Shown: positions 1 through 64,000 of the stretch, in pieces
Position numbering within the stretch: the first letter of the stretch is position 1
How the letters are laid out: each line of letters opens with the position of its first letter
Assembly (NCBI GenBank): GCA_965216035.1
Contig: CBDCFM010000018.1
Span: forward strand, 256,134-320,133
From: Terriglobia bacterium
GTDB lineage: Bacteria > Acidobacteriota > Terriglobia > 20CM-2-55-15
DNA: 64,000 bases
Reading direction: 5' to 3'
Notes under the pieces: model-generated
Told to the model about the DNA's origin: nothing
Database searches by the model: none
Seen by the model: the letters and a program-made list of their open reading frames with translations, nothing else
Position numbers and translations under genes: made by a program

Positions 1-2
1 AG

Positions 3-1271
3 TTTTTAGACTTCAAGGAAACCAAGTATACGGCGGACGATCTGGATCCCCAGGCCGTAGCTGGAAACTCGGATTTCGTGTTGTCGAAGACACTCCTTCC
101 GAGAATGGACGTGTGGTCGCCGCATGCTGCTGTGGTCCGGGGGATGAAGGGCGTCGCGTTGGTGCACTTTCCGGCGCAATACCACGTACAGGCAGGTCGC
201 GCGTTCAATCCTGCTCTGGTCAGGGAGATTCCGGCCCTGGGCAGCGTCATCGCCAAGGACCTCGAGCCCCAGCGCCGGGAGTCGGATACATTCCCCACCT
301 ATATCAGTTTCGATCTGGACATTGCCCGCTGCCCCCCGCTCGGAACCGGGATGTTGCCGCCTAAATACGCCGGCCTCGATCTGACCACGGGCACGATCCT
401 GGAAACCTTCGGCGGCGGGGGTGGGGGTTCCGAGCAATCGGAGGTGTTGTCCGAACGCTATGAAACTCTCGGCCGGATGTTGGAAGTTTCATCGGTGAGA
501 AATGATGCTTTAGGCTCGAAGGCCGGCGAGTACGCGTCATCCTACGATTCGGCCATCCAACTCTTGATGGATCCGAGGTTTCAGCAGGTACTGAATGTGA
601 CGGACGAGGAAAAGCAGCGCTATGGGGTGGATGCGAATCGCGCCCGGGCGAACTTTGGTTTAGGCATGCTGCTGGCCCGGAATGTACTGAAAGCCGACGC
701 CGGCGGCCGATTCTTATGGGTCTGCAACTCCACCAATGGCGGAAACGGTCAATTCGACAACCACGACGTTCTCTACGACCGGGAAGCGCCTCTAACTGCC
801 GGCCGCGTATCCGTATACCAGAGCCTCCCCAGGTTTGATATGGCGCTGGCGAGTCTGGTTGAAGATCTGATCGCCATGCCGGGCCACGAAGCCGGAAAGA
901 CGGCGTTTGATGAAACCCTGATTGCAGTGGTCACCGAATTCGGGCGCACGCCGGACATGAACCCGCACGGCGGCCGCGATCACTATATTGAGACTTACCC
1001 CATGATGTTAATGGGCGGAGGCGTCAAGGGCGGACGGGTCCTGGGCAAGACGGACGAAACGGGTGGCAGAGTGGTCGAAACCGGCTGGAACTATAGAGAA
1101 CAGACCATGATGGATCACATGACGTCAACCATCCATTCGGCCTTAGGCACCGATTACAGCAGCGTCATCGAGGACACGCCGTCCGGACGCGCCTACGAGT
1201 ATCAGCAGACCGCTCCACTGGGTGGCCCTGGGTTCATCCCTCTGAGCGCATTCGAGGATCTATTCATTTAA
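3..1271 (+). CDS. DUF1501 domain-containing protein (sulfatase-like fold), 5'-partial at window edge
   Basis: Frame is open from nt 3 with no upstream stop. C-terminal block FGRTPDMNPHGGRDHYIETYPMMLMGGGVKGGRVLGKTDE matches the DUF1501 hallmark (EFGRTP...GRDH...GGG.KGG). The N-terminus (expected Tat signal) lies outside the window. Confidence 0.7.
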   Translation, partial: FLDFKETKYTADDLDPQAVAGNSDFVLSKTLLPRMDVWSPHAAVVRGMKGVALVHFPAQYHVQAGRAFNPALVREIPALGSVIAKDLEPQRRESDTFPTYISFDLDIARCPPLGTGMLPPKYAGLDLTTGTILETFGGGGGGSEQSEVLSERYETLGRMLEVSSVRNDALGSKAGEYASSYDSAIQLLMDPRFQQVLNVTDEEKQRYGVDANRARANFGLGMLLARNVLKADAGGRFLWVCNSTNGGNGQFDNHDVLYDREAPLTAGRVSVYQSLPRFDMALASLVEDLIAMPGHEAGKTAFDETLIAVVTEFGRTPDMNPHGGRDHYIETYPMMLMGGGVKGGRVLGKTDETGGRVVETGWNYREQTMMDHMTSTIHSALGTDYSSVIEDTPSGRAYEYQQTAPLGGPGFIPLSAFEDLFI

Positions 1272-1275
1272 GACT

Positions 1276-2064
1276 ATGAAGCAACTCATTGCATTGACGA
1301 TTCTTTGTTACGTCTGCGCCCCGTTGCCAATCGCGGCGCAGACGGCGCCGGAAGGCATGGAGCTGATTCAGTCCGGTGAATTCTGGATGGGCCGGAGCCA
1401 CACCCTCTGGCGGGATGGACAGGATTCGGTTCCGCGGGCCAAGATGGACGACAGGCCGGCGAACCTGGTCCACATAGACTCGTTCTACATGGACAAGTAC
1501 GAGGTAACGAATACGGACTACGCCTCATTCGTCGAAGCGACGGGCACCGAGCCACCCTGGCACTGGCATGGGGGCAATATCCGTGAAGGCCTGGAGACCC
1601 AGGCCGTGTTCAACGTCAACTGGTATGAGGCGGAAGCTTTCTGCAATGCGGCCGGTAAACGCCTGCCCACGGAAGCGGAGTGGGAGAAAGCGGCGCGAGG
1701 GGGACTGGATCGGCAGCCTTATCCATGGGGGTATAAGGCCGACTATGAAAGCGGAGCCTTTGGGGGTACAGGGGCTCACGCTGTCGGGGCGCATCCTCCG
1801 AACGGCTACGGTCTCCACGACATGGCCGGAAACGTCCTGGAGTGGACCAATGACTGGTATGACCCCACTTACTATCCCTTCATGCCGAAGGTGAATCCGC
1901 AGGGGCCGGAGAACGGCCTGTACAAAAGTACTCGCGGTGGCGGTTGGACGGTTGGGGGCCGGGGCGGCGCTGGTGAACGGGCGTCGAATTTTCACCGTAA
2001 CTTCAGCGATCCCGAACTCCGTGGCCTCACAATAGGTTTCCGCTGCGCAACGTCCGTGAACTGA
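1276..2064 (+). CDS. FGE-sulfatase domain protein (SUMF1/EgtB/PvdO family), secreted
   Basis: Signal peptide MKQLIALTILCYVCAPLPIAAQ. Motifs WMGRSH, YMDKYEVTNTDYASFV, NVNWYEAEAFCNAAGKRLPTEAEWEKAARGG, GNVLEWTNDWYD and RGGGW...FRC are typical of the formylglycine-generating-enzyme fold. Confidence 0.8.
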   Translation: MKQLIALTILCYVCAPLPIAAQTAPEGMELIQSGEFWMGRSHTLWRDGQDSVPRAKMDDRPANLVHIDSFYMDKYEVTNTDYASFVEATGTEPPWHWHGGNIREGLETQAVFNVNWYEAEAFCNAAGKRLPTEAEWEKAARGGLDRQPYPWGYKADYESGAFGGTGAHAVGAHPPNGYGLHDMAGNVLEWTNDWYDPTYYPFMPKVNPQGPENGLYKSTRGGGWTVGGRGGAGERASNFHRNFSDPELRGLTIGFRCATSVN

Positions 2065-2169
2065 CTGTAGTTTTTCCCTGCGCAAGATCCGACGGCTTCA
2101 CAACGTTGAATTCACGATAGGGTCTCGCTGCCTCTATTCACAAACAGGATTACGTAAGGAAGTGGCCGT

Positions 2170-2769
2170 ATGGGTCGATTGACTGTACAGACTGTGTTCT
2201 CGCTCTTTGCCGCTGTTGCCGTTCAAGCGCAGAATCCACCTGAAACACCCCCTGCCGAGGCCGGGCCCGATATCGTCCAGATGGCGGTGGAGTGGGTGGA
2301 TCGACTGAACAGGCTAGACGAGTGGACCATATCCCTGGATGGCAGGGAAACGGGAGTTGAGGAGCGTGTCGACAGTTTTATCGAACTATTTGCTCCCAAT
2401 GTGCTTGCGCAAGTACCGCCACACGATGAAAAACAGATTGGCCCGGTTCTGCTCCGCGGCAGCGATCAGCTCCGGCTATGGGTCGACAAGGTAGCAAGAT
2501 CACAAGTCGATATCGACTATAAACTCCAACTCCAGACGCAGAGTGAAATCGAAGGGGAGCCGATGGTCTACTCCAAGTCATTGCCCTGGGGCGGACTGGG
2601 TCTTTCGTTTCGAGTCAATGCAAACCATACGGCGCGTCACGACCGCACGACCTACCTGGAATACGGAGCGGTGTTCCTGCAGTATGACGAGGAAGGGAAG
2701 ATCCAGCGCATACGTCTCCTTCTGTCTGAGAAATCCGAGGTTGTTGACAGCCCGGGTGACCAGATATAG
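2170..2769 (+). CDS. hypothetical secreted protein
   Basis: 199 aa ORF with N-terminal signal peptide (MGRLTVQTVFSLFAAVAVQAQ). AGGA-like RBS (aaggaag) a few nt upstream. No recognisable domain. Confidence 0.45.
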   Translation: MGRLTVQTVFSLFAAVAVQAQNPPETPPAEAGPDIVQMAVEWVDRLNRLDEWTISLDGRETGVEERVDSFIELFAPNVLAQVPPHDEKQIGPVLLRGSDQLRLWVDKVARSQVDIDYKLQLQTQSEIEGEPMVYSKSLPWGGLGLSFRVNANHTARHDRTTYLEYGAVFLQYDEEGKIQRIRLLLSEKSEVVDSPGDQI

Positions 2770-2996
2770 CCGCGCACCCTGCCGGGTTCAGATCCGCGGA
2801 CGAAGACTGCAGATTGAAGACATACAGACGCGCCTGCCTGAATCCGCGGACGCATTCCTCACCTGAAACCCCGGTTCGAGTTCTCACAGGGGTCGTTTCC
2901 CTTGATTTTTCTTTCCCCCAGAGCGTGCGATCACGGCCTGGCAGCTCTGCAAATTTAAGCTTGGGTAAGAGGGCTTGAGTAACGCTCAAACCACCC

Positions 2997-3854
2997 TCAA
3001 CGACTACTCGTTCCTACGTCGATGCCCTGACTCTCTGGGCCGACCGCGGGTCTCAATACGGACTCGATATAGTCGATGGAGTCGGAGGGTACGCAGAAAT
3101 ACTCCCCAATCTCGGTTTCGGGACTCCGCAACAGGTTTCCAGTGGTCACCCACGGTTCGGTGAACGTCTTCGGGTCGGTGATCGTCAACGTGACTTCGAT
3201 TGTGTTGTAGTCCGCGCGCCTGTAGCGCTCCTCGGTCCGCAACGCATCACTGTGGGTGTATCCAAATCGGCGATCCTGCCGATTCTCGGTCAGCCATGAG
3301 CGCTCGTCGAAACCACTCGACTCTACGACGAAGGTGTCCCCCTCCCATCGGCCGACTGAGAATCCCATCCACCGTGGATCTGGATCTTCGGGAAGAGGGC
3401 GCCCGTCTGTCCAGATCGTCCGAAACGTGTGGCCCCATTCAAGGAACTGGATCACCCGGTCAGGTGCGTGAAGAAACTCGAATCCGTAGTTGTAAGTGAA
3501 CCAGCGCGGCCAGCCTTGCGGATCACAGATCAGCATGGGGTCTTTCGAATTCGAAAGCGCCTGCCCACCGGCCGTTTCCTCCGCCTGCGTGGCCTCGTAC
3601 CTCGCCTGTCCGTCCGGCGTCATAGGCGGCGCATTCCGGTTGAGTTGGATGCGGTTCTGGCCCCATACGCCCGACAGGTCACGCGGATTGAACGTCAGGT
3701 TCGCCGTCGCCCCGCGAAACGTCTCCCTGTTGGCGTTAGTCTGGCAATTTGGGCAGGTCAACCACCCGGGATACAGCTCCTGGGCCGCCGTAACAGACGG
3801 AAACGCCATTACGGCCACCAGCGCAACGATCAAACCTATAGTGCATTGTCGCAT
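2997..3854 (-). CDS. hypothetical secreted protein, family A (copy 1 of 3 paralogs)
   Basis: Signal peptide MRQCTIGLIVALVAVMAFPSVTAAQ. Shares a conserved C-terminal block (WEGDTFVVESSGFDERSWL...DPKTFTEPW) with ORFs 44737-45597 and 62613-63360. Confidence 0.6.
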   Translation of the reverse strand: MRQCTIGLIVALVAVMAFPSVTAAQELYPGWLTCPNCQTNANRETFRGATANLTFNPRDLSGVWGQNRIQLNRNAPPMTPDGQARYEATQAEETAGGQALSNSKDPMLICDPQGWPRWFTYNYGFEFLHAPDRVIQFLEWGHTFRTIWTDGRPLPEDPDPRWMGFSVGRWEGDTFVVESSGFDERSWLTENRQDRRFGYTHSDALRTEERYRRADYNTIEVTLTITDPKTFTEPWVTTGNLLRSPETEIGEYFCVPSDSIDYIESVLRPAVGPESQGIDVGTSSR

Positions 3855-3908
3855 TTCTTTTACTCCCTAATACTCCCTAATGGTAGTGTCCAACACCAAC
3901 CGCCAAAT

Positions 3909-4307
3909 CTAGTCCCCGGGTTCCCGATCCACCATGACAGTGCCGTCGGTCAGCACCATCTTGACCAGTTCACCTTGAGGCGTCCCTGCCGTAGCTGGAA
4001 TGATTGTGAATGTGCCTTCCTGTCCAGCCTGAAAGGTTCTTCTACTTAGCCCCTCGCTCATCATCGAGGTGGTGGAAGACATTTCGCCGGTCCACGCCAC
4101 AGCATTACCGTGTTCGTCGGTCACATCCCAGACAAGGTAAGTGTGCGGGTTTCGCCATCTCCATTCCGAAACAACACCCGTCATCTCGACGCGCCGGTCA
4201 GTATCGTAGATCCCCGCGCGGCCATGGTGGGCTGCGGCCAGACCCCCAAAAACGACGACCAACATCACAGCCAGCACCACCGTGGCCCAAACACGCTTGA
4301 TTCTCAT
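3909..4307 (-). CDS. small secreted protein, family B (copy 1; DUF6152-like by memory, unverified)
   Basis: 132 aa, signal peptide. Conserved AHHG...YD...TGVVSEWRWRNPHTYLVWDV motif, shared with 44129-44560 (AHHSFAAQYD...QVTELQWRNPHIYLFVDV). Lies immediately upstream of family A copy 1 on the same strand. Confidence 0.55.
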   Translation of the reverse strand: MRIKRVWATVVLAVMLVVVFGGLAAAHHGRAGIYDTDRRVEMTGVVSEWRWRNPHTYLVWDVTDEHGNAVAWTGEMSSTTSMMSEGLSRRTFQAGQEGTFTIIPATAGTPQGELVKMVLTDGTVMVDREPGD

Positions 4308-4463
4308 TGACGCCTCCTAAGCGATATGAAATTTGCTTGTAAATGCTGTAGGTATTCCACTACTAAGCTCCACGGGTTGTCAAGCGATTGTCAGCAGGGA
4401 AGCCCCTGAAGCAGTGAAGTCCCCAGCAACGACCGCTCTGGGCCTCCCAGTTTCCGTCTGGTT

Positions 4464-5468
4464 CTACTTAGGGCGCCCCATATACCCTTGAGCCAGCATC
4501 GGGATCTTGTAGATGGTCTTGGCATTGTTCCGGATGCCTTCGGCGGGCGCGAACTCCTGTCCGTTGGGCGCGAGGGCGCCTCCGGTAGTGATGTAGAGCA
4601 TCCTCTTGTCGGGTCCGGCGAAAGCAAGGCTGGCAGCATTTCGCGGTGTGGAAATCGTGCCGAGGTAGGATCCCCCCGGGCTGTACACCTGGACACCTTC
4701 CCGTTGCGTTGCGACATAAAGGCGGCTGGCTCCGTCGACAGCCAATCCGTCGCCGTTGCCGGCCTGGAGGCGTACGAAATCACGTCGATTGCCGACCGTG
4801 CCGTCCGCCCTGACGTCGAAAGCCACGATCACCTCCCGGTTCGTCGCATACAGCGTCCTTTCGTCCGGGCTGAGCGTGATCCCGTTGGAGCGGACATCGG
4901 CGTCAATGCCAACGGCTTGCCCACCATTCGGAATGTAGTAGGGCGTGCCCCCGCTGAAAAACACAGTCCCCGTCGTTGCAACCACGAGGTCATTGAGTCG
5001 CGCCAGAGGCCGGCCGTCGACGTTGTCCGCCAGGACCCGGCGCTCCCCTTCGGGATAGATGATAGATACCTTCGTTGGCTCGTCGCACGGAAGCGGTGCC
5101 CTCCCGGGGTCGGTACATGTCCGTTGAACGGCAATCAGGCGGCCTGCGGAGTCCATTCCAACGGAACCGGCTCCGTGTGTGTCCTTCACATGAGCGGAAT
5201 CGAAGTCGTTTCCGTCCAGCATCCGAATCGTACTGGGTTGCTCCTGCGCGAACAACACGTTGCCATCGGGTGTCCCCAGGATGCCGTCGGCATTGTCAAA
5301 GCCCTGCCAGGCCTGTTGCCATGTGGCCCCCGATGCGATGACGCCGGGAATCCCTTCTTCTACGGTCATGTCCCTGGGGAGTTTCTCCTGCGCTTCGGCA
5401 GGCAGGGTCAAGACGAGGGCCAATCCGCACAGGCACGATGCGATGGCGATTATTAATCTCGGTTTCAT
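4464..5468 (-). CDS. SMP-30/gluconolactonase/LRE-like beta-propeller protein, secreted
   Basis: Signal peptide MKPRLIIAIASCLCGLALVLTLPAEA. Repeated propeller-blade motifs (GITLSPDERTLYATN, DGLAVDGASRLYVAT, YITTGG). 334 aa. Confidence 0.65.
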   Translation of the reverse strand: MKPRLIIAIASCLCGLALVLTLPAEAQEKLPRDMTVEEGIPGVIASGATWQQAWQGFDNADGILGTPDGNVLFAQEQPSTIRMLDGNDFDSAHVKDTHGAGSVGMDSAGRLIAVQRTCTDPGRAPLPCDEPTKVSIIYPEGERRVLADNVDGRPLARLNDLVVATTGTVFFSGGTPYYIPNGGQAVGIDADVRSNGITLSPDERTLYATNREVIVAFDVRADGTVGNRRDFVRLQAGNGDGLAVDGASRLYVATQREGVQVYSPGGSYLGTISTPRNAASLAFAGPDKRMLYITTGGALAPNGQEFAPAEGIRNNAKTIYKIPMLAQGYMGRPK

Positions 5469-6026
5469 AAGTCCTCCAGATTTCTAGTAATAGCTGGCCG
5501 ACATCCAGCCGCCACATCCATTGTAAACAAATGGAACGGGATATCTACCCGACAACCATCATCGACGCCGACAGCGGCCGCAACTACACGATTGTGACGG
5601 GCCGAGACGACAACTATATATGACGGCGGGAGACTTTATGCGGTGCCGACACCCGCCCCCTAACCTTCATTGCGACAGGACACTGGTTTTGACGCTCCTC
5701 CTCATCTAAGCGGGCTACGCGCTATAATTGGGGGTCTGCCTGCTGAAATGTGCTTTGGGTCACATATGCTTCCTGGGATCGGTGGCGCGAAACCCGTTCC
5801 GGGACTTCAACAGGACCGGCTTTTCGTGGGCCTGGACTATAAAACCGGCTGCTGGAGGTCGACCCGATTCCGACGACTCCTCGAGCGATCGTTGGACGGA
5901 GACTGGGCGGGACGAACCTGGAAACCGTTTCTCATGGGGACGGCTGCGACGATTGCGACGACTGCCACGACTGCATCAACGGGCGAAGCCACAGGGCAAG
6001 GTCACAGACGACACGGGACTTGGAAT

Positions 6027-8474
6027 ATGAATCTCGCTTGGGCCGCTGTTTTGGGAATCTTTCTCGCCGCCCCGACGGCCTTCGGACAGTTGACCGCCCG
6101 CAACCCCGTCGACGAGTTGAAAGAACAAGTCACAAATGCGCTGGCCGATGCACGGGTACCTCTCACCTCGGATCAGGAAAGACAGTTGGCGCTGCTGATC
6201 GAAGAGGAGCGTCAGGCTGCGGAAAACCTTTTTGGCGTCACGTGGGATTTCAGTGAAGGACCGCCGCAGGGCGAACAGCGCGATCAGGCGCTGGCCGGTA
6301 TTCGCTGGATGTACGACGAACTCAAGATCAAGCTTCCTGCCTATATGACCTTGGCGCAGCGAGCCGCCTGGGAAAGCTACGAGAGCGAACGGGCCTCTGA
6401 TATTGACGACTTCCTGGACCCCGGCACTCAAAGGGGAAGAATTCAGCAGATCCGCGTGACCAACAACGCCTTCAATGTCGAGACGGCTAACGCAACCGGC
6501 GCGAGTGGCCCGACCGGTGGGGGCGCGAAAACGGAAGTGATCGAACGCGGCGGAGTGGGTGCCTTTCACGGTAGCTTTGCCTCGACGTTTCAAGACGAGT
6601 CGCTGAACGCCAGAAACCCGTTCGCCGCTAACAAGCCACCCTACTATGAACGGACAATCGACGGGAACATCAGCGGTCCCGTTATTCGCGACCGGCTCTC
6701 GCTCAACTTCACTGTGAGCGACAACAGGCGGGAGAACGTTGGGACCGTCAAGGCGGAAACTCCGGACGGGCCGTTTTCCCTCGGCGTCACCCGGCCGACG
6801 GTAAACCGATCCTACGACGTCCGGAACCTCCTGCAGCTTACCAACGCTCATTCGCTGGACATGGGTTTCCAATACGCTACGAGTGACAGCCGGAATGAAA
6901 ACGTTGGCGATTTCTCGCTACCCGAACGCGCTTCCCGCACACAATTGCGGAACCACATGATCGATATCCGGGAAATCTGGATACTCTCGGACCGAAGCGT
7001 GCATGACGTTCGCTTCAAATGGCATAGAGACCATAGCGAGACGAATCCAGCCAGCAACGCGCTGGCAATTACGGTCAAGGACGCTTTCAATGGGGGCGGC
7101 GCACAGAACCGGACACGGATTGACGGGGATACCTATGAATTGTCCAATCTGATCTACTATGCCGGTGACACGCTGACGATGCGGAGCGGGGTGCAGGCCT
7201 GGCACCGGCGCGAACGTTTTTTTTCTGAAGACAACTTCTCTGGCGAGTTCACTTTTTCGGATCTTGCGAGTTTCCGGGCAGGAAATCCGCTCAAATATAG
7301 GATTTCGTGTTGCGATCCCCTGTTTCGAATGAGCCAGACACAAGTGGCGTTCTTCTCTCAGAGCGATCTCAAGTTGACCAACACATTCACGCTGATGCTG
7401 GGTGTGCGCTACCAATTTCAAACCAACATTGGGGATCGGAATAACTTTGATCCACGGATCGGGTTCGCGTACGCGATTGGTAACGCGACTGTCATCCGCG
7501 GGGGAGTCGGGGTTTTCACTCAATGGGTCCGCGCCGACGATATTCGAAGGTTTCGTCGCGTGGATGGCGACCGACTTTATGAGATCCAGATTGACAACCC
7601 AGGGTGGCCAGACCCGTTCGCATCGGGCAGCATCCGCCCTCGATCCCGACGTGTGCTGGACCCTGACATCAGATCAGCGTACTACCTGACTTCACAGGTC
7701 ACGCTGGAGCGCAGCCTGCCCAAGAACATGTTTGTCACCTTGTCCTACGATATAAATCGCGGCCTCAGGCCGGTACGAACCCGGGACATCAATGCGCCGC
7801 TTCCGGAAACCGGCATCCGACCCTTGCCTGACCAGGGCCAGATCGTTCAACTCCAGGGAACTGGTTTGTCATTGCAGCAGCACCTCAAGGCGACCATGCG
7901 GCAACGTTTCAGCATCTTCAGTGTTACCGCAAGCTACACGTACTTCCACGGTAACTCCGACCAGGAGGTCGATGCCCGGAGGGGACGCGAATTAGCGTTG
8001 CCTGCCAATAGCTACGACCTTTCTCAGGAATGGGGGAATACCGGCCGGCCGAGCCACATGTTCGGTGCGGGCGTGAACTCGAGAATGCCCTTGGATGTTT
8101 ACCTGACCACGGCAATCCATGCGAGCAGTGGAAGCTATTACACGATCACGACCGGTAGGGACGACAACCAAGATGGTGCAATCAATGACCGGCCGCCAGG
8201 GGTTCCCAAAAATAGCGAGGTCGGGCCCCACTTCTTCGACGTCAGCTTCAACATCTCCAAGGCATTTGAATTGAACCGCGGAGGTGGCCTTCAGGGCGCA
8301 TCCAATGCGGCAGGCTCCGCGCCCCAGCTGAACGTTTTTGCCAACCTCAACAACGCGTTCAACATGACACACCCTGGAAGACCCAGCGGCGTGATGACGT
8401 CTCCCTTTTTCATGAGGTCCTTCAACGCCACCTCACCGCGTACGATCGAAGTCGGAATGCGATTCCAGTTCTGA
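6027..8474 (+). CDS. TonB-dependent receptor-like outer-membrane protein with a helical N-terminal extension (paralog 1)
   Basis: ORF track start at 5670 rejected. The signal peptide MNLAWAAVLGIFLAAPTAFGQ begins at the in-frame ATG at 6027. Plug-like motif GAFHGSFASTFQDESLNARNPF, a long beta-barrel region and a C-terminal ...RTIEVGMRFQF with terminal Phe. Close paralog of 47217-49634. Confidence 0.75.
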   Translation: MNLAWAAVLGIFLAAPTAFGQLTARNPVDELKEQVTNALADARVPLTSDQERQLALLIEEERQAAENLFGVTWDFSEGPPQGEQRDQALAGIRWMYDELKIKLPAYMTLAQRAAWESYESERASDIDDFLDPGTQRGRIQQIRVTNNAFNVETANATGASGPTGGGAKTEVIERGGVGAFHGSFASTFQDESLNARNPFAANKPPYYERTIDGNISGPVIRDRLSLNFTVSDNRRENVGTVKAETPDGPFSLGVTRPTVNRSYDVRNLLQLTNAHSLDMGFQYATSDSRNENVGDFSLPERASRTQLRNHMIDIREIWILSDRSVHDVRFKWHRDHSETNPASNALAITVKDAFNGGGAQNRTRIDGDTYELSNLIYYAGDTLTMRSGVQAWHRRERFFSEDNFSGEFTFSDLASFRAGNPLKYRISCCDPLFRMSQTQVAFFSQSDLKLTNTFTLMLGVRYQFQTNIGDRNNFDPRIGFAYAIGNATVIRGGVGVFTQWVRADDIRRFRRVDGDRLYEIQIDNPGWPDPFASGSIRPRSRRVLDPDIRSAYYLTSQVTLERSLPKNMFVTLSYDINRGLRPVRTRDINAPLPETGIRPLPDQGQIVQLQGTGLSLQQHLKATMRQRFSIFSVTASYTYFHGNSDQEVDARRGRELALPANSYDLSQEWGNTGRPSHMFGAGVNSRMPLDVYLTTAIHASSGSYYTITTGRDDNQDGAINDRPPGVPKNSEVGPHFFDVSFNISKAFELNRGGGLQGASNAAGSAPQLNVFANLNNAFNMTHPGRPSGVMTSPFFMRSFNATSPRTIEVGMRFQF

Positions 8475-8857
8475 ATGCTACTTTCACGACTCCCGCCCAA
8501 CGAGGCCGCCAGCGAAGCTCGCCAGCGTCTGATTCAGCAGACGAGTGCGTTCTGTAGGACCCAGAGCAGGGTCCAGGTTGGCGTGTTTTCTCCGACGGGG
8601 GGCTGGGCGGAAATCGGAATGTAAAGAAACAGGCGAATTTACTTGCGAGATCACGACTTCTGGACACACCATAGTGGCGTCTGGAGTTCAGCTCCGGGCG
8701 CGAGGCCTGATCAGTCTGCTGTTTTTTGCCTGACATCCAGATCGGTAGCGGAGGGCAACAGACCGACGGGCCGATGACGTGCAGCAATTCGCGCCTGCGT
8801 GGAGTGGGTGAGGATTCGCTGACAACCTGCAAATCCAGTTTCGTGTAGGAGGCTCTT

Positions 8858-10150
8858 ATGCGCCGTTCGAAGGCTGAATCGAGCAATGTGCTGTGCATTG
8901 CTGCGCTCTTGTGCAGTGGTCTGTTCTTGGTTGCGGCTTGTTCAACGCCGGGCACGGTCGACGCACCGGAAACGTCAGACGTGACGGTGTTCGAAGGGGC
9001 GCGGCTGATCGTGGGAAATGGCAGCGAGCCCATCGAGGATTCCGTATTCATAGTTGAGAATGATCGGTTCGCGGCTGTGGGTAGAAGCGGGGAGCTCGAC
9101 CTTCCCCCGGGCGCGCCGCGAGTGGATCTCAGCGGCAAGACCGTCACGCCCGCGATCGTTGACTCGCACAAGCACCTGGCCGAAACCCGGGAGGGTCTCG
9201 TCGATCAGTTGGAGCATTTTGCCTATTATGGGGTTGGCGTGGCGACGAGCCTCGGCCGGGACGTCGGCGAGATGCCGTTGGAGGTACGAGAAGCGATCAT
9301 TCCCAACGCTGCGCGATTTCGCACCGCGGGGATCGGGATTACCGGGGAGGAGCCGGGGCGATCAGAAATTCCATACTGGATTACAAGCGAAGAGGAAGCC
9401 CGGACGGCCGTCCAGCAGGAAGCCGCCAGGAATGTCGACCTGATCAAGATCTGGGTTGACGACCGGGATGGCATGTTCGAGAAATTGACTCCCGAGCTGT
9501 ATGGTGCAGTGATCGACGAGGCCCACGCGAACAACATCCGCGTCACGGCCCATATCTTTACGCTCGAGGATGCTAAAGGGCTCCTCAGAGCGGGTCTCGA
9601 CGCATTCGCGCATGGCATCCGGGACCAGGACGTCGATGAAGAGGTCCTTGAGTTATTCAGAGAGCGCCCGAACGTGTTCCTGGTGCCGAACCTTCCGAAC
9701 CGAGGCGTTGCAGTGGACCTCAGCTGGCTGAGCGGGACCATCCCGAGTGAGGAGCTGGAGAGCCTGCAAGCGGCGTCCACGGACCGGCCGGAAGCACAAG
9801 AGGCTTTCGGAATCCAGGCCCGCAACCTGGCAAGACTCCACGAGGAGGGAGTGCGGATCGCGTTTGGTACCGACGGCGCCGCCCCCTGGAATGCCTCCAT
9901 TGAGATGGAAGACATGGTGGCCGCGGGGATGACGCCGGCCGCGGTGATCGAGGCGGCGACCCGCAATTCGGCCGACCTGCTGCAACTCACCGACGTCGGC
10001 ACGGTGGAAACGGGTAAGAGCGCAGATTTCATCGTCCTGGACGCGAATCCGCTCGACGACATCACCAATATTCGCCAAATCGCGTCAGTCTATCTCCGCG
10101 GTGCAGAAGTAGACCGCGCCGGGTTCCGGGAACGGAGGAACGTCCAGTAG
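8858..10150 (+). CDS. amidohydrolase family protein (metal-dependent hydrolase), lipoprotein
   Basis: Lipobox LFLVAACS. Motifs DSHKHL (HxH), VTAHIFTLEDAKG, FGTDGAAPWN, GKSADFIVLDANPLDDI. 430 aa. Confidence 0.8.
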   Translation: MRRSKAESSNVLCIAALLCSGLFLVAACSTPGTVDAPETSDVTVFEGARLIVGNGSEPIEDSVFIVENDRFAAVGRSGELDLPPGAPRVDLSGKTVTPAIVDSHKHLAETREGLVDQLEHFAYYGVGVATSLGRDVGEMPLEVREAIIPNAARFRTAGIGITGEEPGRSEIPYWITSEEEARTAVQQEAARNVDLIKIWVDDRDGMFEKLTPELYGAVIDEAHANNIRVTAHIFTLEDAKGLLRAGLDAFAHGIRDQDVDEEVLELFRERPNVFLVPNLPNRGVAVDLSWLSGTIPSEELESLQAASTDRPEAQEAFGIQARNLARLHEEGVRIAFGTDGAAPWNASIEMEDMVAAGMTPAAVIEAATRNSADLLQLTDVGTVETGKSADFIVLDANPLDDITNIRQIASVYLRGAEVDRAGFRERRNVQ

Positions 10151-10393
10151 TTGGAGTGAGGATCGAGCCGATCCGAGGGAACTCAGCGAAGCTGCGTCGA
10201 TGCGTGTGGCTGGCGCTGAGTGAATCTGTGGAAAAATTCGGGACAGGGCGCACCCCACGCCCGCTTTCGGTAGGGCACCTTCTACGGGAAGCGTAGTTGG
10301 CGTTGCCGGGTGTGGATGATTCCTGTCCCCGTTAATTTCTTGTGCTTCGCTGGTTTTTTTGACCTCATGTTCCGGTCCGCTTGAGGAGGTTCC

Positions 10394-12424
10394 ATGATCC
10401 TGAGAACTGTGCTGCTGATGCTTGCTTTGACGGCATCGGCCGGCGCGGAGGTGGTCCGCGTCGAAGTTCGATCCCGCACGGATTTGCTCGCTGGAAAAGC
10501 GTTCGGGTCGGTCGGCGCGTATGAAAAGTTGTCCGGCAAGATCTATTTCGCAGTGGATCCCGATAACAGCGCAAACCAGGCCATTGTGGATGTCGATAAA
10601 GCGCATCGCAACGCGGCAGGCATGGTGGAGTTCTCCGCCGATTTCGACATGCTCAGACCCAGGGATCTGGCGCGCGGAAATGGAGTTCTTCTGTATGAGG
10701 TCGTCAACCGGGGCAACAAGATGATGCTTCAAGACCTCAATTTCGGTTCGGGCGGCTTTGGGTCGGCGAACGACCTGAACGAAGCGGCCGATCTCGGCGA
10801 TGGCTTCTTGATGGAACAGGGATTCACTCTGCTGTGGGTGGGGTGGCAGTTTAACGTGCCCATGCGCAATGACCCTGTCCGGGCCTATCTGCCGATAGCG
10901 CGCGAAGCTGATGGCAGTCCGATTCAGGGTCTGGTGCGAAGCGATTTCGTACTTAGGGAAAGATCCACTGAAGCCGAGATTCCGGGCCGCGGACAGACTG
11001 GATATCCAGTCGCTGACCCTGACGATGCATCCAACACCCTCACCGTGCGAGACACGGTTGAAGGCCCAAGGCGGGTGATTCCCCGCAGCGAGTGGGAGTT
11101 TACGCCGGATGGGCAAGGCGTTCGAATGGTCGCGGGTTTCGAGCCCATGAAGATCTATGAAGTCGTCTATAATTCCCAGGACCCGTCGGTAGCCGGACTG
11201 GGCTTCGCGGCGATGCGCGATGCGATTTCACACCTGAAATACGGGTCGGTCCCCGAACTGTCGATTCCACAGGGTGCGTTTGGGCGCGTGATCGGGTATG
11301 GGCGCTCCATGAGTGGCCGTTTCCTGCGCACCTTTTTGTATTACGGTTTTAACGAAGATGCATCGCACCGTAAAGTGTTGGACGGTGTTATGGCGCACGT
11401 TGCGGGCAGCAGTCGCGGAGGCTTCAATCACCGCTTCGCGCAACCGTCGCGCGGCTCGGACCCGTTCGCGAATTTTTTCTACCCCGTCGACGTCTTCCCG
11501 TTCACTGACGTTTCCCAGCTTGATCCCGCGACGGGCCGCCGTGATGGTCTTCTAACGCATGGCACGCAGCCGGAATTTCTACCGAAAGTGATGTATACGA
11601 ATTCATCCCACGAGTACTGGACACATGTGGGGGCCCTTCACCACGTCAGTGTATCGGGCGATCGGGACGCCGCACTCATGCCGAACGTTCGCCTGTACCT
11701 GTTTACAGGCGGTCAACACGGTGTGGGTCCGTTCCCGCCCCGGGTTCAAAACGGGCAGCAGTTTTCGACGCCGCTGGACTATCGGTGGGCCTCGCGCAAG
11801 CTCCTGTTATCCCTGGACCGGTGGATTGCGGCGGGCATTGATCCGCCTCCGAGCGCCTATCCTCGCGTGGACAACGGCACGCTCGTCACTCCAGAGAAGT
11901 TGCGCCTGCCGCGGATTCCGAACGTTGGTCCGCACCCAGCGCCTCACAAGGCCTATCGCGTCGACTACGGCCCCGAATTTCTGCCGAAAGGGATCATTAC
12001 CCAGGAACCGCCGAAGCTGGGGCCCGCTTATCCCAGTTTGGTCCCGCAAGCGGACGCAGACGGCAACGGGCTGGCCGGTATTCGCATGCCCGAGCTTGCT
12101 GTTCCCGTGGCAACCTATATGGGTTGGAATTTGTACAATGAGCGCACGGGTCCGACCCACGTGGTCGCAGTTTCGAACGGATCATTCATTCCCTTCGCTC
12201 CGACGCGCGCCGCCCGCGAAAGAACAGGCGATCCCCGTCTGTCGGTAGAGGAGCGCTACCGGGGCCGTGACCACTATTTAGGTCTCATCCGGAATGCGGC
12301 CGATGACCTGGTCTCGAACGGCTATTTGATTCCCGAAGACGTTCCTCGGATCGTGGAACAGGCCGGCACACGCTGGGATTACGTGATGTTCCCACCTGCT
12401 GAATCTGAGGGCAGCCCGAATTGA
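10394..12424 (+). CDS. hypothetical secreted protein (possibly alpha/beta-hydrolase-like)
   Basis: 676 aa, signal peptide MILRTVLLMLALTASAGA, GGAGG RBS upstream. Block GYGRSMSGRFLRTF is reminiscent of a nucleophile elbow but is not a canonical GxSxG. No confident domain call. Confidence 0.5.
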   Translation: MILRTVLLMLALTASAGAEVVRVEVRSRTDLLAGKAFGSVGAYEKLSGKIYFAVDPDNSANQAIVDVDKAHRNAAGMVEFSADFDMLRPRDLARGNGVLLYEVVNRGNKMMLQDLNFGSGGFGSANDLNEAADLGDGFLMEQGFTLLWVGWQFNVPMRNDPVRAYLPIAREADGSPIQGLVRSDFVLRERSTEAEIPGRGQTGYPVADPDDASNTLTVRDTVEGPRRVIPRSEWEFTPDGQGVRMVAGFEPMKIYEVVYNSQDPSVAGLGFAAMRDAISHLKYGSVPELSIPQGAFGRVIGYGRSMSGRFLRTFLYYGFNEDASHRKVLDGVMAHVAGSSRGGFNHRFAQPSRGSDPFANFFYPVDVFPFTDVSQLDPATGRRDGLLTHGTQPEFLPKVMYTNSSHEYWTHVGALHHVSVSGDRDAALMPNVRLYLFTGGQHGVGPFPPRVQNGQQFSTPLDYRWASRKLLLSLDRWIAAGIDPPPSAYPRVDNGTLVTPEKLRLPRIPNVGPHPAPHKAYRVDYGPEFLPKGIITQEPPKLGPAYPSLVPQADADGNGLAGIRMPELAVPVATYMGWNLYNERTGPTHVVAVSNGSFIPFAPTRAARERTGDPRLSVEERYRGRDHYLGLIRNAADDLVSNGYLIPEDVPRIVEQAGTRWDYVMFPPAESEGSPN

Positions 12425-12681
12425 CGCGTTTCACAGGTCCATACAGAACGTCCGGTCGATAGAGGCTCGTTACGTAGAGAAAGGCCTGTATGGGCAGGAT
12501 CGCTGGCAAAGCCATAGCTGGCCTTTCAGATTGATAAGCCTGGCGCTAGTGTCCCGAGGCAGAGATTCGCTACAACAAGATGCCGCTCGGTCGTTCATTC
12601 AGACAAACTGTTTGAACGACCGGCGACGCCCGCGATCATCATGATCGCGGGCCCACTTTGAGAGCAATACGGTACGCAATT

Positions 12682-12726
12682 GAAAGAAAAAAGCAAGCCC
12701 CGCACCGGTCCCGCCGGTGCGGGGGA
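12682..12726 (-). terminator. rho-independent terminator for the minus-strand MoxR/VWA operon
   Basis: Perfect 11-bp inverted repeat CCCCGCACCGG / CCGGTGCGGGG (12699-12725) with a 5-nt loop. On the minus strand it is followed by a T-rich run (TTGCTTTTTTCTTTC). Lies about 100 nt downstream of the last operon gene (12831). Confidence 0.6.
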
Positions 12727-12830
12727 ACGGCTTTCACATTAAAGCTGCGGAGCCGAGGCGTTCAGAGGAAGAAAATGATCGCTGTGGGCCATGACCCAAG
12801 TATCGGGTATTGAGCTTTCAAATCAGGCCA

Positions 12831-13763
12831 CTAGCTGAGGTCGACGAAATGAGGGATGCTGTTGAGGATCATCCGCAGAGCGAGAGCCGCGAATGCCAGC
12901 AGGACAAAAACAAAGTAGGCGGGTTGTTCCCGCCTTAACTGCAGCGTAGAGAAGACGCCCTGCTCTGTAGTGTTGATCTCCTCGAAAGCCTCCGCGATGT
13001 GTTCGGGGTTCTGAGCGTCAAAAAATTTCCCGCCCGTGGACGGGACAGCCGCGGCGATCTGCCGGGCGGCGCCCTGTTGGAGCGCGACTCCGATAAAGTA
13101 GATACGGACTCCTTCCAGGCGTGCTCTTTCCACCTCCTGCAGGGGGTCCCTTCCCCAATTGCTTTCACCATCGCTGAACAAGACGATGACCTCACCTTTG
13201 CCGCGGCCACCGCGTTCTCTGCTGAAGAGAAAGAACTCCTGCGCAGCGGCAAGACCTTCTCCGATAGCCGTGTAACCCTCGTGCGCCAGTGTCTGCGGGC
13301 TGACCCGCGTCAGATACGACAGCAGGCTGTCGTGATCAAACGTGGCGGGTGTGACCAGATATCCGTTGTGGGAAAACACGACCAGGCCAACCGCATCACC
13401 CGGGCGGCGATCGATGAATTCGGTTGCGCTCGCCTTGACGGCTTCCATTCTCGTACGATTCCCCAGCGGTATCTCCATGCTCTGGGAGAGATCCAGCACC
13501 ATCAGAATCTGCAGTCCGCCGCGTTCAATGCGGTTTACGACGAACGGGTAGATCGGACCCAGCAAGGCGGTGATCAGGAACGCAACCGCCGCTGCCTCCA
13601 GGATGTTCGGCATGCGCAAAATGGGGTTCGGGCCGCCGATCTCTTCCTGCATCTGGGGCACGAGGGAGTGTCCCCAGTAGTGCCGCCTCCAGAAGCGCAC
13701 GACCACCGCGACGAGCAGTAGCGGAGCCGCTATATAAAGCCACTGGAGGTGCAAGAAGGTCAT
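12831..13763 (-). CDS. VWA domain-containing protein (BatA/BatB-like), membrane anchored
   Basis: N-terminal TM helix. DxSxS MIDAS motif in VLDLSQSM. GDAVGLVVFS...LVTP, GYTAIGEGL, VLFSDGESN are typical of Bat-type VWA proteins. Confidence 0.8.
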   Translation of the reverse strand: MTFLHLQWLYIAAPLLLVAVVVRFWRRHYWGHSLVPQMQEEIGGPNPILRMPNILEAAAVAFLITALLGPIYPFVVNRIERGGLQILMVLDLSQSMEIPLGNRTRMEAVKASATEFIDRRPGDAVGLVVFSHNGYLVTPATFDHDSLLSYLTRVSPQTLAHEGYTAIGEGLAAAQEFFLFSRERGGRGKGEVIVLFSDGESNWGRDPLQEVERARLEGVRIYFIGVALQQGAARQIAAAVPSTGGKFFDAQNPEHIAEAFEEINTTEQGVFSTLQLRREQPAYFVFVLLAFAALALRMILNSIPHFVDLS

Positions 13764-13770
13764 TTGCTAG

Positions 13771-14742
13771 CTACTCCCTGGTACTCAAGATTTCCCGAAC
13801 GTCTTCGGCCACCTCGCGCGCGGCATCCGTGTGGTCGGAGGAGACGCCGTTGCTCTTGTAGCGGATTGTTTCGCAAGTCTCCATCACGTTGGCTACTCTT
13901 TGAGTGAGGATCGGGTTCGAGCCCAGACTCTCCATCTGTTCGCGCATCTCCTCAGCCGTCAATCCCATTGTGGGCGTCTCCAGGTAATACCCGAGGTATT
14001 CCTTCAAGTTCTGGTAGGAACGGTCCAAAAAACCCGAACACGTCTCCGGATCGGTGAAGTCCGAAGGAACGGCACTGATCCACCCCTCGCGCACGGCTTT
14101 CATCGCTTTGCGCCGGTCCGGACCTTTGCGAGATTTCCGTCGCTGGAAAAAGAGCGCGAGCTCCCGCCCGGACCCAACGACGAGCAGCGCACCGCAGATC
14201 CAGCCGAGAACAGGAAGCGCCCATCGGTTGGGGTCCCAACCGGTCACCGTAACGGCATCGCGGATATCGTTGGCCATCGCTGACAATGTGCTGCGGATTC
14301 CGATGGCGGGTCCGGGTATCGTCAGGCTTTCGGCCGCCGCCTGATCCACGCTGACCGTATTATTTTCTGTGCGGAAGTAAAACAGGGTGAACTGTGGAAT
14401 GTCCATCCGGGTCAGCTGCGATTCGAAATTGGCCAGCGTCAGGTCTACGAACAACCGCTGGCCCGTGTCATTGACGGTCAGATTCGTCTGGACGTCCATG
14501 ACCTCGAACGGGTCCATGTTCACGGTCTCCTGGTTCAGGTTGTCGAGAACGAATTCGTAATCGGAGGAGTAGTCGACGATGATCAAATAGTGGAACTGGT
14601 CGCCAGGCCAGACGGCTGTGCGATCCAAATGAACAGTGAACCGCATGCCCGGCGCGTCAGGAACGCCATCGGTCGACACTGCCTGAGCCCAGACATACGG
14701 ACTCACGAACATCAGCGCTATGCATAGCAAAGTCGCCTTCAT
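13771..14742 (-). CDS. hypothetical membrane protein of the MoxR/VWA (Bat-like) operon
   Basis: Start moved to MKATLLCIALMF (signal peptide), which gives a 4-nt overlap with the upstream DUF58 gene. Internal TM segment (VLGWICGALLVVG) followed by a basic cytosolic stretch. Position corresponds to BatD-like genes but no domain is recognised. Confidence 0.5.
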   Translation of the reverse strand: MKATLLCIALMFVSPYVWAQAVSTDGVPDAPGMRFTVHLDRTAVWPGDQFHYLIIVDYSSDYEFVLDNLNQETVNMDPFEVMDVQTNLTVNDTGQRLFVDLTLANFESQLTRMDIPQFTLFYFRTENNTVSVDQAAAESLTIPGPAIGIRSTLSAMANDIRDAVTVTGWDPNRWALPVLGWICGALLVVGSGRELALFFQRRKSRKGPDRRKAMKAVREGWISAVPSDFTDPETCSGFLDRSYQNLKEYLGYYLETPTMGLTAEEMREQMESLGSNPILTQRVANVMETCETIRYKSNGVSSDHTDAAREVAEDVREILSTRE

Positions 14743-15632
14743 ATTTTCTTCCGCCTTTGAAATAGCATCATCAGGGAATCGGTAAACGCTTCGCCCACGT
14801 TCAAAAACAGGCACTCCATACCCAACGAATAAAACAGATCCTGGAGTTCCGTTTTTCGTTTCTCCACCAAAGTGTCGAATGCCCGCCTCTGACGCGAGGA
14901 AAGGCTGAGCAATATTTCCTGACGGCCCTCGGCCGAGCGAAAGCGGAGCAGCCCTTTCCCTGTCGGAAGGTTACTTTCCAGTTGATCGGTGAACACGATG
15001 GGAACCACGTCATGTTTTTGCGCCAGCACCTTGAGATCGGGCAGCTCGGCCAGCTGGCGCGCATTCGGGTCGGTGATGAAATCCGAGAGCAGAAAAACAA
15101 CGGACATGCCCCGAAGCTGACTGCGTAGAAAACGCAACGCGAGCTCCCAATTGGTTCCCGAGTGCTTCGGTTTCAGGTTGTGAAGCCGATCAATCGCTCG
15201 CCACACATGGGCGCGGCCCTTGCGGGGGGGCTCGTAGGCTTCGACCTGATCACTGAACGCCAGCCAGCCGAAGTTGCAGCTGTCGCTCACAGCAGAAAAG
15301 CCGAGGGTGGCGCCCACCTGCATGACACGTAAATTCTTGGAATGTTTCGCCGTCGAGAAACGCATTGAGCCGGATATATCCGCCACCAGAAATACCGAGA
15401 CCTCCCGTTCCTCAAAATGGCGCTTGATGAAGACTTCCTGCATTCGCGCCGTAACGTTCCAATCGATACGCCGAAAATCTTCCCCAATCTGGTACTTGCG
15501 GTGGGCCTCGAATTCGTAGCCAGAGCCCTTGAGTGGGCTGCGGCTCTGTCCGAATCGCAGACTGCGAATGCGCCGCGCCACACTGATTTCTACGTATCGA
15601 AGCTCTTCGACTAATTCCGGCGCCAAAGCCAT
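14739..15632 (-). CDS. DUF58 domain-containing protein (MoxR-associated)
   Basis: Motifs LKGSGYEFEAHRKYQIGEDFRRIDWNVTAR and VFLVADISGSM are typical of DUF58. Directly downstream of the MoxR ATPase gene. Confidence 0.8.
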   Translation of the reverse strand: MALAPELVEELRYVEISVARRIRSLRFGQSRSPLKGSGYEFEAHRKYQIGEDFRRIDWNVTARMQEVFIKRHFEEREVSVFLVADISGSMRFSTAKHSKNLRVMQVGATLGFSAVSDSCNFGWLAFSDQVEAYEPPRKGRAHVWRAIDRLHNLKPKHSGTNWELALRFLRSQLRGMSVVFLLSDFITDPNARQLAELPDLKVLAQKHDVVPIVFTDQLESNLPTGKGLLRFRSAEGRQEILLSLSSRQRRAFDTLVEKRKTELQDLFYSLGMECLFLNVGEAFTDSLMMLFQRRKKI

Positions 15633-15641
15633 GGGACCTTC

Positions 15642-16661
15642 TTAAGGAATCGGAGTATGTTTCAACACTTCGGTGACGATCTCGTCAGACTCCACGTTTT
15701 CGACTTCCGCCCGGATCGTGCGCACAATTCTGTGATGCATCACATCCGGCGCAATGTACTTCACATCCGAAGGGAGAACGTAATCGCGCCGGCGGAAAAA
15801 AGCTACGGCACGGCACATCGCCAGCAGGTGATTGTACGAGCGTGGCGATACGCCGTGCATGACCATCTCATCCACAATCGGCAGTGTGTTCGAGCCGTTA
15901 CTGCGCGTGTTCTGGCCGATGGCAACAATATACCGACGAATCTTGTCGTCCACGTACACCTGGCCGACCATTTGCCGGATCGCGAGGACTGCTCTGGGGT
16001 GGGTCACCGATTCCAGGCGCGTTTTTTCGAGGCTGGCTGAGAGCATCTCGTATTCGCTTTCCGGGGACGGGTAGTGAACGCGAACCATCATGCAGAAACG
16101 ATCCAGCTGGGCTTCCGGCAGTGAGAACACGCCTTCCTGCTCCACGGGGTTCTGAGTCGCCAGGACCCAGAATGGATCATCCAGAGCGTAGGTGTTTTCG
16201 CCGATCGTCACCTGCCGCTCCTGCATGGCTTCGAGCAAGGCGCTCTGCGTCTTCTGTGGGGCGCGGTTGATTTCATCCGCCAGAATAATGTTCGCGAAGA
16301 TAGGACCTGTTTCAGTGCGGAATTCGCCGGACTTGCTATCGAAGATTTTCGTTCCAAGAATATCCGCGGGCAGCATGTCCGGCGTGAACTGTATGCGCTG
16401 GAACTTGGCGTCGATCGTACTCGCTATGGCAGAGACAAGCAGTGTTTTGGCGAGTCCGGGCACGCCTTCCAACAAAATGTGACCTGAGCCTGCTTTCTCG
16501 TCCTCCCCCTTCTTGAACGAATAAGAAATGCGCCCGAACAGCCCGATCAGAATGCGCCGGATCAGATCGTCCTGGCCGATAATGACCTTGCGGATCTGCT
16601 CCTCGATCTGGGCGATGACCTCCCATGCCTGCTCTCTTGATTCGACTTGTTCGTTCAACAA
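15642..16661 (-). CDS. MoxR family AAA+ ATPase
   Basis: Walker A in ILLEGVPGLAKT. Walker B/sensor in IILADEINRAPQKTQSALLEAMQERQVTI. 339 aa. Confidence 0.9.
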   Translation of the reverse strand: MLNEQVESREQAWEVIAQIEEQIRKVIIGQDDLIRRILIGLFGRISYSFKKGEDEKAGSGHILLEGVPGLAKTLLVSAIASTIDAKFQRIQFTPDMLPADILGTKIFDSKSGEFRTETGPIFANIILADEINRAPQKTQSALLEAMQERQVTIGENTYALDDPFWVLATQNPVEQEGVFSLPEAQLDRFCMMVRVHYPSPESEYEMLSASLEKTRLESVTHPRAVLAIRQMVGQVYVDDKIRRYIVAIGQNTRSNGSNTLPIVDEMVMHGVSPRSYNHLLAMCRAVAFFRRRDYVLPSDVKYIAPDVMHHRIVRTIRAEVENVESDEIVTEVLKHTPIP

Positions 16662-16689
16662 TCCAGTCCTCAGGGGCTCCCCAGGTCGA

Positions 16690-17709
16690 CTATAAGAAGA
16701 CCCCGATCAACAGGCATCCCAGGGCAGCCATCAGAAAATACATATAGAGGTCCCGGCGGACAGCGCTCGATTCAAAGCCAGATACGGGCCGGCTGTGCAC
16801 CAGGATTTCCTCCATGACTTGATTCAACTGTTCTTCCAACTCACCGCGCACAAACCTTCCGCCCGTCTTGTCGGAGACCTCTCGCATGGTTCTGGCCTGC
16901 GCTTGACTGATCAGCCGGACCCCGTCGTATCGCTGGTAATACCTTACCGGCCGCCCGTTCAAGCCTCCAACCATTTCCATCGGTACGTTCGAGCCATTCG
17001 CCGTACCCAGGCCGATGGAATAGATTTTGATCCCAGATCGAACGACCTCGGCCAGCGGCTCCTCGATCTCGTCCGCCGTATCGTCGCCATCTGAAACGAG
17101 GACGAATACCACGCGGCGGTTCTGGGCGCCTTCCGGATCGATCGTTCGTTCCGTTGCAACCAGCTGCATCGCGTTTGTCAGCACGGCTCCCACATTGGTA
17201 CCCGGCTGCGGCACATTCTGGTGATTGAGATAATCGAAATACAGCAAGATGCTTTGCGGATCGCGGGTCATGTAGGACAACACGACGCTCGTCCAATTGA
17301 ATGAGATCAACCCGTAACGATCCTCGGGCTGCTTCAAAAAGATGAACCTCTCAATAATCCGCTCAGCGCGGCCCAGCCGGCTGGGATCCATGTCGCGTCC
17401 GTACATGGAGGGAGATGTGTCCAACAGGAACACCAAATCAGTGGGTGTCGGAATGGCACGCAGCTCTCGGACAATCGCGCTGGGCTCGGCCAGGGCCAGG
17501 ACCATCAGCGTGAGAGCGCCTGCAAACAGCAGACCGCGGAACCACCCTCGGCCTGACCATGAGATTCTCGAGACTGCCGCGAGGTTACCGATATTTCCGA
17601 AGCGGACCCGCATCCGCCGCAAGTGCCACACACCGATTCCCCAGAGCAGGGCCACAAAGGGAATCAGCAGCAACAGCCAGAAGAGTTCTTGTCTTGCAAA
17701 TTCCATCAA
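16690..17709 (-). CDS. VWA domain-containing protein (BatA-like), membrane anchored
   Basis: N-terminal TM helices (LFWLLLLIPFVALLW). MIDAS DTSPSM. VSDGDDT and IKIYSIGLG motifs. Confidence 0.8.
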   Translation of the reverse strand: MMEFARQELFWLLLLIPFVALLWGIGVWHLRRMRVRFGNIGNLAAVSRISWSGRGWFRGLLFAGALTLMVLALAEPSAIVRELRAIPTPTDLVFLLDTSPSMYGRDMDPSRLGRAERIIERFIFLKQPEDRYGLISFNWTSVVLSYMTRDPQSILLYFDYLNHQNVPQPGTNVGAVLTNAMQLVATERTIDPEGAQNRRVVFVLVSDGDDTADEIEEPLAEVVRSGIKIYSIGLGTANGSNVPMEMVGGLNGRPVRYYQRYDGVRLISQAQARTMREVSDKTGGRFVRGELEEQLNQVMEEILVHSRPVSGFESSAVRRDLYMYFLMAALGCLLIGVFL

Positions 17710-17740
17710 AGATTATCGCTGAGTCATCAAGGAGCCGACG

Positions 17741-18364
17741 TCAAGGCGAAAGTTCCGCCGGAAGGGTTGTCGGCGGTGGATCCTGGTTCTCACCGTCCAT
17801 CATCAACAGGGGGATCTGTGCCGGCCGAGCCCGATTCAGGCGCAGGAACTCAAAATTGTATTTGGCGTCCCAGTCATCCGGGCAGAGGCGCAGGGAATCA
17901 CGCAGATAGGTTTCGGCGGTGCGCAGGGCGTCGTCCAGCAACCCCGGATCCCGTTCCGACGACTCGCGGTAATTCCTGATAGCTCTGCGGAAGGCAATGT
18001 CGCCGTTTAACAGAAGGTATCGGCAATCGTTGTTGGTGACACCGGCAATTTCAGCTTCGCGGTCCATCGCGACCTCAGCATCGTCATAGCGACCGAGGGC
18101 ATAGAGCAGGCGCGCCTGATTCAAAATAAGATTCCCGCGATCTTTTGCCGGGATCATGCGCAGAGCACCCAGAGAACGCAGCTGGTCCTCGATGCTCTCG
18201 TACTGGGTCAGCGCAGCCTCCACATCGCCCCGGCCATACTCGGCCGCAGCCTGATCCATGCCGCGCAACAGCGAGCCATAACTGAGCCCGATTACCGTCA
18301 CGATCAGCAGCGCCATCGCCGCAAAAGCCTTGCCGAACTGTTTGCCGTATTTTTTTCGAGCCAT
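17741..18364 (-). CDS. TPR repeat protein (BatC-like), first gene of the operon
   Basis: N-terminal TM anchor (FAAMALLIVTVIGLSY) followed by TPR-like helical repeats (ALGRYDDAEVAMDREAEI...). Confidence 0.6.
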   Translation of the reverse strand: MARKKYGKQFGKAFAAMALLIVTVIGLSYGSLLRGMDQAAAEYGRGDVEAALTQYESIEDQLRSLGALRMIPAKDRGNLILNQARLLYALGRYDDAEVAMDREAEIAGVTNNDCRYLLLNGDIAFRRAIRNYRESSERDPGLLDDALRTAETYLRDSLRLCPDDWDAKYNFEFLRLNRARPAQIPLLMMDGENQDPPPTTLPAELSP

Positions 18365-18594
18365 GTGTTTGCCTGCGTTTCTTTTGCTTGCGTGCTTGCG
18401 TCCCTACATCAAATAGACATACAAATACACATCGATATTAAACTTACAACTCACTGAATCCAAGCTGTTTTATTCCCCCACTATGAGGCGTTCGGAGAGG
18501 CGTTCGGATTGCTTCTCATATCGGGACATTCTAGGGGACAGCCTAGGGGACGTTCTAGCGGATGGTGTTACAGAAGATCGGCGTGGCAGGGGGT

Positions 18595-19497
18595 CTAGTT
18601 GCCGCTGCTTTCGGCCTCCATTACGGAGAACAGATTTTCGACCTCATGAACAGGAGCCTGTGTCGGATACTCGTTGCGGTGTCGTTGCAAGAGGGCCTCC
18701 GCCTCATCTATCCGTCCACAACAATGAAGAACCTGGACTCGCAGTGTGACGGCCGTCTCCTCGACGTTGCCGCTCAACGGAAAGCGGCTCTCAAGAAGAT
18801 CCAATTGCACGAGCGCCTCTTCAAACCTCTCTTGGCTGGCCAGGCAGAGCGCGACATTGTAGTGGCTCTCAACGGTATGGCCTTCGATGTTTTCAGGATC
18901 GAGCTCGATCACCTTCTCAAAGTGGACGGCCGCCTTGATGTAGTTGTTCCGGTTTAAATACTTTTCGGCCAGAGCGTGTCGAGCAGGAACGGAATCGGGC
19001 TGTGCCTCAACTGCGGCCCTCAGGTTCCCAAGAGAATCGGGACTGTCAACAAACGACTCAAAAGTTTCCCGGAAGTCGGCGGCAGGTACGAAGCGGTCGA
19101 CTCTCTCAATTTCCTCTCCGCGACTGTCCAGGAGCAAAATCGTGGGATAAACCAGAATGGCGAAGTCTTTCTGGAATCGTTTGCCGTCTTCTTCAGTTTC
19201 GGTATTCAGCTTCAGCCAGACGTATTCTGCCGCCATCTCCTCAATCAGTTCCGGCGCGACAAACGTTTCCGCGTCCATCCTCTTGCAGATCACACACCAG
19301 TCCGTGAACCCGTAGGCAATGATAAGTTTGTCTTCCGCACCCGCTCTTTCGACAGCGTTCTCGTAGTCTCTTTCCCAGCTAATGCTCGAAGGGCTGGCGT
19401 GGGTTGTGACAACAGCCACAGCGGCCACAGCGACTGCAGACAGGACCATACCTGCCAGCAGCGAAAATCTGACACTGAGAAGCTTTTTGCTTAACAT
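18595..19497 (-). CDS. thioredoxin-like fold protein with C-terminal TPR repeats, secreted
   Basis: Signal peptide MLSKKLLSVRFSLLAGMVLSAVAVAA. Thioredoxin-like motif in IIAYGFTDWCVICKRMD (WCxxCK). C-terminal TPR-like repeats (KAAVHFEKVIELDPENIEGH...). Confidence 0.65.
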   Translation of the reverse strand: MLSKKLLSVRFSLLAGMVLSAVAVAAVAVVTTHASPSSISWERDYENAVERAGAEDKLIIAYGFTDWCVICKRMDAETFVAPELIEEMAAEYVWLKLNTETEEDGKRFQKDFAILVYPTILLLDSRGEEIERVDRFVPAADFRETFESFVDSPDSLGNLRAAVEAQPDSVPARHALAEKYLNRNNYIKAAVHFEKVIELDPENIEGHTVESHYNVALCLASQERFEEALVQLDLLESRFPLSGNVEETAVTLRVQVLHCCGRIDEAEALLQRHRNEYPTQAPVHEVENLFSVMEAESSGN

Positions 19498-19870
19498 TGA
19501 GATGTTCTCCCGGAGATATTCTCCCGAGCCTTACCCGCGGCACACCGCTGGTTTCTTGCCCAAAACGCAGCAGCCCCTGCTGCACAACGTCCGGTTCCGA
19601 TCACTCATGGGGCAGTCGTCCGGGCGGCAGAAGTCCTTTTACCGTTGGAGCTAGTTTGTCAGAATACCTTCGATTTAGCAAAGCCAAATCGAAAACGATC
19701 GGTCAGGAATAAACGTCCGCGAGGCGTTCGTGCCGCCAATATGCCATTGTCGGTTCGTGGGGACATTGGAATGAATGCCCCCCGCCTGACAACGAACGTG
19801 TTGCGTGCTGTTACTTCGGCCACTAACAGTTCGAAGCAAGGATTGAAAACAGAACGTTTTTAGGACCAGT

Positions 19871-20887
19871 CTACCGGCTTTGCGACGGCCGAAGGTCAAA
19901 ACCGAAAGCCACATGAAAACGCGTGTCGGGCCGCACCTGACCAACGTTGGTGGACCGCCGCCCGTGCCAGTTCTCATACATCGGAACGTGGACGCGTCCC
20001 TGGACGAACCATGATCCAGGCAGATTGACCCGAACACCGGGCGTGAAATCCAACCAGTCGCCTCCCGTGTTCAGAACGGTTTCGCCCTCGAGCAACCGTC
20101 CCGGAACGTCACTGCCCCGGGTCCGATCATGCCCGACAGAGTTGGACGCAACCCCCACCAATGCTACGAGCCCGGCTTGTGAAGTCTGACCCAGAGGAAT
20201 TTCGACACCACCTTGGATTCGATGCTCATTTCCAAATTTGCAGTCGAATTTGTTCTCGGCGACCGGCAATCTCGAAAGCCAGTTCCCGTACACTTGCACA
20301 CGTCCTAGTGACCGGAAATAATTCATCCCCACAAGCACGTCCTCGGTTCCGGAACCTGACTGGAACGGGTTGGGCAGCTTGCTCCCTCCTCCGGGATCCT
20401 CGACGTCGCCAGTCGCGAACTTGAAGCCAAACCGGGCGGTGACCCGGTTCTGCGACAGCGGACTCAGCAGGGAAAAATTATTGATCACCGCAATGTCGCC
20501 GAGGCCATCGGCGCGGCGTTGCCCGAATCGCCTGTTGTTCTGAGTCTTCCGCACCCACGGTGTCAATACGTCTATCGACCACCGTTCCGTCAAAAGGACG
20601 TTTACGTCGAGAGTCAGGATGTTGACGATCGCGGAGGCGTTTCCAGGATTCGCAACCGTGTCGGATCCCTCATAATAGCCGTCCAGATTTGCGTATTCAT
20701 TGGTGACGAAGAATCGAAATCGCCCCAAATCTGAGCCGACCCGCCCCGGATTGATCACCTCCTCGGGGACACAGAACGACCCACAGCCACCCTGGGCGAA
20801 TGACACCTCCGGCGTCGCGGTCATGGCGGCAAAGACTCCGAAGCCGATCCAGGCCGCGCACAGCATTCTCTTGGTCAAATTTGTCAT
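19871..20887 (-). CDS. putative outer-membrane beta-barrel protein
   Basis: Start moved to MTNLTKRMLCAAWIGFGVFAAMTATPEVSFAQ (signal peptide; cat at 20885-20887). Alternating hydrophobic beta-strand pattern and a C-terminal aromatic region (FHVAFGF). Resembles MetA-pathway/transporter-like barrels but is not verified. Confidence 0.5.
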   Translation of the reverse strand: MTNLTKRMLCAAWIGFGVFAAMTATPEVSFAQGGCGSFCVPEEVINPGRVGSDLGRFRFFVTNEYANLDGYYEGSDTVANPGNASAIVNILTLDVNVLLTERWSIDVLTPWVRKTQNNRRFGQRRADGLGDIAVINNFSLLSPLSQNRVTARFGFKFATGDVEDPGGGSKLPNPFQSGSGTEDVLVGMNYFRSLGRVQVYGNWLSRLPVAENKFDCKFGNEHRIQGGVEIPLGQTSQAGLVALVGVASNSVGHDRTRGSDVPGRLLEGETVLNTGGDWLDFTPGVRVNLPGSWFVQGRVHVPMYENWHGRRSTNVGQVRPDTRFHVAFGFDLRPSQSR

Positions 20888-21205
20888 ATCCCTTGCATCC
20901 TTTAGGTTTTGCATTTCATCGTTGTCTGGCCACGATTCAGCGCGATCACCATGTTCAGATTGATGAAAACGTGGAACCGAAATCCAATCCAACCGCATTC
21001 CCCCGGACACCGGTGGAGTTCCGACCTCCAGACCGACAACACCGATCAAAGGCCTGAGCCTTTCACATCAGGCTCAGACCGACGCGAATCCGCCAGCGAA
21101 TTTGGCAAACCCGGTTGCTGACCTCAGCGCAGAAACTGGTGACACGGGCGAACCACACCTCGCCCATGCCGCCTGTTCCAGTGGCGAAGGTCGCGATTGC
21201 TTGAT

Positions 21206-21574
21206 TTAGGTTTTTGGAGGAGGTGTCCGCTTGGACAGAGGCGGGGGTGAATACAAAGATACAAGTTCCGAAAGCGGTTCGCGAATTATGGGTAACTGGA
21301 ATCCGGCCTCACCGGAGGGACACCCTGCGGCCAGGCCCAGTTCGAACACGACGATGCCTGCGCCGCTACTGGAGAGGACGCAAACCGGCTCTGGACCCGC
21401 TATCATACTCATCATACGGCACATTTTGCCATCGCACCGGCCGGGAACGCCCTCTGAGACCATGGCAGCTAGGTCGGTTTCCTCTGTAAATGATTCAGGC
21501 TCGTCGCAGACCATCGCCAGTCCGCTAAGGACCATCGGCAGTAAGAGGAACGAAGCTGCACCTTTGCGAAACAT
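21206..21574 (-). CDS. candidate small Cys-rich secreted protein (low confidence)
   Basis: 122 aa ORF in the 0.9 kb divergent intergenic region. Signal-peptide-like N-terminus MFRKGAASFLLLPMVLSGLAMV and 7 Cys. No RBS and no homology recognised. Confidence 0.2.
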   Translation of the reverse strand: MFRKGAASFLLLPMVLSGLAMVCDEPESFTEETDLAAMVSEGVPGRCDGKMCRMMSMIAGPEPVCVLSSSGAGIVVFELGLAAGCPSGEAGFQLPIIREPLSELVSLYSPPPLSKRTPPPKT

Positions 21575-21780
21575 CGTTGGGACTATTTATATTGCTGTCC
21601 CATTTGTCAAGCCAACGGAGTCGAGGGACCCGCCCTCGCTTTCCGGGCGTGTTTTCGAAAATCCGACGGAAATGGGGCAGGCCCTCGATTCGATCCAACT
21701 GGAATTCAGGGACGGGTCGTGATACTAAGGTACAGCTTTCTGAAACACGTTATTTTCACCAATTAGAAGGGAGAACTGTG

Positions 21781-22542
21781 ATGAGTGACTATGCCCCGAT
21801 CGCGCAGACCATTACGGAATCGCTAGGACTTCGGGTCGCTCCTGTCGCCGTCTGCATGACCGACGAACCACCGGAGGGAATTCCCAGTCCCGCGAAAGCA
21901 GTCCCGGCCGGGTGTGCGTTCTGGGAGCTGGGAGCGGAGGCCGCATTTGTGACCGCTCCAAAGGACCATGCAAACTGCAGCATCGGGATGCACACACATC
22001 ACATGGCCCTTTCGTCGGCCTCAGAGGAAGACTTGAACGACAGTTTGAAGGTTTTTGGGGATCTGGGCTATGTCCGCCCCGAGGACATTCCCGGGATTCC
22101 CGTATTGGAGGAAGAGGCGAAATATGTCGTCTACGCGCCGCTCGGCTCGACCCCGGTGCCGCCGTCGGCGGTTCTCTTGTTCGCGAATTCCAGGCAAAGC
22201 CTGGCCATCGCTGAAGCGGTCCAGCAGGTGGAGCCCAGTGTCCCGCCGGCGCTGGGGCGGCCGGCCTGCGGCGTGATACCCCAGGCCATCAATACGGGCA
22301 ATGCGGCGCTGAGCCTGGGATGCTGCGGCGCGCGCGCCTATCTGGATGTGCTCACCGACGACTTCGCTCTTTGGGCATTGCCGGGAGCCAAAATCGAGGA
22401 ATACGCCGCACGGATCAAAGTGCTGGCGGAAGCCAATACGCTTCTGACCCAGTTCCACGAACTCCGGCGCGAAGATGTCGCATCGGGAAAGTCGCCGAGC
22501 GTGAAAGAATCCTTGGGCCGCCTTCAGGATGCAGGCAAGTAA
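21781..22542 (+). CDS. DUF169 domain-containing protein
   Basis: Start at MSDYAPIA (ATG 21781; the ORF track extension to 21577 is rejected). Motifs RVAPVAVCMTDEPPEG, AGCAFWE, DHANCSIGMHTH, PACGVIPQAINTG and SLGCCGARAYL fit DUF169 as remembered. Confidence 0.6.
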   Translation: MSDYAPIAQTITESLGLRVAPVAVCMTDEPPEGIPSPAKAVPAGCAFWELGAEAAFVTAPKDHANCSIGMHTHHMALSSASEEDLNDSLKVFGDLGYVRPEDIPGIPVLEEEAKYVVYAPLGSTPVPPSAVLLFANSRQSLAIAEAVQQVEPSVPPALGRPACGVIPQAINTGNAALSLGCCGARAYLDVLTDDFALWALPGAKIEEYAARIKVLAEANTLLTQFHELRREDVASGKSPSVKESLGRLQDAGK

Positions 22543-22707
22543 AAGGCCGGCGAAAGCCGGATGTGGGTTCTTGTCAACTTTGGGAGCTCTCTGTGAGCGC
22601 CCTATCAATTTTCAAAGAACGTCACGACCCGAAAGCCGGAAAGCGCCGCATCCGGTGATTGTCGGTATGCCACTGCTAAACGCCGATCTTGAGGGGAGGT
22701 AGATCCA

Positions 22708-25188
22708 ATGAGCCAGGATAGCGGTAAGCCGAAAATCGAGTCCACACCGCTGCATTCGATCGTGATCAATCAACCCATGGTCCGGGATTATTCCACCGGC
22801 GGCGGTCACGGTCCCGAAGATACGCTCGTTGAAGGCGACGATCAGATCGTCACAAAGAAATGGCAGGGTTACCCGCCAACGAATCTAAATGTGGTCGGCA
22901 ATCCCATACCTCCGATGCCTGAGGTGGCGATACCGCGGTTCACGGGAAAAGCGTTGTATGCGACCCGAGTTTGGTTCCCCGACCTACTCTATTTGAAGTG
23001 CCTCCCATCCCCGCATCCCTACGCCAGGGTCCGGACGATGGACGTTTCACGCGCGGAGCGGATGCCGGGTGTCGCCTACATCCTCATTCCCGGGAACGCA
23101 CCGACTACCTATCCGCTGCCGGACGAACTCTTCTTCCAGGGTGAAGTCGTCGCCATTGTTGCGGCCGAGACGGAGGATCTGGCTGCGGACGCCGTTGCCG
23201 CGATCGGCGTGGAGTACGAGGTTCTTCCTTTCGCATCGAATCTCGCTCAGGTGATGGCGGCGGACGCGCCAGATCTCAATGAAGGCAGAGGCAACTTCAC
23301 CACTGTGGAGTCCGAATTCGGGGATGTAGAGAGAGGATTTCAGGAAGCGGATGTCGTCCGGGAATTTACCTACTATTTTGCGGGTGGAGAAATCGTTCCC
23401 ATCCAGCCCTGCGGCAGCGTCGCCCGCTGGGAGGGCGACCAGCTGACTCTATGGGGCATGAGTCAGGGAATCTATCCGCAACGCGCTGCTTTAGCCAGGA
23501 GGCTGGGTATCGACGAGTCCAATATCCGCTACATCAATAAGTGGAACGGCTGCTCCTTCGGCGGCGCGAGACAGGGGTCGGAGAAGTTCTATCCCTGGGT
23601 TGCCCACATCGCCAAAATGGTTGGACGCCCGGTCAAGTTGATGCTTCCCAAGGATAACGAACTGGCGCACATGCAGGTGAAGCCGGAGAATAGACAAAAA
23701 TTCAAGGTGGGTGCCACCCGTGACGGACGCATCATCGCCTGCCAGCGGGAGTTCTTCGTCAACTCTGGTGAGAGAGGAACAGGAGGCGGCGGCAGATCCG
23801 AGCTTTACCTCCACGTTGTTCCAAACTGGAAGGAGATAGGATTCCGGTACCGAACCAATTCGATGACTATCGGCCCGTCCCGGAGCAATATGCAGCAAGA
23901 GTTCAAGTGGGGCTGGGAACAGATGATGGACGAAATGGCGGAAGCCGTTGGAATAGACCCGGTCGAGTTCCGCTTGCTCAATGTCCAGAAGCCCGGGACA
24001 CGAGTCACTCACGACCAAGGGGGGCCGACTGTCAGCCCGATGCCCGAAAGTGAAAACGGAGCGCTCGTATACGATTCGTATGCATCGGTTGAGATTCTGG
24101 AGGAAGGCTCGAAGGCCATCGGATGGGATCGAAGAAATCCCGTGCCGGGTGGCAATCCCGGGAGATTCAAGAGGGGGTTTGGATTGGCGATGTCCCAGCA
24201 CCATGCGGGACGGGTGGGCTATCATTTTGCCGAGGTTGGCTACGACCGGATCACAACCGGCGATGGTCGGGGCGGTCGCGCCCCCTACAACGCTGAAATC
24301 GAACTCATGGCCGATGGCGAGATCATCCTGCACTTCGCCCAGCCCGACAGCGGAACAAATCACGGCACGTCGATGTCGGCGCTGGTTGCGGAGATACTGG
24401 GGTTCACCAGTCTGAATCAGATTCGAGTCGTGTGGGGTGACTCTGATATTGCACCTTCTGCGCCGGGGTGGAACAGCGGCCTCACCACGCAGTTACAGGG
24501 CGGGGCCTTAAACAGTGCAGCCGACCAGCTCCGGGGACATCTTCTCCAGCAGGCGGCAAGTCGCTTAAACGTCGATGCCGGCGCGCTGCAGATCCGCGAT
24601 GGCGTGATCTCATCCACAGCCGATCCCGAAATTCGGACCACCTTTGCGGAGCTTGCGAATGCCAACGGTGGTGTCATACGGCAAACGGGTAGTTGCGTTC
24701 ACCCGGGGTCCATAGGAAGAGCCATGAATCGCGGGATCGGGGCGTGCTTTGCCGAGGTCGAGGTCGACACGTGGACCGGCGATTGGCGTTTCATAAACGC
24801 GGCGTATTGCCACGACTCCGGGCAGGTGATCAACCCGTTGCTGGCTGAGGCCGACATGGGCGGATCCTTGATGCAGAGCACACAAGTGGCGACGGATGCC
24901 CTTCCGTGGGATCGGGAATTTCCCGGAACCCGCCACTACAGCGTCGGCTACCTGTCCTACCGGCTCCCGACGATCATGGATATCCCGGAACAGACCCAGA
25001 TATTCGTCAACAGCCTGGAGCCCCGCTGGTTCTTTGGGACAAAAGGCTTCGCGGAGACGGCCATCGGGGCCCCACCGGGCGCGTTGGCGAACGCGATTTA
25101 CAACGCGTGTGGAGTGCGAATCCGCGAGCATCCGATCACCCGCGACAAGATCATGGCGGGGTTGAAGGTGAGGGATGCGACGGCATGA
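22708..25188 (+). CDS. xanthine dehydrogenase / aldehyde oxidase family molybdopterin-binding subunit
   Basis: 826 aa. a/b-hammerhead-like N-terminus (RFTGKALYATRVWFPDLLYLKCLPSPHPYARV), Moco-binding region (CSFGGARQG) and C-terminal dimerisation domain (EVDTWTGDWRFINAAYCHDSGQVINPLLAEADMGGSLMQ). GAGG RBS upstream. Confidence 0.85.
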   Translation: MSQDSGKPKIESTPLHSIVINQPMVRDYSTGGGHGPEDTLVEGDDQIVTKKWQGYPPTNLNVVGNPIPPMPEVAIPRFTGKALYATRVWFPDLLYLKCLPSPHPYARVRTMDVSRAERMPGVAYILIPGNAPTTYPLPDELFFQGEVVAIVAAETEDLAADAVAAIGVEYEVLPFASNLAQVMAADAPDLNEGRGNFTTVESEFGDVERGFQEADVVREFTYYFAGGEIVPIQPCGSVARWEGDQLTLWGMSQGIYPQRAALARRLGIDESNIRYINKWNGCSFGGARQGSEKFYPWVAHIAKMVGRPVKLMLPKDNELAHMQVKPENRQKFKVGATRDGRIIACQREFFVNSGERGTGGGGRSELYLHVVPNWKEIGFRYRTNSMTIGPSRSNMQQEFKWGWEQMMDEMAEAVGIDPVEFRLLNVQKPGTRVTHDQGGPTVSPMPESENGALVYDSYASVEILEEGSKAIGWDRRNPVPGGNPGRFKRGFGLAMSQHHAGRVGYHFAEVGYDRITTGDGRGGRAPYNAEIELMADGEIILHFAQPDSGTNHGTSMSALVAEILGFTSLNQIRVVWGDSDIAPSAPGWNSGLTTQLQGGALNSAADQLRGHLLQQAASRLNVDAGALQIRDGVISSTADPEIRTTFAELANANGGVIRQTGSCVHPGSIGRAMNRGIGACFAEVEVDTWTGDWRFINAAYCHDSGQVINPLLAEADMGGSLMQSTQVATDALPWDREFPGTRHYSVGYLSYRLPTIMDIPEQTQIFVNSLEPRWFFGTKGFAETAIGAPPGALANAIYNACGVRIREHPITRDKIMAGLKVRDATA

Positions 25189-25762
25189 GTGTGGATGCGT
25201 CCGCATGCATAAGGCCGCGTCGGCATGAATGCCGTATGCCGCCGAAACCGGCCTCTTCGATTCTTGCAGCGATCATCACACCGCGCCATTCGAACTCTTT
25301 CAACGCCTCCCCTTGTTCGGCTATCAGAGGAACTCAGGAAGTCCCCTCCTGAATGCCTCCTACATCCACGAGATTGCCCGCCAGGGTACGCTCCCGGTGG
25401 CCCCCTCCCTGACGTCGATGACGCCGCCGAACAGGTGCTCGGTTGAGGGACGCTGTCCCTCCAGCCCCAACGCCAGCGGGGTCTCCTGCTCAGAGGCGAC
25501 CCGAACGTCTGCCACTGACCCGGGAGTTCGCTGAATCACGATTCCGGGCGTATGATTTCGGACTTCCCCCACCCCACCACGCAACCCGTAAATCGCTGGA
25601 AACCCTCGACCCGACGGGATCAATCAGGATATCGAGTTCGGGGAAAACCTTGAAAGCCGCACAGTGAAGCCGCGACATCTTCTGCCGAAGCGTCCAAAAT
25701 TGACAACGGCAGCAGTGGGCGATAGGATACGGCGAATCTAATTAGAATCGAGGAGTAACCAT

Positions 25763-26560
25763 ATGAGAGTCAGTCTTTTGTCCGTTGGCGTGGTTTCGTC
25801 ATTGCTGATTCTGGCCGCCTGCGCGCCAGCGCCGGAACCAGAAGTCTCAGTTGAGGCCGAACCCGCAGGCGGGTCGGGGCCGATGGTAAGCGGAGATCAC
25901 ATTGAGACAGACAGCGGAGACCTTGTTGTTCAACCCCTGAACCATGCTACGTTTGCGATGGCCTGGGACGGACAGACGATCTATGTGGATCCTGTCGGTG
26001 GGGCCGAGCTTTTCGAGGGGTTGCCGGCTCCGAATCTGATCTTGATTACCGACATACACGGGGATCATTTTGACGCCCCGACTCTCGAAGCGATTTCGGC
26101 CGCCGACACTTCAATCGTGGCTCCCGCGGCCGTAGTCGAGCAGCTGCCCGAAGAGCTGGCGTCACAGGCGAGCACGTTGGATAACGGGAGCCAGATGTCG
26201 TTGCTGGGTCTCACCGTAGATGCGATTCCGATGTACAACCTCACCGAAGATCGGCTGGCTTACCACGAACCGGGCCGCGGCAACGGGTATGTCTTAACGC
26301 TGGGTGGAAAGCGAGTCTATATCAGCGGCGACACGGAAGACATTCCGGAAATGCGCGCGCTGGAGAACATTGATGTGGCGTTCGTGTGTTTCAATCTGCC
26401 GTATACCATGACTGAGGAGCAGGCGGCGAGCGCCGTCGTCGAGTTTGCACCGGCGTCTGTGTACCCCTATCACTACGGTGAGAGCGATGTCGAGAGATTC
26501 GCCGCGCTGGTTGCTGAAGGGGGTGGCGATACGGAGGTGCTTCAGCGAACGTGGTACTAA
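25763..26560 (+). CDS. MBL-fold metallo-hydrolase (UlaG-like), lipoprotein
   Basis: Lipobox LLILAACAP. Block ILITDIHGDHFD and ISGDTEDIP. 265 aa. Confidence 0.65.
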   Translation: MRVSLLSVGVVSSLLILAACAPAPEPEVSVEAEPAGGSGPMVSGDHIETDSGDLVVQPLNHATFAMAWDGQTIYVDPVGGAELFEGLPAPNLILITDIHGDHFDAPTLEAISAADTSIVAPAAVVEQLPEELASQASTLDNGSQMSLLGLTVDAIPMYNLTEDRLAYHEPGRGNGYVLTLGGKRVYISGDTEDIPEMRALENIDVAFVCFNLPYTMTEEQAASAVVEFAPASVYPYHYGESDVERFAALVAEGGGDTEVLQRTWY

Positions 26561-26786
26561 CGTTGTACTGAAGAAACTCTAAAAACTCTGTCCGGCGTTC
26601 GGTCAAAGATACGCTCCCGGGCGCCTGAGGGTTCCGAGATGTCGCCCGAGGGTGCCCAAGGCTGCCTGCTCTCCGGAACTGAAGCGGAAATCGAACCGAC
26701 GGGTCGTACGTCAGTCGGAAAACGCAGGTGATTTTGGGAGCCGATCATCTGTTTCCAAAACCGGGTGTAAGGGTGTTCTGGGCATT

Positions 26787-28082
26787 CTACGGGGCCACGG
26801 ATTGCAGCCCGGCGGCCACCCCCTCCGTTTCCTGCCACACCCGCAGAAGGTTGCCTCCCCACAGCTTCGCGATGTGTTTGGAGGAATAGCCGTGGCGGAC
26901 CAACTCCAGGGTGACGTTGAAGGTCTCGCTCGCGTCGCTCCAACCCGCGACACCTCCACCACCATCGAAATCCGAACTGATGCCAACGTGGTCAATGCCG
27001 ATTAGGTTGACTGCGTAGTCGATATGATCAACAAAATCTGAAACGTTCGCCGGTGGAAACTGTTCGTCGATCTCCATCATCTGTTCGTCAAAAGCTGTCT
27101 TTTTCCGAGCGTAGTCGGCGCGGTCGGTTTCGGACATCCTTTCCATCCGCTGGGGTGTCATCGGACCCCGGGGCATGTTCATCTCTTCGCGAAGCCCTTC
27201 AATCGCGTGATCACGATCGGGATCAACCTTGATGAAATCGGCCAGCGCGACCGTCTGGATCACGCCGCCGCTTTCTTTCAAGGCCAGCAGCAGCTCGTCG
27301 TCCATGTTCCGGGAGACATCACTTAGGACCTTGATACTGGAGTGCGATGCGATCACGGGCGCCTGTGAGAGACGGGTGGCATCGAGCATCGCTTGCTTGG
27401 AGATGTGTGAGACGTCCACCATGATGCCCACGCGGTTCATCTCCGCGATGACCTTCTCTCCGAATGCACTGATGCCCCCGTGCTCGGATGCTGTATCGCC
27501 GAGTTCGGGATTTGGATTTGCCGAATCGCTGATGTCGTTGTGCCCGTTGTGGGCAAGCGTGATGTAGCGCGCGCCCAGGGCGTGATACGCCTCGACCAGG
27601 CCCAGATCTCGGCCGATCACCCACCCGTTCTCGATACCGATAGCCGCCACGCGCTTGCCCGATCGAGCGATCTGCCTCACGTCCTCGCTCGAATACGCCA
27701 GTTCGATCTGGTCGGGATACATCTGGTCCGTCATCCGATGGATCGCATCGAATTTCGTCATGGCCTGTTCCCTGGCGAATGCGTTACCCGCCGCGTCGCG
27801 TTCTCCCTGGCCGACATAGACGATGAAAAACCCAACGTCGAGACCGCCCGCGATCATCTTTGGGATATCGACCTGCCGGTCACCGCGCACGCCGGGGTCG
27901 ACTGCTTCGGTGGCGAAGTTAAACGGGATGTCGTCGTGGCTGTCGATCGTGAGGGTGCCCTCGTGGATTTCCCGAGCCAGGGCGACGATATCCTGTGTAC
28001 TGACAGTGGGGTTTTCGGGCCCGCCCGTGCCACACGCTGACATCGCAACGCTCCCCACCAACGCTAGCGATGATAGCCGCAT
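26787..28082 (-). CDS. membrane dipeptidase (peptidase M19 family), lipoprotein
   Basis: Lipobox VAMSACG. Motifs LTIDSHDDIPFNF, MVDVSHIS and ITLAHNGHNDISD are typical of the renal-dipeptidase family. Confidence 0.8.
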   Translation of the reverse strand: MRLSSLALVGSVAMSACGTGGPENPTVSTQDIVALAREIHEGTLTIDSHDDIPFNFATEAVDPGVRGDRQVDIPKMIAGGLDVGFFIVYVGQGERDAAGNAFAREQAMTKFDAIHRMTDQMYPDQIELAYSSEDVRQIARSGKRVAAIGIENGWVIGRDLGLVEAYHALGARYITLAHNGHNDISDSANPNPELGDTASEHGGISAFGEKVIAEMNRVGIMVDVSHISKQAMLDATRLSQAPVIASHSSIKVLSDVSRNMDDELLLALKESGGVIQTVALADFIKVDPDRDHAIEGLREEMNMPRGPMTPQRMERMSETDRADYARKKTAFDEQMMEIDEQFPPANVSDFVDHIDYAVNLIGIDHVGISSDFDGGGGVAGWSDASETFNVTLELVRHGYSSKHIAKLWGGNLLRVWQETEGVAAGLQSVAP

Positions 28083-28265
28083 AAGACCCTCAACCCCACG
28101 GGGCTCCCAGGAAGAAGGGATGGTTGCCGTATTCTACGACGCAGTACCTCACATTCACCGCCTTACTGCAGGTGCCGTCTATGACCGCAGAAAACTCCCC
28201 AGCACCTCGTGTGGTCACAGACCGCAGTTCAGGTGTCTTGACCGGCCGTTTAGAAAATCAGCTGC

Positions 28266-29576
28266 CTAGAGACTGTATCCGCGCTCATCGTGAAGCGCGA
28301 TGTCGAGTCCCTGCCCCTCTTCCTCAGAGGTCACGCGGAGCCCGATCGTACTATCGAGTACTTTGGCGATGATAAACGTCAACACACCGCTGTAAATGAT
28401 CGTCGCGCTCGCTCCGATAAACTGAAGAACCAGCTGCGCACCGATGCCGTTTTCGAGTCCCGATCCACCTAGAGCTTCGGCTGTGAAGACCCCCGTCAGG
28501 ATGGCGCCGACGAACCCCCCAACACCGTGGACGCCGAACACATCGAGCGAATCGTCGTAGCCCAGGGATCGCTTGAGGCTGCTTGCGGCGACGTAGCAGA
28601 GTGCGCCGGACACGATCCCGATCGCTATCGCACCCAGCGGCCCGACCGTCCCCGACGCCGGCGTGATCGCGACGAGACCGGCGACGGCGCCGGTCGCGAT
28701 GCCCAAAACACTGGCTTTTCCGTGTTTGATCCATTCTACGATCATCCAGGTGAACGCCGCCGTAGCTGTGGCAATGTGGGTGACTGCCATCGCCATGCCG
28801 GCCACGCCATCCGCAGCAAGTTGGCTTCCGGCATTGAAGCCAAACCAGCCGACCCAGAGCATCGAAGCGCCGATGACGGTCAGGACGAGGCTGTTGGGTG
28901 TCATCGCCTCCGTCGGATAGCCCCTACGTTTGCCGAGCACGACACACAGAACCAGGGCGGCGACTCCAGCGTTGATGTGCACGACGGTGCCGCCTGCGAA
29001 ATCGAGAACACCCATTGCGCCCAACCAACCGCCACCCCAAACCCACTGGGCTACAGGAGCGTAGACGATGGTGACCCAAATTCCCATAAACCAGAGCATG
29101 GCCGAAAATTTCATCCGCTCGGCGAAAGCGCCGACGATCAGCGCCGGAGTAATGATCGCGAAGGTCAACTGGAACATCTGAAAGACGCTCTCGGGGATGG
29201 TGCCCGAGACGCTGGCCACACCGACGTCGGAAAGCAGAACGTGTCCCATTCCGATAAAGGCGTTGAGGCCCCCTCCGTCCCCAAACGCCAGACCGTAGGC
29301 GTATAGCGTCCACAGGATCGTGACCAGGCAGGTAATCGCAAAACACTGCATCATCACCGAGAGGACGTTTTTGGCGCGTACGAGTCCTGCGTAGAAGAGC
29401 GACAACCCAGGAATTGTCATGAACAAGACGAGGACACTCGAGGTCAGCATCCAGGCTGTGTCGCCGGAGTCCAGTGGGTTGTCCTGTGCCCACGCGGATT
29501 GAGGCATTGTCAATAAGAAAAGCGCAAATGTGCCCGCTCCCAACAGCTTGTTCTTGAACCGTCTCTTGCGTGTCAT
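28266..29576 (-). CDS. amt: ammonium transporter
   Basis: 436 aa. Signal peptide followed by about 11 TM helices. Amt signature-like blocks (DFAGGTVVHINAGVAALV, GAVAGLVAITPASG). Immediately downstream of the P-II gene. Confidence 0.9.
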   Translation of the reverse strand: MTRKRRFKNKLLGAGTFALFLLTMPQSAWAQDNPLDSGDTAWMLTSSVLVLFMTIPGLSLFYAGLVRAKNVLSVMMQCFAITCLVTILWTLYAYGLAFGDGGGLNAFIGMGHVLLSDVGVASVSGTIPESVFQMFQLTFAIITPALIVGAFAERMKFSAMLWFMGIWVTIVYAPVAQWVWGGGWLGAMGVLDFAGGTVVHINAGVAALVLCVVLGKRRGYPTEAMTPNSLVLTVIGASMLWVGWFGFNAGSQLAADGVAGMAMAVTHIATATAAFTWMIVEWIKHGKASVLGIATGAVAGLVAITPASGTVGPLGAIAIGIVSGALCYVAASSLKRSLGYDDSLDVFGVHGVGGFVGAILTGVFTAEALGGSGLENGIGAQLVLQFIGASATIIYSGVLTFIIAKVLDSTIGLRVTSEEEGQGLDIALHDERGYSL

Positions 29577-29603
29577 CCTCCCGAAATGTCGATCCAGGTT
29601 CCG

Positions 29604-29942
29604 CTAGAGTGCTTCCTCGCCGGATTCATTGGTACGAATTCGAAGAGCCTCTTCCATGCCGTTGACAAAGACCTTGCCATCGCCGATTTCCCCGGTACGG
29701 GCAGATGTTGATATGGCCTCTACGACCTCTTTGGCGCGATCGTCGGCGACTACGATCTCGATCTTGATCTTCGGAACGAAATCCACGGAGAACTCAGCGC
29801 CCCGATACTTTTCAGTGTGTCCCTTCTGGCGGCCGAACCCCTTCACCTCGATTACAGTCATCCCGGTGACATCGAGACGGGCCAGGGTATCGCGAACATC
29901 GGTAAGTTTCCGCGGCTGGATAATTGCGGTGACCAGTTTCAT
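29604..29942 (-). CDS. glnK: nitrogen regulatory protein P-II
   Basis: 112 aa. MKLVTAIIQPRKLTDVRDTL...GMTVIEVKGFGRQKGHTEKYRGAEF with the T-loop Tyr. Co-oriented and adjacent to amt. Confidence 0.9.
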   Translation of the reverse strand: MKLVTAIIQPRKLTDVRDTLARLDVTGMTVIEVKGFGRQKGHTEKYRGAEFSVDFVPKIKIEIVVADDRAKEVVEAISTSARTGEIGDGKVFVNGMEEALRIRTNESGEEAL

Positions 29943-30167
29943 TTCAATGCCTCCTTGAGCACAGCCTTTTAAGGCGACTGCCGGAAACGCTCGACGTGGT
30001 GATGTGCGTGAAAGGCGCCACTATACACCAGTACTGACTCGTGACAAAACGGAACCAATGGATTCGGATTAAGCGCTGGATTTCGGGAGAATCAACTTTC
30101 GGAGAAAGCGGTTAAATTGATGTATGAATGTCGTTTTAGCCGGGGCCATCGGAGGCGCCATCCGAGG

Positions 30168-31490
30168 TCAGCGATCCAGTTCAATCTGGAGTTCCGCTCC
30201 GTAAAGCATCGTCCTGTCGTTATCACGGGCGACCCACTTCACCAACGTTTGAATGCTGGGTTCCAGCGTACCGTCGAACACCGTGTCCCCGTTCGCAACG
30301 ACACGGACGGGCTCGCTGAAGTCGAATTCATCCGGCGACACCAGCAATGTGAATGTAGCGACTCCGGTCGTCGTTGCCTGGACCGTGTTGCCGTTCCGCA
30401 CCAGGTCGACATGGCCTGAGGGCATCGTTCGTGGAAACAGAGGATCGTCAGTCGCCGAAAAGCGTCCGATCGGATCCGATTCCAGCGACACCCTCTGCAT
30501 CTGGCTCCGTGCTCGAAACTCATCGATTATCAGCCAATGTGCCCGGTTGTAGGTCAAGTCCGCGGTTTCCCACGACAGGGTATCCGGGTGCGGGTCGCGT
30601 GGATTGTCGGTCACAAACTGTTCGAATGTATCCTTCATGTCCGGCCACCACGACGTATTGTGTCCGGCATCGGGCTGAGGATGGTAGGCGGTTTGGACTC
30701 CGTTGTTCATCATGTGCCTGACGAAGGGTTCCACCGTAGCGGTCGGGTAGAGCCGGTCCTGGCCACCGTTGATCACGAACCACGGTTTGTTGCGCATGTT
30801 CGCCGGAAATGACGTGCCGTCGTCGAGACTCCCGTTGGCCAGTACCATGATGAAACCGTTGAGCGGGAGAAAGCTGGCGTACGGAGTCACCTCATGCATC
30901 CCGATGTAATAGGCTCCAGTGCCTCCATCGGATATGCCAGAGACGACGATGCGGTTTTCGTCAACATTATAGGAGCGCTTCAGCCGGTCGACGATGGCAT
31001 TCATGATGGAGACCTGGCCCCCACTCCACCACGCGACGTCCAGCCACGCGTAGGGCAGGACGTAAATTTGTTCGGCGCCAGGCAAATTGATTTCACCCGA
31101 CCCACGGGGCTGATTGTTGGTCCGTCGTCCGATGCCTCCGTGAAGTTGAAAGCGGACCTGGTATTGCCGGTTCGGATCATAGTTGTCCGGGACGTTCAGT
31201 GAATAGTAGTGCTCAATCCCTCCATCGGTCTGGTTGCGCATTGCAAGTATGCCCGTGGCCTGAGGCTCGTAGTCGCGTCCGCGTGAAAGTCGTTCGTATG
31301 CTTCCTCAAACGTTACGCCGGTATCGATGACGGCACTGACCCGTTGCTGGGCCTGGGCAGGAGAGCCGGCCGCCCAGAACTGAGCGAACGCTGCGTCGAC
31401 GGAAGCCGGCGTGTCTTGAGCCCCTGGAGCCGAGAGCGTCAAGGCGGCCACCGCGAAAATGAAAAGCAGCGATCTCAAAACGTTCGACAT
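30168..31490 (-). CDS. alpha/beta-hydrolase (esterase / PHB-depolymerase-like), secreted
   Basis: Signal peptide MSNVLRSLLFIFAVAALTLSAPGAQ (alternative start 31505). Nucleophile elbow GISDGG in VVSGISDGGTGAYYIG. Confidence 0.7.
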   Translation of the reverse strand: MSNVLRSLLFIFAVAALTLSAPGAQDTPASVDAAFAQFWAAGSPAQAQQRVSAVIDTGVTFEEAYERLSRGRDYEPQATGILAMRNQTDGGIEHYYSLNVPDNYDPNRQYQVRFQLHGGIGRRTNNQPRGSGEINLPGAEQIYVLPYAWLDVAWWSGGQVSIMNAIVDRLKRSYNVDENRIVVSGISDGGTGAYYIGMHEVTPYASFLPLNGFIMVLANGSLDDGTSFPANMRNKPWFVINGGQDRLYPTATVEPFVRHMMNNGVQTAYHPQPDAGHNTSWWPDMKDTFEQFVTDNPRDPHPDTLSWETADLTYNRAHWLIIDEFRARSQMQRVSLESDPIGRFSATDDPLFPRTMPSGHVDLVRNGNTVQATTTGVATFTLLVSPDEFDFSEPVRVVANGDTVFDGTLEPSIQTLVKWVARDNDRTMLYGAELQIELDR

Positions 31491-31740
31491 GTGATTCTGC
31501 GCCATTGCATGGTTCTCCTTGTTCTCCGTTCGCGGCCAAACGTTTGTTGATTTTCATTTCAGGTTCCAGACCAGTCGGTGATGCAGGCGATCGCGACGTC
31601 AACCTAATTTAAGTCAGAGAGATTCCAAATACTACTGCCGTCCAACGAACGATATCAACCGGCCTCGGCGGGGTTTTCGGCTCTATTCGACGATGATAGA
31701 CTGCGGCCACTAACTCAGATTCGTTCGCGGGAGACTTCTG

Positions 31741-32868
31741 ATGGCATTGACACGCCTGCTCATCGGCACACGCAAGGGCGCTTTTTTCATCACGGGGGAC
31801 CGCGTCCGACGAAAGTGGTCGGTTTCGCGTCCTCTATTCCTGGGACATGTCGTTCACCACCTGGTGTTGGATCCCCGGAACCGGAAGACAATGCTCGCGG
31901 CCGCCCGCACCGGGCACCTCGGACCTACGGTGTTTCGGTCCACCGACCGCGGTCGATCCTGGACAGAGGCTGAACGTTCTCCTGCGTTTCCGAAAGCAAG
32001 ACGCGGGCAGCTGGCCCGCGCGGTGAACCACGTTTTCTGGCTGACGCCCGGCCATGCGGAGGACTCCGGAGTGTGGTATGCGGGATCTTCTCCCCAGGGC
32101 TTATTCCGGTCCGAAGACGAGGGTCGAAGCTGGGAAGGCGTTCGCGGGTTTAACGAGCACGCGAACTATTCAGCCTGGGTCGGTGGCGGTCAGGACGGCA
32201 CGCCGGATGGGCCGAAATTGCATTCGATCCTGATTGATCCGAGAGATTCAAGCCACATGTATATCGGCATGTCCATGGGCGGCGTGTTCGAGTCCTCGGA
32301 TGGCGGTGCCGACTGGCGGCCGCTGAATGCGGGCTGTGTGGCGGACTTCATACCCACGCCCGATCCTGAATATGGCCACGACCCCCACTACCTCCAACTG
32401 CACCCGCTCGCACCCGACCGCTTGTACCAACAGAATCATTGCGGAATCTACCGGATGGACCGGGAAGAGGGGCGCTGGGTGAGAATTGGCGAACGCATGC
32501 CCAAGACGATCGGAGACATCGGTTTCCCGATCCTCCTGGATCCTCGAGACCCCGATCGTGTGTGGGTTTTTCCCATGGACGGAACCTCCGTATGGCCGCG
32601 CACGAGCCCCGGAGGCCGACCCGCGCTGTATCGAACCGTGAACGGAGGAAAGACCTGGAAGCGATTGGACAAGGGTTTGCCGCGCGCAAACGCCTGGTTT
32701 ACGGTTTTCCGTCAGGCGATGGCCCGGGACGAAGAGCAACGCATGGGTATTTATTTCGGAACGACTGGGGGCGAGGTCTGGGGCAGTCGCAACGAAGGCG
32801 AATCCTGGCAGTGCCTGGCACGCCACCTGCCGGAAATCTATTCGGTCGAAACAGTCGGTGTTTCCTGA
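31741..32868 (+). CDS. BNR/Asp-box beta-propeller protein (Ycf48-like / sialidase-like fold)
   Basis: Repeated S-x-D-x-G-x-(T/S)-W motifs (STDRGRSWTE, SEDEGRSWEG, SSDGGADWRP, TVNGGKTWKR, SRNEGESWQC) spaced at about 50 aa. Confidence 0.65.
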   Translation: MALTRLLIGTRKGAFFITGDRVRRKWSVSRPLFLGHVVHHLVLDPRNRKTMLAAARTGHLGPTVFRSTDRGRSWTEAERSPAFPKARRGQLARAVNHVFWLTPGHAEDSGVWYAGSSPQGLFRSEDEGRSWEGVRGFNEHANYSAWVGGGQDGTPDGPKLHSILIDPRDSSHMYIGMSMGGVFESSDGGADWRPLNAGCVADFIPTPDPEYGHDPHYLQLHPLAPDRLYQQNHCGIYRMDREEGRWVRIGERMPKTIGDIGFPILLDPRDPDRVWVFPMDGTSVWPRTSPGGRPALYRTVNGGKTWKRLDKGLPRANAWFTVFRQAMARDEEQRMGIYFGTTGGEVWGSRNEGESWQCLARHLPEIYSVETVGVS

Positions 32869-32879
32869 GAAGGCCAGCC

Positions 32880-33176
32880 GTGCAGGTGCACATTCCCGGG
32901 CCCCTGCGATCCTACACCACTGACCTACGTGTGGTCGAAGCCAGGGGAAAGACCCTGGCCGAACTGCTTGTTTCTCTCGATGACGCTTATCCGGGTTTCC
33001 GCTTCCGGATTGTTGACGAGCAAGACCGAATCCGGGAGCACATCAAGATTTTCGTCGACCTGGAACAGCATGGGGAGCTGTCCTTCGCCGTGGACCCTGG
33101 CTCCGAAGTTCATATTATCTGTGCGTTAAGTGGTGGAGCGGGGGACTCAATCCGGCTCATGATCGAATGGCTCTAG
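32880..33176 (+). CDS. MoaD/ThiS-family ubiquitin-like protein with a 12-aa extension after the GlyGly
   Basis: GTG start 12 nt after the BNR gene stop, with GAGAAGG RBS. Profile VHIPGPLR...VEARGKTLAELL..L..AYPGFR...VDEQDRIREHIKIFVD....G.....DPGSEVHIICALSGG fits MoaD/ThiS. Ends ...SGGAGDSIRLMIEWL. Confidence 0.6.
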   Translation: MQVHIPGPLRSYTTDLRVVEARGKTLAELLVSLDDAYPGFRFRIVDEQDRIREHIKIFVDLEQHGELSFAVDPGSEVHIICALSGGAGDSIRLMIEWL

Positions 33177-33201
33177 TGACCGATCTGCTATTGTCAAAAT
33201 T

Positions 33202-33864
33202 ATGTGTGGCCGATACACAGCCTCCGCAGCGCAAGGAGTCATTGAGGACTACTTCGGCGCCGAGTTTTCTGAAACGCACATTCCCTCCTACAACGCCAGC
33301 CCGGGCCAGCACCTTCCGGTCGTTCTCGACCAAGAGCCCAGCAAGATCGTCCCTGTGCTGTGGGGAATCAAACCATCCTGGGGGAAACAGCCGAGCCGGC
33401 TGCTGATCAACGCACGATCGGAAACCGTCAACCAGCGCCCGACCTTTCGGAAGTCTTTCCAGAAGCGCCGATGCCTGGTCGTTGCGGACGGATTCTACGA
33501 GTGGCAAGCTAGGAAAGAAGGCAAACAGCCCTTCAGGATCATCCTGAAGACCAGGGAACCATTTGCGTTCGCGGGCATCTGGCAAGAAGTCGATGGAGAA
33601 CCCGCATACGTCATTCTGACCACGGCGGCCAACCGTGTGATGCGGCCGATCCATGAGCGGATGCCGGTTATCCTGAAGCCTCGGCAACATGTGGCCTGGC
33701 TCGATACCGACCTGCCTGAAGCCGACGTTCTCGAGATTCTAGGCCCGTACCCTGGGGACGCGATCACGGCTTACGCGGTCTCCAGGACCGTCAACAACTC
33801 CAGGAATCAGTCCCCGGAGCTGATCAAACCGTTGGAATCCCGGATTTCCGGGACGGAGACCTAA
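33202..33864 (+). CDS. SOS response-associated peptidase (SRAP/YedK, abasic-site processing protein)
   Basis: Begins MCGRY (catalytic Cys2). 220 aa with DUF159/SRAP blocks (NARSETVNQRPTFRKSF, CLVVADGFYEW, FAFAGIW). Confidence 0.85.
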   Translation: MCGRYTASAAQGVIEDYFGAEFSETHIPSYNASPGQHLPVVLDQEPSKIVPVLWGIKPSWGKQPSRLLINARSETVNQRPTFRKSFQKRRCLVVADGFYEWQARKEGKQPFRIILKTREPFAFAGIWQEVDGEPAYVILTTAANRVMRPIHERMPVILKPRQHVAWLDTDLPEADVLEILGPYPGDAITAYAVSRTVNNSRNQSPELIKPLESRISGTET

Positions 33865-33946
33865 CTCGAACCGTTGATGGCGCTCGCTGCCATACTGGCG
33901 GCCTTAAGGGATGAGGTCATCCTGAGCTAGGTCTCCGTCCCGAAAC

Positions 33947-34813
33947 TTATTCCATTGACCGGGTCAGTTCTGCGTAAATCCCCTGCGGGCCCTGGCCACC
34001 GCGTCCGGAAAGATCCCAGCCCAAGTCCTCACTCTGGAGAGTTGCGAGGAATTCCTCGGGCGACATGCCTTGAGAAATCAGTTCTCGCGCCCGAGTTTCA
34101 AGAGCGGCAAACTTGTTTCGAAACACGCGCACTTCGTCTTTGGTCAGCAGGGCCCCGTGACCGGGAATGGCCGTGACAAAGTCCAGAGCCAGCATACTGT
34201 CGAGGGTGTCCACCCATTCCACGAAGCTTCCACCGTTATTGAAATCGATGAAGATGTTTCCTGTATTGAGTAGATCACCTCCGTGAATGACGCGGAGGTC
34301 CGGAAAGTAAATGACGGAATCGCCGTTGGTGTGACCGCGGCCCAGGTGGTGGGCCTGGACTTCCACGTCACCGACGAAAATGGCGGTGTCATTGGAAAAG
34401 ATGATCGACGGCGGACCGGCCTGGCTGTTTCTCAGAATGTTGTTGCGCACGTTCTTGTGGGCGATCACTGGAGCGATATCCGCGAACTGCGCGTTGCTGC
34501 CCGTGTGGTCGCCGTGGTGATGCGTGTTCAGGACATATTTAATCGGCTCATCCGTGACACTCCGGATGTTGGTCATGATCTCGTTGTAGTTCCGCTCAAA
34601 CTTGTCGTCGATAACGACGACACCATCCCCGGTGACACGCACACCGATGTTACCTCCGGGCCCTGTGATCATGTACAGGCCGTCGACGACTTCGCGGATC
34701 GCAAGCGGCGGCGCCTGCGCCTGAGTAAACGTCGTCAGTGTGGCAGCGCCTATCCCCACAATCGCTGCTAGTGCAACAATCAAGATCTTGTTACGCATCG
34801 ATGAATCCTCCAA
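33947..34813 (-). CDS. MBL-fold metallo-hydrolase, secreted
   Basis: Signal peptide MRNKILIVALAAIVGIGAATL. HxHxDH motif in LNTHHHGDHTGSN. Later His/Asp ligands (GHTNGDS, HGGD). Confidence 0.8.
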   Translation of the reverse strand: MEDSSMRNKILIVALAAIVGIGAATLTTFTQAQAPPLAIREVVDGLYMITGPGGNIGVRVTGDGVVVIDDKFERNYNEIMTNIRSVTDEPIKYVLNTHHHGDHTGSNAQFADIAPVIAHKNVRNNILRNSQAGPPSIIFSNDTAIFVGDVEVQAHHLGRGHTNGDSVIYFPDLRVIHGGDLLNTGNIFIDFNNGGSFVEWVDTLDSMLALDFVTAIPGHGALLTKDEVRVFRNKFAALETRARELISQGMSPEEFLATLQSEDLGWDLSGRGGQGPQGIYAELTRSME

Positions 34814-35501
34814 AAGTGTACGATCAAGCTAGCAAGTCCATACCCGCACGCCGCGGCATTGTGTCGGCGTCAGGCTGATATTAGCGCGGCCCACACCACG
34901 AAAGAGAGTGCTTTTAGCATTCGTTGATGCAGTGACCCCAGCCGGTGTTGAACAACCAGGACCAAGTTAGACCAAACGCCAACCGCCGGGACCCGGGAAC
35001 GAAGACCTGTCCAGGAAACCAGGGGTCTCAGTTCAAGTTTACAGCCGCCGATACCGAAGTTGAGGGGCCCATGCCGTTGGTCAACTGGACGGCCACGGAC
35101 CGAATGTTGCCTCGAACGCCATTGACAACGACCTCCTGGCGCAGCGTGAAAACACTTCCAATCCACGCACGCGCCGCGGAAAAGTCTCTGAATGCAGAAT
35201 CCACGTCAACCGGTACCGATAGCTCCTTACCACGCGATTTTCGCGACGCAGCAGAGACTGGACAAGGATTCGATTTGAAAGACGGCCGCCACAGATTAGG
35301 TGAGGATAGTCAAAACACGAGCACTTTGGCAATCAAGATGGGGTTCATCGTGTGGCGAACTCTGGCCTTGATCCAGGGAAGCACGATCGAGGGGGTGAAC
35401 GGAAGAGCCGAGACGGCCCGCTGAGGATGCGGACATGACCTTTTGTTTGCTTCTAACTGCTTCCTCTAATATTCTTTACCGAGCCGAGAAGGAGAATCGA
35501 C

Positions 35502-36590
35502 ATGAGCGTTTCAGGTTTCGTGAGGTTCGGGTTGGTGGTGGTGATCGCTGCCGTCGGGATTGTCCTGCTGGCAACCAGTGCTCATACCCAACAGCGAGGA
35601 GGCACGGCCGAGACGGACAGAGTTCAGCCCGTCAACAGCGGCCCCAATCCTTACCGCGTCATCCGGGACTGGGCCCAGTTCAATTCAGAGGCAAGACCGT
35701 GGGGCGGCTCCAACGGCGTCGCCATCGACGCCGATGGAAGGTCCGTGTGGGCCGTCGACCGATGCTCACCCGGGACGACCCCGGGCTGTTTCGACAGCCC
35801 AGGAAACCCGGTCCACCATTTCGATGAGTCCGGGAGTGAGATCCGAAGCTTTGGCGGCGGCATGTTGGTCTGGCCGCACGGCATCCATGTCGATCGGGAC
35901 GGAAACGTGTGGGTCGCCGACGCCCGAGCCGAGAGCAACAAGGGAAGTGTCGTCATCAAGTTCAGTCCCGAAGGCAGAGTCCTCATGACGCTTGGGACGC
36001 CGGGCGTGAACGGAAACCCTCCCGAAGCTCTAACGGACCCGACCGACGTCGTGACCGACCCGGAAAATGGTGACGTGTACGTGGCGGAGAGCCATACGAA
36101 CGTATCCGATCCCAATCTGGTCGGCCGCATCTCCGTCTTCGACAGAGACGGGAACTTCCTCAGAGTGATCGGCAGGATGGGAACGGGGCCCGGGGAGTTC
36201 CGGACGCCGCATGCGGTCGAATTCGATTCCCAGGGCCGGCTCATCGTCGCTGATCGCCACAACCATCGCATCCAGATCCTGACCAAGGACGGTCGGTTCA
36301 TCCGTGAATACGCCGAATTCGGGCGCGTCAGCGGGCTGGCCATCGACAGCAACGACGTTATCTACGCGGCCGACTCCGAGTCGAGCGAAAGGGGTCACCC
36401 GGGCTGGCTGAGGGGAATCCGGATCGGCAGCCTTCGAGACGGGAGGGTGACCATGTTCATTCCCGCGCACCCGACGGATTCGCCGAACGGCGCGATGGGG
36501 GAAGGCATCGCGATCGACTCCGCGGGCAACATCTACACAGCCGAAGCCCAACTCAGGGGCGTGACGAAGTACGTCGAAAACGAGAATTGA
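35502..36590 (+). CDS. NHL repeat-containing protein (six-bladed beta-propeller, PAL-like), secreted
   Basis: Signal/TM MSVSGFVRFGLVVVIAAVGIVLLATSAHTQ. Repeated NHL-like blades (GNVWVADA, GDVYVAES, GRLIVADRHNHRIQILTKDGRF, NDVIYAADSES, GNIYTAEAQ). GAAGGAG RBS upstream. Confidence 0.75.
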   Translation: MSVSGFVRFGLVVVIAAVGIVLLATSAHTQQRGGTAETDRVQPVNSGPNPYRVIRDWAQFNSEARPWGGSNGVAIDADGRSVWAVDRCSPGTTPGCFDSPGNPVHHFDESGSEIRSFGGGMLVWPHGIHVDRDGNVWVADARAESNKGSVVIKFSPEGRVLMTLGTPGVNGNPPEALTDPTDVVTDPENGDVYVAESHTNVSDPNLVGRISVFDRDGNFLRVIGRMGTGPGEFRTPHAVEFDSQGRLIVADRHNHRIQILTKDGRFIREYAEFGRVSGLAIDSNDVIYAADSESSERGHPGWLRGIRIGSLRDGRVTMFIPAHPTDSPNGAMGEGIAIDSAGNIYTAEAQLRGVTKYVENEN

Positions 36591-36829
36591 CGCAGCGTGC
36601 TTCGGAGGGATTGCGATTCTAGCTGAGGTCGCCCTCAACCGAGACTCCCCACAACAAAGGCGATCAGATGACTATCGTGTATGCGCCCGACTCCCCTGGC
36701 AAGGTAGATCCCTGTCAATCCTGCCAACGGGGGCGGTCGCTCCAGCAAAGCATGAACGTCGTCTAACCGCAGGCTGGAACCCCGGCGGACGCAGCAAACA
36801 TGGATGTGATGACTACAACTTACTAAGGA

Positions 36830-37831
36830 GTGACTATGGCTGAAAAGACGAGCAGACGCGAGTTTGTCAAGGTAGCTGGACTGGCGGCCTCGGGCTGGAT
36901 GGCGACGGCCCCTGCGCTGAGGGGCGCGGTTCCTGGGCGACAGGAGCCATCGGTGCCGAGAACAATGGGTGCACGATTTCGCGCGTTGATGAATGGGCCG
37001 GAACCGTTAATATGCCCGGCCGCTTATGACACGCTTACGGCTCGTCTGATTGAATTTCACGGATTCAGTGGCGTGTTTATCGGCAGTAGCGTCGTCAATC
37101 AAGCCCTGGTCGGTGTGCCGGACCAGGCGCTCGTCACGGTGTCGGAGATCATCGACTATTGCAGTACGATCGCCTCGAACATGGGTATTCCTGTTATGGC
37201 GGATGTCGATGACTTCGGCGCCACGCCTCTCAATATTTACCGCTTCGCGAAACAGGCTGAAAGGGGCGGGATCGGCTGCGCGGCCTTCGATGACCGGATG
37301 CCCCTCAACCGCGCCACTGCCTATGCCGTTCCGGGTGTCCGTCCCAAGGCTCGCATGATCGACAATATTCATGCAGCAGCCGACGCGCGTACGGACATGG
37401 TTCTGATCGTGCGCTGCCTTGCCCCCACTCCGAATAATTCCACCAACGAGATGCTTGACCGGGCCGCCGACTACGCCGAAGCCGGCGCTGACGCCGTGTG
37501 GCTTGGATTGCCGACGGCGGATGACTACGTGGCGGCTGCCGGCATGATCACTAAGCCGCTGATGGCTACAGTCGGCGGTGCAAATATGCCGGCAACTGCG
37601 GCCGCTATGACAGCCGCTCGAATCAGTGTGGGCCAGGTCCCCAGTATGGTCACCATTGCGTTAGGCGCCGTCGACAGAGCCCTGGTCGAATTGAAGGCGA
37701 CCGGACACAGGACTGAAGCAGCACAGGGGGCTCTGAGCCGGGAGATGTTGGAGAACATTGAGCAAATTGAAGAACTCAATGCGCGCTCACGCAGGTACAA
37801 CATTCCCAGCGCCTCGTCTCCGGAACGCTGA
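36830..37831 (+). CDS. isocitrate lyase / PEP mutase family protein with an N-terminal twin-arginine (Tat) signal
   Basis: N-terminus TSRREFVKVAGLAASGWMATAPALRGA matches the S/T-R-R-x-F-L-K Tat motif followed by an h-region and AxA. The rest (ICPAAYDTLTARLIEFHGFSGVFIGSS, IPVMADVDDFGATP, AERGGIGCAAFDDRMP) resembles the ICL/PEPM TIM-barrel family. AGGAG RBS upstream. Confidence 0.6.
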   Translation: MTMAEKTSRREFVKVAGLAASGWMATAPALRGAVPGRQEPSVPRTMGARFRALMNGPEPLICPAAYDTLTARLIEFHGFSGVFIGSSVVNQALVGVPDQALVTVSEIIDYCSTIASNMGIPVMADVDDFGATPLNIYRFAKQAERGGIGCAAFDDRMPLNRATAYAVPGVRPKARMIDNIHAAADARTDMVLIVRCLAPTPNNSTNEMLDRAADYAEAGADAVWLGLPTADDYVAAAGMITKPLMATVGGANMPATAAAMTAARISVGQVPSMVTIALGAVDRALVELKATGHRTEAAQGALSREMLENIEQIEELNARSRRYNIPSASSPER

Positions 37832-37941
37832 TGCGTTCCGAAGTGCCCTGAGCCAGGCCATCGCCTGAGGTGCCTGCTGTGTTTGAGTCGATGCTCCAGA
37901 AGGTGCGAGAAGTTCGCTGGGGCAGACGCCTCTCCCCGGTT

Positions 37942-38412
37942 TCAAGCGATACTCGACAGCTGCCAGAAACCTGCCTCGACGAGGAAGGGCCGCACGCGCG
38001 GGCGCCATACCTGACTCACGAAATTGAGCTGGCTCGCCGAGCAACGCTCGCCGGGAAGATTCTGCTCCGGGGTCAGAGCCGCATCGTATTCCCGTTCGAG
38101 CCGCGGCAATGCGCTTTCGGGCTCTGCCCACAATGTGGATACGAGGGGATCGAACAAATAGGGATCGGCCATTGGTGGAACCAGCGCGGGGGGGACCGCG
38201 TCATCGCTGTCAGCGTTGACGGATTTCGCAGCATCGAGTGCGCGTGCAAACGCAGCGGCCCGGGCGCGGAGACTTGCCACCACTGATGCGAGACGCACAT
38301 CGCGCGCTGGCATCAGTTCGGCCGCATCGATCCGTGCGGGCGCGGTCTGGGCGCAAAAGGCATCATACGATTGCCAGCGCGGCAACGACGCCTGGCCGTA
38401 GGCGGTATTCAC
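37942..38412 (-). CDS. hypothetical protein (weak)
   Basis: 156 aa GTG-start ORF in a low-coding 1.3 kb region. Ala/Arg-rich, no motif recognised. A 35-aa ORF (MTDDTATMERVRELVDEYRVECLWFLRPDYYPGSSET) lies just upstream on the same strand. Confidence 0.2.
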   Translation of the reverse strand: MNTAYGQASLPRWQSYDAFCAQTAPARIDAAELMPARDVRLASVVASLRARAAAFARALDAAKSVNADSDDAVPPALVPPMADPYLFDPLVSTLWAEPESALPRLEREYDAALTPEQNLPGERCSASQLNFVSQVWRPRVRPFLVEAGFWQLSSIA

Positions 38413-39116
38413 TGACGAGAAATAACACCAGTGGTTCCAGCGTTACCGAGATAACGGAGTAACGCAGGAGATCGACGCGGTTGATGCCGCCGCGTCTCAG
38501 AAGATTCTCAATTTTGCACTCTTCGGTCACGTTTCAGATGACCCGGGGTAGTAATCCGGGCGGAGAAACCAGAGGCATTCCACGCGATACTCGTCGACGA
38601 GTTCGCGAACCCTCTCCATAGTTGCCGTGTCGTCAGTCATGAGTATGGAGGCTTACGGTCAGTGTCCCACAATCAATGGGCGTAGCGAACGGCAATACCC
38701 TTGATGCTTCAATCTGGAGGACAGTTTCAGGTGGTTGGCGCGCCGACAGGATCAGCCCAACACCCAGACGGCGCTGGCTCGCGACGATGCGACGCCGGAT
38801 GGGTTGAGCATCGAAATGCGATGCAGCATAAAACTGAACCCCACGGCACAGTCCATTCTACCGTGCGACGGGCTACCTCCCCTTCACTGCGAAGACCGCT
38901 GATTTTACTCATCGGCCCAAGATGACGATGCCCTGAAGATCCTGGAATCTGCCGGTTTACGAGTCATTTGTGTTGCAAAGCCCCCCCCTGAAGCCGTAAC
39001 GTAGCGCAAGAATCTAGTTCTTTCGGGTTATTGCGGTATTCCGTGAAAAGACCGGGTGAGTACCGGACATACCGTCAGAGATCGGGCTCGAGCCGGATGC
39101 ACCGGGACAATCGACG

Positions 39117-40823
39117 ATGAGCCATATATTCGTCAGCTATAAGAAGGAGGACCTGGACCATGCTGCGCTGCTGGCGCGGGCTCTCGAGGCGCACGGCTGG
39201 AAGGTCTGGTGGGATCGTTCGATCGCGGCTGGAAAGCGATTCGACGATGTCATCGAGGAGGCGATTGATGCTGCCAGTTGTGTCATCGTTTTGTGGACCT
39301 CCCGATCTGTTCGCAGCGACTGGGTCCGCAACGAGGCACAGGAGGGTGCGAACCGCGGAATCCTCGTTCCGGTCCTGATCGAAGACGTCAAGATTCCCCT
39401 CGCATTCCGCCGCATCCAGGCCGCGGACCTGATCGGCTGGAGGGGCGATTCGAACCTGGAAGCGTTCCAGCGACTGTGCCAGGACATCGAGGCAGTGATC
39501 GGGGCGCCGGTCGCAGACGAGGCTCGGGCGGAACTTCCGGGAACGGCTGACAAGCCTGAGGCCAGAACATCGGAACCCGCCCCGACTGCTCCCGATGTTC
39601 GACCGGCCAGTGTAGGCGGCCCCCTAGGGCCAGCAGACGCGTCTCCCCTCCCCGGTGGGCCGGATCCTTCCGAGGTATCGGTGCCGCGACCGTTGCCGGC
39701 CCCGCCTCCGCCCCGAGCAGCCGAAGGGGGCGTAGAGCCTCGCCGAATTTTTAGAGTCGCCGTGGGCCGGAGTCAGATTGCGATCGCGGCTTCGGCTTTG
39801 CTGCTACTTGTGCTGGTGGCCGGTCTCGCCCCGCGAGGGCCGAACGTTTCCGTGGAGTCCAGACCCGAGAGTGCGGTGGAACGGCTACCCCAGATCCCAC
39901 CGGTGCGTGATGATCTTGTGGAAGACGAACTCGATGCCCTCGGCGAGGCAACGTTGCCAGTTCGAACAGCGGCACTTGAACCGCCCCCTGACCCCGTTGA
40001 TCGTCCAACCCGACTCGAGGAAGGTGCGCCTTCTCCGGAGACAGCCCCGCCGGACTCACCGGCCCCGTCCGAACCCGCTCCTCCGATTGTCCAACCTCCC
40101 CCCGCTCCCGCCGACTCAGCGGAAGTCGCAACCGCCGGGCCCATCGCCGTAGGCGCGAGAGAAGCCCAGCAGTATGTTTCACAGTCGGTCCGTCCCGTTT
40201 ATCCTGAAGCGGCTCAGGAGGCTGGCATCGACGGCAATGTGGTGCTTCGCGTCTGGATTTCCAGTGACGGGGACGTCCGGGATGTTGTCCGGATTACCGG
40301 ACCTGACCTGCTCACAGGCGCTGCGATCGATGCAGTCAGGCAATGGCGCTATGCTCCGTATAGGCAGTACGGTATGCCAGTCGACATTGTGACGACGGTT
40401 ACTGTCGGATTTACACTGACGCCGCCGGCATCGCCGAGCCGGTCCACTGAGAATGCGGCTGAATCGACCCGCTCGGCGGCTGCCCCTACAACGGACGACT
40501 CGCCGCCAGCTCCCGAACCCCAAACCAGTACCCGCACGAGGGCCTTTCCTCCTTGCGCCAGTCCGAGGCAGGTCACGCTTGACGCCGGCGCGGTCACCTC
40601 GTTTGTAGTTGGAGACGATACGTTCGGGTTATACCTTGGCAGTGTCCGGCCCAACCTCGTCGGTGGGGGGGGGGAATGGAGGCCACATTATCGTGGTTGC
40701 GGACCGGAGAACCCTGGTGGCGTTCCGGCGGTGGCGAGATCGACCCGGCCGAGTTGTCCTCCCGCCTGTCTGAAGCGTCTGGACCTCTTGGACCGGAGAG
40801 CTATATCCACATCGACGGTCTGA
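39117..40823 (+). CDS. TIR domain - transmembrane - TonB C-terminal domain fusion protein (annotated in the uninterrupted frame; likely continues to 40930 through a G10 frameshift)
   Basis: Residues 1-130 MSHIFVSYKKEDLDHAALLARALEAHGWKVWWDRSIAAGKRFDDVIEEAIDAASCVIVLWTSRSVRSDWVRNEAQEG fit the TIR (TIR_2) profile (FxSY..ED.....L...L...G..V..D...I..G......I..AI..S...IV..S..S..S.W...E). A Pro/Ala-rich spacer is followed by a single TM helix (IAIAASALLLLVLVAGLA) and a second Pro-rich spacer. Then VRPVYPEAAQEAGIDGNVVLRVWISSDGDVRDVVRITGPDLLTGAAIDAVRQWRYAPYRQYGMPVDIVTTVTVGF fits the TonB_C fold (P.YP..A...G..G.V.......G.V....V..S.G...LD.AA..AV..WR..P.....G.PV). Confidence 0.75.
   Translation: MSHIFVSYKKEDLDHAALLARALEAHGWKVWWDRSIAAGKRFDDVIEEAIDAASCVIVLWTSRSVRSDWVRNEAQEGANRGILVPVLIEDVKIPLAFRRIQAADLIGWRGDSNLEAFQRLCQDIEAVIGAPVADEARAELPGTADKPEARTSEPAPTAPDVRPASVGGPLGPADASPLPGGPDPSEVSVPRPLPAPPPPRAAEGGVEPRRIFRVAVGRSQIAIAASALLLLVLVAGLAPRGPNVSVESRPESAVERLPQIPPVRDDLVEDELDALGEATLPVRTAALEPPPDPVDRPTRLEEGAPSPETAPPDSPAPSEPAPPIVQPPPAPADSAEVATAGPIAVGAREAQQYVSQSVRPVYPEAAQEAGIDGNVVLRVWISSDGDVRDVVRITGPDLLTGAAIDAVRQWRYAPYRQYGMPVDIVTTVTVGFTLTPPASPSRSTENAAESTRSAAAPTTDDSPPAPEPQTSTRTRAFPPCASPRQVTLDAGAVTSFVVGDDTFGLYLGSVRPNLVGGGGEWRPHYRGCGPENPGGVPAVARSTRPSCPPACLKRLDLLDRRAISTSTV
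40665..40674 (+). repeat. G10 homopolymer tract inside the 3' end of the TIR-TonB_C gene
   Basis: Ten consecutive G. The more protein-like downstream reading frame (40676-40930) is +2 relative to the gene frame. A tract of G11 or G8 would fuse the two. Confidence 0.8.
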
Positions 40824-41075
40824 CCGAAGGCACACGGGAGCGTACACTCCTCGGAGGCGATCGCTGGGTCGAATTGCGGTTCCTCGACATGCGGGGACGA
40901 CCCGCTCAGTTCGCAATCTGCGGGCAGTAAGGAGAAACGTCGGGATTTCCTGACACGATAGGCCGCTGCCGACACCCCAACCCTTGAATAGATAATCGCG
41001 AACAACAGGAATCGGCGTCCGCCTGACAAGTCCATGCTCGATGCTTGCCCGCGTACTGGGCCACAGTGCAAACAG

Positions 41076-42326
41076 CTATGGATTGAGTCTCCGCAAGGCG
41101 TCGACAGCAGCTTCCATCACACGCGTGTCTTGATCCCGAGTCAGGGGCTCAATGTAGGGACGGGCGTCCACGGAGCCGACGCGGCCAAGGACGCCGAGAA
41201 GCTTTGCGCGAATGTCGGGGTCCGGGTTGCGCAGATGCGGAAACATGTCGCCGAGCTTGCCCTCATACCGGCCCAACTCGATCAGGTAAGTTTCGGCCTG
41301 CTGATCCCGGCGTGTATCCAGAGCCTGGATCAACCTAGTCAGGTACTGTGCCTGATCCGAAGCGACCAGGGCGAACGCCAGCGCAAGGCGAACCGAGGCA
41401 TCCCGCTCACCGTCGATCCGATCGCTAAACAAAGAAGGAGGCGAGTTCAGGCGCGCCAACCCTTCGGCGGAAACCTGACGTATGTTGTTCTCGCGATTGT
41501 CAAGCCCCTGCTCCAGAACGGGCCTAGCCTCGGGAAGCCTCATCATCGCGATCGCATCGAGCGCCAAGGCCCTAACGTCGTTGTCGTCTTCCGACCGATA
41601 CATACTCGATAGGACTGGAAACGCTTCCAGGTATCCGATCCGGCCGATCGCGCGAATGGATTCATCGACAACACGATCGTCCTCGTCTCTGAGCATCCGG
41701 GTCAACGCGGGCCCCCCGTCCTGACCTCCGATCACACCAATCGCTTGGATCGCGGCCATCCGGACATTCCCAGCCTCGCGGTTCCAGTGACCCTCAGCCG
41801 CGTCGATCAATACCTGAAGCTGGCTGGCCATTTGAAGCGTCCCCAGCGCATATGCCACCTCCAATCGGACATCCTCTTCAAAATCACTTGCGAGCGCGAG
41901 GGCCAACGCATCACCAACGGCCGGATCCACGGCCACGTTCGGCGCTACCAAAGGCCGCTCATCCGAACTGAAGATGCCCCTGATCTGGTCAAAGAACCCC
42001 CCCGCATCCGCAGGCGGAATATAGAGCTGAAGGAACGCATCCACCGCAGCGAGCCGGACGTTTGGGTCATAGTCCGTCAGCAGCGCCTCTGTAAGAGCCA
42101 ATATCGCCGACGCATCCCGGATTTGCCCCAGGCCCTCGACGATGTCCTCGCGCAAGCTGCTCCGAGGCTCCTTTTGATAAGCCTCCAGCAGCGCGGGCAC
42201 GGCTTCGCGGTTACCCAGCGTTGCCATAGATTCGATCGCGTCCTGCCGCTCCCCGGGACTGGACGAGTTCAGGGACGGAATCTGAATGAAACTCAGTGCG
42301 AGAACCAGTGATACGACGTGTGCCAT
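41076..42326 (-). CDS. HEAT/PBS-lyase-like repeat protein, secreted
   Basis: Start moved to MAHVVSLVLALSFIQIPSLNS (signal peptide). Many about 30-aa repeats of the form (D.)VR..A..ALG.IG (NVRLAAVDAF, DVRLEVAYALGTL, NVRMAAIQAIGVIG, DDRVVDESIRAIGRIG, DVRALALDAIA, DIRAKLLGVLGRVG). Confidence 0.75.
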   Translation of the reverse strand: MAHVVSLVLALSFIQIPSLNSSSPGERQDAIESMATLGNREAVPALLEAYQKEPRSSLREDIVEGLGQIRDASAILALTEALLTDYDPNVRLAAVDAFLQLYIPPADAGGFFDQIRGIFSSDERPLVAPNVAVDPAVGDALALALASDFEEDVRLEVAYALGTLQMASQLQVLIDAAEGHWNREAGNVRMAAIQAIGVIGGQDGGPALTRMLRDEDDRVVDESIRAIGRIGYLEAFPVLSSMYRSEDDNDVRALALDAIAMMRLPEARPVLEQGLDNRENNIRQVSAEGLARLNSPPSLFSDRIDGERDASVRLALAFALVASDQAQYLTRLIQALDTRRDQQAETYLIELGRYEGKLGDMFPHLRNPDPDIRAKLLGVLGRVGSVDARPYIEPLTRDQDTRVMEAAVDALRRLNP

Positions 42327-42662
42327 GACAGAACACCCTCCGAATTGGGTTTCGAAATGGTGTCGGATCTTCCGCCACTCTAAAGAGAGGCAACCGAACA
42401 CCTTGACTAGGATCTCACGTAATGACGCCGGGGTCCATCGGCAGATGGACGCGAGTTGAGGGCCGCAGGCTGAAAACCAGAGGAATGCCCCCGATGCGGA
42501 TTGTTACTGGGCGAGGGCACCCGTTGCGATGTCATTCAGCTGCTTCGACACCTGAATGGTTTTTGACTCTGGTCGCATTCTCGATACTCCCATGGCCTGT
42601 GACTGCACGACTTCCTTAGACGGGCATGACGGGATTCCGCCGCTTCGTGCGGTTGGAGGCGA

Positions 42663-43860
42663 CTACCCGCAGGCAGACGCCGGAGGGTCACGCCCCCAAT
42701 CTCTAGCGAGCTTGTACGGTAAGTTAATATCCCTCGTTTCAGGATCCGAAGTCCCGGCGCCATTAGCCAATCGCACCGTGACCGATCGGATGTCACTGCG
42801 AGTCCCATTGACGTTCACCGGTTGTGTGTATGAGAAAGTGCTGCCGCCGGTCTCTATCGAGCCCGTGCTCGAAAACCACGCCCCGAACGCGGAACCCACC
42901 GGCAGCGTAAACGAAGCGGTTCCGATGTTGGTCCCTTCGAATAAGAAAATTGCCTGGTCCACCCGCAGCGATGATGCATAGCCGGTAGTCACAATGTTGA
43001 AACCATTCGCGGTCGCCACAATATCCACGCTGTCAATCACGGGCGGCCCGATGATTTCTATCGTGCGCACCACCTGTTCGCCGTTTAACGTGGCGGTGAG
43101 TACGATGGCGCCGGCGATCGTCCCGACGTTGATCTCAGGCAGTGCCTGTGCGGCATCTTCACCTGCATTTGTGCTGAAAGATGCCGTCCGGCACGCGCAG
43201 GGGAGAAACGAACACTCGGGTCATCACTAACGAGAGCCTGCTGGGACCTTCTGCCCGGAAATACCAGCGGATCACAGCCGCCGTCTCCGAGAGTTTCAGG
43301 AACTCGGTGCAGCGCCCGTTGATGGTCAAGGTGAGCAACGGCGTCTGGGCGTTGGTGGGCAAGACGATGGGCCAACCTGAAACTTGCCGACCCTTGTCTG
43401 AACGTTCGGTTTGGTTGACAAACTCAACGTCCCCGATCAATAAGAGTCGCAGCACAAGGGGTGAGCCATGAATGACTATTGCACTTGCGAACTTCGACGG
43501 ATTGACCGGGTGTTTCTGAGCGGGAGCCTCGTATACTGCTCCATCTGCCACAAGACCATCTGCTGTGACGAGTCTGCTGTCGATGTTCAAGTAGGACGCC
43601 ATGCGGCCGAGGTCGCCGACGAAGAACATTTCGCGTGTTGGCGGCACTGGGACAGGGTTGCGGATCTTGCTGTTTCCCACGCGAGAGTGGGCGAATAAGA
43701 CCACTCGATATGCGTCGTTTGGTGAGGCCTGCGTTGGCGTAGGAGGGCCGTTCGCACTCCAGCTCTTGGGTAAGGGACTCGCAGGACTGGTGAGGGCTCG
43801 AAGACGAGAGGCATCGAACGACAGCACATCTGCAGCTTTCCAATTCGTCTCGGACGGCAT
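42663..43860 (-). pseudogene. frame-broken hypothetical secreted beta-rich protein (two overlapping minus-strand ORFs in different frames)
   Basis: ORFs 43159-43860 (233 aa) and 42663-43073 (136 aa, frame open upstream to beyond 43160) are on the same strand in different frames. The downstream part is Gly/Thr/Ser/Asn-rich and beta-strand-like (GFNIVTTGYASSLRVDQAIFLFEGTNIGTASFTLPVGSAF). No domain recognised. Could be one gene with a frameshift. Confidence 0.25.
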
Positions 43861-44128
43861 CTTGTTGCCAACCTCTTTCCGACACTATTAGGCATCCTCC
43901 ACGAAACGTAGCAAGGCGCTTTCTTGCCGAGCCCACCGTAGTCGCAATGGCTGGGCCTCGGAGCCGGCGCTGTTTCCCCGATCACTATCGGCCCGATGGC
44001 TCTTATTTCTCCTACTTTCCTCGTGAGACTTTTCTTGCTTACACATCCCACCTTGTAGTTAGATCGAGTAGATATCTCAGTCGAGGAAGCTCAACAACCC
44101 CAAAATGGATTTCAGTCTGGAGGGCTCG

Positions 44129-44560
44129 ATGAAGCTAGTGAAGCCAGCGTGGTCGGGTGCATTCGCCGTGGGTGCGGCCCTGTTCCTGGGAGGACTCCCC
44201 CTCGAGGCACACCATTCGTTCGCGGCCCAATACGATTCGAAGGCGCCGATCACGGTAGAAGGCCAAGTCACGGAATTGCAGTGGAGAAACCCGCACATCT
44301 ACTTGTTCGTGGATGTAGAAACCGACAGTGGCGAGGTGGAGAATTGGGCCATCGAGGGTGGCACGCCGAACAGTCTGTTCAGGAGAGGCTGGAGGAAAGA
44401 CGATCTGAAGGTTGGAGATAGCGTCAGAGTGGAGGGCTTCCGGGCCAGAGACGGGTCGAACCTCATCAACGGGCGGAACGTGACGATGCCCGATGGTCGT
44501 CGGGTCTACGGAGGTTCAGCCAACGATGGAGGTCCTACCGGGCCTGGAGGAAACAACTAG
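44129..44560 (+). CDS. small secreted protein, family B (copy 2)
   Basis: Start at MKLVKPAWSGAFAVGAALFLGG with GGAGGG RBS 5 nt upstream (the ORF track start at 44105 is in-frame). Motif AHHSFAAQYD...EGQVTELQWRNPHIYLFVDVE is shared with 3909-4307. Followed on the same strand by family A copy 2. Confidence 0.55.
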   Translation: MKLVKPAWSGAFAVGAALFLGGLPLEAHHSFAAQYDSKAPITVEGQVTELQWRNPHIYLFVDVETDSGEVENWAIEGGTPNSLFRRGWRKDDLKVGDSVRVEGFRARDGSNLINGRNVTMPDGRRVYGGSANDGGPTGPGGNN

Positions 44561-44736
44561 ACAACTATTCAGGAGCCAACGCCGCTCTGGACAGCGTCAC
44601 CGTAAGAGACTTTGGGCGATGGCGACGTGCGGTATCGTTTGCATTGGACACCACGAATTGAAATCAGTTAATAGGCGAGTCGAATCCCCGTCTGGATCCC
44701 TCGAACCAGAATCGTGATTCGATATGGAGGCTCAGC

Positions 44737-45597
44737 ATGAGCAAGCGTTTTTCGGTTTTAACTATTGCCGCGTGGGCACAGTTCTGCGCTTTGGTCCTCG
44801 TGGTGATCCCTGCCCAGGCGCAATTGAGTGTTCCTGGATCCGGGTTGGACGGTGCCTGGTGGTATTTGGGAGAAGCCTCTCCATCGGGACCCGTGGATAT
44901 CGGGCCCGTGGACTTCAGCGGTGTTTGGACTGGACAGACTACCAGAGACCTCTCCCAGGCCACTCTGCCGGGTGATGAAATGATCCTCACCGCATATGGA
45001 TACGAAAGATATCAGAACGTCGACCACGCGCAGGATCCCAATACGTTCTGCCTCCCCCCGGGTCCTGCCAGGATGGTCATCCGGAGGCATCCCACCATGA
45101 TTGTTCAGCGCCCCGACGTGGTCGTGATCCTCAGCGAATCTCAGTACACTTTCCGCCTGATCTATACGGATGGGCGGGATCATCCCGAATACATTCATGA
45201 GTATCCGGAATGGACGGGGCACGCGCTCGGCAAGTGGGAGGGAGACACGCTGGTTGTGGACACACTGGGCATCAATGACCGAACGTGGCTGGACATTTCC
45301 GGTCACGAACACAGTGACCAGCTGCATCTCACCGAACGATTTCGCCTGGCCGACCCAAACACGATCGAGTACACGGTGACGTATACGGATCCCGTGTTTT
45401 TCGTGAAGCCGTTTACGACGATACAGACGCTTCAGCGCGTGACGGCTCCAGACCGGATCATGTCTCATGCCTGCATGGACTACGAAAGGGACATCGAGCA
45501 CCTTCAGCCCACCATCGGCGGGACCGGCCTGGACCTAGCGGTGTACCAAGATGAAAACGGGAACATTATTCGTCCTGTGGTCGGGCCGCCAGAGTAA
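44737..45597 (+). CDS. hypothetical secreted protein, family A (copy 2)
   Basis: Signal peptide MSKRFSVLTIAAWAQFCALVLVVIPAQAQ. Conserved blocks DFSGVW, FCLPPGPARM, TMIVQRPDVVVILSE...FRLIYTDGRDHPEYIHEYPEWTGHALGKWEGDTLVVDTLGINDRTWLD and DPNTIEYTVTYTDPVFFVKPFTT parallel copy 1. Confidence 0.6.
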   Translation: MSKRFSVLTIAAWAQFCALVLVVIPAQAQLSVPGSGLDGAWWYLGEASPSGPVDIGPVDFSGVWTGQTTRDLSQATLPGDEMILTAYGYERYQNVDHAQDPNTFCLPPGPARMVIRRHPTMIVQRPDVVVILSESQYTFRLIYTDGRDHPEYIHEYPEWTGHALGKWEGDTLVVDTLGINDRTWLDISGHEHSDQLHLTERFRLADPNTIEYTVTYTDPVFFVKPFTTIQTLQRVTAPDRIMSHACMDYERDIEHLQPTIGGTGLDLAVYQDENGNIIRPVVGPPE

Positions 45598-45695
45598 AAG
45601 TCTGACGGAGAATCATCTCGCACCGAAACCAGACGATCCACAGAACCGCCGCCGCCCCGTATTCAGCATGCGGTCGAAGGCCCGACGCTCGCCCA

Positions 45696-46784
45696 CTACG
45701 GGGTTCTTCTCCACGCCAACTGGGCATCCATGCATTCGCCGACAACGGTCAGGTAGCGGTCGACGGCATTCCTGTTGACATAAGGATGAGGCGCGTCCGT
45801 TCCGCGGAGCCTGAATGCGCGGGCCTTCTCCGCTTCCTGATCGTAATCGGAACGGACCGAGAGAAAAACGTCCACGTCGGCCCTCGCTGCAATGTCACGC
45901 AGACGACTGGTCGAGAACCTATACGTTCTCAGGGCTTCCTCGTCACTTGAAAAATATACGACGCCTTGCTCCACAGAGTCCCAATCCCGGCCCCCAATCA
46001 GCAGGCCGACATGCCGCCGAGTGCCTTCTCTGAGGGGAACCAGAGTCGAAAGCGTGCCGGGACTGTTACCGGGCGTTACATAGAGTGTCAGCGTCGTACC
46101 CCCGAGCGTCAGCGTCTGGCCGTCCGCCACCACGAGATCCCTTCTGGGTTTGAGCCGCTCTGGAACCTCTGGCGTTGCCTCGATAACATTCCAGTCCGCT
46201 TCGGACAGCATGATCCGTGAATTGTAGCGGTCCTGAAAAAGTTTGGCCGCGCCGTAATGCCGCACATCGGGTGTGTGGATAATGACGTATTTGACGTTCG
46301 CCGGATCGAGACCCATTTATTCGAGTCCTTCGACAACGGCTTCGGCGGCGTAGTCCCTTCCCGAATTGAGCAGAATGATGCCATCGGACGTCGTCACCGC
46401 CCAGACATGGAAGACGGTGCCGACGTTGAACAGGTTGTCGAAGACCTGCACGGGCTCGACATACCATTCAGAGCGGTCCGGGACCCGTGGGTTCGCTCTG
46501 TTAGCCGGTCGGGCCGCTGGCGTTGGCTCCTGCACGGTCGGTTCCCGCTCGGTACAGAGGAGTTCGAACGTGGGTGTCAAATCGTAGAGCCCGGGTTCGG
46601 ACGCTGCGGCCCGCGCTGCGGCCACATGGGCCTCGGCTCTGACGGCTTGCGCGTTGATTTCAATTGCAGTCCAGCCGGCCAACAGAGTCGTGCCGCAGAA
46701 TAGCCATAGCACATAGCGCCCCATAGCTCGTTTCCCTCGCCGGTTCGCCAGTCTTTTCGCGGAATAGTCGAGTGTAGATTCCAT
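45696..46784 (-). pseudogene. subclass-B3-like MBL-fold protein gene interrupted by an in-frame TAA, with a degenerate His motif
   Basis: ORFs 46317-46784 (signal peptide plus ...FHVWAVTTSDGIILLNSGRDYAAEAVVEGLE) and 45696-46316 (MGLDPANVKYVIIHTPDVRHYGAAKL...) are in the same frame, separated only by TAA (46317-46319) with ATG immediately after (TAAATG). Together they align to the B3 beta-lactamase architecture. HTPDVRH replaces the HxHxDH zinc motif. Confidence 0.6.
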
Positions 46785-47216
46785 GGTGTTCCTCTATCTG
46801 TTTCCAACCCCAAATCCGGCACAAGGAACTCTTCGAGGCGCTCGGATCACTTGCCGGATTCTTGGTAGCCCAGGCCGCGCCTTCCGTGCAATAAAAGGTC
46901 CACGGACTTTCGCAGAAAAACTCGGTCAAGAATATTGAAGAGAGGAATTCGAAGCTAGAGAATTCTCAAGTCACAATAGGATGACCCAATGCCGTAGCAG
47001 GGACTTGAACCCTCACGCGTATAACTCCGGCGGATCAACGAAGAACTCTGAAGCGCCTGCTACTACTGAGCATCTGATGGTGGGTAGTTTGCTGGGCGTA
47101 TCGCAGCAAACCTTTCGCTAAGCCTAACTGATCGAGGGATGGTTGGAGCCTAAATATGTATACTGCAAGGAATTCGCATTTCGCTTTCATAAGAGGACCA
47201 GCATCGGAAAGGTGTA

Positions 47217-49634
47217 ATGAAATTACTTCGACTTGGATTGATCTGTATGTTCTTAACACCGTCAACCTTCGGCCAGTTGACTGCCCGAAATCCGGTCGAC
47301 GAACTGAAGGCCCATCTGGTTCTGGCCCTAGAGGAAGCACAGATCCCTCTCACATCCGATCAAGAGCAACAGTTGGCACTACTCATTGAAGAGCAACGTC
47401 AAGCTGCGGAGAACCTGTTCGGCGTGACGTGGGATTTCAGTCAGGGGCCGCCCCAGGGTGAGCAGAGGGACCAGGCCCTGGCCGGCATCCGCTGGATGTA
47501 TGACGAGTTGAATAATGGGCTTCCCGTTTACCTGACCGAGGTGCAGAGAGTCGCATGGGAGAGTTACCAGAGCGATCAGAACGTGGACTTTTATATAGGG
47601 GAGGGTTCTGCGGACGACGGTACCCAGATTGGAAGAATTCAACAGATTCGCGTGACAAACAACCCTTTCAATGTCGAAACCGGCCAGGCGAGTGGAGCGG
47701 GGCTGCGTGAAATGGGCACGAAAACAGAAGTGATCGAACGAGGCGGTGTCGGAGCCTTCCACGGCAGCCTTGCATCGACATTCCAAGACGAGTCGCTGAA
47801 TGCCCGCAATCCTTTCGCCCGCAATAAGCCACCCTACTATGAACGGACTATCGACGGAAATATCAGCGGCCCCATCATTGGAGACCGCCTCTCTCTAAAC
47901 TTCACGTTCAGCGACAATAAACAGGAGAACGTCGGCACTGTTAAGGCGGAAACACCAACTGGACCATTTTCTCTGGGCGTGACCCGGCCCGTGGTGAACC
48001 GGTCTTACGAGACCCGGGGCATACTCCGGATCGCCGACGCTCACTCGCTACACATGAGTTTCCAATACGCCACCGAAGATCGTAAGAATGAAAACGTCGG
48101 TGATTTCGCATTGCCCGAACGCGCCTCACGATCACAAACACAGGACTACATGGTCGATCTTCGCGAAATCTGGACCCTGTCCGAGCGAACCGTCCATGAC
48201 ATCCGATTTATATGGCGACAAGATCATAGCGAGACCAATCCCTTCAGTAATGCCCAAGCGATCATTGTCAAGGACGCGTTCACGGGAGGCGGGGCGCAGA
48301 ATGAGCGCCGGGTGGATGGAAATGATTACGAATTGTCCAATCTGATTTACTTTGCCGGGGATAAACTGACCGTTCGGAGTGGATTTCAGATGCTGCACCG
48401 GAGTGAACGCTCAATCTCGGAAGACAACTTCTACGGCGAATTCACGTTTTCCGACCTAAACAGTTATCGCGCTGGAACACCGCTGCACTACAGGGAGACG
48501 TGTTGCGATCCTTTGTTCGAATTGAGCCGCACACAGATCAGCCTTTTTTCTCAGAACGATTTCAGACTGTCAAACACATTCACGCTGATGCTGGGCGTAC
48601 GCTACCAGGGACAAACCAACATCAGCGATCGGGGTAATGTGGATCCACGGATCGGCTTCGCATACGCGATCGGGAATGAGACTGTCATCCGAGGCGGCTT
48701 CGGTGTGTTTTCCCAGTGGGTCAATTTCAATACGATTGCGAATACGCGTCTCGATGGGCAGCGGGTATACGAAATCCGGATCGACAATCCAGGGTGGCCG
48801 GACCCGTTCGCATCGGGCAGCATCCGGCCTCGATCCCGTCGTCAGATTGCCCCGGATATGGAAATGGCCTATTTCCCAACAGGACAAATAGGCGTGGAAC
48901 GTAGTTTTTCCAACAATCTTTTTATAACCCTGTCTTACGAGTACCTTTGGGCTTTCAAGCCAGTCCGACCACGGGACGTCAATGCGCCGTTACCAGAGAC
49001 GGGCATCAGGCCCAATCCCAACGAAGGCCAGGTTCTTCAATTCCAGAGCAGTGGCCGGTCAAAGTATGATCGTTGGAGGGCCTCACTGAGGCAGCGGTTC
49101 GGCATCTTCGTAGTCAATGCAGACTACAACTACGTACGCGGGGTCGGTGATCAGGCAGATCGGAGGGGCTTCAGAGTGTTTTCGCCTGTCGACAGCTATG
49201 ACCTTAATAAGGATTGGGGTAATACACCAAATCCGCGCCACATCTTCAGCGCAGGCGTTAATGCCAGGTTGCCATTGGATGTCTACTTGACGACAGGCAT
49301 CGAAGCACGGAGCGGTGGTTTTTACACCATCAGGACCGGGAAGGACGACAACGGGGATGGAGTGAGCAATGACCGGCCCCCCGGCGTTGTCAAAAATAGC
49401 GAGGTCGGACCGGGCTATTTCGACGTCGGCTTCAACTTCTCAAAAGCATTTGAGTTGAACTCCGGTACTGGAGCCGCCGGGCCTCAAATGAACGTCTTCG
49501 CAAATTTGAACAATGCTTTCAACATGCAACATCCAGGATTGCCCAGCGGGGTCGTGACTTCTCCGTTCTTCATGCGGTCCTTCAATGCGACCTCACCGCG
49601 CACAATCGAATTTGGAATGGAATTTCAGTTTTAG
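47217..49634 (+). CDS. TonB-dependent receptor-like outer-membrane protein with a helical N-terminal extension (paralog 2)
   Basis: Signal peptide MKLLRLGLICMFLTPSTFGQ. Colinear with 6027-8474 (QLTARNPVDELK...LTSDQEQQLALLIEEQRQAAENLFGVTWDFSQGPPQGEQRDQALAGIRWMYDEL identical or nearly so, plug motif LNARNPFA, C-terminus RTIEFGMEFQF). Confidence 0.75.
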   Translation: MKLLRLGLICMFLTPSTFGQLTARNPVDELKAHLVLALEEAQIPLTSDQEQQLALLIEEQRQAAENLFGVTWDFSQGPPQGEQRDQALAGIRWMYDELNNGLPVYLTEVQRVAWESYQSDQNVDFYIGEGSADDGTQIGRIQQIRVTNNPFNVETGQASGAGLREMGTKTEVIERGGVGAFHGSLASTFQDESLNARNPFARNKPPYYERTIDGNISGPIIGDRLSLNFTFSDNKQENVGTVKAETPTGPFSLGVTRPVVNRSYETRGILRIADAHSLHMSFQYATEDRKNENVGDFALPERASRSQTQDYMVDLREIWTLSERTVHDIRFIWRQDHSETNPFSNAQAIIVKDAFTGGGAQNERRVDGNDYELSNLIYFAGDKLTVRSGFQMLHRSERSISEDNFYGEFTFSDLNSYRAGTPLHYRETCCDPLFELSRTQISLFSQNDFRLSNTFTLMLGVRYQGQTNISDRGNVDPRIGFAYAIGNETVIRGGFGVFSQWVNFNTIANTRLDGQRVYEIRIDNPGWPDPFASGSIRPRSRRQIAPDMEMAYFPTGQIGVERSFSNNLFITLSYEYLWAFKPVRPRDVNAPLPETGIRPNPNEGQVLQFQSSGRSKYDRWRASLRQRFGIFVVNADYNYVRGVGDQADRRGFRVFSPVDSYDLNKDWGNTPNPRHIFSAGVNARLPLDVYLTTGIEARSGGFYTIRTGKDDNGDGVSNDRPPGVVKNSEVGPGYFDVGFNFSKAFELNSGTGAAGPQMNVFANLNNAFNMQHPGLPSGVVTSPFFMRSFNATSPRTIEFGMEFQF

Positions 49635-49786
49635 AGTTGACGCTGTTTCGTCTGAGCCCAACTGCCCCGTCAGACTCTGGAGTTTGCAACTCCAGCAGAG
49701 ACATTTAATGCGTGTGTTGTATCGACCTGTTGAAAAGGCACGCCTTACCGGAAAAGTGCCCGCAAACGAACTCACGCCGGATTAGT

Positions 49787-49862
49787 CCCCCCCTTGTCGC
49801 CAAGGGTTTACCCATCCTGCGGTAGTGAATAGCTCTACCCTTCGGCGTTTATCGCGGGTAAT
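49787..49862 (+). repeat. intergenic repeat family, copy 1 (C7 + CTTGTCGCCAAGGGTTTACCCATCCTGCGGTAGTGAATAGCTCTACCCTTCGGCGTTTATCGCGGGTAAT)
   Basis: Exact 56-nt identity with copy 3 (62347-62407). 4 mismatches versus copy 2 (55934-56002), which also shares the TTTATCGCGGGTAAT tail. All three are in the same orientation. Lies between convergent genes. Confidence 0.7.
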
Positions 49863-49985
49863 CCCACCGGCGTTGCTCCCAAGCATAAGTACGGTTTGGC
49901 GCTATAGCATACGCCAGCGGGTCCGACGCTGGTCCCGATTTGGCTGTTACAGGCCATTAGTCCGCTGACTTATTCGTCGGCCGTG

Positions 49986-51584
49986 TCAGTTCAGACCGGC
50001 CAGCCATTCGGCGTACTCCACCGCCGCGAAGCGTGCCGCAGTGTCGGGCTCGCGGGCGATTTGGTCCAGAAGCGCGGTTTGAGGCGCTCCCTGGGGATCG
50101 AGATGAAGCCTGTAATATCCGCGGCTGTGCAGGAAGACTGTGCGCGTCATTCCCGTTGCGACGGGTTCTGGAGCGCGAAAGCGCATCGTGGCGCGGTTGC
50201 TCGTCTGCGGCATCTCGTAATACCGGTCATCGTCGTCGCTCACCAGTGCCAGAACGTCTCGTCCTGTCTCTTCCGGGGCTTCGAACGGCGCCAGAGTTTC
50301 CACGTGGATGTTCGCGTCGGCACTGAAATCGAGGGCTATGGTGTTGATGGCCCAGAATCCCACAGGGGGTCTCAGCTGCAGCATGATTTCGCTATCCGGT
50401 GTGTCGCTCAGATCAATCCGAACTGCACGGTCTTCAACACTATACGGTCCGCCGCCTGGCAGCACACCCGCGAACGTCCAGCCGGAATCGTTTTCCAGGA
50501 AGACCTTCAGTGCGTAAAGGTCCTCGCGAAGGGTCCAGGCGCTCAGTAAATCGACGGCCAGCGGATTTGTGTCGAGTGCCCCATAGAACAGCGGAAGCTC
50601 ACGGCCCCGGAGCTGAAGAAGCGTTCTGATCATTTGCGATCCCCAGAGCCCGGTTCCCGCGTTCGCCACCAGTTTTGCTTCGCGGGCGCCGACAGGCTTG
50701 CGGAAGGTCAGGTTGATTTCGCCGCGCACGTTACCGTCGGCGTCGGCGACTGCCGGAGGCTCCCAGATCAGGCCATCGCGCGCGGCGAGCCAGGGACTCA
50801 GATCCTGCCCGTCGCCGTCCCATGCCTTTAAAGCCGTCTCGGGGACTCCGACGGTATGAAAGCGTCCTTCGATATCCGTAATCACCCGGGTGCCCAGCGG
50901 ATGGTCGACTACCTGCAGTTCGACGAGATTCGAGAATTGCGTTTCTTCCTGTTCGTTGGTCAACAGAAGCCGATACTCGCCGCCCACGCTCACCATGTGT
51001 TCGAGTTCGGATAGGTCGTTGCGCTCGAGACCCCTGGTTGTTGCGCCCCCATAGGGTTCCGCATCAAAGACATATCTGGTGCCATCCCAGGAATAAACAA
51101 ACGGGCATGACTGAGAGGATGGTGGAGCTGGAGCTGGAGCTGGAGCTGGAGCTGGAGATTCATCTCGAGAGTTAACGGCCACCACGATCAAGGCGGCTGT
51201 GGCCGCAGCTACCGCAGCCACCAAGGCTACTGTACGTACCGTAGATCCTTCTCTCCGTTCCACCCAGACGTGTTGGACTCGATCCAGTGTCGTTTCGAAC
51301 TGTTGGCTCATCACGAACGCTTGGACGATCATGTCTCGAAGATCAGGTCCCGTCCTCCGAAGTCTTGCAGGTGGGTCACGGTCAAAACGAACCTCCTGGC
51401 CATCGACTGTTGTGACCCCGACGATAGCTTGAGCAATAGTCACCTGGTCGGGATCCACTTGCCGGACTCTTCTCACCGTGCACGCGGTAACTTCCGCGAC
51501 CAGTATTAAGATCAACGGGAGAGTGATGAAACGACGCATTCGTTTCCAGTCAAGGTACATGATTGGCCTCCAAGGTGCGCTCAT
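49986..51584 (-). CDS. hypothetical membrane/lipoprotein with an internal (Pro-Ala)n linker
   Basis: 532 aa. N-terminal lipobox-like ILILVAEVTAC, a second TM segment (VALVAAVAAATAALIVVAV) followed by PAPAPAPAPAPAPP. No recognised domain. An alternative start at MRRFITLPL (51539) is possible. Confidence 0.5.
   Translation of the reverse strand: MSAPWRPIMYLDWKRMRRFITLPLILILVAEVTACTVRRVRQVDPDQVTIAQAIVGVTTVDGQEVRFDRDPPARLRRTGPDLRDMIVQAFVMSQQFETTLDRVQHVWVERREGSTVRTVALVAAVAAATAALIVVAVNSRDESPAPAPAPAPAPPSSQSCPFVYSWDGTRYVFDAEPYGGATTRGLERNDLSELEHMVSVGGEYRLLLTNEQEETQFSNLVELQVVDHPLGTRVITDIEGRFHTVGVPETALKAWDGDGQDLSPWLAARDGLIWEPPAVADADGNVRGEINLTFRKPVGAREAKLVANAGTGLWGSQMIRTLLQLRGRELPLFYGALDTNPLAVDLLSAWTLREDLYALKVFLENDSGWTFAGVLPGGGPYSVEDRAVRIDLSDTPDSEIMLQLRPPVGFWAINTIALDFSADANIHVETLAPFEAPEETGRDVLALVSDDDDRYYEMPQTSNRATMRFRAPEPVATGMTRTVFLHSRGYYRLHLDPQGAPQTALLDQIAREPDTAARFAAVEYAEWLAGLN
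51123..51157 (-). repeat. hexanucleotide tandem repeat (TGGAGC)x5.8 encoding (Pro-Ala)n
   Basis: Perfect tandem TGGAGC units on the plus strand (GCTCCA on the coding strand) inside CDS 49986-51584. Confidence 0.85.
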
Positions 51585-52333
51585 CGCAGGGAAAGTCCGC
51601 CGTCCGCGATGATCGTCTGGCCGTAGATCCAGGCCGAAGCCGGATTGGCCAAAAACGTAACTATGTTCGCGAGATCGGCCGGCTGTGCAATCCGGCCGGC
51701 AGGAGTGCGCTCCAGAATTTCCCGGGACATCGTTTCAAACTGAGGATAGTTCTTCATTGAGTCGGTTTCGACGAAGCCACCGCTGACGGCGTTCACGCGG
51801 ATGCCGCGCGGAGCAAGTTCCACAGCCAGGTACCGCACGAGCGATTCCAATGCGGACTTTGCCACCCCTAAGACCCCGTAGTTTGGCGTGACCCTCGTAC
51901 TGCCGAGGCTCGACAGGGCGATGATACTTCCTTGATTCATCAAGGATGCACACTCTTGAGCGCAAAGAAGGAACCCACGGGCCCCGACATTCATCGTAAG
52001 GTCCCACTGGTTGGGCTTGACCTCGATCGTGGGTTTGAATGAACCCAGTGCGGCACAGTGAACAAACACGTCGAGAGCTCCCGCACAGTCCCTCACGGTT
52101 TCAAACAGGTTCTGCACCTGGTCGGGGTACTGGAGATTCGCCCGCACCAAGACGCATTCAGCGCCGTTCGCGCTGACGAGGGCCCGGGTTCGTTCAGCCT
52201 CGGCTTCATTCTGGACATAGTTGACAATGACGGTCCTGGCCCGCTCCGAAGCGAACGCCAGAGCCACTGCGCGCCCGATCCCTCGCGAACCTCCGGAGAC
52301 AAGAACAGTCTCAGTCCTGGCGATATCTGTCAC
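51581..52333 (-). CDS. SDR family oxidoreductase (3-oxoacyl-ACP reductase FabG-like)
   Basis: TGxxxGIG in VLVSGGSRGIGRA. Catalytic region SSLGSTRVTPNYGVLGVAKSALE (YxxxK). 4-nt overlap with the upstream ACP gene. Confidence 0.8.
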   Translation of the reverse strand: MTDIARTETVLVSGGSRGIGRAVALAFASERARTVIVNYVQNEAEAERTRALVSANGAECVLVRANLQYPDQVQNLFETVRDCAGALDVFVHCAALGSFKPTIEVKPNQWDLTMNVGARGFLLCAQECASLMNQGSIIALSSLGSTRVTPNYGVLGVAKSALESLVRYLAVELAPRGIRVNAVSGGFVETDSMKNYPQFETMSREILERTPAGRIAQPADLANIVTFLANPASAWIYGQTIIADGGLSLR

Positions 52334-52629
52334 GGGGTTCTCTTCCGGGCAAGGTACCGCGACAGAAAGTCCTCAAGTGTTCCGACGGTAAGTTCGTTTT
52401 CGGATTCAGCCGCTGGCGAGGAGTCGCCGAAGGTCGCCGGAAGCTGGTCGGGATCCACAACCAGTCCGAATTCGCTCTCGATCCGGAACCGGATATCGAG
52501 CAGATCGATGGATTCGGCCCCGAGATCACCAAAGATTCTTGCCTCGCGCCTTACCTTCTCGGGTGCGACAGACAGCGCCTCCGCAATGATGCGTGAAAGG
52601 ACAGGCATTACGTCTTTATCGTTTGTCAT
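52330..52629 (-). CDS. acyl carrier protein (with about 20-aa C-terminal extension)
   Basis: Start at [19 protein letters not shown] (ATG 52629, overlapping the KAS stop as ATGA). Phosphopantetheine site [12 protein letters not shown] (DSL-type motif with Ser). Confidence 0.8.
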
Positions 52630-52816
52630 GTTCCAATCGCTTGGCGATGTTGGGCAATCCGTCTCGCTACCAGGCAGGCGTTCTGTCCTCCAAAGCCGAA
52701 TGAATTTGAAAGGACAACGTCGAGCCGGGTTTCGCGCGACTGGTTGGGCACGTAGTCCAGATCGCACACCGGATCCGGTTCAGCATAGTTAATTGTCGGC
52801 GGGACGCATTGATGTT
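52626..52816 (-). pseudogene. 3' fragment of beta-ketoacyl-ACP synthase gene separated from its body by IS630 insertion
   Basis: Minus-strand translation [63 protein letters not shown] is the canonical KAS C-terminus (PPTIN...CDLD(Y/F)VPN...SNSFGFGG(T/Q)NA). Stop TGA overlaps the ACP ATG. Confidence 0.8.
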
Positions 52817-53973
52817 CTAGTGTAGTCCGTCACAGTTAATGTAACTTATTCAGCTTTCCTACGTCTGAGTATATATGAGGAGAGCACCGACGATTAAATT
52901 GGACATTCCTGTGCGGAAGGAACTGGAGCGACTGAGCCGAAGCCGCAGTGTGGCGGTCCGGTTGGCGGAACGATCTCGAATTGTCTTGCTGGCCGCCGGG
53001 GGTCTGGACAATCAGGAGATCGCTGCCAAGTTGGACATCACTCGTCAAAAGGCCGGACGTTGGCGCGATCGTTTCGTTGAAGATGGCCTCGGGGGAATCG
53101 AAAAGGACGCTTCCCGCAGTGGACGGATTCCCTCGATCGGCCGCCGGAAGCGGGCCCGGATCGTGAAGAAGACGGTCGAAGGGAAGCCTCCGAACGCCAC
53201 GCACTGGAGCCGGTCCTTGATGGCCAGGGCAACCGGCGTCAGCGAGTCCACGGTAGGGAGAATCTGGCGGGCTCATGGCTTGAAGCCTCATCTGGCACGC
53301 ACCTTCAAACTTTCCAACGACAAACAATTTGTCGAGAAGTTGGAGGATGTGGTCGGTTTGTATCTGAACCCTCCGGAAAACGCCATTGTTTTGTCCTGCG
53401 ATGAGAAGAGCCAGATGCAGGCCCTGGACCGCACGCAACCCGGGTTACCTCTGAAGAAGGGGCGGTGCGGCACCCTCACCCACGACTACAAACGCAACGG
53501 GACGACCACGATGTTCGCCGCGCTCAATACGCTGGACGGCTCGATTATCGGGACCTGTATGCCGAAGCATCGTCATCAGGAATGGATCCGGTTTCTCAAT
53601 CAGATCAAACGTTCCGTGCCGAAAGACAAACAGATCCATATCATTTGCGACAACTACGCCACGCACAAACATCAGAAAGTCGTCAACTGGTTGAAGCGCA
53701 ACACGCGCTTTCATGTGCACTTCACACCGACCAGTGCATCCTGGCTGAACATGGTCGAACGCTTCTTCCGGGATCTTTCCGAACAACGGCTTCGGCGCGG
53801 GGTTTTCCATTCGGTTCCTGAGCTAATCCAGGCCGTGGAGGAATATGTCGGGGGTCACAATCAGAACCCGAAGCCCTTCATTTGGACCGCAACGGCTTCC
53901 GATATTCTTGAAAAAGTTCAACGTGCCCGAAAGAAGCTCGATAAGTTACAGTCTGTTTGACGGGGACCACTAG
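52817..53973 (+). mobile_element. IS630-family insertion sequence (complete), inserted in the KAS gene
   Basis: Imperfect terminal inverted repeats CTAGTGTAGTCCGTCACAG (left) / CTAGTGGTCCCCGTCAAACAG (right, reverse complement). Flanked by a duplicated TA inside CTAG. Removing the element restores ...GCC CTA GAA CAT CAA TGC... (A-L-E-H-Q-C), a contiguous KAS reading frame. Single 361-aa transposase ORF inside. Confidence 0.8.
52875..53960 (+). CDS. IS630 family transposase (Tc1/mariner superfamily)
   Basis: N-terminal HTH region. DDE(D) core with HIICDNYATHKHQKVVNWL...HVHFTPTSASWLNMVERFF, characteristic of IS630. Confidence 0.9.
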   Translation: MRRAPTIKLDIPVRKELERLSRSRSVAVRLAERSRIVLLAAGGLDNQEIAAKLDITRQKAGRWRDRFVEDGLGGIEKDASRSGRIPSIGRRKRARIVKKTVEGKPPNATHWSRSLMARATGVSESTVGRIWRAHGLKPHLARTFKLSNDKQFVEKLEDVVGLYLNPPENAIVLSCDEKSQMQALDRTQPGLPLKKGRCGTLTHDYKRNGTTTMFAALNTLDGSIIGTCMPKHRHQEWIRFLNQIKRSVPKDKQIHIICDNYATHKHQKVVNWLKRNTRFHVHFTPTSASWLNMVERFFRDLSEQRLRRGVFHSVPELIQAVEEYVGGHNQNPKPFIWTATASDILEKVQRARKKLDKLQSV

Positions 53974-55107
53974 GGCCAGCACACACGCGGCGAATTCGAC
54001 CGATCCCGCGGCGGCGACCAGGTGTCCGATCATAGACTTCGTCGAACTGACAGGCGGGGGCTGGGTTGAGTCGCCGAAGACACTCCTGATCGCATTCGTT
54101 TCCGCTTTGTCGTTCATGCGCGTGCCCGTGCCATGCGCGTTGATGTAGTCTACGTTCTCTGGCCCGATCCCCCCATTCGCCAATGCCCCCCTCATCGCTT
54201 CGACCGAGCCTCGCCCGTCGGGAGGTTCGTCGGTAAGACGATAGGCGTCGCATGTGCTGGCGTATCCAACGACCTCCGCGTATGGGCGACCCCCTCGGCG
54301 CTGGCAGAATTCGTGATCTTCAAGAATCAGAATGGCAGCCCCTTCACCCAGCAGAAACCCATCTCGACGGCGATCGAAGGGGCGCGCGGCAGTCAGGTAT
54401 TGGTCGTTGTTACGAGAAAGGACCCCAAGTGCGCTGAACGCCAAGAGCCCAGGTGGATTAATCATGGAGTCGGTCCCACCGCAGATCATGACTTCGGCCC
54501 CGCCCGTCTGCACTTGACGAAAGGCTTCGCCGATGGCCTGTGCCGAAGACGTGCATGCCGTCGCAACGGTCAGGCACGGTCCGCGAGCATCGTGGTTGAT
54601 GGCGATATGAGCGGCCGTCAAGTTTGGAAGCCCCCTCAGGGGCGTTATGGGGTTGATCTGCTGGATGGTCCTGCGCCACACGTCATTTGGATTGACGGAC
54701 CCTTCGGGTGACACAGAATCCGCGACGATCCGAATCGTTTCCAGGACATGGTCAAGGTCGCACAGCCCCAGTCCGCCGCAGCCCATGGATGTGCCGAGCT
54801 GGTAGGGATTCAGCTCGGACTCAGCCAGACCCGCATCGGCAATCGCCTCTTCCGTCGCAACTACCGCAAGCTTGATTGCACGCGACATGGTTTTCGCCGA
54901 CTTTCCGCTTGGAACGAGGCCGTCGAGTTCCGCCTCCGATATGGGTACCATGGCTGCAAACCGGGTGGGGAGGCCGCTCGTGTCGAACCGGGTGATGGGA
55001 GCGGCGGCGCTTCTGCCACAAGTGAGGCCTTCCCAGTAAGTGTTCCGACCCGCCCCAAACGGCGTCATCGCACCAATGCCCGTTACGACAACGCGGCGCG
55101 GCGTCAC
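53974..55107 (-). pseudogene. beta-ketoacyl-ACP synthase (KAS I/II-like) gene body truncated by IS630
   Basis: GTG start MTPRRVVVTGIGAMTPFGAG. Active-site region (ATACTSSAQAIGEAF with Cys), HGTGT and SSTKSMIGHLVAAAGSVEFAACVLAL. The reading frame then runs into IS sequence (VVPVKQTVTY...). The true C-terminus is at 52626-52816. Confidence 0.8.
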
Positions 55108-55601
55108 TATTGTCCGCTTCCGGGTGAATCGTTGGAGAACCCAACTCGTTCGGCATCTTTCAACAGGAACTCGTAAAACGACTCAACCATATGACGGGTC
55201 CTGAGTGGATAAAACTCGTTCACGTCCTTGAGTCCGAAGACAAGGCGAGCGTCCATCACTGGACGGTCTCCCACGTGAATCTTTGCTCGTGAACGAACGT
55301 GATCCGGCTTCCAAGATTCCACTACGACCTCAATGATCAACTGGTCACCCGGCCGCACGACAGCGCGAAATTTCGCGTTCTCGATCATTGTCAGGATCGC
55401 CTTATGCTCAAGATTGGACGAAGTTTCCACGAGCAACGTACCTGCTTGGGCGACGGATTCAACCATGAGGGCGCCAGGCATGACGGGAAAACCGACAAAA
55501 TGCTCCGCGTACACATCTTCCGCCAAACTCGTATTCTTGAGAGCCAGTATCCTCTCGCCGTGTTCGATGCGTATGACGCGGTCCAGTAACAGGTAGCGCA
55601 T
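55107..55601 (-). CDS. FabZ/FabA-like 3-hydroxyacyl-ACP dehydratase (hotdog fold)
   Basis: Block YAEHFVGFPVMPGALMVESVAQAG matches the FabZ active-site region (HFPG.PVMPGVL.IEA.AQ). Stop overlaps the KAS GTG start by 1 nt. Confidence 0.8.
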   Translation of the reverse strand: MRYLLLDRVIRIEHGERILALKNTSLAEDVYAEHFVGFPVMPGALMVESVAQAGTLLVETSSNLEHKAILTMIENAKFRAVVRPGDQLIIEVVVESWKPDHVRSRAKIHVGDRPVMDARLVFGLKDVNEFYPLRTRHMVESFYEFLLKDAERVGFSNDSPGSGQ

Positions 55602-55933
55602 TGGTACAAATGTAACGATCAGTGCGGGCCGAGTAAACTTAAACTTGTTGGAGTCGAACTACGGACTCCATACTCATGGTCGGCCCAGGAGAATTGAGCG
55701 ACAAAGCGAACTCGAATCCATTCGTGTGCCTCAACGTGCAGAATTGCCGGAGTTGGGCTAGAAGTTCCATGCGGTTCGTGGACTACACGCAAGGTGTGAG
55801 GAACACTATCTGGAGACTTGTGTTTCGATAGTTGGCTCACGGCAAGTTGAAATCGCCAATCTCCTTCTTGAGACTCAGTGGCTCTAGCGGAAACGCCGTG
55901 GAGTGCCTTGCGAAAGGCAAGATTAGTAACGAG

Positions 55934-56002
55934 TAGTCGCCAAGGGTTTACCCATCCTGCGGAAGCGAATGGCTCTACACTTCGGCGTTTATCGCGGGTA
56001 AT
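55934..56002 (+). repeat. intergenic repeat family, copy 2
   Basis: GTCGCCAAGGGTTTACCCATCCTGCGGAAGCGAATGGCTCTACACTTCGGCGTTTATCGCGGGTAAT. 4 substitutions versus copies 1 and 3. Lacks the poly-C. About 330 nt upstream of the FabZ-like gene start. Confidence 0.65.
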
Positions 56003-56123
56003 CTAATGAAGGTGATGGCCTTCCCAAGCCCGCGGCGGCCTGATTCTGGTCGGAAAGAACGGTGCATCGTGCTTTCTGGCGGATCTCGGTTTGCCGTCGC
56101 GCCGGGTGCACCTATTGTGCTCG

Positions 56124-58145
56124 CTAAGGCGTGATCTGCACTCGTGTTTGCCAGAAGGCGAAGTCCTGGCCTTCCGGATGCAGGATCGACATCTGGAACG
56201 TGAATTCGCCTGTTGGCAGCCGGCCGGGAGGTATTGTGATCCTGAAAGGCAGGGCTCCAGGCGCGCGATCCGTCGGGAGGCCAGCTGCGAAGGCGGGCGA
56301 CTCGTAGACGCGTTCCTGCCCGCGATGAAGGGTGATGAAGGCTACAGCGCCACCGTTCCCTTCGACGGTCCTGGTGTAGGCTTCCAGATACACGTAGAGC
56401 GGCTTGCGTCGGCTGAAGGTGCGGTTGATGGCCGGAACGAGCTGGTATCCATCCTCGTCGAGGAGCGGACTGTGTGCAGCTCCCGCACTGCCCCTTGGGC
56501 CATCGGCGTTGTACAGGACCTCATCCACATCCGTTCGCTGGTTGCCCATCACGACTGAGCTGACAGGCAGCAGCCGCGTCGTGGCGTCCGCCAGGTCGGG
56601 AACGACAAGAGGGCTTTGGTAGGCCCCCATTCGTCCAGTGCCGGAGTTGCGGACAACGAACCGGAGCGTGTATCGGCCGGGCTGGAGCCTGAAAGCTGTG
56701 TCGTACTGAACGGGCCGGGATGCGAGCGGCGGAACTCCGACGTCTTCGCCGAGCCCTATATCCACGTGATCACGGAGGCGCGTCACCACGGCTCCGGCAA
56801 CACCTCTGATCTCACCGACAAAATCGATTCGAGTGCTCTCCGCGCCGGCCTCCTCGGTCAGCAGGAGTTCGTTGCCGGCTATCCTCAGCGACACCGGGAC
56901 AAAATACTCTGACTCGGTTGCCCTGAAGTAGCTTGCCTGACCCACAACGGTAAGGTCGGTCACGGGGTCTCCGAGGAGCAGAGCCTCTTCGAGTTGCCTC
57001 TCCCGGTCGGCGGCTGTGTATTGACTGAAGTCCTTATGGGCGTAGTAGCTGTCCTGATAGGACAAGTTTCCGGACCGAGTGCTCAAGTCGATGTCCACCC
57101 GACGCAAACGCCCGTCCTCACTCCTGTTGGTCGGATAGTACCCGATGACGTAGTAACCGGACGTGGCGTGCTGCGCCGCTGCGATTCCGGCAACGAGATC
57201 GTTCGAGTCCAGAAACGCCATGCCCCCGGTATCTGCCGCCAGCGTGTACAGGGCATCCTGGGTCTGCTGAAACGCGTTGAGCACGCTCATAGTCGAACTG
57301 GTCGTGTATGCGGCAATCCCCCCGGGGGACGCCCGATCCGCGTTTCCGATCGGGGCAAAGGCCGCGAGACCACGGGAATCTATCGGGAAGATGGACACAT
57401 TGGCACGGACCGCGTCATTCAGCGTCGCTCGCAGTTGCGCCTGATTGTTGATACCGAGACTCACTCCGTTAGAGAAATAGATCAGCGATTTGGCCTGATT
57501 GATACGCCCGAGAGCTCGGGCGGCGCTCTGGAGAGCTATCAGACGCCGGTCTGCGGCAAAGATGTCGAAGCCATCGGCAATGTCCGGGTAAAGATCCTGA
57601 GCGAGACCGCGAAGGGCGGCCAGCAGGTCGCCGCGGTCCGCTGTAAACTCCCGAAGCCGCGCTACCGCACCACCCGAATACGCGAAGATCGCGACCAGAT
57701 CTGACGCACGCATCTCGTCGGTGACGAACTTCCGCGCTGCGCTGAACGTGCGCGTCTTCTCCGGCCCGGACATCCCGGTGAGGTCGAAGTAGAACGCCAG
57801 GAGTCGTCTATCCGTGTACTGATGCTTTGAAGGCGCTTCCCGATTCAGGTCGACTGAGTCGACCGACACGGGAACCTCGCCGGAGCCGACTGGTGAAGGA
57901 AGCACGGTGTTGTCGATCCTGTGAAACTCGAACACACTGATGTTCTGGGGGACGCCGTCCTCGGTAACGACGAAGTCCCCCGGCGTGAGACCCTCAATCG
58001 CAAGACCGTCGCGGTCCCTCACCTCAACGGTCCGGACCACGAGCTGGGTTTCCAGTCGCAACACCAGCGGTTCGCCGGACTCCTGACCGACGAGGGACGC
58101 CGGGAGGAGCCCGCACGACATCAGAATGGCGGTGAGGCGTCGCAT
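56124..58145 (-). CDS. VWFA-related Acidobacterial domain protein (TIGR03436-like), secreted
   Basis: Signal peptide. N-terminal LRLETQLVVRTVEVRDRDGLAIEGLTPGDFVVTEDGVPQNISVFEF pattern typical of this family, followed by a VWA-like core (LLAFYFDLTGMSGPE...SDLVAIFAYSGG). 673 aa. Confidence 0.65.
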   Translation of the reverse strand: MRRLTAILMSCGLLPASLVGQESGEPLVLRLETQLVVRTVEVRDRDGLAIEGLTPGDFVVTEDGVPQNISVFEFHRIDNTVLPSPVGSGEVPVSVDSVDLNREAPSKHQYTDRRLLAFYFDLTGMSGPEKTRTFSAARKFVTDEMRASDLVAIFAYSGGAVARLREFTADRGDLLAALRGLAQDLYPDIADGFDIFAADRRLIALQSAARALGRINQAKSLIYFSNGVSLGINNQAQLRATLNDAVRANVSIFPIDSRGLAAFAPIGNADRASPGGIAAYTTSSTMSVLNAFQQTQDALYTLAADTGGMAFLDSNDLVAGIAAAQHATSGYYVIGYYPTNRSEDGRLRRVDIDLSTRSGNLSYQDSYYAHKDFSQYTAADRERQLEEALLLGDPVTDLTVVGQASYFRATESEYFVPVSLRIAGNELLLTEEAGAESTRIDFVGEIRGVAGAVVTRLRDHVDIGLGEDVGVPPLASRPVQYDTAFRLQPGRYTLRFVVRNSGTGRMGAYQSPLVVPDLADATTRLLPVSSVVMGNQRTDVDEVLYNADGPRGSAGAAHSPLLDEDGYQLVPAINRTFSRRKPLYVYLEAYTRTVEGNGGAVAFITLHRGQERVYESPAFAAGLPTDRAPGALPFRITIPPGRLPTGEFTFQMSILHPEGQDFAFWQTRVQITP

Positions 58146-58148
58146 AGA

Positions 58149-61100
58149 TCAGAACCTTACTTTGAGAGACGGGCGAATCGTTCTCATCGGATTGGCACTC
58201 ACCGGCCAGCCGAACTGCGTGCTGTTCAGAGACGTATTCCAGTCGGTAAAGGTCACATGGTTGAGAACGTTCGTCACATCGACACGGAAATCCAGCAATA
58301 GTCCGTCGCTCGTGCGGAACGTCCGTCCCAGAGATGCATCCAATGTGAATTGAGTCGGACCGGTGAGGGAGTTCCTGCCGGCATTGCCCCACTCGCCCGG
58401 TGGCGGAAGGGAGAACGCAGCGGAATTCAGCCGGGCTTCCCCCGTATCTGTGAACAACGGCTCACCCGTGCGGTCGGGGCGCAGACTTCCTGTCATGCCG
58501 GTTCCCTGAGCGGGAGTGGCAAGCCCGGGAGTCATCGGTGATCCGCTGGCTACGATCCATTCCGTGGTCAGTGTCCACTCGCGCAGAAGCGTCCCCAGCC
58601 AGCCAGTCGACTCGTCCCCGAGGCCGGCGAGCAGGCCGGTGGAATAGAAGGTCTGTGCGCGCATCTGGTGCCGTCGGTCGAAGTTCGACAGGGCACGCTC
58701 GGCCGCTCGGTCCTGCCAGTTCTGGGCGACATGGATGCCTCCGAGACCGGCGTCGTCGATTGCTTTGGACCAGGTGTACTGAATGTTCGTTCCCCACCCG
58801 TTCCGCTGTCGCCGCAGGAGTGCGATAGTGCCCGCATGCTGATGAGAGCTTCCGTCCGAGGCCAGGTAGACATAGCCGGACGGACAAGAGGTGCAGGCAC
58901 CTACCTGTTCACGGGGGAACGTCTGGGGCAAGATGCGCCGTGGCAGATTCGCTCCCTGCACGCCTGCATACGTGGCCGTGAGCTGGAACGCTGCAGGCAG
59001 GTCCTGCTGGAGGGACAGTTGCCAGTTCCGCGTCCGTCCCACTCGGAATTCCGGATCGACGGCAAATGTGTTGGGGATAGTCGAAGCTGCGCCGAAACCG
59101 TTCGCCAGTGTCAGGGGTGTCAACGGACCGTTCTCCATGCTCAGGCTGGTCGACAGCGGGGATTGCTGCGCCATCGCTCCGGCAATCGAATGGTAGACGC
59201 CGGCACCACGGTAGATTCCGAATCCTGCCCGAACCACCAGGGATGCCCCTGCGATCGGACGCCACGCGATACCGATGCGGGGCTGCACGTGCGTTCTGTC
59301 GGGCCGGACCAGAGAGACAGAAAAGGACTGGCTGGTCAAGGAGCCCTCGGGCCGACTGCCAAGGACCGGAGCCACAGCAGCGAATCCCGGAGCGATGTCG
59401 AGGTTTACAAGACGGCCGTACTTCTCGGTCACAGGGGATTCGTAGTCCCACCGTACTCCGATGTTGATCGTGAGCCCGGGCGTCACCCTCCAGTCATCCA
59501 TGACATAGACGTCGTAGGCCGACTGCCGAAAATACTTGTCTGGATTGCCAAAAGCAATGGAACTGGTGGTCGGAATGCCGAGCAGAAAGTCCGCGAAGTC
59601 AATGCCGCTCGCCGCGCCGGTGAAGGTGAACGTGCCCCGCGCGTTCTCCTGGGAGAGCACGTTGATCTGCTCCCTGTTCATGCCAGCCCCGAGAGTCAAA
59701 GTGTGGGCGTTTCGGGTCCACGTGCTGCTGTAGGAAAAAGCCCCTGATTGTGTCCGGTCATAGGCGGCCGGACCGTCCGACAGCCCGGCGATCCCGTCTG
59801 AAAAATCGAGGCGGGGTGGCCCCCAGTCGCGGGGTTCCTGCCCGTTGCCGCTGATTCCCGCATCACCGGATACATTGACGCGATGGGCAAACTGGGGCGT
59901 CGTCCGGGTCGATCGCCGGGTGAACGTGTACTGCGCGAACGCTGAGAAGGAGGGTGTGAACACCCGGGACCAGGAGAAACTCGAACTCAGTGTCGATGAG
60001 CGCAGTCGATCGACAAAGGAGAAGAGGTTCTGATTGTCGGCGCGGGAGCTCTGGAAGCCGAAGCTGCCGGAAAACCGATTCCCGCCGATCTCGCCACCCG
60101 TCTGAAACTGAAGGTTGTCCCGATGGGACACGCCAGGTGTCTGGGCTTGGTAGTTGTAGCCGGTGTCGACGCCTGGGTCTGGCAGTGGATAGAAATTGAG
60201 CAAGTAGGCGGCCGGAAAACTAAGCCGGTTCGGCGGTATAACGTTGCCCGGAAACGGCAAGCCCGTGTCGGGATCGATCAGGACTTCGGATCGTTCTGAG
60301 AAGTTGCCGGACCGCTCGGCCGGAGTGGGCACACGGGCCGCTTGAAGGCCGACATCCCGATTCTGCCCGCGACCATAGATCAGAGTGAAGGCAGGTCCTT
60401 GACGATCGGAGAACGGAATACCCAGCGGGCCGGATACGCTGACCAATACATCGGCGCGGTTGTGAGCCGGTTGAGGGATATTCTGCCCTGTAACAGAAAA
60501 GGGTCGGGCATCCAGTGCGGATCCGTTCGCCGCGATGTCGATATCTGCCGTGTAGAGCGAGAGTCCCCGGCTGCGGTTGTTTCCGAACTCTCTGCCCGAT
60601 CCGTCGTTGACACTGCCGTTGATGAGGAGGACTTCTGAAGCCGGATCATCGGTCTCGCTTGCGAACAGAGGATTCTGGAGAAATGTCGGGTCGACCCGGC
60701 CGTCCCGACGAGATCGGGGGACAGCGTCGAAGCCGGATATTCCTGGTGTCAGTCCATCGATAGACAGGGCCTGCAGTTCCCAAGTGGCCGCCCCGCTGTC
60801 GGGAGCGACTTTTACGTCCCGTTCCAGCTGGACGAAACCCGGCATCTCGAGGCGGACGGTCCATATGCCATCGTCCAGCCCCGGGCAGGAATAGACGCCT
60901 TCCGAGTCGGTGATCGCGCGAAACTCCGCGTGTCCACGCGCAACCCGAATCACGACCCCCGGAACCGGCACAGTACCGGCATACACGTACCCGCGATGTT
61001 CTGAGGCCGAATAGGCGGGGAGTTCAGTCGCGAGGAACAGACCGAGAACGAAGACGAGCCAGGTTTGGTGGAGCCTCACGGATGCTTTCCGGCATGACAT
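58149..61100 (-). CDS. TonB-dependent receptor with N-terminal carboxypeptidase-regulatory-like domain
   Basis: Start at MSCRKASVRLHQTWLVFVLGLFLATELPAYS (signal peptide; the ORF track start at 61169 is in-frame). CarboxypepD_reg block GTVPVPGVVIRVARGHAEFRAITDSEGVYSCPGLDDGIWTVRLEMPGF. About 900-aa barrel. C-terminus ...RPSLKVRF. Confidence 0.85.
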   Translation of the reverse strand: MSCRKASVRLHQTWLVFVLGLFLATELPAYSASEHRGYVYAGTVPVPGVVIRVARGHAEFRAITDSEGVYSCPGLDDGIWTVRLEMPGFVQLERDVKVAPDSGAATWELQALSIDGLTPGISGFDAVPRSRRDGRVDPTFLQNPLFASETDDPASEVLLINGSVNDGSGREFGNNRSRGLSLYTADIDIAANGSALDARPFSVTGQNIPQPAHNRADVLVSVSGPLGIPFSDRQGPAFTLIYGRGQNRDVGLQAARVPTPAERSGNFSERSEVLIDPDTGLPFPGNVIPPNRLSFPAAYLLNFYPLPDPGVDTGYNYQAQTPGVSHRDNLQFQTGGEIGGNRFSGSFGFQSSRADNQNLFSFVDRLRSSTLSSSFSWSRVFTPSFSAFAQYTFTRRSTRTTPQFAHRVNVSGDAGISGNGQEPRDWGPPRLDFSDGIAGLSDGPAAYDRTQSGAFSYSSTWTRNAHTLTLGAGMNREQINVLSQENARGTFTFTGAASGIDFADFLLGIPTTSSIAFGNPDKYFRQSAYDVYVMDDWRVTPGLTINIGVRWDYESPVTEKYGRLVNLDIAPGFAAVAPVLGSRPEGSLTSQSFSVSLVRPDRTHVQPRIGIAWRPIAGASLVVRAGFGIYRGAGVYHSIAGAMAQQSPLSTSLSMENGPLTPLTLANGFGAASTIPNTFAVDPEFRVGRTRNWQLSLQQDLPAAFQLTATYAGVQGANLPRRILPQTFPREQVGACTSCPSGYVYLASDGSSHQHAGTIALLRRQRNGWGTNIQYTWSKAIDDAGLGGIHVAQNWQDRAAERALSNFDRRHQMRAQTFYSTGLLAGLGDESTGWLGTLLREWTLTTEWIVASGSPMTPGLATPAQGTGMTGSLRPDRTGEPLFTDTGEARLNSAAFSLPPPGEWGNAGRNSLTGPTQFTLDASLGRTFRTSDGLLLDFRVDVTNVLNHVTFTDWNTSLNSTQFGWPVSANPMRTIRPSLKVRF

Positions 61101-61184
61101 GGCCGAACCCTGGCAATCGCGGACGTAGTGCGTCACCGGAATCGGTTCTTCCGCTGGATCTGTCGTCAACGGCGGCTCCGACGG

Positions 61185-61583
61185 TCAGGGAGCCGTCTGT
61201 ACCTCGAAATTGATGGTCCCGCGGACATCGGTCAGTGCCAGACGGATGGTCCAGGCTCCTGGCGACCCGCTCCCGATACCCGTAGTTCCGCTCGGTGCCA
61301 GCGGTTGCATGTGCTGTTGTACTCCGAGGCGGTCTGTGATGGTCAGAATGGCCGTACCCGAGGTGATAGCGCTCGAGTGGTTGACATTGGCGTTCGTCTG
61401 GGTGTTCTGCCATGTCCACTGGAGTGTCTGGGTCACACCGTCGAGATTCGAAGCCTGGAAGGCAAAGTTGTCCGTCTCATTGGTGAGCTGAGACTGGAAA
61501 GCCGGATCGGTCAGGACGTTCTTGTTTCCACAGCCCGCGGCCAGCAGAACGACAGCCGCCAGTATCATTCCCTTGAGTCTCAT
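61185..61583 (-). CDS. hypothetical lipoprotein upstream of the TonB-dependent receptor
   Basis: Start at MRLKGMILAAVVLLAAGCGN (lipobox LAAGC). 132 aa, Thr/Gln/Asn-rich. Co-oriented with and 84 nt upstream of the receptor gene. Confidence 0.5.
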   Translation of the reverse strand: MRLKGMILAAVVLLAAGCGNKNVLTDPAFQSQLTNETDNFAFQASNLDGVTQTLQWTWQNTQTNANVNHSSAITSGTAILTITDRLGVQQHMQPLAPSGTTGIGSGSPGAWTIRLALTDVRGTINFEVQTAP

Positions 61584-62346
61584 GATTGGTATCTCCGTTC
61601 CTTGTTTGACGGTGTTGCCGCCTCTCTGCCCAAGCAACCCGCCGTTCAATTGCAGCATGGGGACACGGACCGGGCAACAAAGGGTCCGAAACGATCGTGA
61701 AGACAGCGGGAAACCCAATGCCTCGAGCGGTGTGAAGCCCGAGGCATCTTTGGTCTCCTGTCGCAATAACCAGGGACGTGCTCATGACAGGATCCGGGTG
61801 TGTCCGATGGCAGGAAGGCGGGCAGGGCCCCCGGCGGCCTCTACATCAGGAGGGAGAAACTTGCGTACAGAACATTGTTGTCGAGCCCGGGATTGAATGA
61901 TGTCGTGTCAGCATTCGAGATATGAACAAAGCGATAGCCAAAGCGCAGCAAATGAGTGTTGCCGACCTGCCATCGTGCGCCGCCTCCAAAGTCGAAGATG
62001 AAATTGACGCGACTTGCCTCGGCAAGATCGACCGGAACGGGTCGCATTGAAGCGATGATCCCTCCATGAACGCGAGGCGGGTGATGCGGTGCAACGAAAA
62101 GAGCACGTCGGACTCCTGCAATGTCAGGCCAGTTGGCCGTGTCCTCCGGATTCTACTGCCTTAGAAACAGGCTCTGATCCGCACGCAGGTGCCACGGGCG
62201 CGGACTTTAGTGGAGGGTGTGGCGTGACGGCGGGCGGTCACACGAGGCTACACTGGGGGTCTAATACTTTAGACTGCACGTGACGTCCAGGTTCCCCAGT
62301 CCCGTTCCTGGATGCCGAGACTTCGCTGATAAGGCGTGCGATAGAT

Positions 62347-62407
62347 CCCCCCTTGTCGCCAAGGGTTTACCCATCCTGCGGTAGTGAATAGCTCTACCCT
62401 TCGGCGT
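62347..62407 (+). repeat. intergenic repeat family, copy 3
   Basis: C6 + CTTGTCGCCAAGGGTTTACCCATCCTGCGGTAGTGAATAGCTCTACCCTTCGGCGT, 100% identical to copy 1 over 56 nt. Lies about 200 nt upstream of family A copy 3. Confidence 0.7.
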
Positions 62408-62612
62408 CACACAGGAGTGATTCGATATGTATAATTTGATGTGTGAGCGGCTCTTCTGACTACTGGCGGACACTTCACACTGCGCTCCGCGAGTACGAAG
62501 AGCAGCTCACCGCACAACGAGCCGCGTTAGACGTTCGGATTGCCCAGCTGGTACAGACCATTGGCAGAAGCCTAACGCGACTCTGCGGACTGGTCCATAT
62601 CGGAGGACGTCC

Positions 62613-63360
62613 ATGAGAGGGCTAGTTCTCGCTTTCACCGTGCTGGCGCTTATCGCAGGCAGAGAGTCGGAGCCTGTGGCGGCCCAGAGCGTGGCTTCGG
62701 GGCAGCGGACGCCGGTTCCACGCACGCCGTGGGGCGACCCCGATCTGCAGGGGCTGTGGAACTTTGGCACCAACACGCCACTTCAGCGGCCTCCGGAATG
62801 GGCCGGCCGTCAGTGGCTGACCGAGGAGGAAGTGGCGGCTGTCAACCTCGAGTGGTCGACGTTCGCGACCTCCGAGCGCCGGAGCGAGTTGACCCCGGAA
62901 TACGACCTCTCCCTCAACTCCAACCAGTTCTGGTGGGACCTCGGCACCTCGACCGGACGGACGTCGCTCGTCACCGATCCCGTGGACGGCCGGTTGCCGC
63001 CCCTGACGCCGGAGCGGCAGGCCTATGAGGCGACGCCCGAGGCGCACCGGTTGCAGGCGGTCAGATGGGGGCTTGCGCCAGCGCGCGGCTTGGAGGACTT
63101 GGAGCTCAATGACCGCTGTCTCGTTGACCGCCAAGTGCCGATTACCTCGAGCAGCGACAACAATCACGTCCAGATCCTGCAATCGCCCGGATACGTCGTC
63201 ATCCTTCTGGAAAAGATCCATGACGCCCGTATCGTCCCGGTGACCGACCAGCCCGACTTGCCCGATCAAGTCCGGCAGTGGCTGGGCGTGTCGCGCGGGC
63301 ACTGGGACGGAGACACGCTCGTCGTCGAGACGAAGAACTTCGACGCCCGAGCGGACTTCT
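62613..63360 (+). pseudogene. hypothetical secreted protein, family A (copy 3), 3'-truncated by IS256 insertion
   Basis: Signal peptide MRGLVLAFTVLALIAG. Conserved blocks (DLQGLWNF, PGYVVILLEKIHDARIV, HWDGDTLVVETKNFDAR). Homology to copies 1 and 2 stops after ...FDARADF, where the reading frame runs into IS terminal sequence (LELLSKVVFRRLIQAAV*). Confidence 0.6.
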
Positions 63361-64000
63361 TAGAGTTATTGTCAAAAGTGGTGTTTAGGAGATTGATTCA
63401 AGCGGCGGTCTGATCGAGCTTTGTCACTTCGATTCCATCGTTAAATTTCACTCCAGTAATCACCTTGACCAGATCATCGAATCCTCGTAATCGTCGCCAG
63501 TTCTTCTCAGCGCACTGACCCAGCTTGAACATCATGTGCAGCATTCCATCCCGTGTCAGGCAGCCTCTGGATCGCTTGGTTCGGTGTCGAATGGTGGCAA
63601 AGGTCGATTCAATGGGATTAGTCGTTCGGATGCTCTGCCAGTGCTTGGCCGGAAAGCCGTAAAAGGCCAGCAGTTCTTCTCTGTCTTTCTGCAGGCAGAC
63701 AGTGGCTTTCGGATACTTCGGCTCATAGGTTTCAATGAACAGATCGAATGCCTTCTCGGCATCTGCGTGTGTCTCAGCCTTCCAGATCGCGTGCAGTGCC
63801 TGTTTCGCTTTCGCCTGGACCGACTTGGGTAAGCAGTTGAGCACATTCATGGTCTTGTGCATCCAGCAGCGTTGTTGGTGTGTCTCGGGATAGATTTCCT
63901 CCAGTGCGGCCCAGAACCCCATCGCCCCGTCACCGATGGCCAACTTCGGAATATTCATCCCTCGGGACTTCAGCTTCAACAAGACCTCACGCCAACTCTG
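63350..64000 (-). mobile_element. IS256-family insertion sequence, partial (continues past window end)
   Basis: Contains the C-terminal two thirds of an IS256/Mutator-type transposase. The approximate junction is where family A copy 3 loses homology (about 63350-63360). Confidence 0.7.
63398..64000 (-). CDS. IS256 family transposase, N-terminus outside window
   Basis: DGAMGFWAALEEIYPETHQQRCWMHKTMNVLNCLPKSVQ...IWKAETHADAE...KYPKATVCLQKDREELLAFYGFPAKHWQSIRTTNPIESTFATIRHRTKRSRG matches IS256-family conserved blocks (DGL.GF..A....P....QRC..HK.RN....LPK; HW..IRTTNPIES.F). Frame open to nt 64000. Confidence 0.85.
   Translation of the reverse strand, partial: QSWREVLLKLKSRGMNIPKLAIGDGAMGFWAALEEIYPETHQQRCWMHKTMNVLNCLPKSVQAKAKQALHAIWKAETHADAEKAFDLFIETYEPKYPKATVCLQKDREELLAFYGFPAKHWQSIRTTNPIESTFATIRHRTKRSRGCLTRDGMLHMMFKLGQCAEKNWRRLRGFDDLVKVITGVKFNDGIEVTKLDQTAA

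What the first reader, a model, noticed from the sequence alone, without database searches (positions are those of the whole stretch)
2997..4307. Two-gene secreted cassette (family B about 130 aa + family A about 285 aa), copy 1, next to TonB-receptor paralog 1
Family B has the motif AHH...YD...WRNPH.YL..DV. Family A has the blocks DLSGVW, FC.PPGP.R, ...IY.DGR.HPE....E..GH..GKWEGDT.VV.T.G..(D/E)R.WL, DPNTIE and T..TDP..F..P. They occur as an adjacent co-oriented pair here and again at 44129-45597. In both cases a lactonase/MBL-fold gene and then a paralogous TonB-dependent receptor (6027-8474; 47217-49634) lie within 2 kb. A third family A gene (62613-) lies beside another TonB receptor operon. 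The repeated linkage suggests a secreted accessory pair working with outer-membrane uptake (substrate capture or processing). Neither family has a function I can assign; family B may correspond to DUF6152.
Basis: partly seen in the sequence, partly recalled or inferred. Interest (0 to 1): 0.65.

Follow-up and report, generated by a model that had tools for sequence, protein, structure and literature searches.

The report
Conserved periplasmic OB-fold plus beta-barrel protein pair
The window holds two copies of a widespread but uncharacterised two-gene unit: a small exported protein (DUF6152) with a probable metal site built on its first two histidines, next to an exported beta-barrel protein from a very large family with no database entry; the two are sometimes fused into one protein and lie beside outer-membrane receptor genes more often than chance predicts.

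Summary
A1 (2997-3854, -) and A2 (44737-45597, +) are 35% identical (E 5e-35). B1 (3909-4307, -) and B2 (44129-44560, +) are 33% identical, and both are Pfam DUF6152. A3 (62613-63413) is a third A copy, cut by an insertion element.

Family A matches no Pfam or NCBIfam model and has no solved relative, yet it has over 9,000 representatives at 50% identity. Its model (pLDDT 89) is a 10-strand calycin-like barrel with a conserved Cys pair and a near-invariant Arg/Asp/Glu set. Family B is an OB fold. After signal-peptide cleavage it starts His-His. H36, H37 and H64 are invariant in 85 sequences at 33% median identity, which points to a metal site.

In 80 genome loci, 75 of 87 B genes sit beside an A gene. 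A conserved clade has B and A fused, and one MBL-A fusion exists. Receptor genes are about 10 times denser within 500 bp of A/B genes than beyond 2 kb, but only 24 of 80 loci have one within 2 kb.

Only the receptor genes are recent duplicates (69% protein identity); the pairs are old paralogues.

Best reading: a periplasmic, metal-assisted pair that captures or processes small molecules and is loosely tied to receptor-mediated uptake. The function is inferred, not shown.

The parts
3909..4307 (-). B1: DUF6152 protein, 132 aa. Signal peptide, then a mature N-terminus His-His (AAA|HHG), then WRNPH.
   Evidence: ORF. Pfam PF19649 at 65.3 bits. 33% identical to B2. AGGAGG lies before the ATG.
2997..3854 (-). 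A1: family A protein, 285 aa. Signal peptide, a subfamily CPxCQ motif, and a 10-strand calycin-like barrel with a C110/C254 pair.
   Evidence: ORF. No Pfam or NCBIfam match. 2267 homologues. AF2 model pLDDT 88.9. Foldseek best matches are CRABP/CRBP/FABP.
4464..5468 (-). SMP-30/gluconolactonase-like (SGL) periplasmic hydrolase, upstream of B1-A1 and co-oriented with them.
   Evidence: Pfam SGL E 1.3e-27. The same SGL-B-A order occurs in relative L001.
6027..8474 (+). REC1: outer-membrane OMP_b-brl_4 / TonB-receptor-like barrel, divergent from the SGL gene. Its N-terminal 170 aa is helical, with no Plug domain detected.
   Evidence: Pfam OMP_b-brl_4 E 1e-44 and TonB_dep_Rec_b-barrel 30.9 bits. 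The barrel starts near residue 174. 69% identical to REC2.
44129..44560 (+). B2: DUF6152 protein (143 aa from the start at 44129). Mature N-terminus LEA|HHS, then WRNPH.
   Evidence: Pfam PF19649 at 109.5 bits. Alignment. AF2 model pLDDT 80 with an OB fold.
44737..45597 (+). A2: family A protein, 286 aa, downstream of B2.
   Evidence: 35% identical to A1, E 5e-35. Family HMM E 1e-65.
45696..46784 (-). MBL-like hydrolase gene, convergent with A2, interrupted by an in-frame TAA at 46317-46319. It is a probable pseudogene or a sequencing error.
   Evidence: Two abutting ORFs. TAA seen in the sequence. Neither half gave a Pfam hit at E 0.01. It clusters with MBL-type neighbours of other loci.
47217..49634 (+). 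REC2: paralogue of REC1.
   Evidence: 69% protein identity. 71% DNA identity, confined to the coding sequence. Pfam OMP_b-brl_4 E 7e-39.
62613..63413 (+). A3: third family A gene, lacking the C-terminal third. It has no B partner.
   Evidence: 32% identical to A1 over 120 aa. Family HMM E 1e-25. Its sequence leaves the family after 'FDAR'.
63398..63982 (-). Fragment of a Mutator/IS256-family transposase that abuts and truncates A3.
   Evidence: Pfam Transposase_mut E 2e-30, profile positions 216-365.
58149..61169 (-). REC3: CarboxypepD_reg + OMP_b-brl_4 receptor, 1.4 kb from A3 and divergent from it.
   Evidence: Pfam OMP_b-brl_4 E 5e-137 and CarboxypepD_reg.

Best explanation
B and A are two soluble periplasmic proteins that work together as one unit.

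- **A** is a 10-strand calycin-like beta barrel, the same kind of fold as fatty-acid and retinoid binding proteins. It is held by one disulfide (C110-C254). It carries a near-invariant set of charged residues (R145, D150, R152, E209, R210, D227) that I infer line a pocket for a small, probably polar or anionic, organic molecule.
- **B** is an OB-fold protein. Signal-peptide cleavage exposes His-His as its first two residues. Together with the invariant His of the NPH turn and a conserved Glu/Asp, these most likely form a mononuclear metal site. Copper is the best guess.

I propose that the pair captures and chemically processes, or hands over, small molecules that enter the periplasm, often through TonB-type outer-membrane barrels encoded next door. 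It would act alongside the periplasmic hydrolases and oxidoreductases that share its loci. In some loci it may draw on a dihaem cytochrome c.

Shown here: homology, pairing, fusion, export signals, folds, conservation, and enrichment next to receptors. Inferred: periplasmic location, the disulfide, the metal site, the ligand pocket, and any activity.
For: **Pairing**
- 75 of 87 B genes are adjacent to an A gene in 80 genome loci.
- Array types are BA 29, AB 12, BAA 6 and ABA 5.
- B-B-A-TonB receptor forms a tight co-directional run in the cultured Croceibacterium atlanticum.

**Fusions**
- P0151 and nine further clusters (65-87% identical to it, 369-387 aa, from several sources) carry DUF6152 and A in one chain, with no second signal peptide.

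**Export**
- Both proteins have Sec-type signal peptides.

**The site in B**
- H36, H37, P63 and H64 are 100% conserved, N62 99%, E84 95% and D44 91%, in 85 sequences of 33% median identity.
- 85 of 86 B sequences have [A/S/G]|HH straight after the hydrophobic signal region.
- B models as an OB fold.

**A**
- The model has pLDDT 88.9 and pTM 0.83.
- Foldseek gives CRABP/CRBP/FABP, streptavidin and lipocalins at probability up to 0.99 and TM up to 0.59.
- C110 is 98% conserved, R145 97%, E209 98%, D227 97%, W170 98% and G164 100% over 238 sequences. Values are the same in paired and solo A genes.

**Context**
- Receptor density is 13 per 100 kb within 500 bp of A/B genes against about 1.3 per 100 kb beyond 2 kb, p 7e-6.
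- Immediate neighbours are dominated by receptors, MBL, amidohydrolases, SGL/NHL propellers, PQQ dehydrogenases, esterases and inner-membrane transporters.
- One MBL-A fusion, P0130, exists.
- A dihaem cytochrome c lies next to B-containing arrays in 6 of 6 cases, against 0 for A-only arrays. It recurs in L083 and in one JGI locus.
Against: - No ligand, metal or activity has been observed.
- I had no model coordinates. I could not check that the conserved A residues face the barrel interior, or that the B histidines are close together.
- Foldseek E-values for A are weak (about 0.01). Calycin barrels are mostly binders, not enzymes.
- About half of the A genes have no adjacent B (71 of 140 arrays hold A genes only, 60 of them a single A). 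A can therefore probably act alone or with B in trans.
- Only 30% of loci have a receptor within 2 kb. The receptor next to copy 1 is missing from a close relative.
- Neighbouring genes are very heterogeneous, so no single pathway emerges.
- The cytochrome association rests on 6 to 8 cases and was noticed after the fact.
Confidence: 0.45

Rival explanations
1. Periplasmic metal trafficking. B is a metallochaperone (Cu, Zn, Ni or Fe) that receives metal imported through the adjacent TonB-type receptor, or that loads the neighbouring metallo-hydrolases (SGL, MBL, amidohydrolase, PQQ dehydrogenase). A is its docking or storage partner.
For: - B has an invariant N-terminal His-His plus His plus Glu/Asp.
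- B is an OB fold like the periplasmic chaperones CusF and CcmE. CcmE is among the Foldseek hits. The CusF fold comes from my own knowledge.
- Many neighbours are metal-dependent enzymes.
- Paired small membrane proteins (DUF6644) recur next to the arrays.
Against: - A has no conserved His or Met. Its only conserved Cys residues look like a disulfide pair.
- Both families are heavily expanded, with up to 8 A and 5 B genes in 20 kb. That is unusual for metal homeostasis.
- Half of the A genes lack a B.
- No metal-sensing regulators or P-type ATPases turn up among the neighbours.
Confidence: 0.2
2. Pure carrier. A is a non-catalytic periplasmic shuttle for hydrophobic or amphipathic substrates, a functional analogue of FABP or lipocalin, running between the outer-membrane receptor and inner-membrane transporters or periplasmic enzymes. 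B is only a lid or adaptor, and its histidines are structural.
For: - A has a calycin-like fold, and its best matches are carboxylate-binding iLBPs.
- Receptors are enriched next to A arrays with or without B.
- MFS, DctM, SDF and permease genes occur among the neighbours.
- A is fused to a hydrolase (P0130), or carries a C-terminal DUF3471, a domain also found at the end of the beta-lactamase-type hydrolase encoded upstream of the B-B-A genes in L085.
Against: - Six charged residues are near-invariant across paralogues that share only 30-35% identity. That is more typical of a catalytic or cofactor site than of carriers tuned to different ligands.
- Three histidines are absolutely conserved in B.
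- The cytochrome c association is specific to B-containing arrays.
Confidence: 0.25
3. The A/B pair is real, but its position next to receptors in this window is incidental. Acidobacterial genomes are crowded with OMP_b-brl_4 receptors and with A/B paralogues, so neighbours arise by chance and the pair has nothing to do with uptake.
For: - 70% of loci have no receptor within 2 kb.
- The receptor next to copy 1 is not conserved in relative L001. The MBL and REC2 next to copy 2 are not conserved in L095 or L096.
- Only the receptor gene was duplicated here.
Against: - The distance-decay test within the same loci controls for genome-wide receptor density and gives a tenfold enrichment at p 7e-6.
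- The association holds in two phyla and with two different receptor types. Classical Plug plus barrel receptors flank A/B in Proteobacteria, in 9 of 18 proteobacterial loci by my count from the record titles and gene maps. Co-directional runs occur in Croceibacterium and Sphingobium.
- All three receptors in this 64 kb window lie within 2 kb of an A gene.
Confidence: 0.15

Closest known systems
Intracellular lipid-binding proteins and lipocalins (calycin superfamily: CRABP, CRBP, FABP)
   Same: Family A models as a 10-strand antiparallel meander barrel. Its best structural matches are CRABP2/CRBP1/FABP-type chains (probability up to 0.99, TM up to 0.59 on the target). It has conserved Arg residues, as iLBPs do for binding carboxylates (the iLBP point is from my own knowledge).
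   Different: No sequence relationship is detectable: Pfam, PDB phmmer and profile searches are all negative. A is twice the size, with a 120-aa N-terminal region and a C-terminal helix. It is exported, has a Cys pair, and is bacterial. Foldseek E-values are only about 0.01.
Pfam DUF6152 (PF19649)
   Same: B1 and B2 are members, at 65 and 110 bits against a 27-bit cutoff. NCBI annotates relatives as 'DUF6152 family protein'.
   Different: The family has no described function and no paper mentions it in the library searched. I found no source that describes the N-terminal His-His/NPH/Glu site, the OB fold or the partnership with family A.
Histidine-brace copper proteins (LPMOs, CopC, PmoB, X325; mono-His brace YcnI)
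   Same: The first residue after signal-peptide cleavage is an invariant histidine, and a second invariant histidine lies elsewhere in the chain. That is the sequence signature of a brace (definition from PMC10952591, abstract seen). The proteins are exported. A redox partner, cytochrome c, is sometimes adjacent.
   Different: The fold is OB, not an Ig-like or cupredoxin-like sandwich. There are two consecutive N-terminal histidines plus Glu/Asp. Copper binding and coordination geometry are untested.
Periplasmic OB-fold chaperones CusF (Cu/Ag) and CcmE (haem)
   Same: They are small exported OB-fold proteins that carry a metal or cofactor using His. CcmE is among the Foldseek hits. The CusF fold is from my own knowledge.
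   Different: There is no sequence similarity. B lacks the Met/Trp site of CusF and the C-terminal HxxxY of CcmE (own knowledge). B is soluble rather than membrane-anchored, and it is paired with a barrel protein.
Accessory proteins of TonB-dependent transporters (for example SusD-like lipoproteins)
   Same: They are encoded next to outer-membrane receptor genes and are highly paralogous in substrate-scavenging bacteria.
   Different: A and B are not lipoproteins and have unrelated folds. Adjacency to a receptor is facultative (30% of loci), not obligate. Their likely location is the periplasm rather than the cell surface.

Membership tests
Pfam DUF6152 (PF19649) | Score above the curated gathering threshold of the family HMM (27 bits) | tested here: met
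   B1 scores 65.3 bits over residues 18-112. B2 scores 109.5 bits over residues 32-119.
Pfam DUF6152 (PF19649) | Family-wide motifs A|HH, NPH and a conserved Glu | tested here: met
   Both window proteins carry them. In 85 sequences H36, H37, P63 and H64 are 100% conserved, N62 99% and E84 95%.
OB fold | Small closed beta barrel matching solved OB domains | tested here: met
   AF2 model with core pLDDT 89-97. Foldseek hits PriB, SSB, the LysRS N-domain and CcmE at probability 1.0, E about 1e-3, TM up to 0.67 on the target.
Calycin superfamily (lipocalin / FABP / avidin) | 8-10 strand antiparallel meander barrel | tested here: met
   The AF2 model has ten consecutive strands between residues 125 and 243. 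The top 30 Foldseek hits are almost all iLBPs, plus streptavidin and SAHS. Support is only moderate, at E about 0.01-0.1.
Calycin superfamily (lipocalin / FABP / avidin) | Sequence membership in a lipocalin or FABP family model, or a relative among solved structures | tested here: not met
   No Pfam or NCBIfam hit at E 0.01 or better. PDB phmmer's best hit is RBP2 at E 0.9. The profile search of the PDB gives 0 hits at E up to 10.
Histidine-brace copper proteins | Histidine as the first residue of the mature, exported protein | tested here: met
   85 of 86 B sequences have [A/S/G]|HH straight after the hydrophobic signal region, consistent with the -1/-3 rule. The cleavage site is predicted, not measured.
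Histidine-brace copper proteins | Cu bound by the N-terminal NH2, the His1 side chain and a second His, in a T-shaped geometry | not testable with these tools
   An invariant second or third His exists (H37, H64). No coordinates or metal data were available.
Histidine-brace copper proteins | Ig-like or cupredoxin-like beta-sandwich fold of the known families (LPMO, CopC, PmoB) | tested here: not met
   B is an OB fold. It is therefore not a member of those families. A convergent brace is not excluded.
TonB-dependent transporter (the adjacent REC1 and REC2) | Large outer-membrane barrel domain | tested here: met
   OMP_b-brl_4 at E 1e-44 and 7e-39. TonB_dep_Rec_b-barrel at 30.9 bits (above the 27-bit cutoff) for REC1 and 25.3 bits (below it) for REC2.
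TonB-dependent transporter (the adjacent REC1 and REC2) | N-terminal Plug domain with a TonB box | tested here: not met
   No Plug or CarboxypepD_reg hit even at E 1. The barrel profile starts at residue 174, and residues 1-173 are unassigned.
Obligate receptor-accessory operon (SusC/SusD-like logic) | The accessory gene is always adjacent to a receptor gene | tested here: not met
   24 of 80 loci have a receptor within 2 kb. The association is enriched but facultative.

The most novel reading that the evidence does not exclude
DUF6152 is a new class of exported metalloprotein. It would carry a histidine-brace-like (probably copper) centre on an OB fold instead of the usual beta sandwich. With the calycin-like A barrel as its substrate-holding subunit, it would form a previously unrecognised two-component periplasmic oxidase or peroxygenase, fed by dihaem cytochromes c. 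The system is expanded into dozens of paralogues in Acidobacteriota, Steroidobacteraceae and sphingomonads, where it would attack diverse small organic substrates.
Probability: 0.2. Interest if true: 0.85.

Novelty: new variant of a known kind. Interest (0 to 1): 0.58.

Why it matters
- Family A has more than 9,000 cluster representatives at 50% identity. It has no Pfam or NCBIfam model, no structure and no name. It is one of the larger blank spots in soil-bacterial proteomes.
- Pairing, natural fusion and the invariant N-terminal His-His of DUF6152 together give two uncharacterised families a concrete, testable hypothesis: a metal site plus a ligand barrel in the periplasm.
- If the pair handles substrates that enter through TonB-type receptors, it would fill a gap. 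Little is known about what happens in the periplasm between outer-membrane import and catabolism in Acidobacteriota, whose receptor repertoires are very large.
- If B is a histidine-brace-like centre on an OB fold, it would widen the known structural range of that chemistry.
- Cultured hosts carry compact operons (Croceibacterium atlanticum 26DY36, Novosphingobium humi), so experiments are feasible.

Tried and rejected
1. **Segmental duplication of the whole block.** Rejected. blastn finds similarity only across the receptor coding sequences. The receptors are 69% identical, against 33-35% for A and B.
2. **P0115 (394 aa, DUF6152 + A) as a fusion.** Rejected as evidence. The A part keeps its own signal peptide, so this is probably a frameshift or read-through of two adjacent genes. 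The P0151 clade is the valid fusion.
3. **Homology between A and DUF3471, or between A and B.** hhalign gives probabilities of 0.2% and 8%, so there is none.
4. **Relatives among solved structures, by sequence.** None for A or for B, with single sequences or with profiles.
5. **Literature.** DUF6152, PF19649 and the WEGDTLVV motif each return zero papers.
6. **Promoter and terminator scans around both cassettes.** Counts are at background level and uninformative.
8. **Do paired and solo A genes differ at key residues?** They do not.
9. **Is the 488-aa gene at the receptor's position in relative L001 a receptor homologue?** It is not.
10. **First receptor HMM.** It missed the classical Plug-type receptors. 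They were added after Pfam confirmation.
11. **First locus scan.** The 75-sequence alignment was too diverse to derive search patterns. A 16-sequence alignment worked.
Full report
**1. What is in the window**

The finding's coordinates hold two co-oriented ORFs on the minus strand. B1 lies at 3909-4307 (132 aa) and A1 at 2997-3854 (285 aa). They are 54 nt apart and each is preceded by an SD-like sequence.

A second pair lies on the plus strand: B2 at 44129-44560 and A2 at 44737-45597. The longer ORF for B2 starts at 44105, but the homologues start at the Met of 44129.

A third A gene, A3, lies at 62613-63413. The paralogy is well above chance:

| Pair | Identity | E-value |
|---|---|---|
| A1 vs A2 | 35% over 239 aa | 5e-35 |
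| A1 vs A3 | 32% over 120 aa | 7e-12 |
| B1 vs B2 | 33% over 95 aa | 3e-15 |

A family HMM finds exactly three A and two B genes in the window. A3 leaves the family consensus after 'FDAR', where a Mutator/IS256-type transposase fragment (63398-63982, -) abuts it. A3 is therefore a truncated copy.

**2. Family B**

- Both B proteins are members of Pfam DUF6152, at 65 and 110 bits against a 27-bit cutoff. No paper in the searchable library mentions the family.
- In 85 family members taken from independent genomes, with a median pairwise identity of 33%, H36, H37, P63 and H64 are 100% conserved (B2 numbering). N62 is 99%, E84 95% and D44 91% conserved.
- In 85 of 86 sequences the His-His follows a signal-peptide hydrophobic region that ends in A, S or G. 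The mature protein should therefore begin His-His.
- The AF2 model has a core pLDDT of 89-97 and is an OB fold. Foldseek matches PriB, SSB, the LysRS anticodon-binding domain and the haem chaperone CcmE at probability 1.0 and E about 1e-3.
- An invariant N-terminal histidine together with another invariant histidine is the sequence signature of the copper histidine brace (definition in PMC10952591). But the fold here is not the beta sandwich of the known brace families.
- I infer a mononuclear metal site. Neither the metal nor the geometry could be tested.

**3. Family A**

- A1, A2 and A3 match no Pfam or NCBIfam model. They have no relative among solved structures, by sequence or by profile.
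- The family is very large. There are 2,267 hits in the 90%-identity clusters and 9,014 representatives at 50% identity with E up to 1e-3. Every hit that carries a source name is called 'hypothetical protein'.
- RefSeq also calls the protein 'hypothetical' in the cultured Novosphingobium humi and Croceibacterium atlanticum, next to a 'DUF6152 family protein'.
- The AF2 model is confident (pLDDT 88.9, pTM 0.83). It has ten consecutive beta strands between residues 125 and 243, preceded by a partly helical N-terminal region and followed by a C-terminal helix.
- The best Foldseek matches are cellular retinoic-acid, retinol and fatty-acid binding proteins, streptavidin, SAHS proteins and lipocalins (probability up to 0.99, TM up to 0.59 normalised to the target, E about 0.01).
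- Conservation over 238 sequences:

| Residue (A1 numbering) | Conservation |
|---|---|
| G164 | 100% |
| C110 | 98% |
| W170 | 98% |
| E209 | 98% |
| R145 | 97% |
| D227 | 97% |
| R210 | 92% |
| D150 | 90% |
| R152 | 89% |
| C254 | 89% |

- The Cys pair in an exported protein suggests a disulfide. The invariant charged set suggests a common binding or catalytic site. Both are inferences, because I had no coordinates.
- The A1 subfamily also has an N-terminal CPxCQ motif.

**4. A and B belong together**

I fetched 80 loci from GTDB species genomes using a conserved A peptide. Most are from Acidobacteriota (Bryobacterales, Terriglobia, Vicinamibacterales, Acidiferrales). Others are from Steroidobacteraceae, other Gammaproteobacteria and sphingomonads.

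- Together with the window and loci L001 and L002, they hold 173 A and 87 B ORFs. Of the B genes, 75 lie within 500 bp of an A gene on the same strand.
- Among the 140 arrays in the 80 loci, a single A occurs 60 times, BA 29, B alone 13, AB 12, AA 10, BAA 6 and ABA 5. There are larger clusters of up to 8 A and 4-5 B genes in 20 kb.
- Natural fusions exist. P0151 and nine further 90%-identity clusters (65-87% identical to it, 369-387 aa, from JGI, Logan and ENA data, two paralogues in one 3.45 Mb contig) carry DUF6152 followed by A in a single chain with one signal peptide.
- A different apparent fusion, P0115, keeps a second signal peptide. I discount it as a read-through.
- About half of the A genes have no adjacent B. 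Their key residues do not differ from those of paired A genes. A is therefore the core, and B is a frequent but not obligatory neighbour.

**5. Link to receptors and other neighbours**

In the window:
- Copy 1 sits next to an SGL/SMP-30 lactonase (4464-5468, same strand) and a divergent OMP_b-brl_4 barrel, REC1 (6027-8474).
- Copy 2 is convergent with an MBL-like gene (45696-46784) that has an in-frame TAA. That gene is in turn divergent from REC2 (47217-49634).
- REC1 and REC2 are 69% identical. DNA similarity is confined to their coding sequences. The block was therefore not duplicated as a unit. Two old A/B paralogues each ended up beside a copy of a recently duplicated receptor gene.
- Neither receptor has a detectable Plug or CarboxypepD_reg domain. 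The barrel profile starts at residue 174.

Across the 80 loci, I combined OMP_b-brl_4-type receptors (found with an iterated HMM) with classical Plug plus barrel receptors confirmed by Pfam.
- Receptor density is 13 per 100 kb within 500 bp of an A/B gene and about 1.3 per 100 kb beyond 2 kb.
- Of 37 receptors, 20 lie within 1 kb, a zone holding 20% of the sequence (p 7e-6).
- Only 24 of 80 loci have a receptor within 2 kb.
- Receptors flank arrays with and without B equally often (8 vs 9).
- The syntenic locus of a close relative keeps SGL-B-A-199aa-FGE-DUF1501 but has an unrelated gene where REC1 sits (L001; its A protein is 86% identical to A1). Relatives of copy 2 keep B-A but not the MBL or REC2.
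- In Croceibacterium atlanticum, B-B-A-TonB receptor forms a tight co-directional run.

Other recurrent neighbours are periplasmic hydrolases and oxidoreductases: MBL, amidohydrolases, SGL/NHL propellers, PQQ and GSDH dehydrogenases, carboxylesterase, tannase, beta-lactamase plus DUF3471, cupins and glyoxalase. There are also inner-membrane transporters and pairs of small DUF6644 membrane proteins.
- One protein, P0130, is an MBL-A fusion. Several A proteins carry a C-terminal DUF3471.
- A dihaem cytochrome c (two CxxCH motifs, CytoC_RC-like) lies next to B-containing arrays in 6 of 6 cases and next to A-only arrays in none. It appears again in two further loci. The numbers are small and the test was made after the fact.

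**6. Interpretation**

- The firm conclusion (about 0.9) is that B and A are a functionally coupled, exported pair. Together they form a widespread, uncharacterised module.
- My best mechanistic reading (0.45) is a periplasmic, metal-assisted unit that captures or processes small molecules. A supplies the pocket and B supplies a metal centre. The unit works in catabolic neighbourhoods and is often, though not always, downstream of TonB-type import.
- Within that reading, I cannot separate catalysis (favoured by the invariant charged residues, the three invariant histidines and the cytochrome link) from simple carriage (favoured by the calycin fold and the transporter context).
- The rivals are metal trafficking (0.2), a purely non-catalytic carrier (0.25) and incidental receptor adjacency (0.15).
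- The pair is not a member of the lipocalin/FABP families or of the known histidine-brace families. Defining features of each were tested and not met (no sequence membership; a different fold). Working like them remains open.

**7. Novelty and score**

- B is a catalogued DUF. A is uncatalogued. The pairing, the fusion, the N-terminal His-His site and the receptor enrichment are, as far as these tools show, undescribed.
- Both folds are common and the function is inferred, so I rate this a new variant of a known kind (periplasmic accessory proteins linked to outer-membrane uptake), with interest 0.58.
- The more radical reading, a brace-like metal centre on an OB fold working with a barrel subunit as a new periplasmic oxidase, gets probability 0.2.

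Noticed in passing
window 45696-46784 (-), stop at 46317-46319: The MBL-like gene next to A2 is split by an in-frame TAA (...VVEGLE*MGLDP...). Where the HxHxDH motif is expected it reads HTPDVRH. It is probably a pseudogene, or a sequencing error combined with a degenerate active site.
   Followed up: partly
window 6027-8474 (+) and 47217-49634 (+): The two paralogous 'TonB receptors' (69% identical) have an OMP_b-brl_4 barrel that starts near residue 174, but no Plug or CarboxypepD_reg domain. Their N-terminal 170 aa is a helical region with an LTSDQE.QLALLIEE motif, resembling the periplasmic LTXXQ (Spy/CpxP) family. The Pfam LTXXQ hit is not significant (E 0.67).
   Followed up: partly
window 62613-63982: A3 is truncated by a Mutator/IS256-family transposase fragment on the opposite strand. 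The insertion element continues towards the end of the window.
   Followed up: partly
window 39117-40823 (+): A 568-aa protein combines an N-terminal TIR_2 domain with a TonB C-terminal domain. This is an unusual architecture: a TIR domain joined to a TonB-like periplasmic anchor.
   Followed up: no
window 3861-3880 (- strand): The 10-nt sequence TTAGGGAGTA occurs twice in tandem in the B1-A1 spacer, just before the A1 start codon. This duplicates the SD-like GGGAG.
   Followed up: no
window 78-2769, and L001 11078-15998: Copy 1 is flanked by a 199-aa exported protein of unknown family, an FGE-sulfatase-like gene and a DUF1501 gene. The order is conserved in the Terriglobia relative, where a PSCyt2/PSD1 gene and a CarboxypepD_reg receptor follow.
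   Followed up: partly
L005, L009, L015, L054, L071, L083 (for example L054 12911-14134): A 360-440 aa dihaem cytochrome c (two CxxCH motifs, CytoC_RC-like N-terminus, and in the one copy scanned, from L054, a DUF6544-like C-terminus) recurs directly beside B-containing arrays and never beside A-only arrays (6 vs 0).
   Followed up: partly
L027, L031, L034, L047, L069, L071, L093 4113-5088: Pairs of small DUF6644 membrane proteins (about 125-170 aa, weakly DUF2214-like) recur next to A/B arrays in both Acidobacteriota and sphingomonads. They could be an inner-membrane partner.
   Followed up: no
A1 residues 35-38 (window about 3741-3752, -): The A1 subfamily has an extra N-terminal W..CP.CQ motif (a CxxC) that is absent from A2, A3 and most of the family. 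It could be a second disulfide, a redox motif or a metal motif.
   Followed up: no
window 12831-16661 (-) and 56124-58145 (-): There is a MoxR-type AAA_3 ATPase with VWA-domain genes. Next to REC3 there is a 673-aa protein with only a sub-threshold VWA_2 match (E 0.005). I read this as ordinary acidobacterial context, noted only for orientation.
   Followed up: no

What the first reader, a model, noticed from the sequence alone, without database searches (positions are those of the whole stretch)
40665..40674. G10 homopolymer sets the reading frame of the 3' end of the TIR-TonB gene
In the current frame the protein ends in low-complexity, implausible sequence (EWRPHYRGCGPENPGGVPAVARSTRPSCPPACLKRL...). 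The +2 frame that begins exactly at the tract (40676-40930) reads more protein-like (ESYIHIDGLTEGTRERTLLGGDRWVELRFLDMRGRPAQFAICGQ). A tract length of G11 (or G8) would join the two into a 605 aa product. This is either a homopolymer sequencing error or a slipped-strand phase-variable tract controlling the C-terminal module of a putative defence/signalling protein. A C8 tract also sits in the upstream region of the gene (38981-38988).
Basis: seen in the sequence. Interest (0 to 1): 0.55.

Follow-up and report, generated by a model that had tools for sequence, protein, structure and literature searches.

The report
Length-variable poly-G tract truncating TIR-TonB gene
A run of ten G's really does knock the last domain of a membrane-anchored TIR/TonB-like protein out of frame, and the run is 8, 9 or 10 G's in nine near-identical contigs from other samples, so it is a slippage-prone on/off site or, less likely, a homopolymer sequencing error.

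Summary
G10 sits at 40665-40674 and is the longest homopolymer in the window. It shifts ORF 39117-40823 (568 aa: TIR_2, one TM helix, Pro-rich spacer, TonB_C) out of the frame that encodes its true C-terminus (40676-40930). Two orthologues (603 aa, 95% identical; 613 aa, about 45%) read straight through into that frame. The restored region is a conserved domain of about 130 aa bracketed by two cysteines. It is predicted with confidence to be beta-rich (pLDDT 90), and the Gly tract forms a loop in it. The same TonB_C plus C-domain cassette also occurs behind a Ser/Thr kinase head.

Across nine near-identical contigs the tract is G8 three times (in frame, one at 31x), G9 three times (two are short-read-style contigs) and G10 three times. 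Almost nothing else differs. This needs at least 4 length changes against about 8 SNPs in 7.7 kb. A distant orthologue encodes the loop as GGA GGC GGG, with no tract.

Best reading (0.45): a real slipped-strand hypermutable tract, with the window carrying an OFF (truncated) allele. Rivals: a low-coverage long-read miscall (0.27), or a plain inactivating frameshift (0.23). Reads are needed to decide. This is a new member of a known kind, and of moderate interest.

The parts
40665..40674 (+). G10 homopolymer. It encodes the Gly loop (GGT GGG GGG GG.) of the C-terminal domain and is two bases longer than the in-frame G8 allele.
39117..40823 (+). ORF as it stands (568 aa): the TIR-TM-TonB_C protein with a 52-aa out-of-frame tail after the tract.
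39126..39479 (+). TIR_2 domain (aa 4-121), predicted cytoplasmic. Glu73 in the W-x3-E motif is invariant in the alignment.
39777..39833 (+). Single predicted transmembrane helix (aa 221-239, IAIAASALLLLVLVAGLAP). Four Arg in the 15 residues before it indicate an N-in topology.
39855..40181 (+). Pro-rich spacer (aa 247-355, 22% Pro), like the periplasm-spanning spacer of TonB.
40191..40418 (+). TonB_C domain (aa 359-434).
40536..40664 (+). First third of the conserved Cys-bracketed C-terminal domain (PPCxAPRQ motif and strands 1-3). It is still in frame with the ORF.
40676..40930 (+). Displaced last two thirds of the C-terminal domain (84 codons plus stop, frame +2). Contains the PWW motif, strands 4-8 and the second invariant Cys.
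38981..38988 (+). C8 tract in the 5' intergenic region. Invariant in the window's lineage and C7 in one 4x contig (L002). No role shown.

Best explanation
The poly-G tract is a real slipped-strand-mispairing hotspot inside the gene for a membrane-anchored receptor-like protein. That protein has a cytoplasmic TIR domain, one TM helix, a Pro-rich spacer, a periplasmic TonB_C domain and a previously undescribed Cys-bracketed beta-rich domain of about 130 aa. The tract encodes a Gly loop between strands 3 and 4 of that last domain. With G8 the gene is ON (603 aa). Gain of one or two G's (G9, G10) shifts the frame, removes strands 4-8 and the second cysteine, and gives 551- or 568-aa proteins. These keep TIR, TM and TonB_C but cannot fold the terminal domain. 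The window carries such an OFF allele. Because length changes recur on nearly identical backgrounds, the site behaves like a reversible contingency (phase-variation) switch for the extracytoplasmic sensor end of the protein. Shown here: the frame relationships, conservation of the displaced domain, its predicted fold, and length polymorphism among contigs. Inferred: that all the length calls are true, that switching is reversible, the topology, and any phenotype.
For: 1. Orthologues read through. P0001, P0125 and P0127 (603 aa) and P0002 (613 aa) align over the whole frame +2 segment.
2. The tract is G8 in L002 (4x), L006 (4x) and L007 (31x, 5.9 Mb contig). It is G9 in L004 (8x) and in two short contigs, L008 (SPAdes-style NODE, cov 1.25) and L009 (548-bp scaffold). 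It is G10 in the window, L001 (2.4x) and L005 (14x).
3. The five ingroup contigs differ over 7.7 kb by only 6 SNPs and 3 indel sites. Haplotypes give an outgroup with G8. One near-identical clade (40892-A) holds G8, G9, G9 and G10. L004 has G9, and the window plus L001 have G10. This needs at least 4 independent length changes.
4. Five other homopolymers of 6-8 nt in the same 7.7 kb never vary within the lineage.
5. The displaced segment shows no decay. It has no stop or further indel in any of the six out-of-frame alleles. It has 2 codon changes in 87 against L007, compared with 44 in 516 upstream.
6. The displaced segment is part of one domain: five sequences share an invariant Cys pair and PPC/PWW motifs, and AlphaFold2 gives pLDDT 89.8 and pTM 0.85 with the Gly run in a loop.
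7. The tract is lineage-specific. The 45% orthologue uses GGA GGC GGG.
Against: All the long-read contigs are below 40x, and four of them are at or below 8x. Sereika et al. 2022 (PMC9262707) state that R10.4 homopolymers of 10 or more remain problematic and that bins below 40x need polishing. The contig names look like metaMDBG output (my own knowledge), and the nanoMDBG paper reports more frameshift errors for ONT soil data (PMC13087279). Low-coverage errors are visible in these very contigs: a +T splits the HEAT gene in the 2.4x contig, and C8 becomes C7 in a 4x contig. If the true ingroup length were G9, as in both short-read-style contigs, every long-read call would be within +/-1 of it, and a single mutation would explain everything. 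No within-sample heterogeneity, reversibility or phenotype could be examined. Classical contingency tracts sit near the 5' end or in promoters, whereas this one spares 85% of the protein. G8 is short for a high-rate switch.
Confidence: 0.45

Rival explanations
1. Assembly or base-calling artefact. The genome behind the window really has an in-frame tract (G8, or G11 giving five Gly), and G10 is a homopolymer-length miscall carried into a low-to-moderate-coverage long-read consensus.
For: G10 lies at the length where R10.4 consensus calling becomes unreliable, and coverage below 40x needs polishing (PMC9262707). The related contigs have 2.4-14x coverage. Other low-coverage indel errors are seen: +T in L001 and C7 in L002. 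The highest-coverage contig (31x) is in frame. The Gly loop varies from 2 to 4 Gly among homologues, so G11 (5 Gly) would probably be tolerated. The downstream frame is perfectly intact.
Against: G10 is found on two different haplotypes in three contigs, one of them at 14x. Reaching G10 from G8 needs a +2 error in a consensus. Two short-read-style contigs from two further samples carry an out-of-frame G9, so out-of-frame alleles exist independently of long-read chemistry. C8 and four other 6-7 nt tracts are stable in all five ingroup contigs.
Confidence: 0.27
2. A real but ordinary inactivating frameshift. One slippage event (G8 to G9) became fixed in this lineage, and the gene's C-terminal domain is simply lost (an early pseudogene or truncated variant). 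The spread of 8, 9 and 10 among long-read contigs is +/-1 noise around G9. There is no reversible switching and no regulatory role.
For: Both short-read-style contigs and one 8x long-read contig say G9. Every ingroup long-read call lies within +/-1 of 9. The window holds another disrupted gene, an in-frame TAA in a metallo-beta-lactamase-like ORF at 46317-46319. A decayed 3' remnant of this same gene exists elsewhere (L090), which shows the family can be lost.
Against: It requires +1 miscalls in three contigs, including one at 14x, and a -1 miscall that happens to restore the frame in L006. There is no secondary decay downstream of the tract, although the lineage is too young for that to carry much weight.
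Confidence: 0.23
3. Recoding. The DNA really is G10 or G9, but RNA-polymerase slippage on the G run, or ribosomal frameshifting, restores the frame in a fraction of products. The cell would then make both truncated and full-length protein.
For: Runs of 9 or more identical bases are known sites of transcriptional slippage (established knowledge, mostly for A/T runs). The downstream frame is intact.
Against: Slippage is far less efficient on G/C runs (my own knowledge). In-frame G8 alleles exist, so no recoding is needed in the ancestral state. No stimulatory structure or family was detected; Rfam gave no match in the window.
Confidence: 0.03
4. Two separate genes. The 84-codon ORF starting at ATG 40676 is an independent small gene and the 568-aa ORF is complete.
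For: An ATG follows the tract directly, and gene callers did call the 84-aa ORF on a short contig (P0126).
Against: The Met is an internal residue of a single conserved domain in all in-frame homologues. The predicted fold spans the tract. The fragment lacks a signal peptide and the first Cys. The 52-aa tail of the 568-aa ORF has no conservation.
Confidence: 0.02

Closest known systems
Homopolymeric-tract (simple sequence repeat) phase variation / contingency loci, e.g. poly-G tracts in Campylobacter jejuni and Neisseria genes, and the reversible 7C frameshift in Mycobacterium tuberculosis glpK (named from my own knowledge)
   Same: There is a poly-G run inside an ORF. Changes of +/-1 or 2 bases toggle the reading frame. 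Several tract lengths occur on otherwise near-identical backgrounds.
   Different: The tract lies at codon 513 of 603, so only the last domain is lost rather than the whole protein. The host appears to be an uncultured soil acidobacterium (Vicinamibacterales-like) rather than a host-adapted pathogen. Reversibility, within-population mixtures and phenotype are all unshown. The ON length is only G8.
Homopolymer indel errors in low-coverage long-read metagenome assemblies
   Same: The tract is the longest homopolymer in the window. The contigs have 2-31x coverage. It produces a frameshifted gene call, as described in PMC9262707 and PMC13087279.
   Different: Out-of-frame G9 is also present in two short-read-style contigs from other samples. 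G10 recurs on two haplotypes, including a 14x contig.
TonB (energy transducer of TonB-dependent outer-membrane transport)
   Same: It has one N-proximal TM helix, a Pro-rich periplasmic spacer and a TonB_C domain above the Pfam and TIGRFAM cut-offs.
   Different: A 220-aa cytoplasmic extension with a TIR domain precedes the TM helix. The TM helix has no His, so the canonical S-x3-H-x6-L-x3-S motif is absent. An extra 130-aa domain follows TonB_C. No exbB/exbD genes lie next to it.
Bacterial TIR-domain defence effectors (Thoeris ThsB, TIR-SAVED, TIR-pAgo partners)
   Same: The TIR_2 domain scores 85 bits. It matches PADLOC TIR models at domain level. A Glu is invariant in the W-x3-E motif.
   Different: There is no system-level match. 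The Thoeris type III ThcB4 model scores 35 bits against a cut-off of 220. No partner genes are conserved across loci. The protein is membrane-anchored with periplasmic domains.
Receptor-type Ser/Thr kinase P0130 (Pkinase-TM-TonB_C-same C-domain), from the metagenome protein library
   Same: It has the identical extracytoplasmic cassette: TonB_C plus the Cys-bracketed domain, about 40% identical.
   Different: Its cytoplasmic head is a kinase instead of TIR. Its Gly loop is AEGG, with no homopolymer.

Membership tests
SSR/homopolymer phase-variable (contingency) locus | A homopolymer or short repeat of mutable length (about 7-8 or more) within an ORF or promoter | tested here: met
   G10 lies inside the ORF at 40665-40674.
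SSR/homopolymer phase-variable (contingency) locus | Length changes switch the product between full-length and truncated forms | tested here: met
   G8 gives 603 aa, G9 551 aa, G10 568 aa and G11 604 aa. The 603-aa form matches the orthologues.
SSR/homopolymer phase-variable (contingency) locus | Tract length is polymorphic among closely related genomes, out of step with the phylogeny | tested here: inconclusive
   G8, G9 and G10 each occur three times, requiring at least 4 changes on near-identical haplotypes. Sequencing error cannot be excluded for the 2-14x long-read contigs.
SSR/homopolymer phase-variable (contingency) locus | Reversible, high-frequency switching within a clonal population, with a phenotype | not testable with these tools
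   This needs reads, single-colony lineages or expression data.
TIR domain proteins (Pfam TIR_2, PF13676) | Domain match above the curated cut-off | tested here: met
   85 bits against a cut-off of 28, over aa 4-121.
TIR domain proteins (Pfam TIR_2, PF13676) | A conserved glutamate at the position used for NAD+ cleavage | tested here: met
   E73 in SDWVRNEA is invariant in all seven aligned sequences. Calling it the catalytic residue rests on general knowledge of TIR NADases. Activity was not tested.
Canonical TonB | TonB_C domain plus a Pro-rich spacer | tested here: met
   TonB_C scores 60 bits against a cut-off of 24.6, and TIGR01352 scores 40 bits against 27. The spacer is 22% Pro.
Canonical TonB | N-terminal signal-anchor helix with the conserved His (SHLS motif) that couples to ExbB/ExbD | tested here: not met
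   The TM helix IAIAASALLLLVLVAGLAP has no His and sits after a 220-aa cytoplasmic TIR region.
Canonical TonB | Genomic association with exbB/exbD | tested here: not met
   The neighbours are PEP mutase, a 156-aa hypothetical protein and a HEAT-repeat protein. No ExbB/ExbD genes appear in any of the loci.
Known anti-phage defence systems with TIR (Thoeris etc.) | Full-length match to a system component, with partner genes present | tested here: not met
   PADLOC hits cover only the TIR region. NCBIfam ThcB4 scores 35 bits against a cut-off of 220. No gene neighbour is conserved between the window, L002/L007 and L003.

The most novel reading that the evidence does not exclude
A soil acidobacterium carries a Toll-like-receptor-style transmembrane protein. 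It has a cytoplasmic TIR (NADase) head and a periplasmic TonB_C domain plus a new disulfide-bracketed beta domain as sensor. The sensor end is switched on and off by slippage of an intragenic poly-G tract. This would be bet-hedging between a responsive and a blind (or deregulated) state of an envelope-surveillance or defence protein. It would extend contingency-locus biology to free-living soil bacteria and to TIR signalling.
Probability: 0.2. Interest if true: 0.65.

Novelty: new member of a known kind. Interest (0 to 1): 0.4.

Why it matters
If the length polymorphism is real, this is a rare documented candidate for homopolymer-driven phase variation in an uncultured soil bacterium. It would also act on an unusual target: the extracytoplasmic sensor end of a membrane-anchored TIR protein. 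The switch would leave the TIR, TM and TonB_C parts intact, so the two states could differ in regulation rather than in presence or absence. Whatever the tract turns out to be, two things are established here. The annotated 568-aa product is not the native protein, which is 603 aa. And there is a conserved, structurally unmatched C-terminal domain that is shared between TIR-headed and kinase-headed TonB_C receptors. If the tract is an artefact, the case is a useful warning: G8-G10 tracts in long-read contigs below 40x produce false truncated proteins that end up in public protein clusters. Cluster 1 here holds five length variants of one gene.

Tried and rejected
- **GC3 frame plot.** GC3 by frame across 39117-40947 did not discriminate the frames downstream of the tract.
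- **Family searches on the 84-aa ORF.** Pfam gave no match. Rfam gave no match anywhere in the window.
- **Promoter and terminator scan.** Nothing was found near the C8 tract or the gene ends, so no role for C8 can be proposed.
- **GTDB genome scan with the 603-aa protein.** No relative was found.
- **JGI metagenome scans.** Neither an exact pattern allowing any tract length nor the C-domain profile found anything. No extra short-read observations could be added.
- **Profile word-index search with the C-domain alignment.** It returned only the decayed remnant P0133.
- **Fold searches of the C-domain model.** PDB gave a best E of 0.13 with TM below 0.3. BFVD gave a best E of 3e-3 with TM 0.47 to unnamed phage proteins. 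No functional lead came from either.
- **Literature.** No paper on TIR-TonB fusions turned up. Nothing was found for the sample and assembly accessions. Nothing specific was found on homopolymer phase variation in soil metagenomes.
- **Gly codon usage.** GGG makes up 21% of Gly codons, so a GGG-GGG pair has a chance probability of about 4-5%. This is too weak to argue that selection maintains the tract.
- **Separate-gene reading of the 84-aa ORF.** Rejected.
Full report
**1. The observation**

The window (58.4% G+C) has a run of ten G's at 40665-40674. It is the longest homopolymer in the 64 kb. The next longest are T8 at 7217 and C8 at 38981. A G10 or C10 is not rare by composition alone. Dinucleotide-preserving shuffles give 0.21 per window, and 14 of 100 shuffles have at least one.

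The tract lies inside ORF 39117-40823 (568 aa). An 84-codon ORF (40676-40930) starts two bases after the tract in frame +2. Editing the tract in silico gives these products:

| Tract | Product |
|---|---|
| G8 | 603 aa |
| G9 | 551 aa |
| G10 | 568 aa |
| G11 | 604 aa |
| G12 | 552 aa |

**2. What the gene is**

- Pfam finds TIR_2 at residues 4-121 (85 bits) and TonB_C at 359-434 (60 bits).
- There is one strong hydrophobic helix at 221-239. Four Arg precede it, which indicates an N-in topology. A spacer with 22% Pro follows it.
- The predicted layout is therefore cytoplasmic TIR, one TM helix, a periplasm-spanning spacer, and periplasmic TonB_C.
- It is not a canonical TonB. The helix has no His, 220 cytoplasmic residues precede it, and no exbB/exbD genes lie nearby.
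- It does not match any catalogued defence system beyond the TIR domain itself.
- It has no conserved gene neighbours.
- The AmtB gene of the window is 78-81% identical to Vicinamibacterales MAGs. The host is therefore probably a soil acidobacterium, but this is a single-gene inference.

**3. The frame break is real relative to orthologues**

A search with the G11-restored product found P0001 (603 aa, 95% identical, full coverage) and P0002 (613 aa, about 45% identical in the alignment, full coverage). Both continue past the tract position into the sequence encoded by window frame +2, as far as the equivalent of 40930. P0001 reads ...RPNLVGGGGMEVTLSWLRTGEPWW..., and P0002 reads ...SPNLANGGGMSATLYWVRTEVPWW.... 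The 52-aa tail of the G10 frame is therefore not the native C-terminus.

An exhaustive search with the 84-aa segment found the same module at the C-terminus of two further proteins:
- P0130 (698 aa) has a Ser/Thr kinase head, a TM helix and TonB_C before the module.
- P0132 is a fragment with TonB_C before the module.

The five module sequences share an invariant Cys near each end, a PPCxAPRQ motif and a PWW motif. AlphaFold2 on this small alignment gives a confident beta-rich fold of eight strands and one helix (pLDDT 89.8, pTM 0.85). The Gly run falls in the loop between strands 28-39 and 47-56. No PDB structure matches, and only weak matches to unnamed phage proteins were found.

A frameshift at the tract therefore removes five of the eight strands and the second Cys of a single domain. 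It does not create two genes.

**4. Tract length in relatives**

The 90%-identity cluster that holds the window's protein has eight members, with lengths 603 (three), 568 (two), 551, 95 and 84 aa. I fetched the DNA of all of them. The site is otherwise identical in every one, and only the run length differs:

| Tract | Contigs |
|---|---|
| G8 | L002 (contig labelled 4x), L006 (4x), L007 (30.96x, 5.87 Mb contig) |
| G9 | L004 (8x), L008 (NODE_..._length_562_cov_1.25), L009 (548-bp scaffold) |
| G10 | the window, L001 (2.42x), L005 (14x) |

The long contigs have names in the style of metaMDBG output, which I recognise from my own knowledge. L008 and L009 look like short-read assemblies.

Over the shared 7.7 kb, the five contigs of the window's lineage differ by six SNPs and three indel sites, one of which is the tract. 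The haplotypes give the following picture:
- The outgroup (L002, L007; 97% identical to the window) has G8.
- L004 has the ancestral ingroup haplotype and G9.
- The window and L001 share two derived SNPs and have G10.
- A clade marked by 40892-A contains L005 (G10), L006 (G8), L008 (G9) and L009 (G9).

This needs at least four independent length changes on a tree that has only about eight point mutations.

Other evidence from the same comparison:
- Five other homopolymers of 6-8 nt in the same stretch are constant within the lineage.
- The distant orthologue encodes the loop as GGA GGC GGG, so the tract is specific to this lineage.
- Downstream of the tract, none of the six out-of-frame alleles has a stop or an indel in frame +2.
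- Against L007, the window has only 2 codon changes in 87 downstream of the tract, compared with 44 in 516 upstream.

**5. Error or biology?**

Arguments for error:
- Every long-read contig is below 40x. Sereika et al. 2022 state that R10.4 homopolymers of 10 or more remain problematic, and that bins below 40x need short-read polishing (PMC9262707).
- The nanoMDBG paper reports more frameshift errors in ONT soil assemblies (PMC13087279).
- The 2.42x contig carries a private +T that splits the neighbouring HEAT-repeat gene.
- The only indel between L002 (4x) and L007 (31x) in 7.8 kb is C7 against C8, upstream of this same gene.
- A parsimonious error model exists: true G9 in the whole ingroup, with long-read calls scattered by +/-1.

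Arguments for biology:
- Two short-read-style contigs from two other samples carry out-of-frame G9.
- G10 recurs in three contigs on two haplotypes, including one at 14x.
- G8 is secured by the 31x contig and by reading-frame conservation.

At least two lengths (G8 and G9) are therefore very probably real. My estimates are:

| Statement | Probability |
|---|---|
| The window's gene is truly out of frame (G9 or G10) | about 0.7 |
| The length in this genome is exactly G10 | about 0.5 |
| The site works as a reversible switch rather than a one-off frameshift | 0.45 |
| Pure artefact, with an in-frame truth | 0.27 |
| Fixed inactivating frameshift | 0.23 |

**6. Mechanism proposed**

Slipped-strand mispairing at the G run adds or removes G's.
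- G8 is the ON state. It gives the full 603-aa receptor-like protein with an intact periplasmic TonB_C plus C-domain cassette.
- G9 and G10 are OFF states. They give 551-aa and 568-aa proteins that keep TIR, the TM helix and TonB_C. After strand 3 of the last domain they end in 35 or 52 unrelated residues.

The same cassette is attached to a kinase head elsewhere. From this I infer that it is the sensing or partner-binding end and that TIR or kinase is the cytoplasmic output. Loss of the C-domain would then blind or deregulate the protein rather than remove it.

The frame logic, domain conservation, predicted fold and contig-level polymorphism are shown here. Topology, disulfide formation, TIR activity, reversibility and any phenotype are inferred.

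**7. Comparison with known systems, and novelty**

The behaviour matches homopolymeric-tract contingency loci. Unusual features are the 3'-proximal position, the soil-bacterial host and the TIR/TonB_C target. Membership in that class is only partly testable here (see the membership table). The protein is not a canonical TonB and not a member of a catalogued defence system.

I rate the finding a new member of a known kind, with moderate interest. The tract question can be settled quickly with reads. The protein architecture and its unmatched C-terminal domain are the more original by-products.

Noticed in passing
window 45696-46784 (- strand); stop at 46317-46319: An in-frame TAA (GAA TAA ATG...VVEGLE*MGLDPANVKYVIIH...) splits what looks like one metallo-beta-lactamase-like gene with a signal peptide. 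The two abutting ORFs (155 aa and 206 aa) are in the same frame. It could be a nonsense mutation, a pseudogene or a substitution error.
   Followed up: partly
window 38981-38988; L002 position about 4865: The C8 tract upstream of the TIR-TonB gene is C7 in the 4x contig L002. It is the only indel between L002 and the 31x contig L007 over 7.8 kb. It is C8 in all the other contigs.
   Followed up: partly
window about 43202; gene 43159-43860 (- strand): A one-base indel (+T), shared by L005 and L006 and consistent with their phylogeny, changes the 3' end of a hypothetical gene. It is 233 aa in the window, L001 and L004, and 258 aa in L005 and L006.
   Followed up: partly
L001 position corresponding to window 41937: The 2.42x contig has a private +T (TT to TTT) that splits the HEAT-repeat gene into 286 and 138 aa. 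This is a probable low-coverage assembly error in a contig that is otherwise identical to the window.
   Followed up: yes
L090 3117-3428 (contig ctg321315_2x_l): A 3' remnant of the same gene: the last roughly 320 bp, 77% identical, with a G6 tract and several indels. It sits in an unrelated context near an IS110-family transposase and was called as a 141-aa chimeric ORF, P0133.
   Followed up: partly
L002 550-4672 and L007 1-2671, compared with window 37832-39116: The region upstream of the gene differs between lineages. L002 and L007 carry PP2C phosphatase, a T6SS VipA/VipB fusion-like gene and two hypothetical genes. The window has only a 156-aa hypothetical gene. This is a variable genomic spot.
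   Followed up: no
window 5670-8474, 47217-49634, 58149-61169: Three large outer-membrane beta-barrel proteins (OMP_b-brl_4), one with a CarboxypepD_reg domain, of the TonB-dependent-receptor-like type common in Acidobacteriota. They are possible partners for a TonB_C domain.
   Followed up: no
hits (P0006-P0100): The same TIR_2 head (50-68% identical) is fused in hundreds of metagenomic proteins to other extracytoplasmic-type domains: FGE-sulfatase (the commonest), PDZ, PASTA, OmpA and PAP2. This suggests a broad class of membrane-anchored TIR receptors.
   Followed up: no
window 13771-17709 (- strand): A MoxR-type AAA ATPase, a DUF58/VWA protein and a further VWA protein form an apparent operon. 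The 347-aa ORF at 13771-14814 overlaps the DUF58 gene by 76 nt.
   Followed up: no
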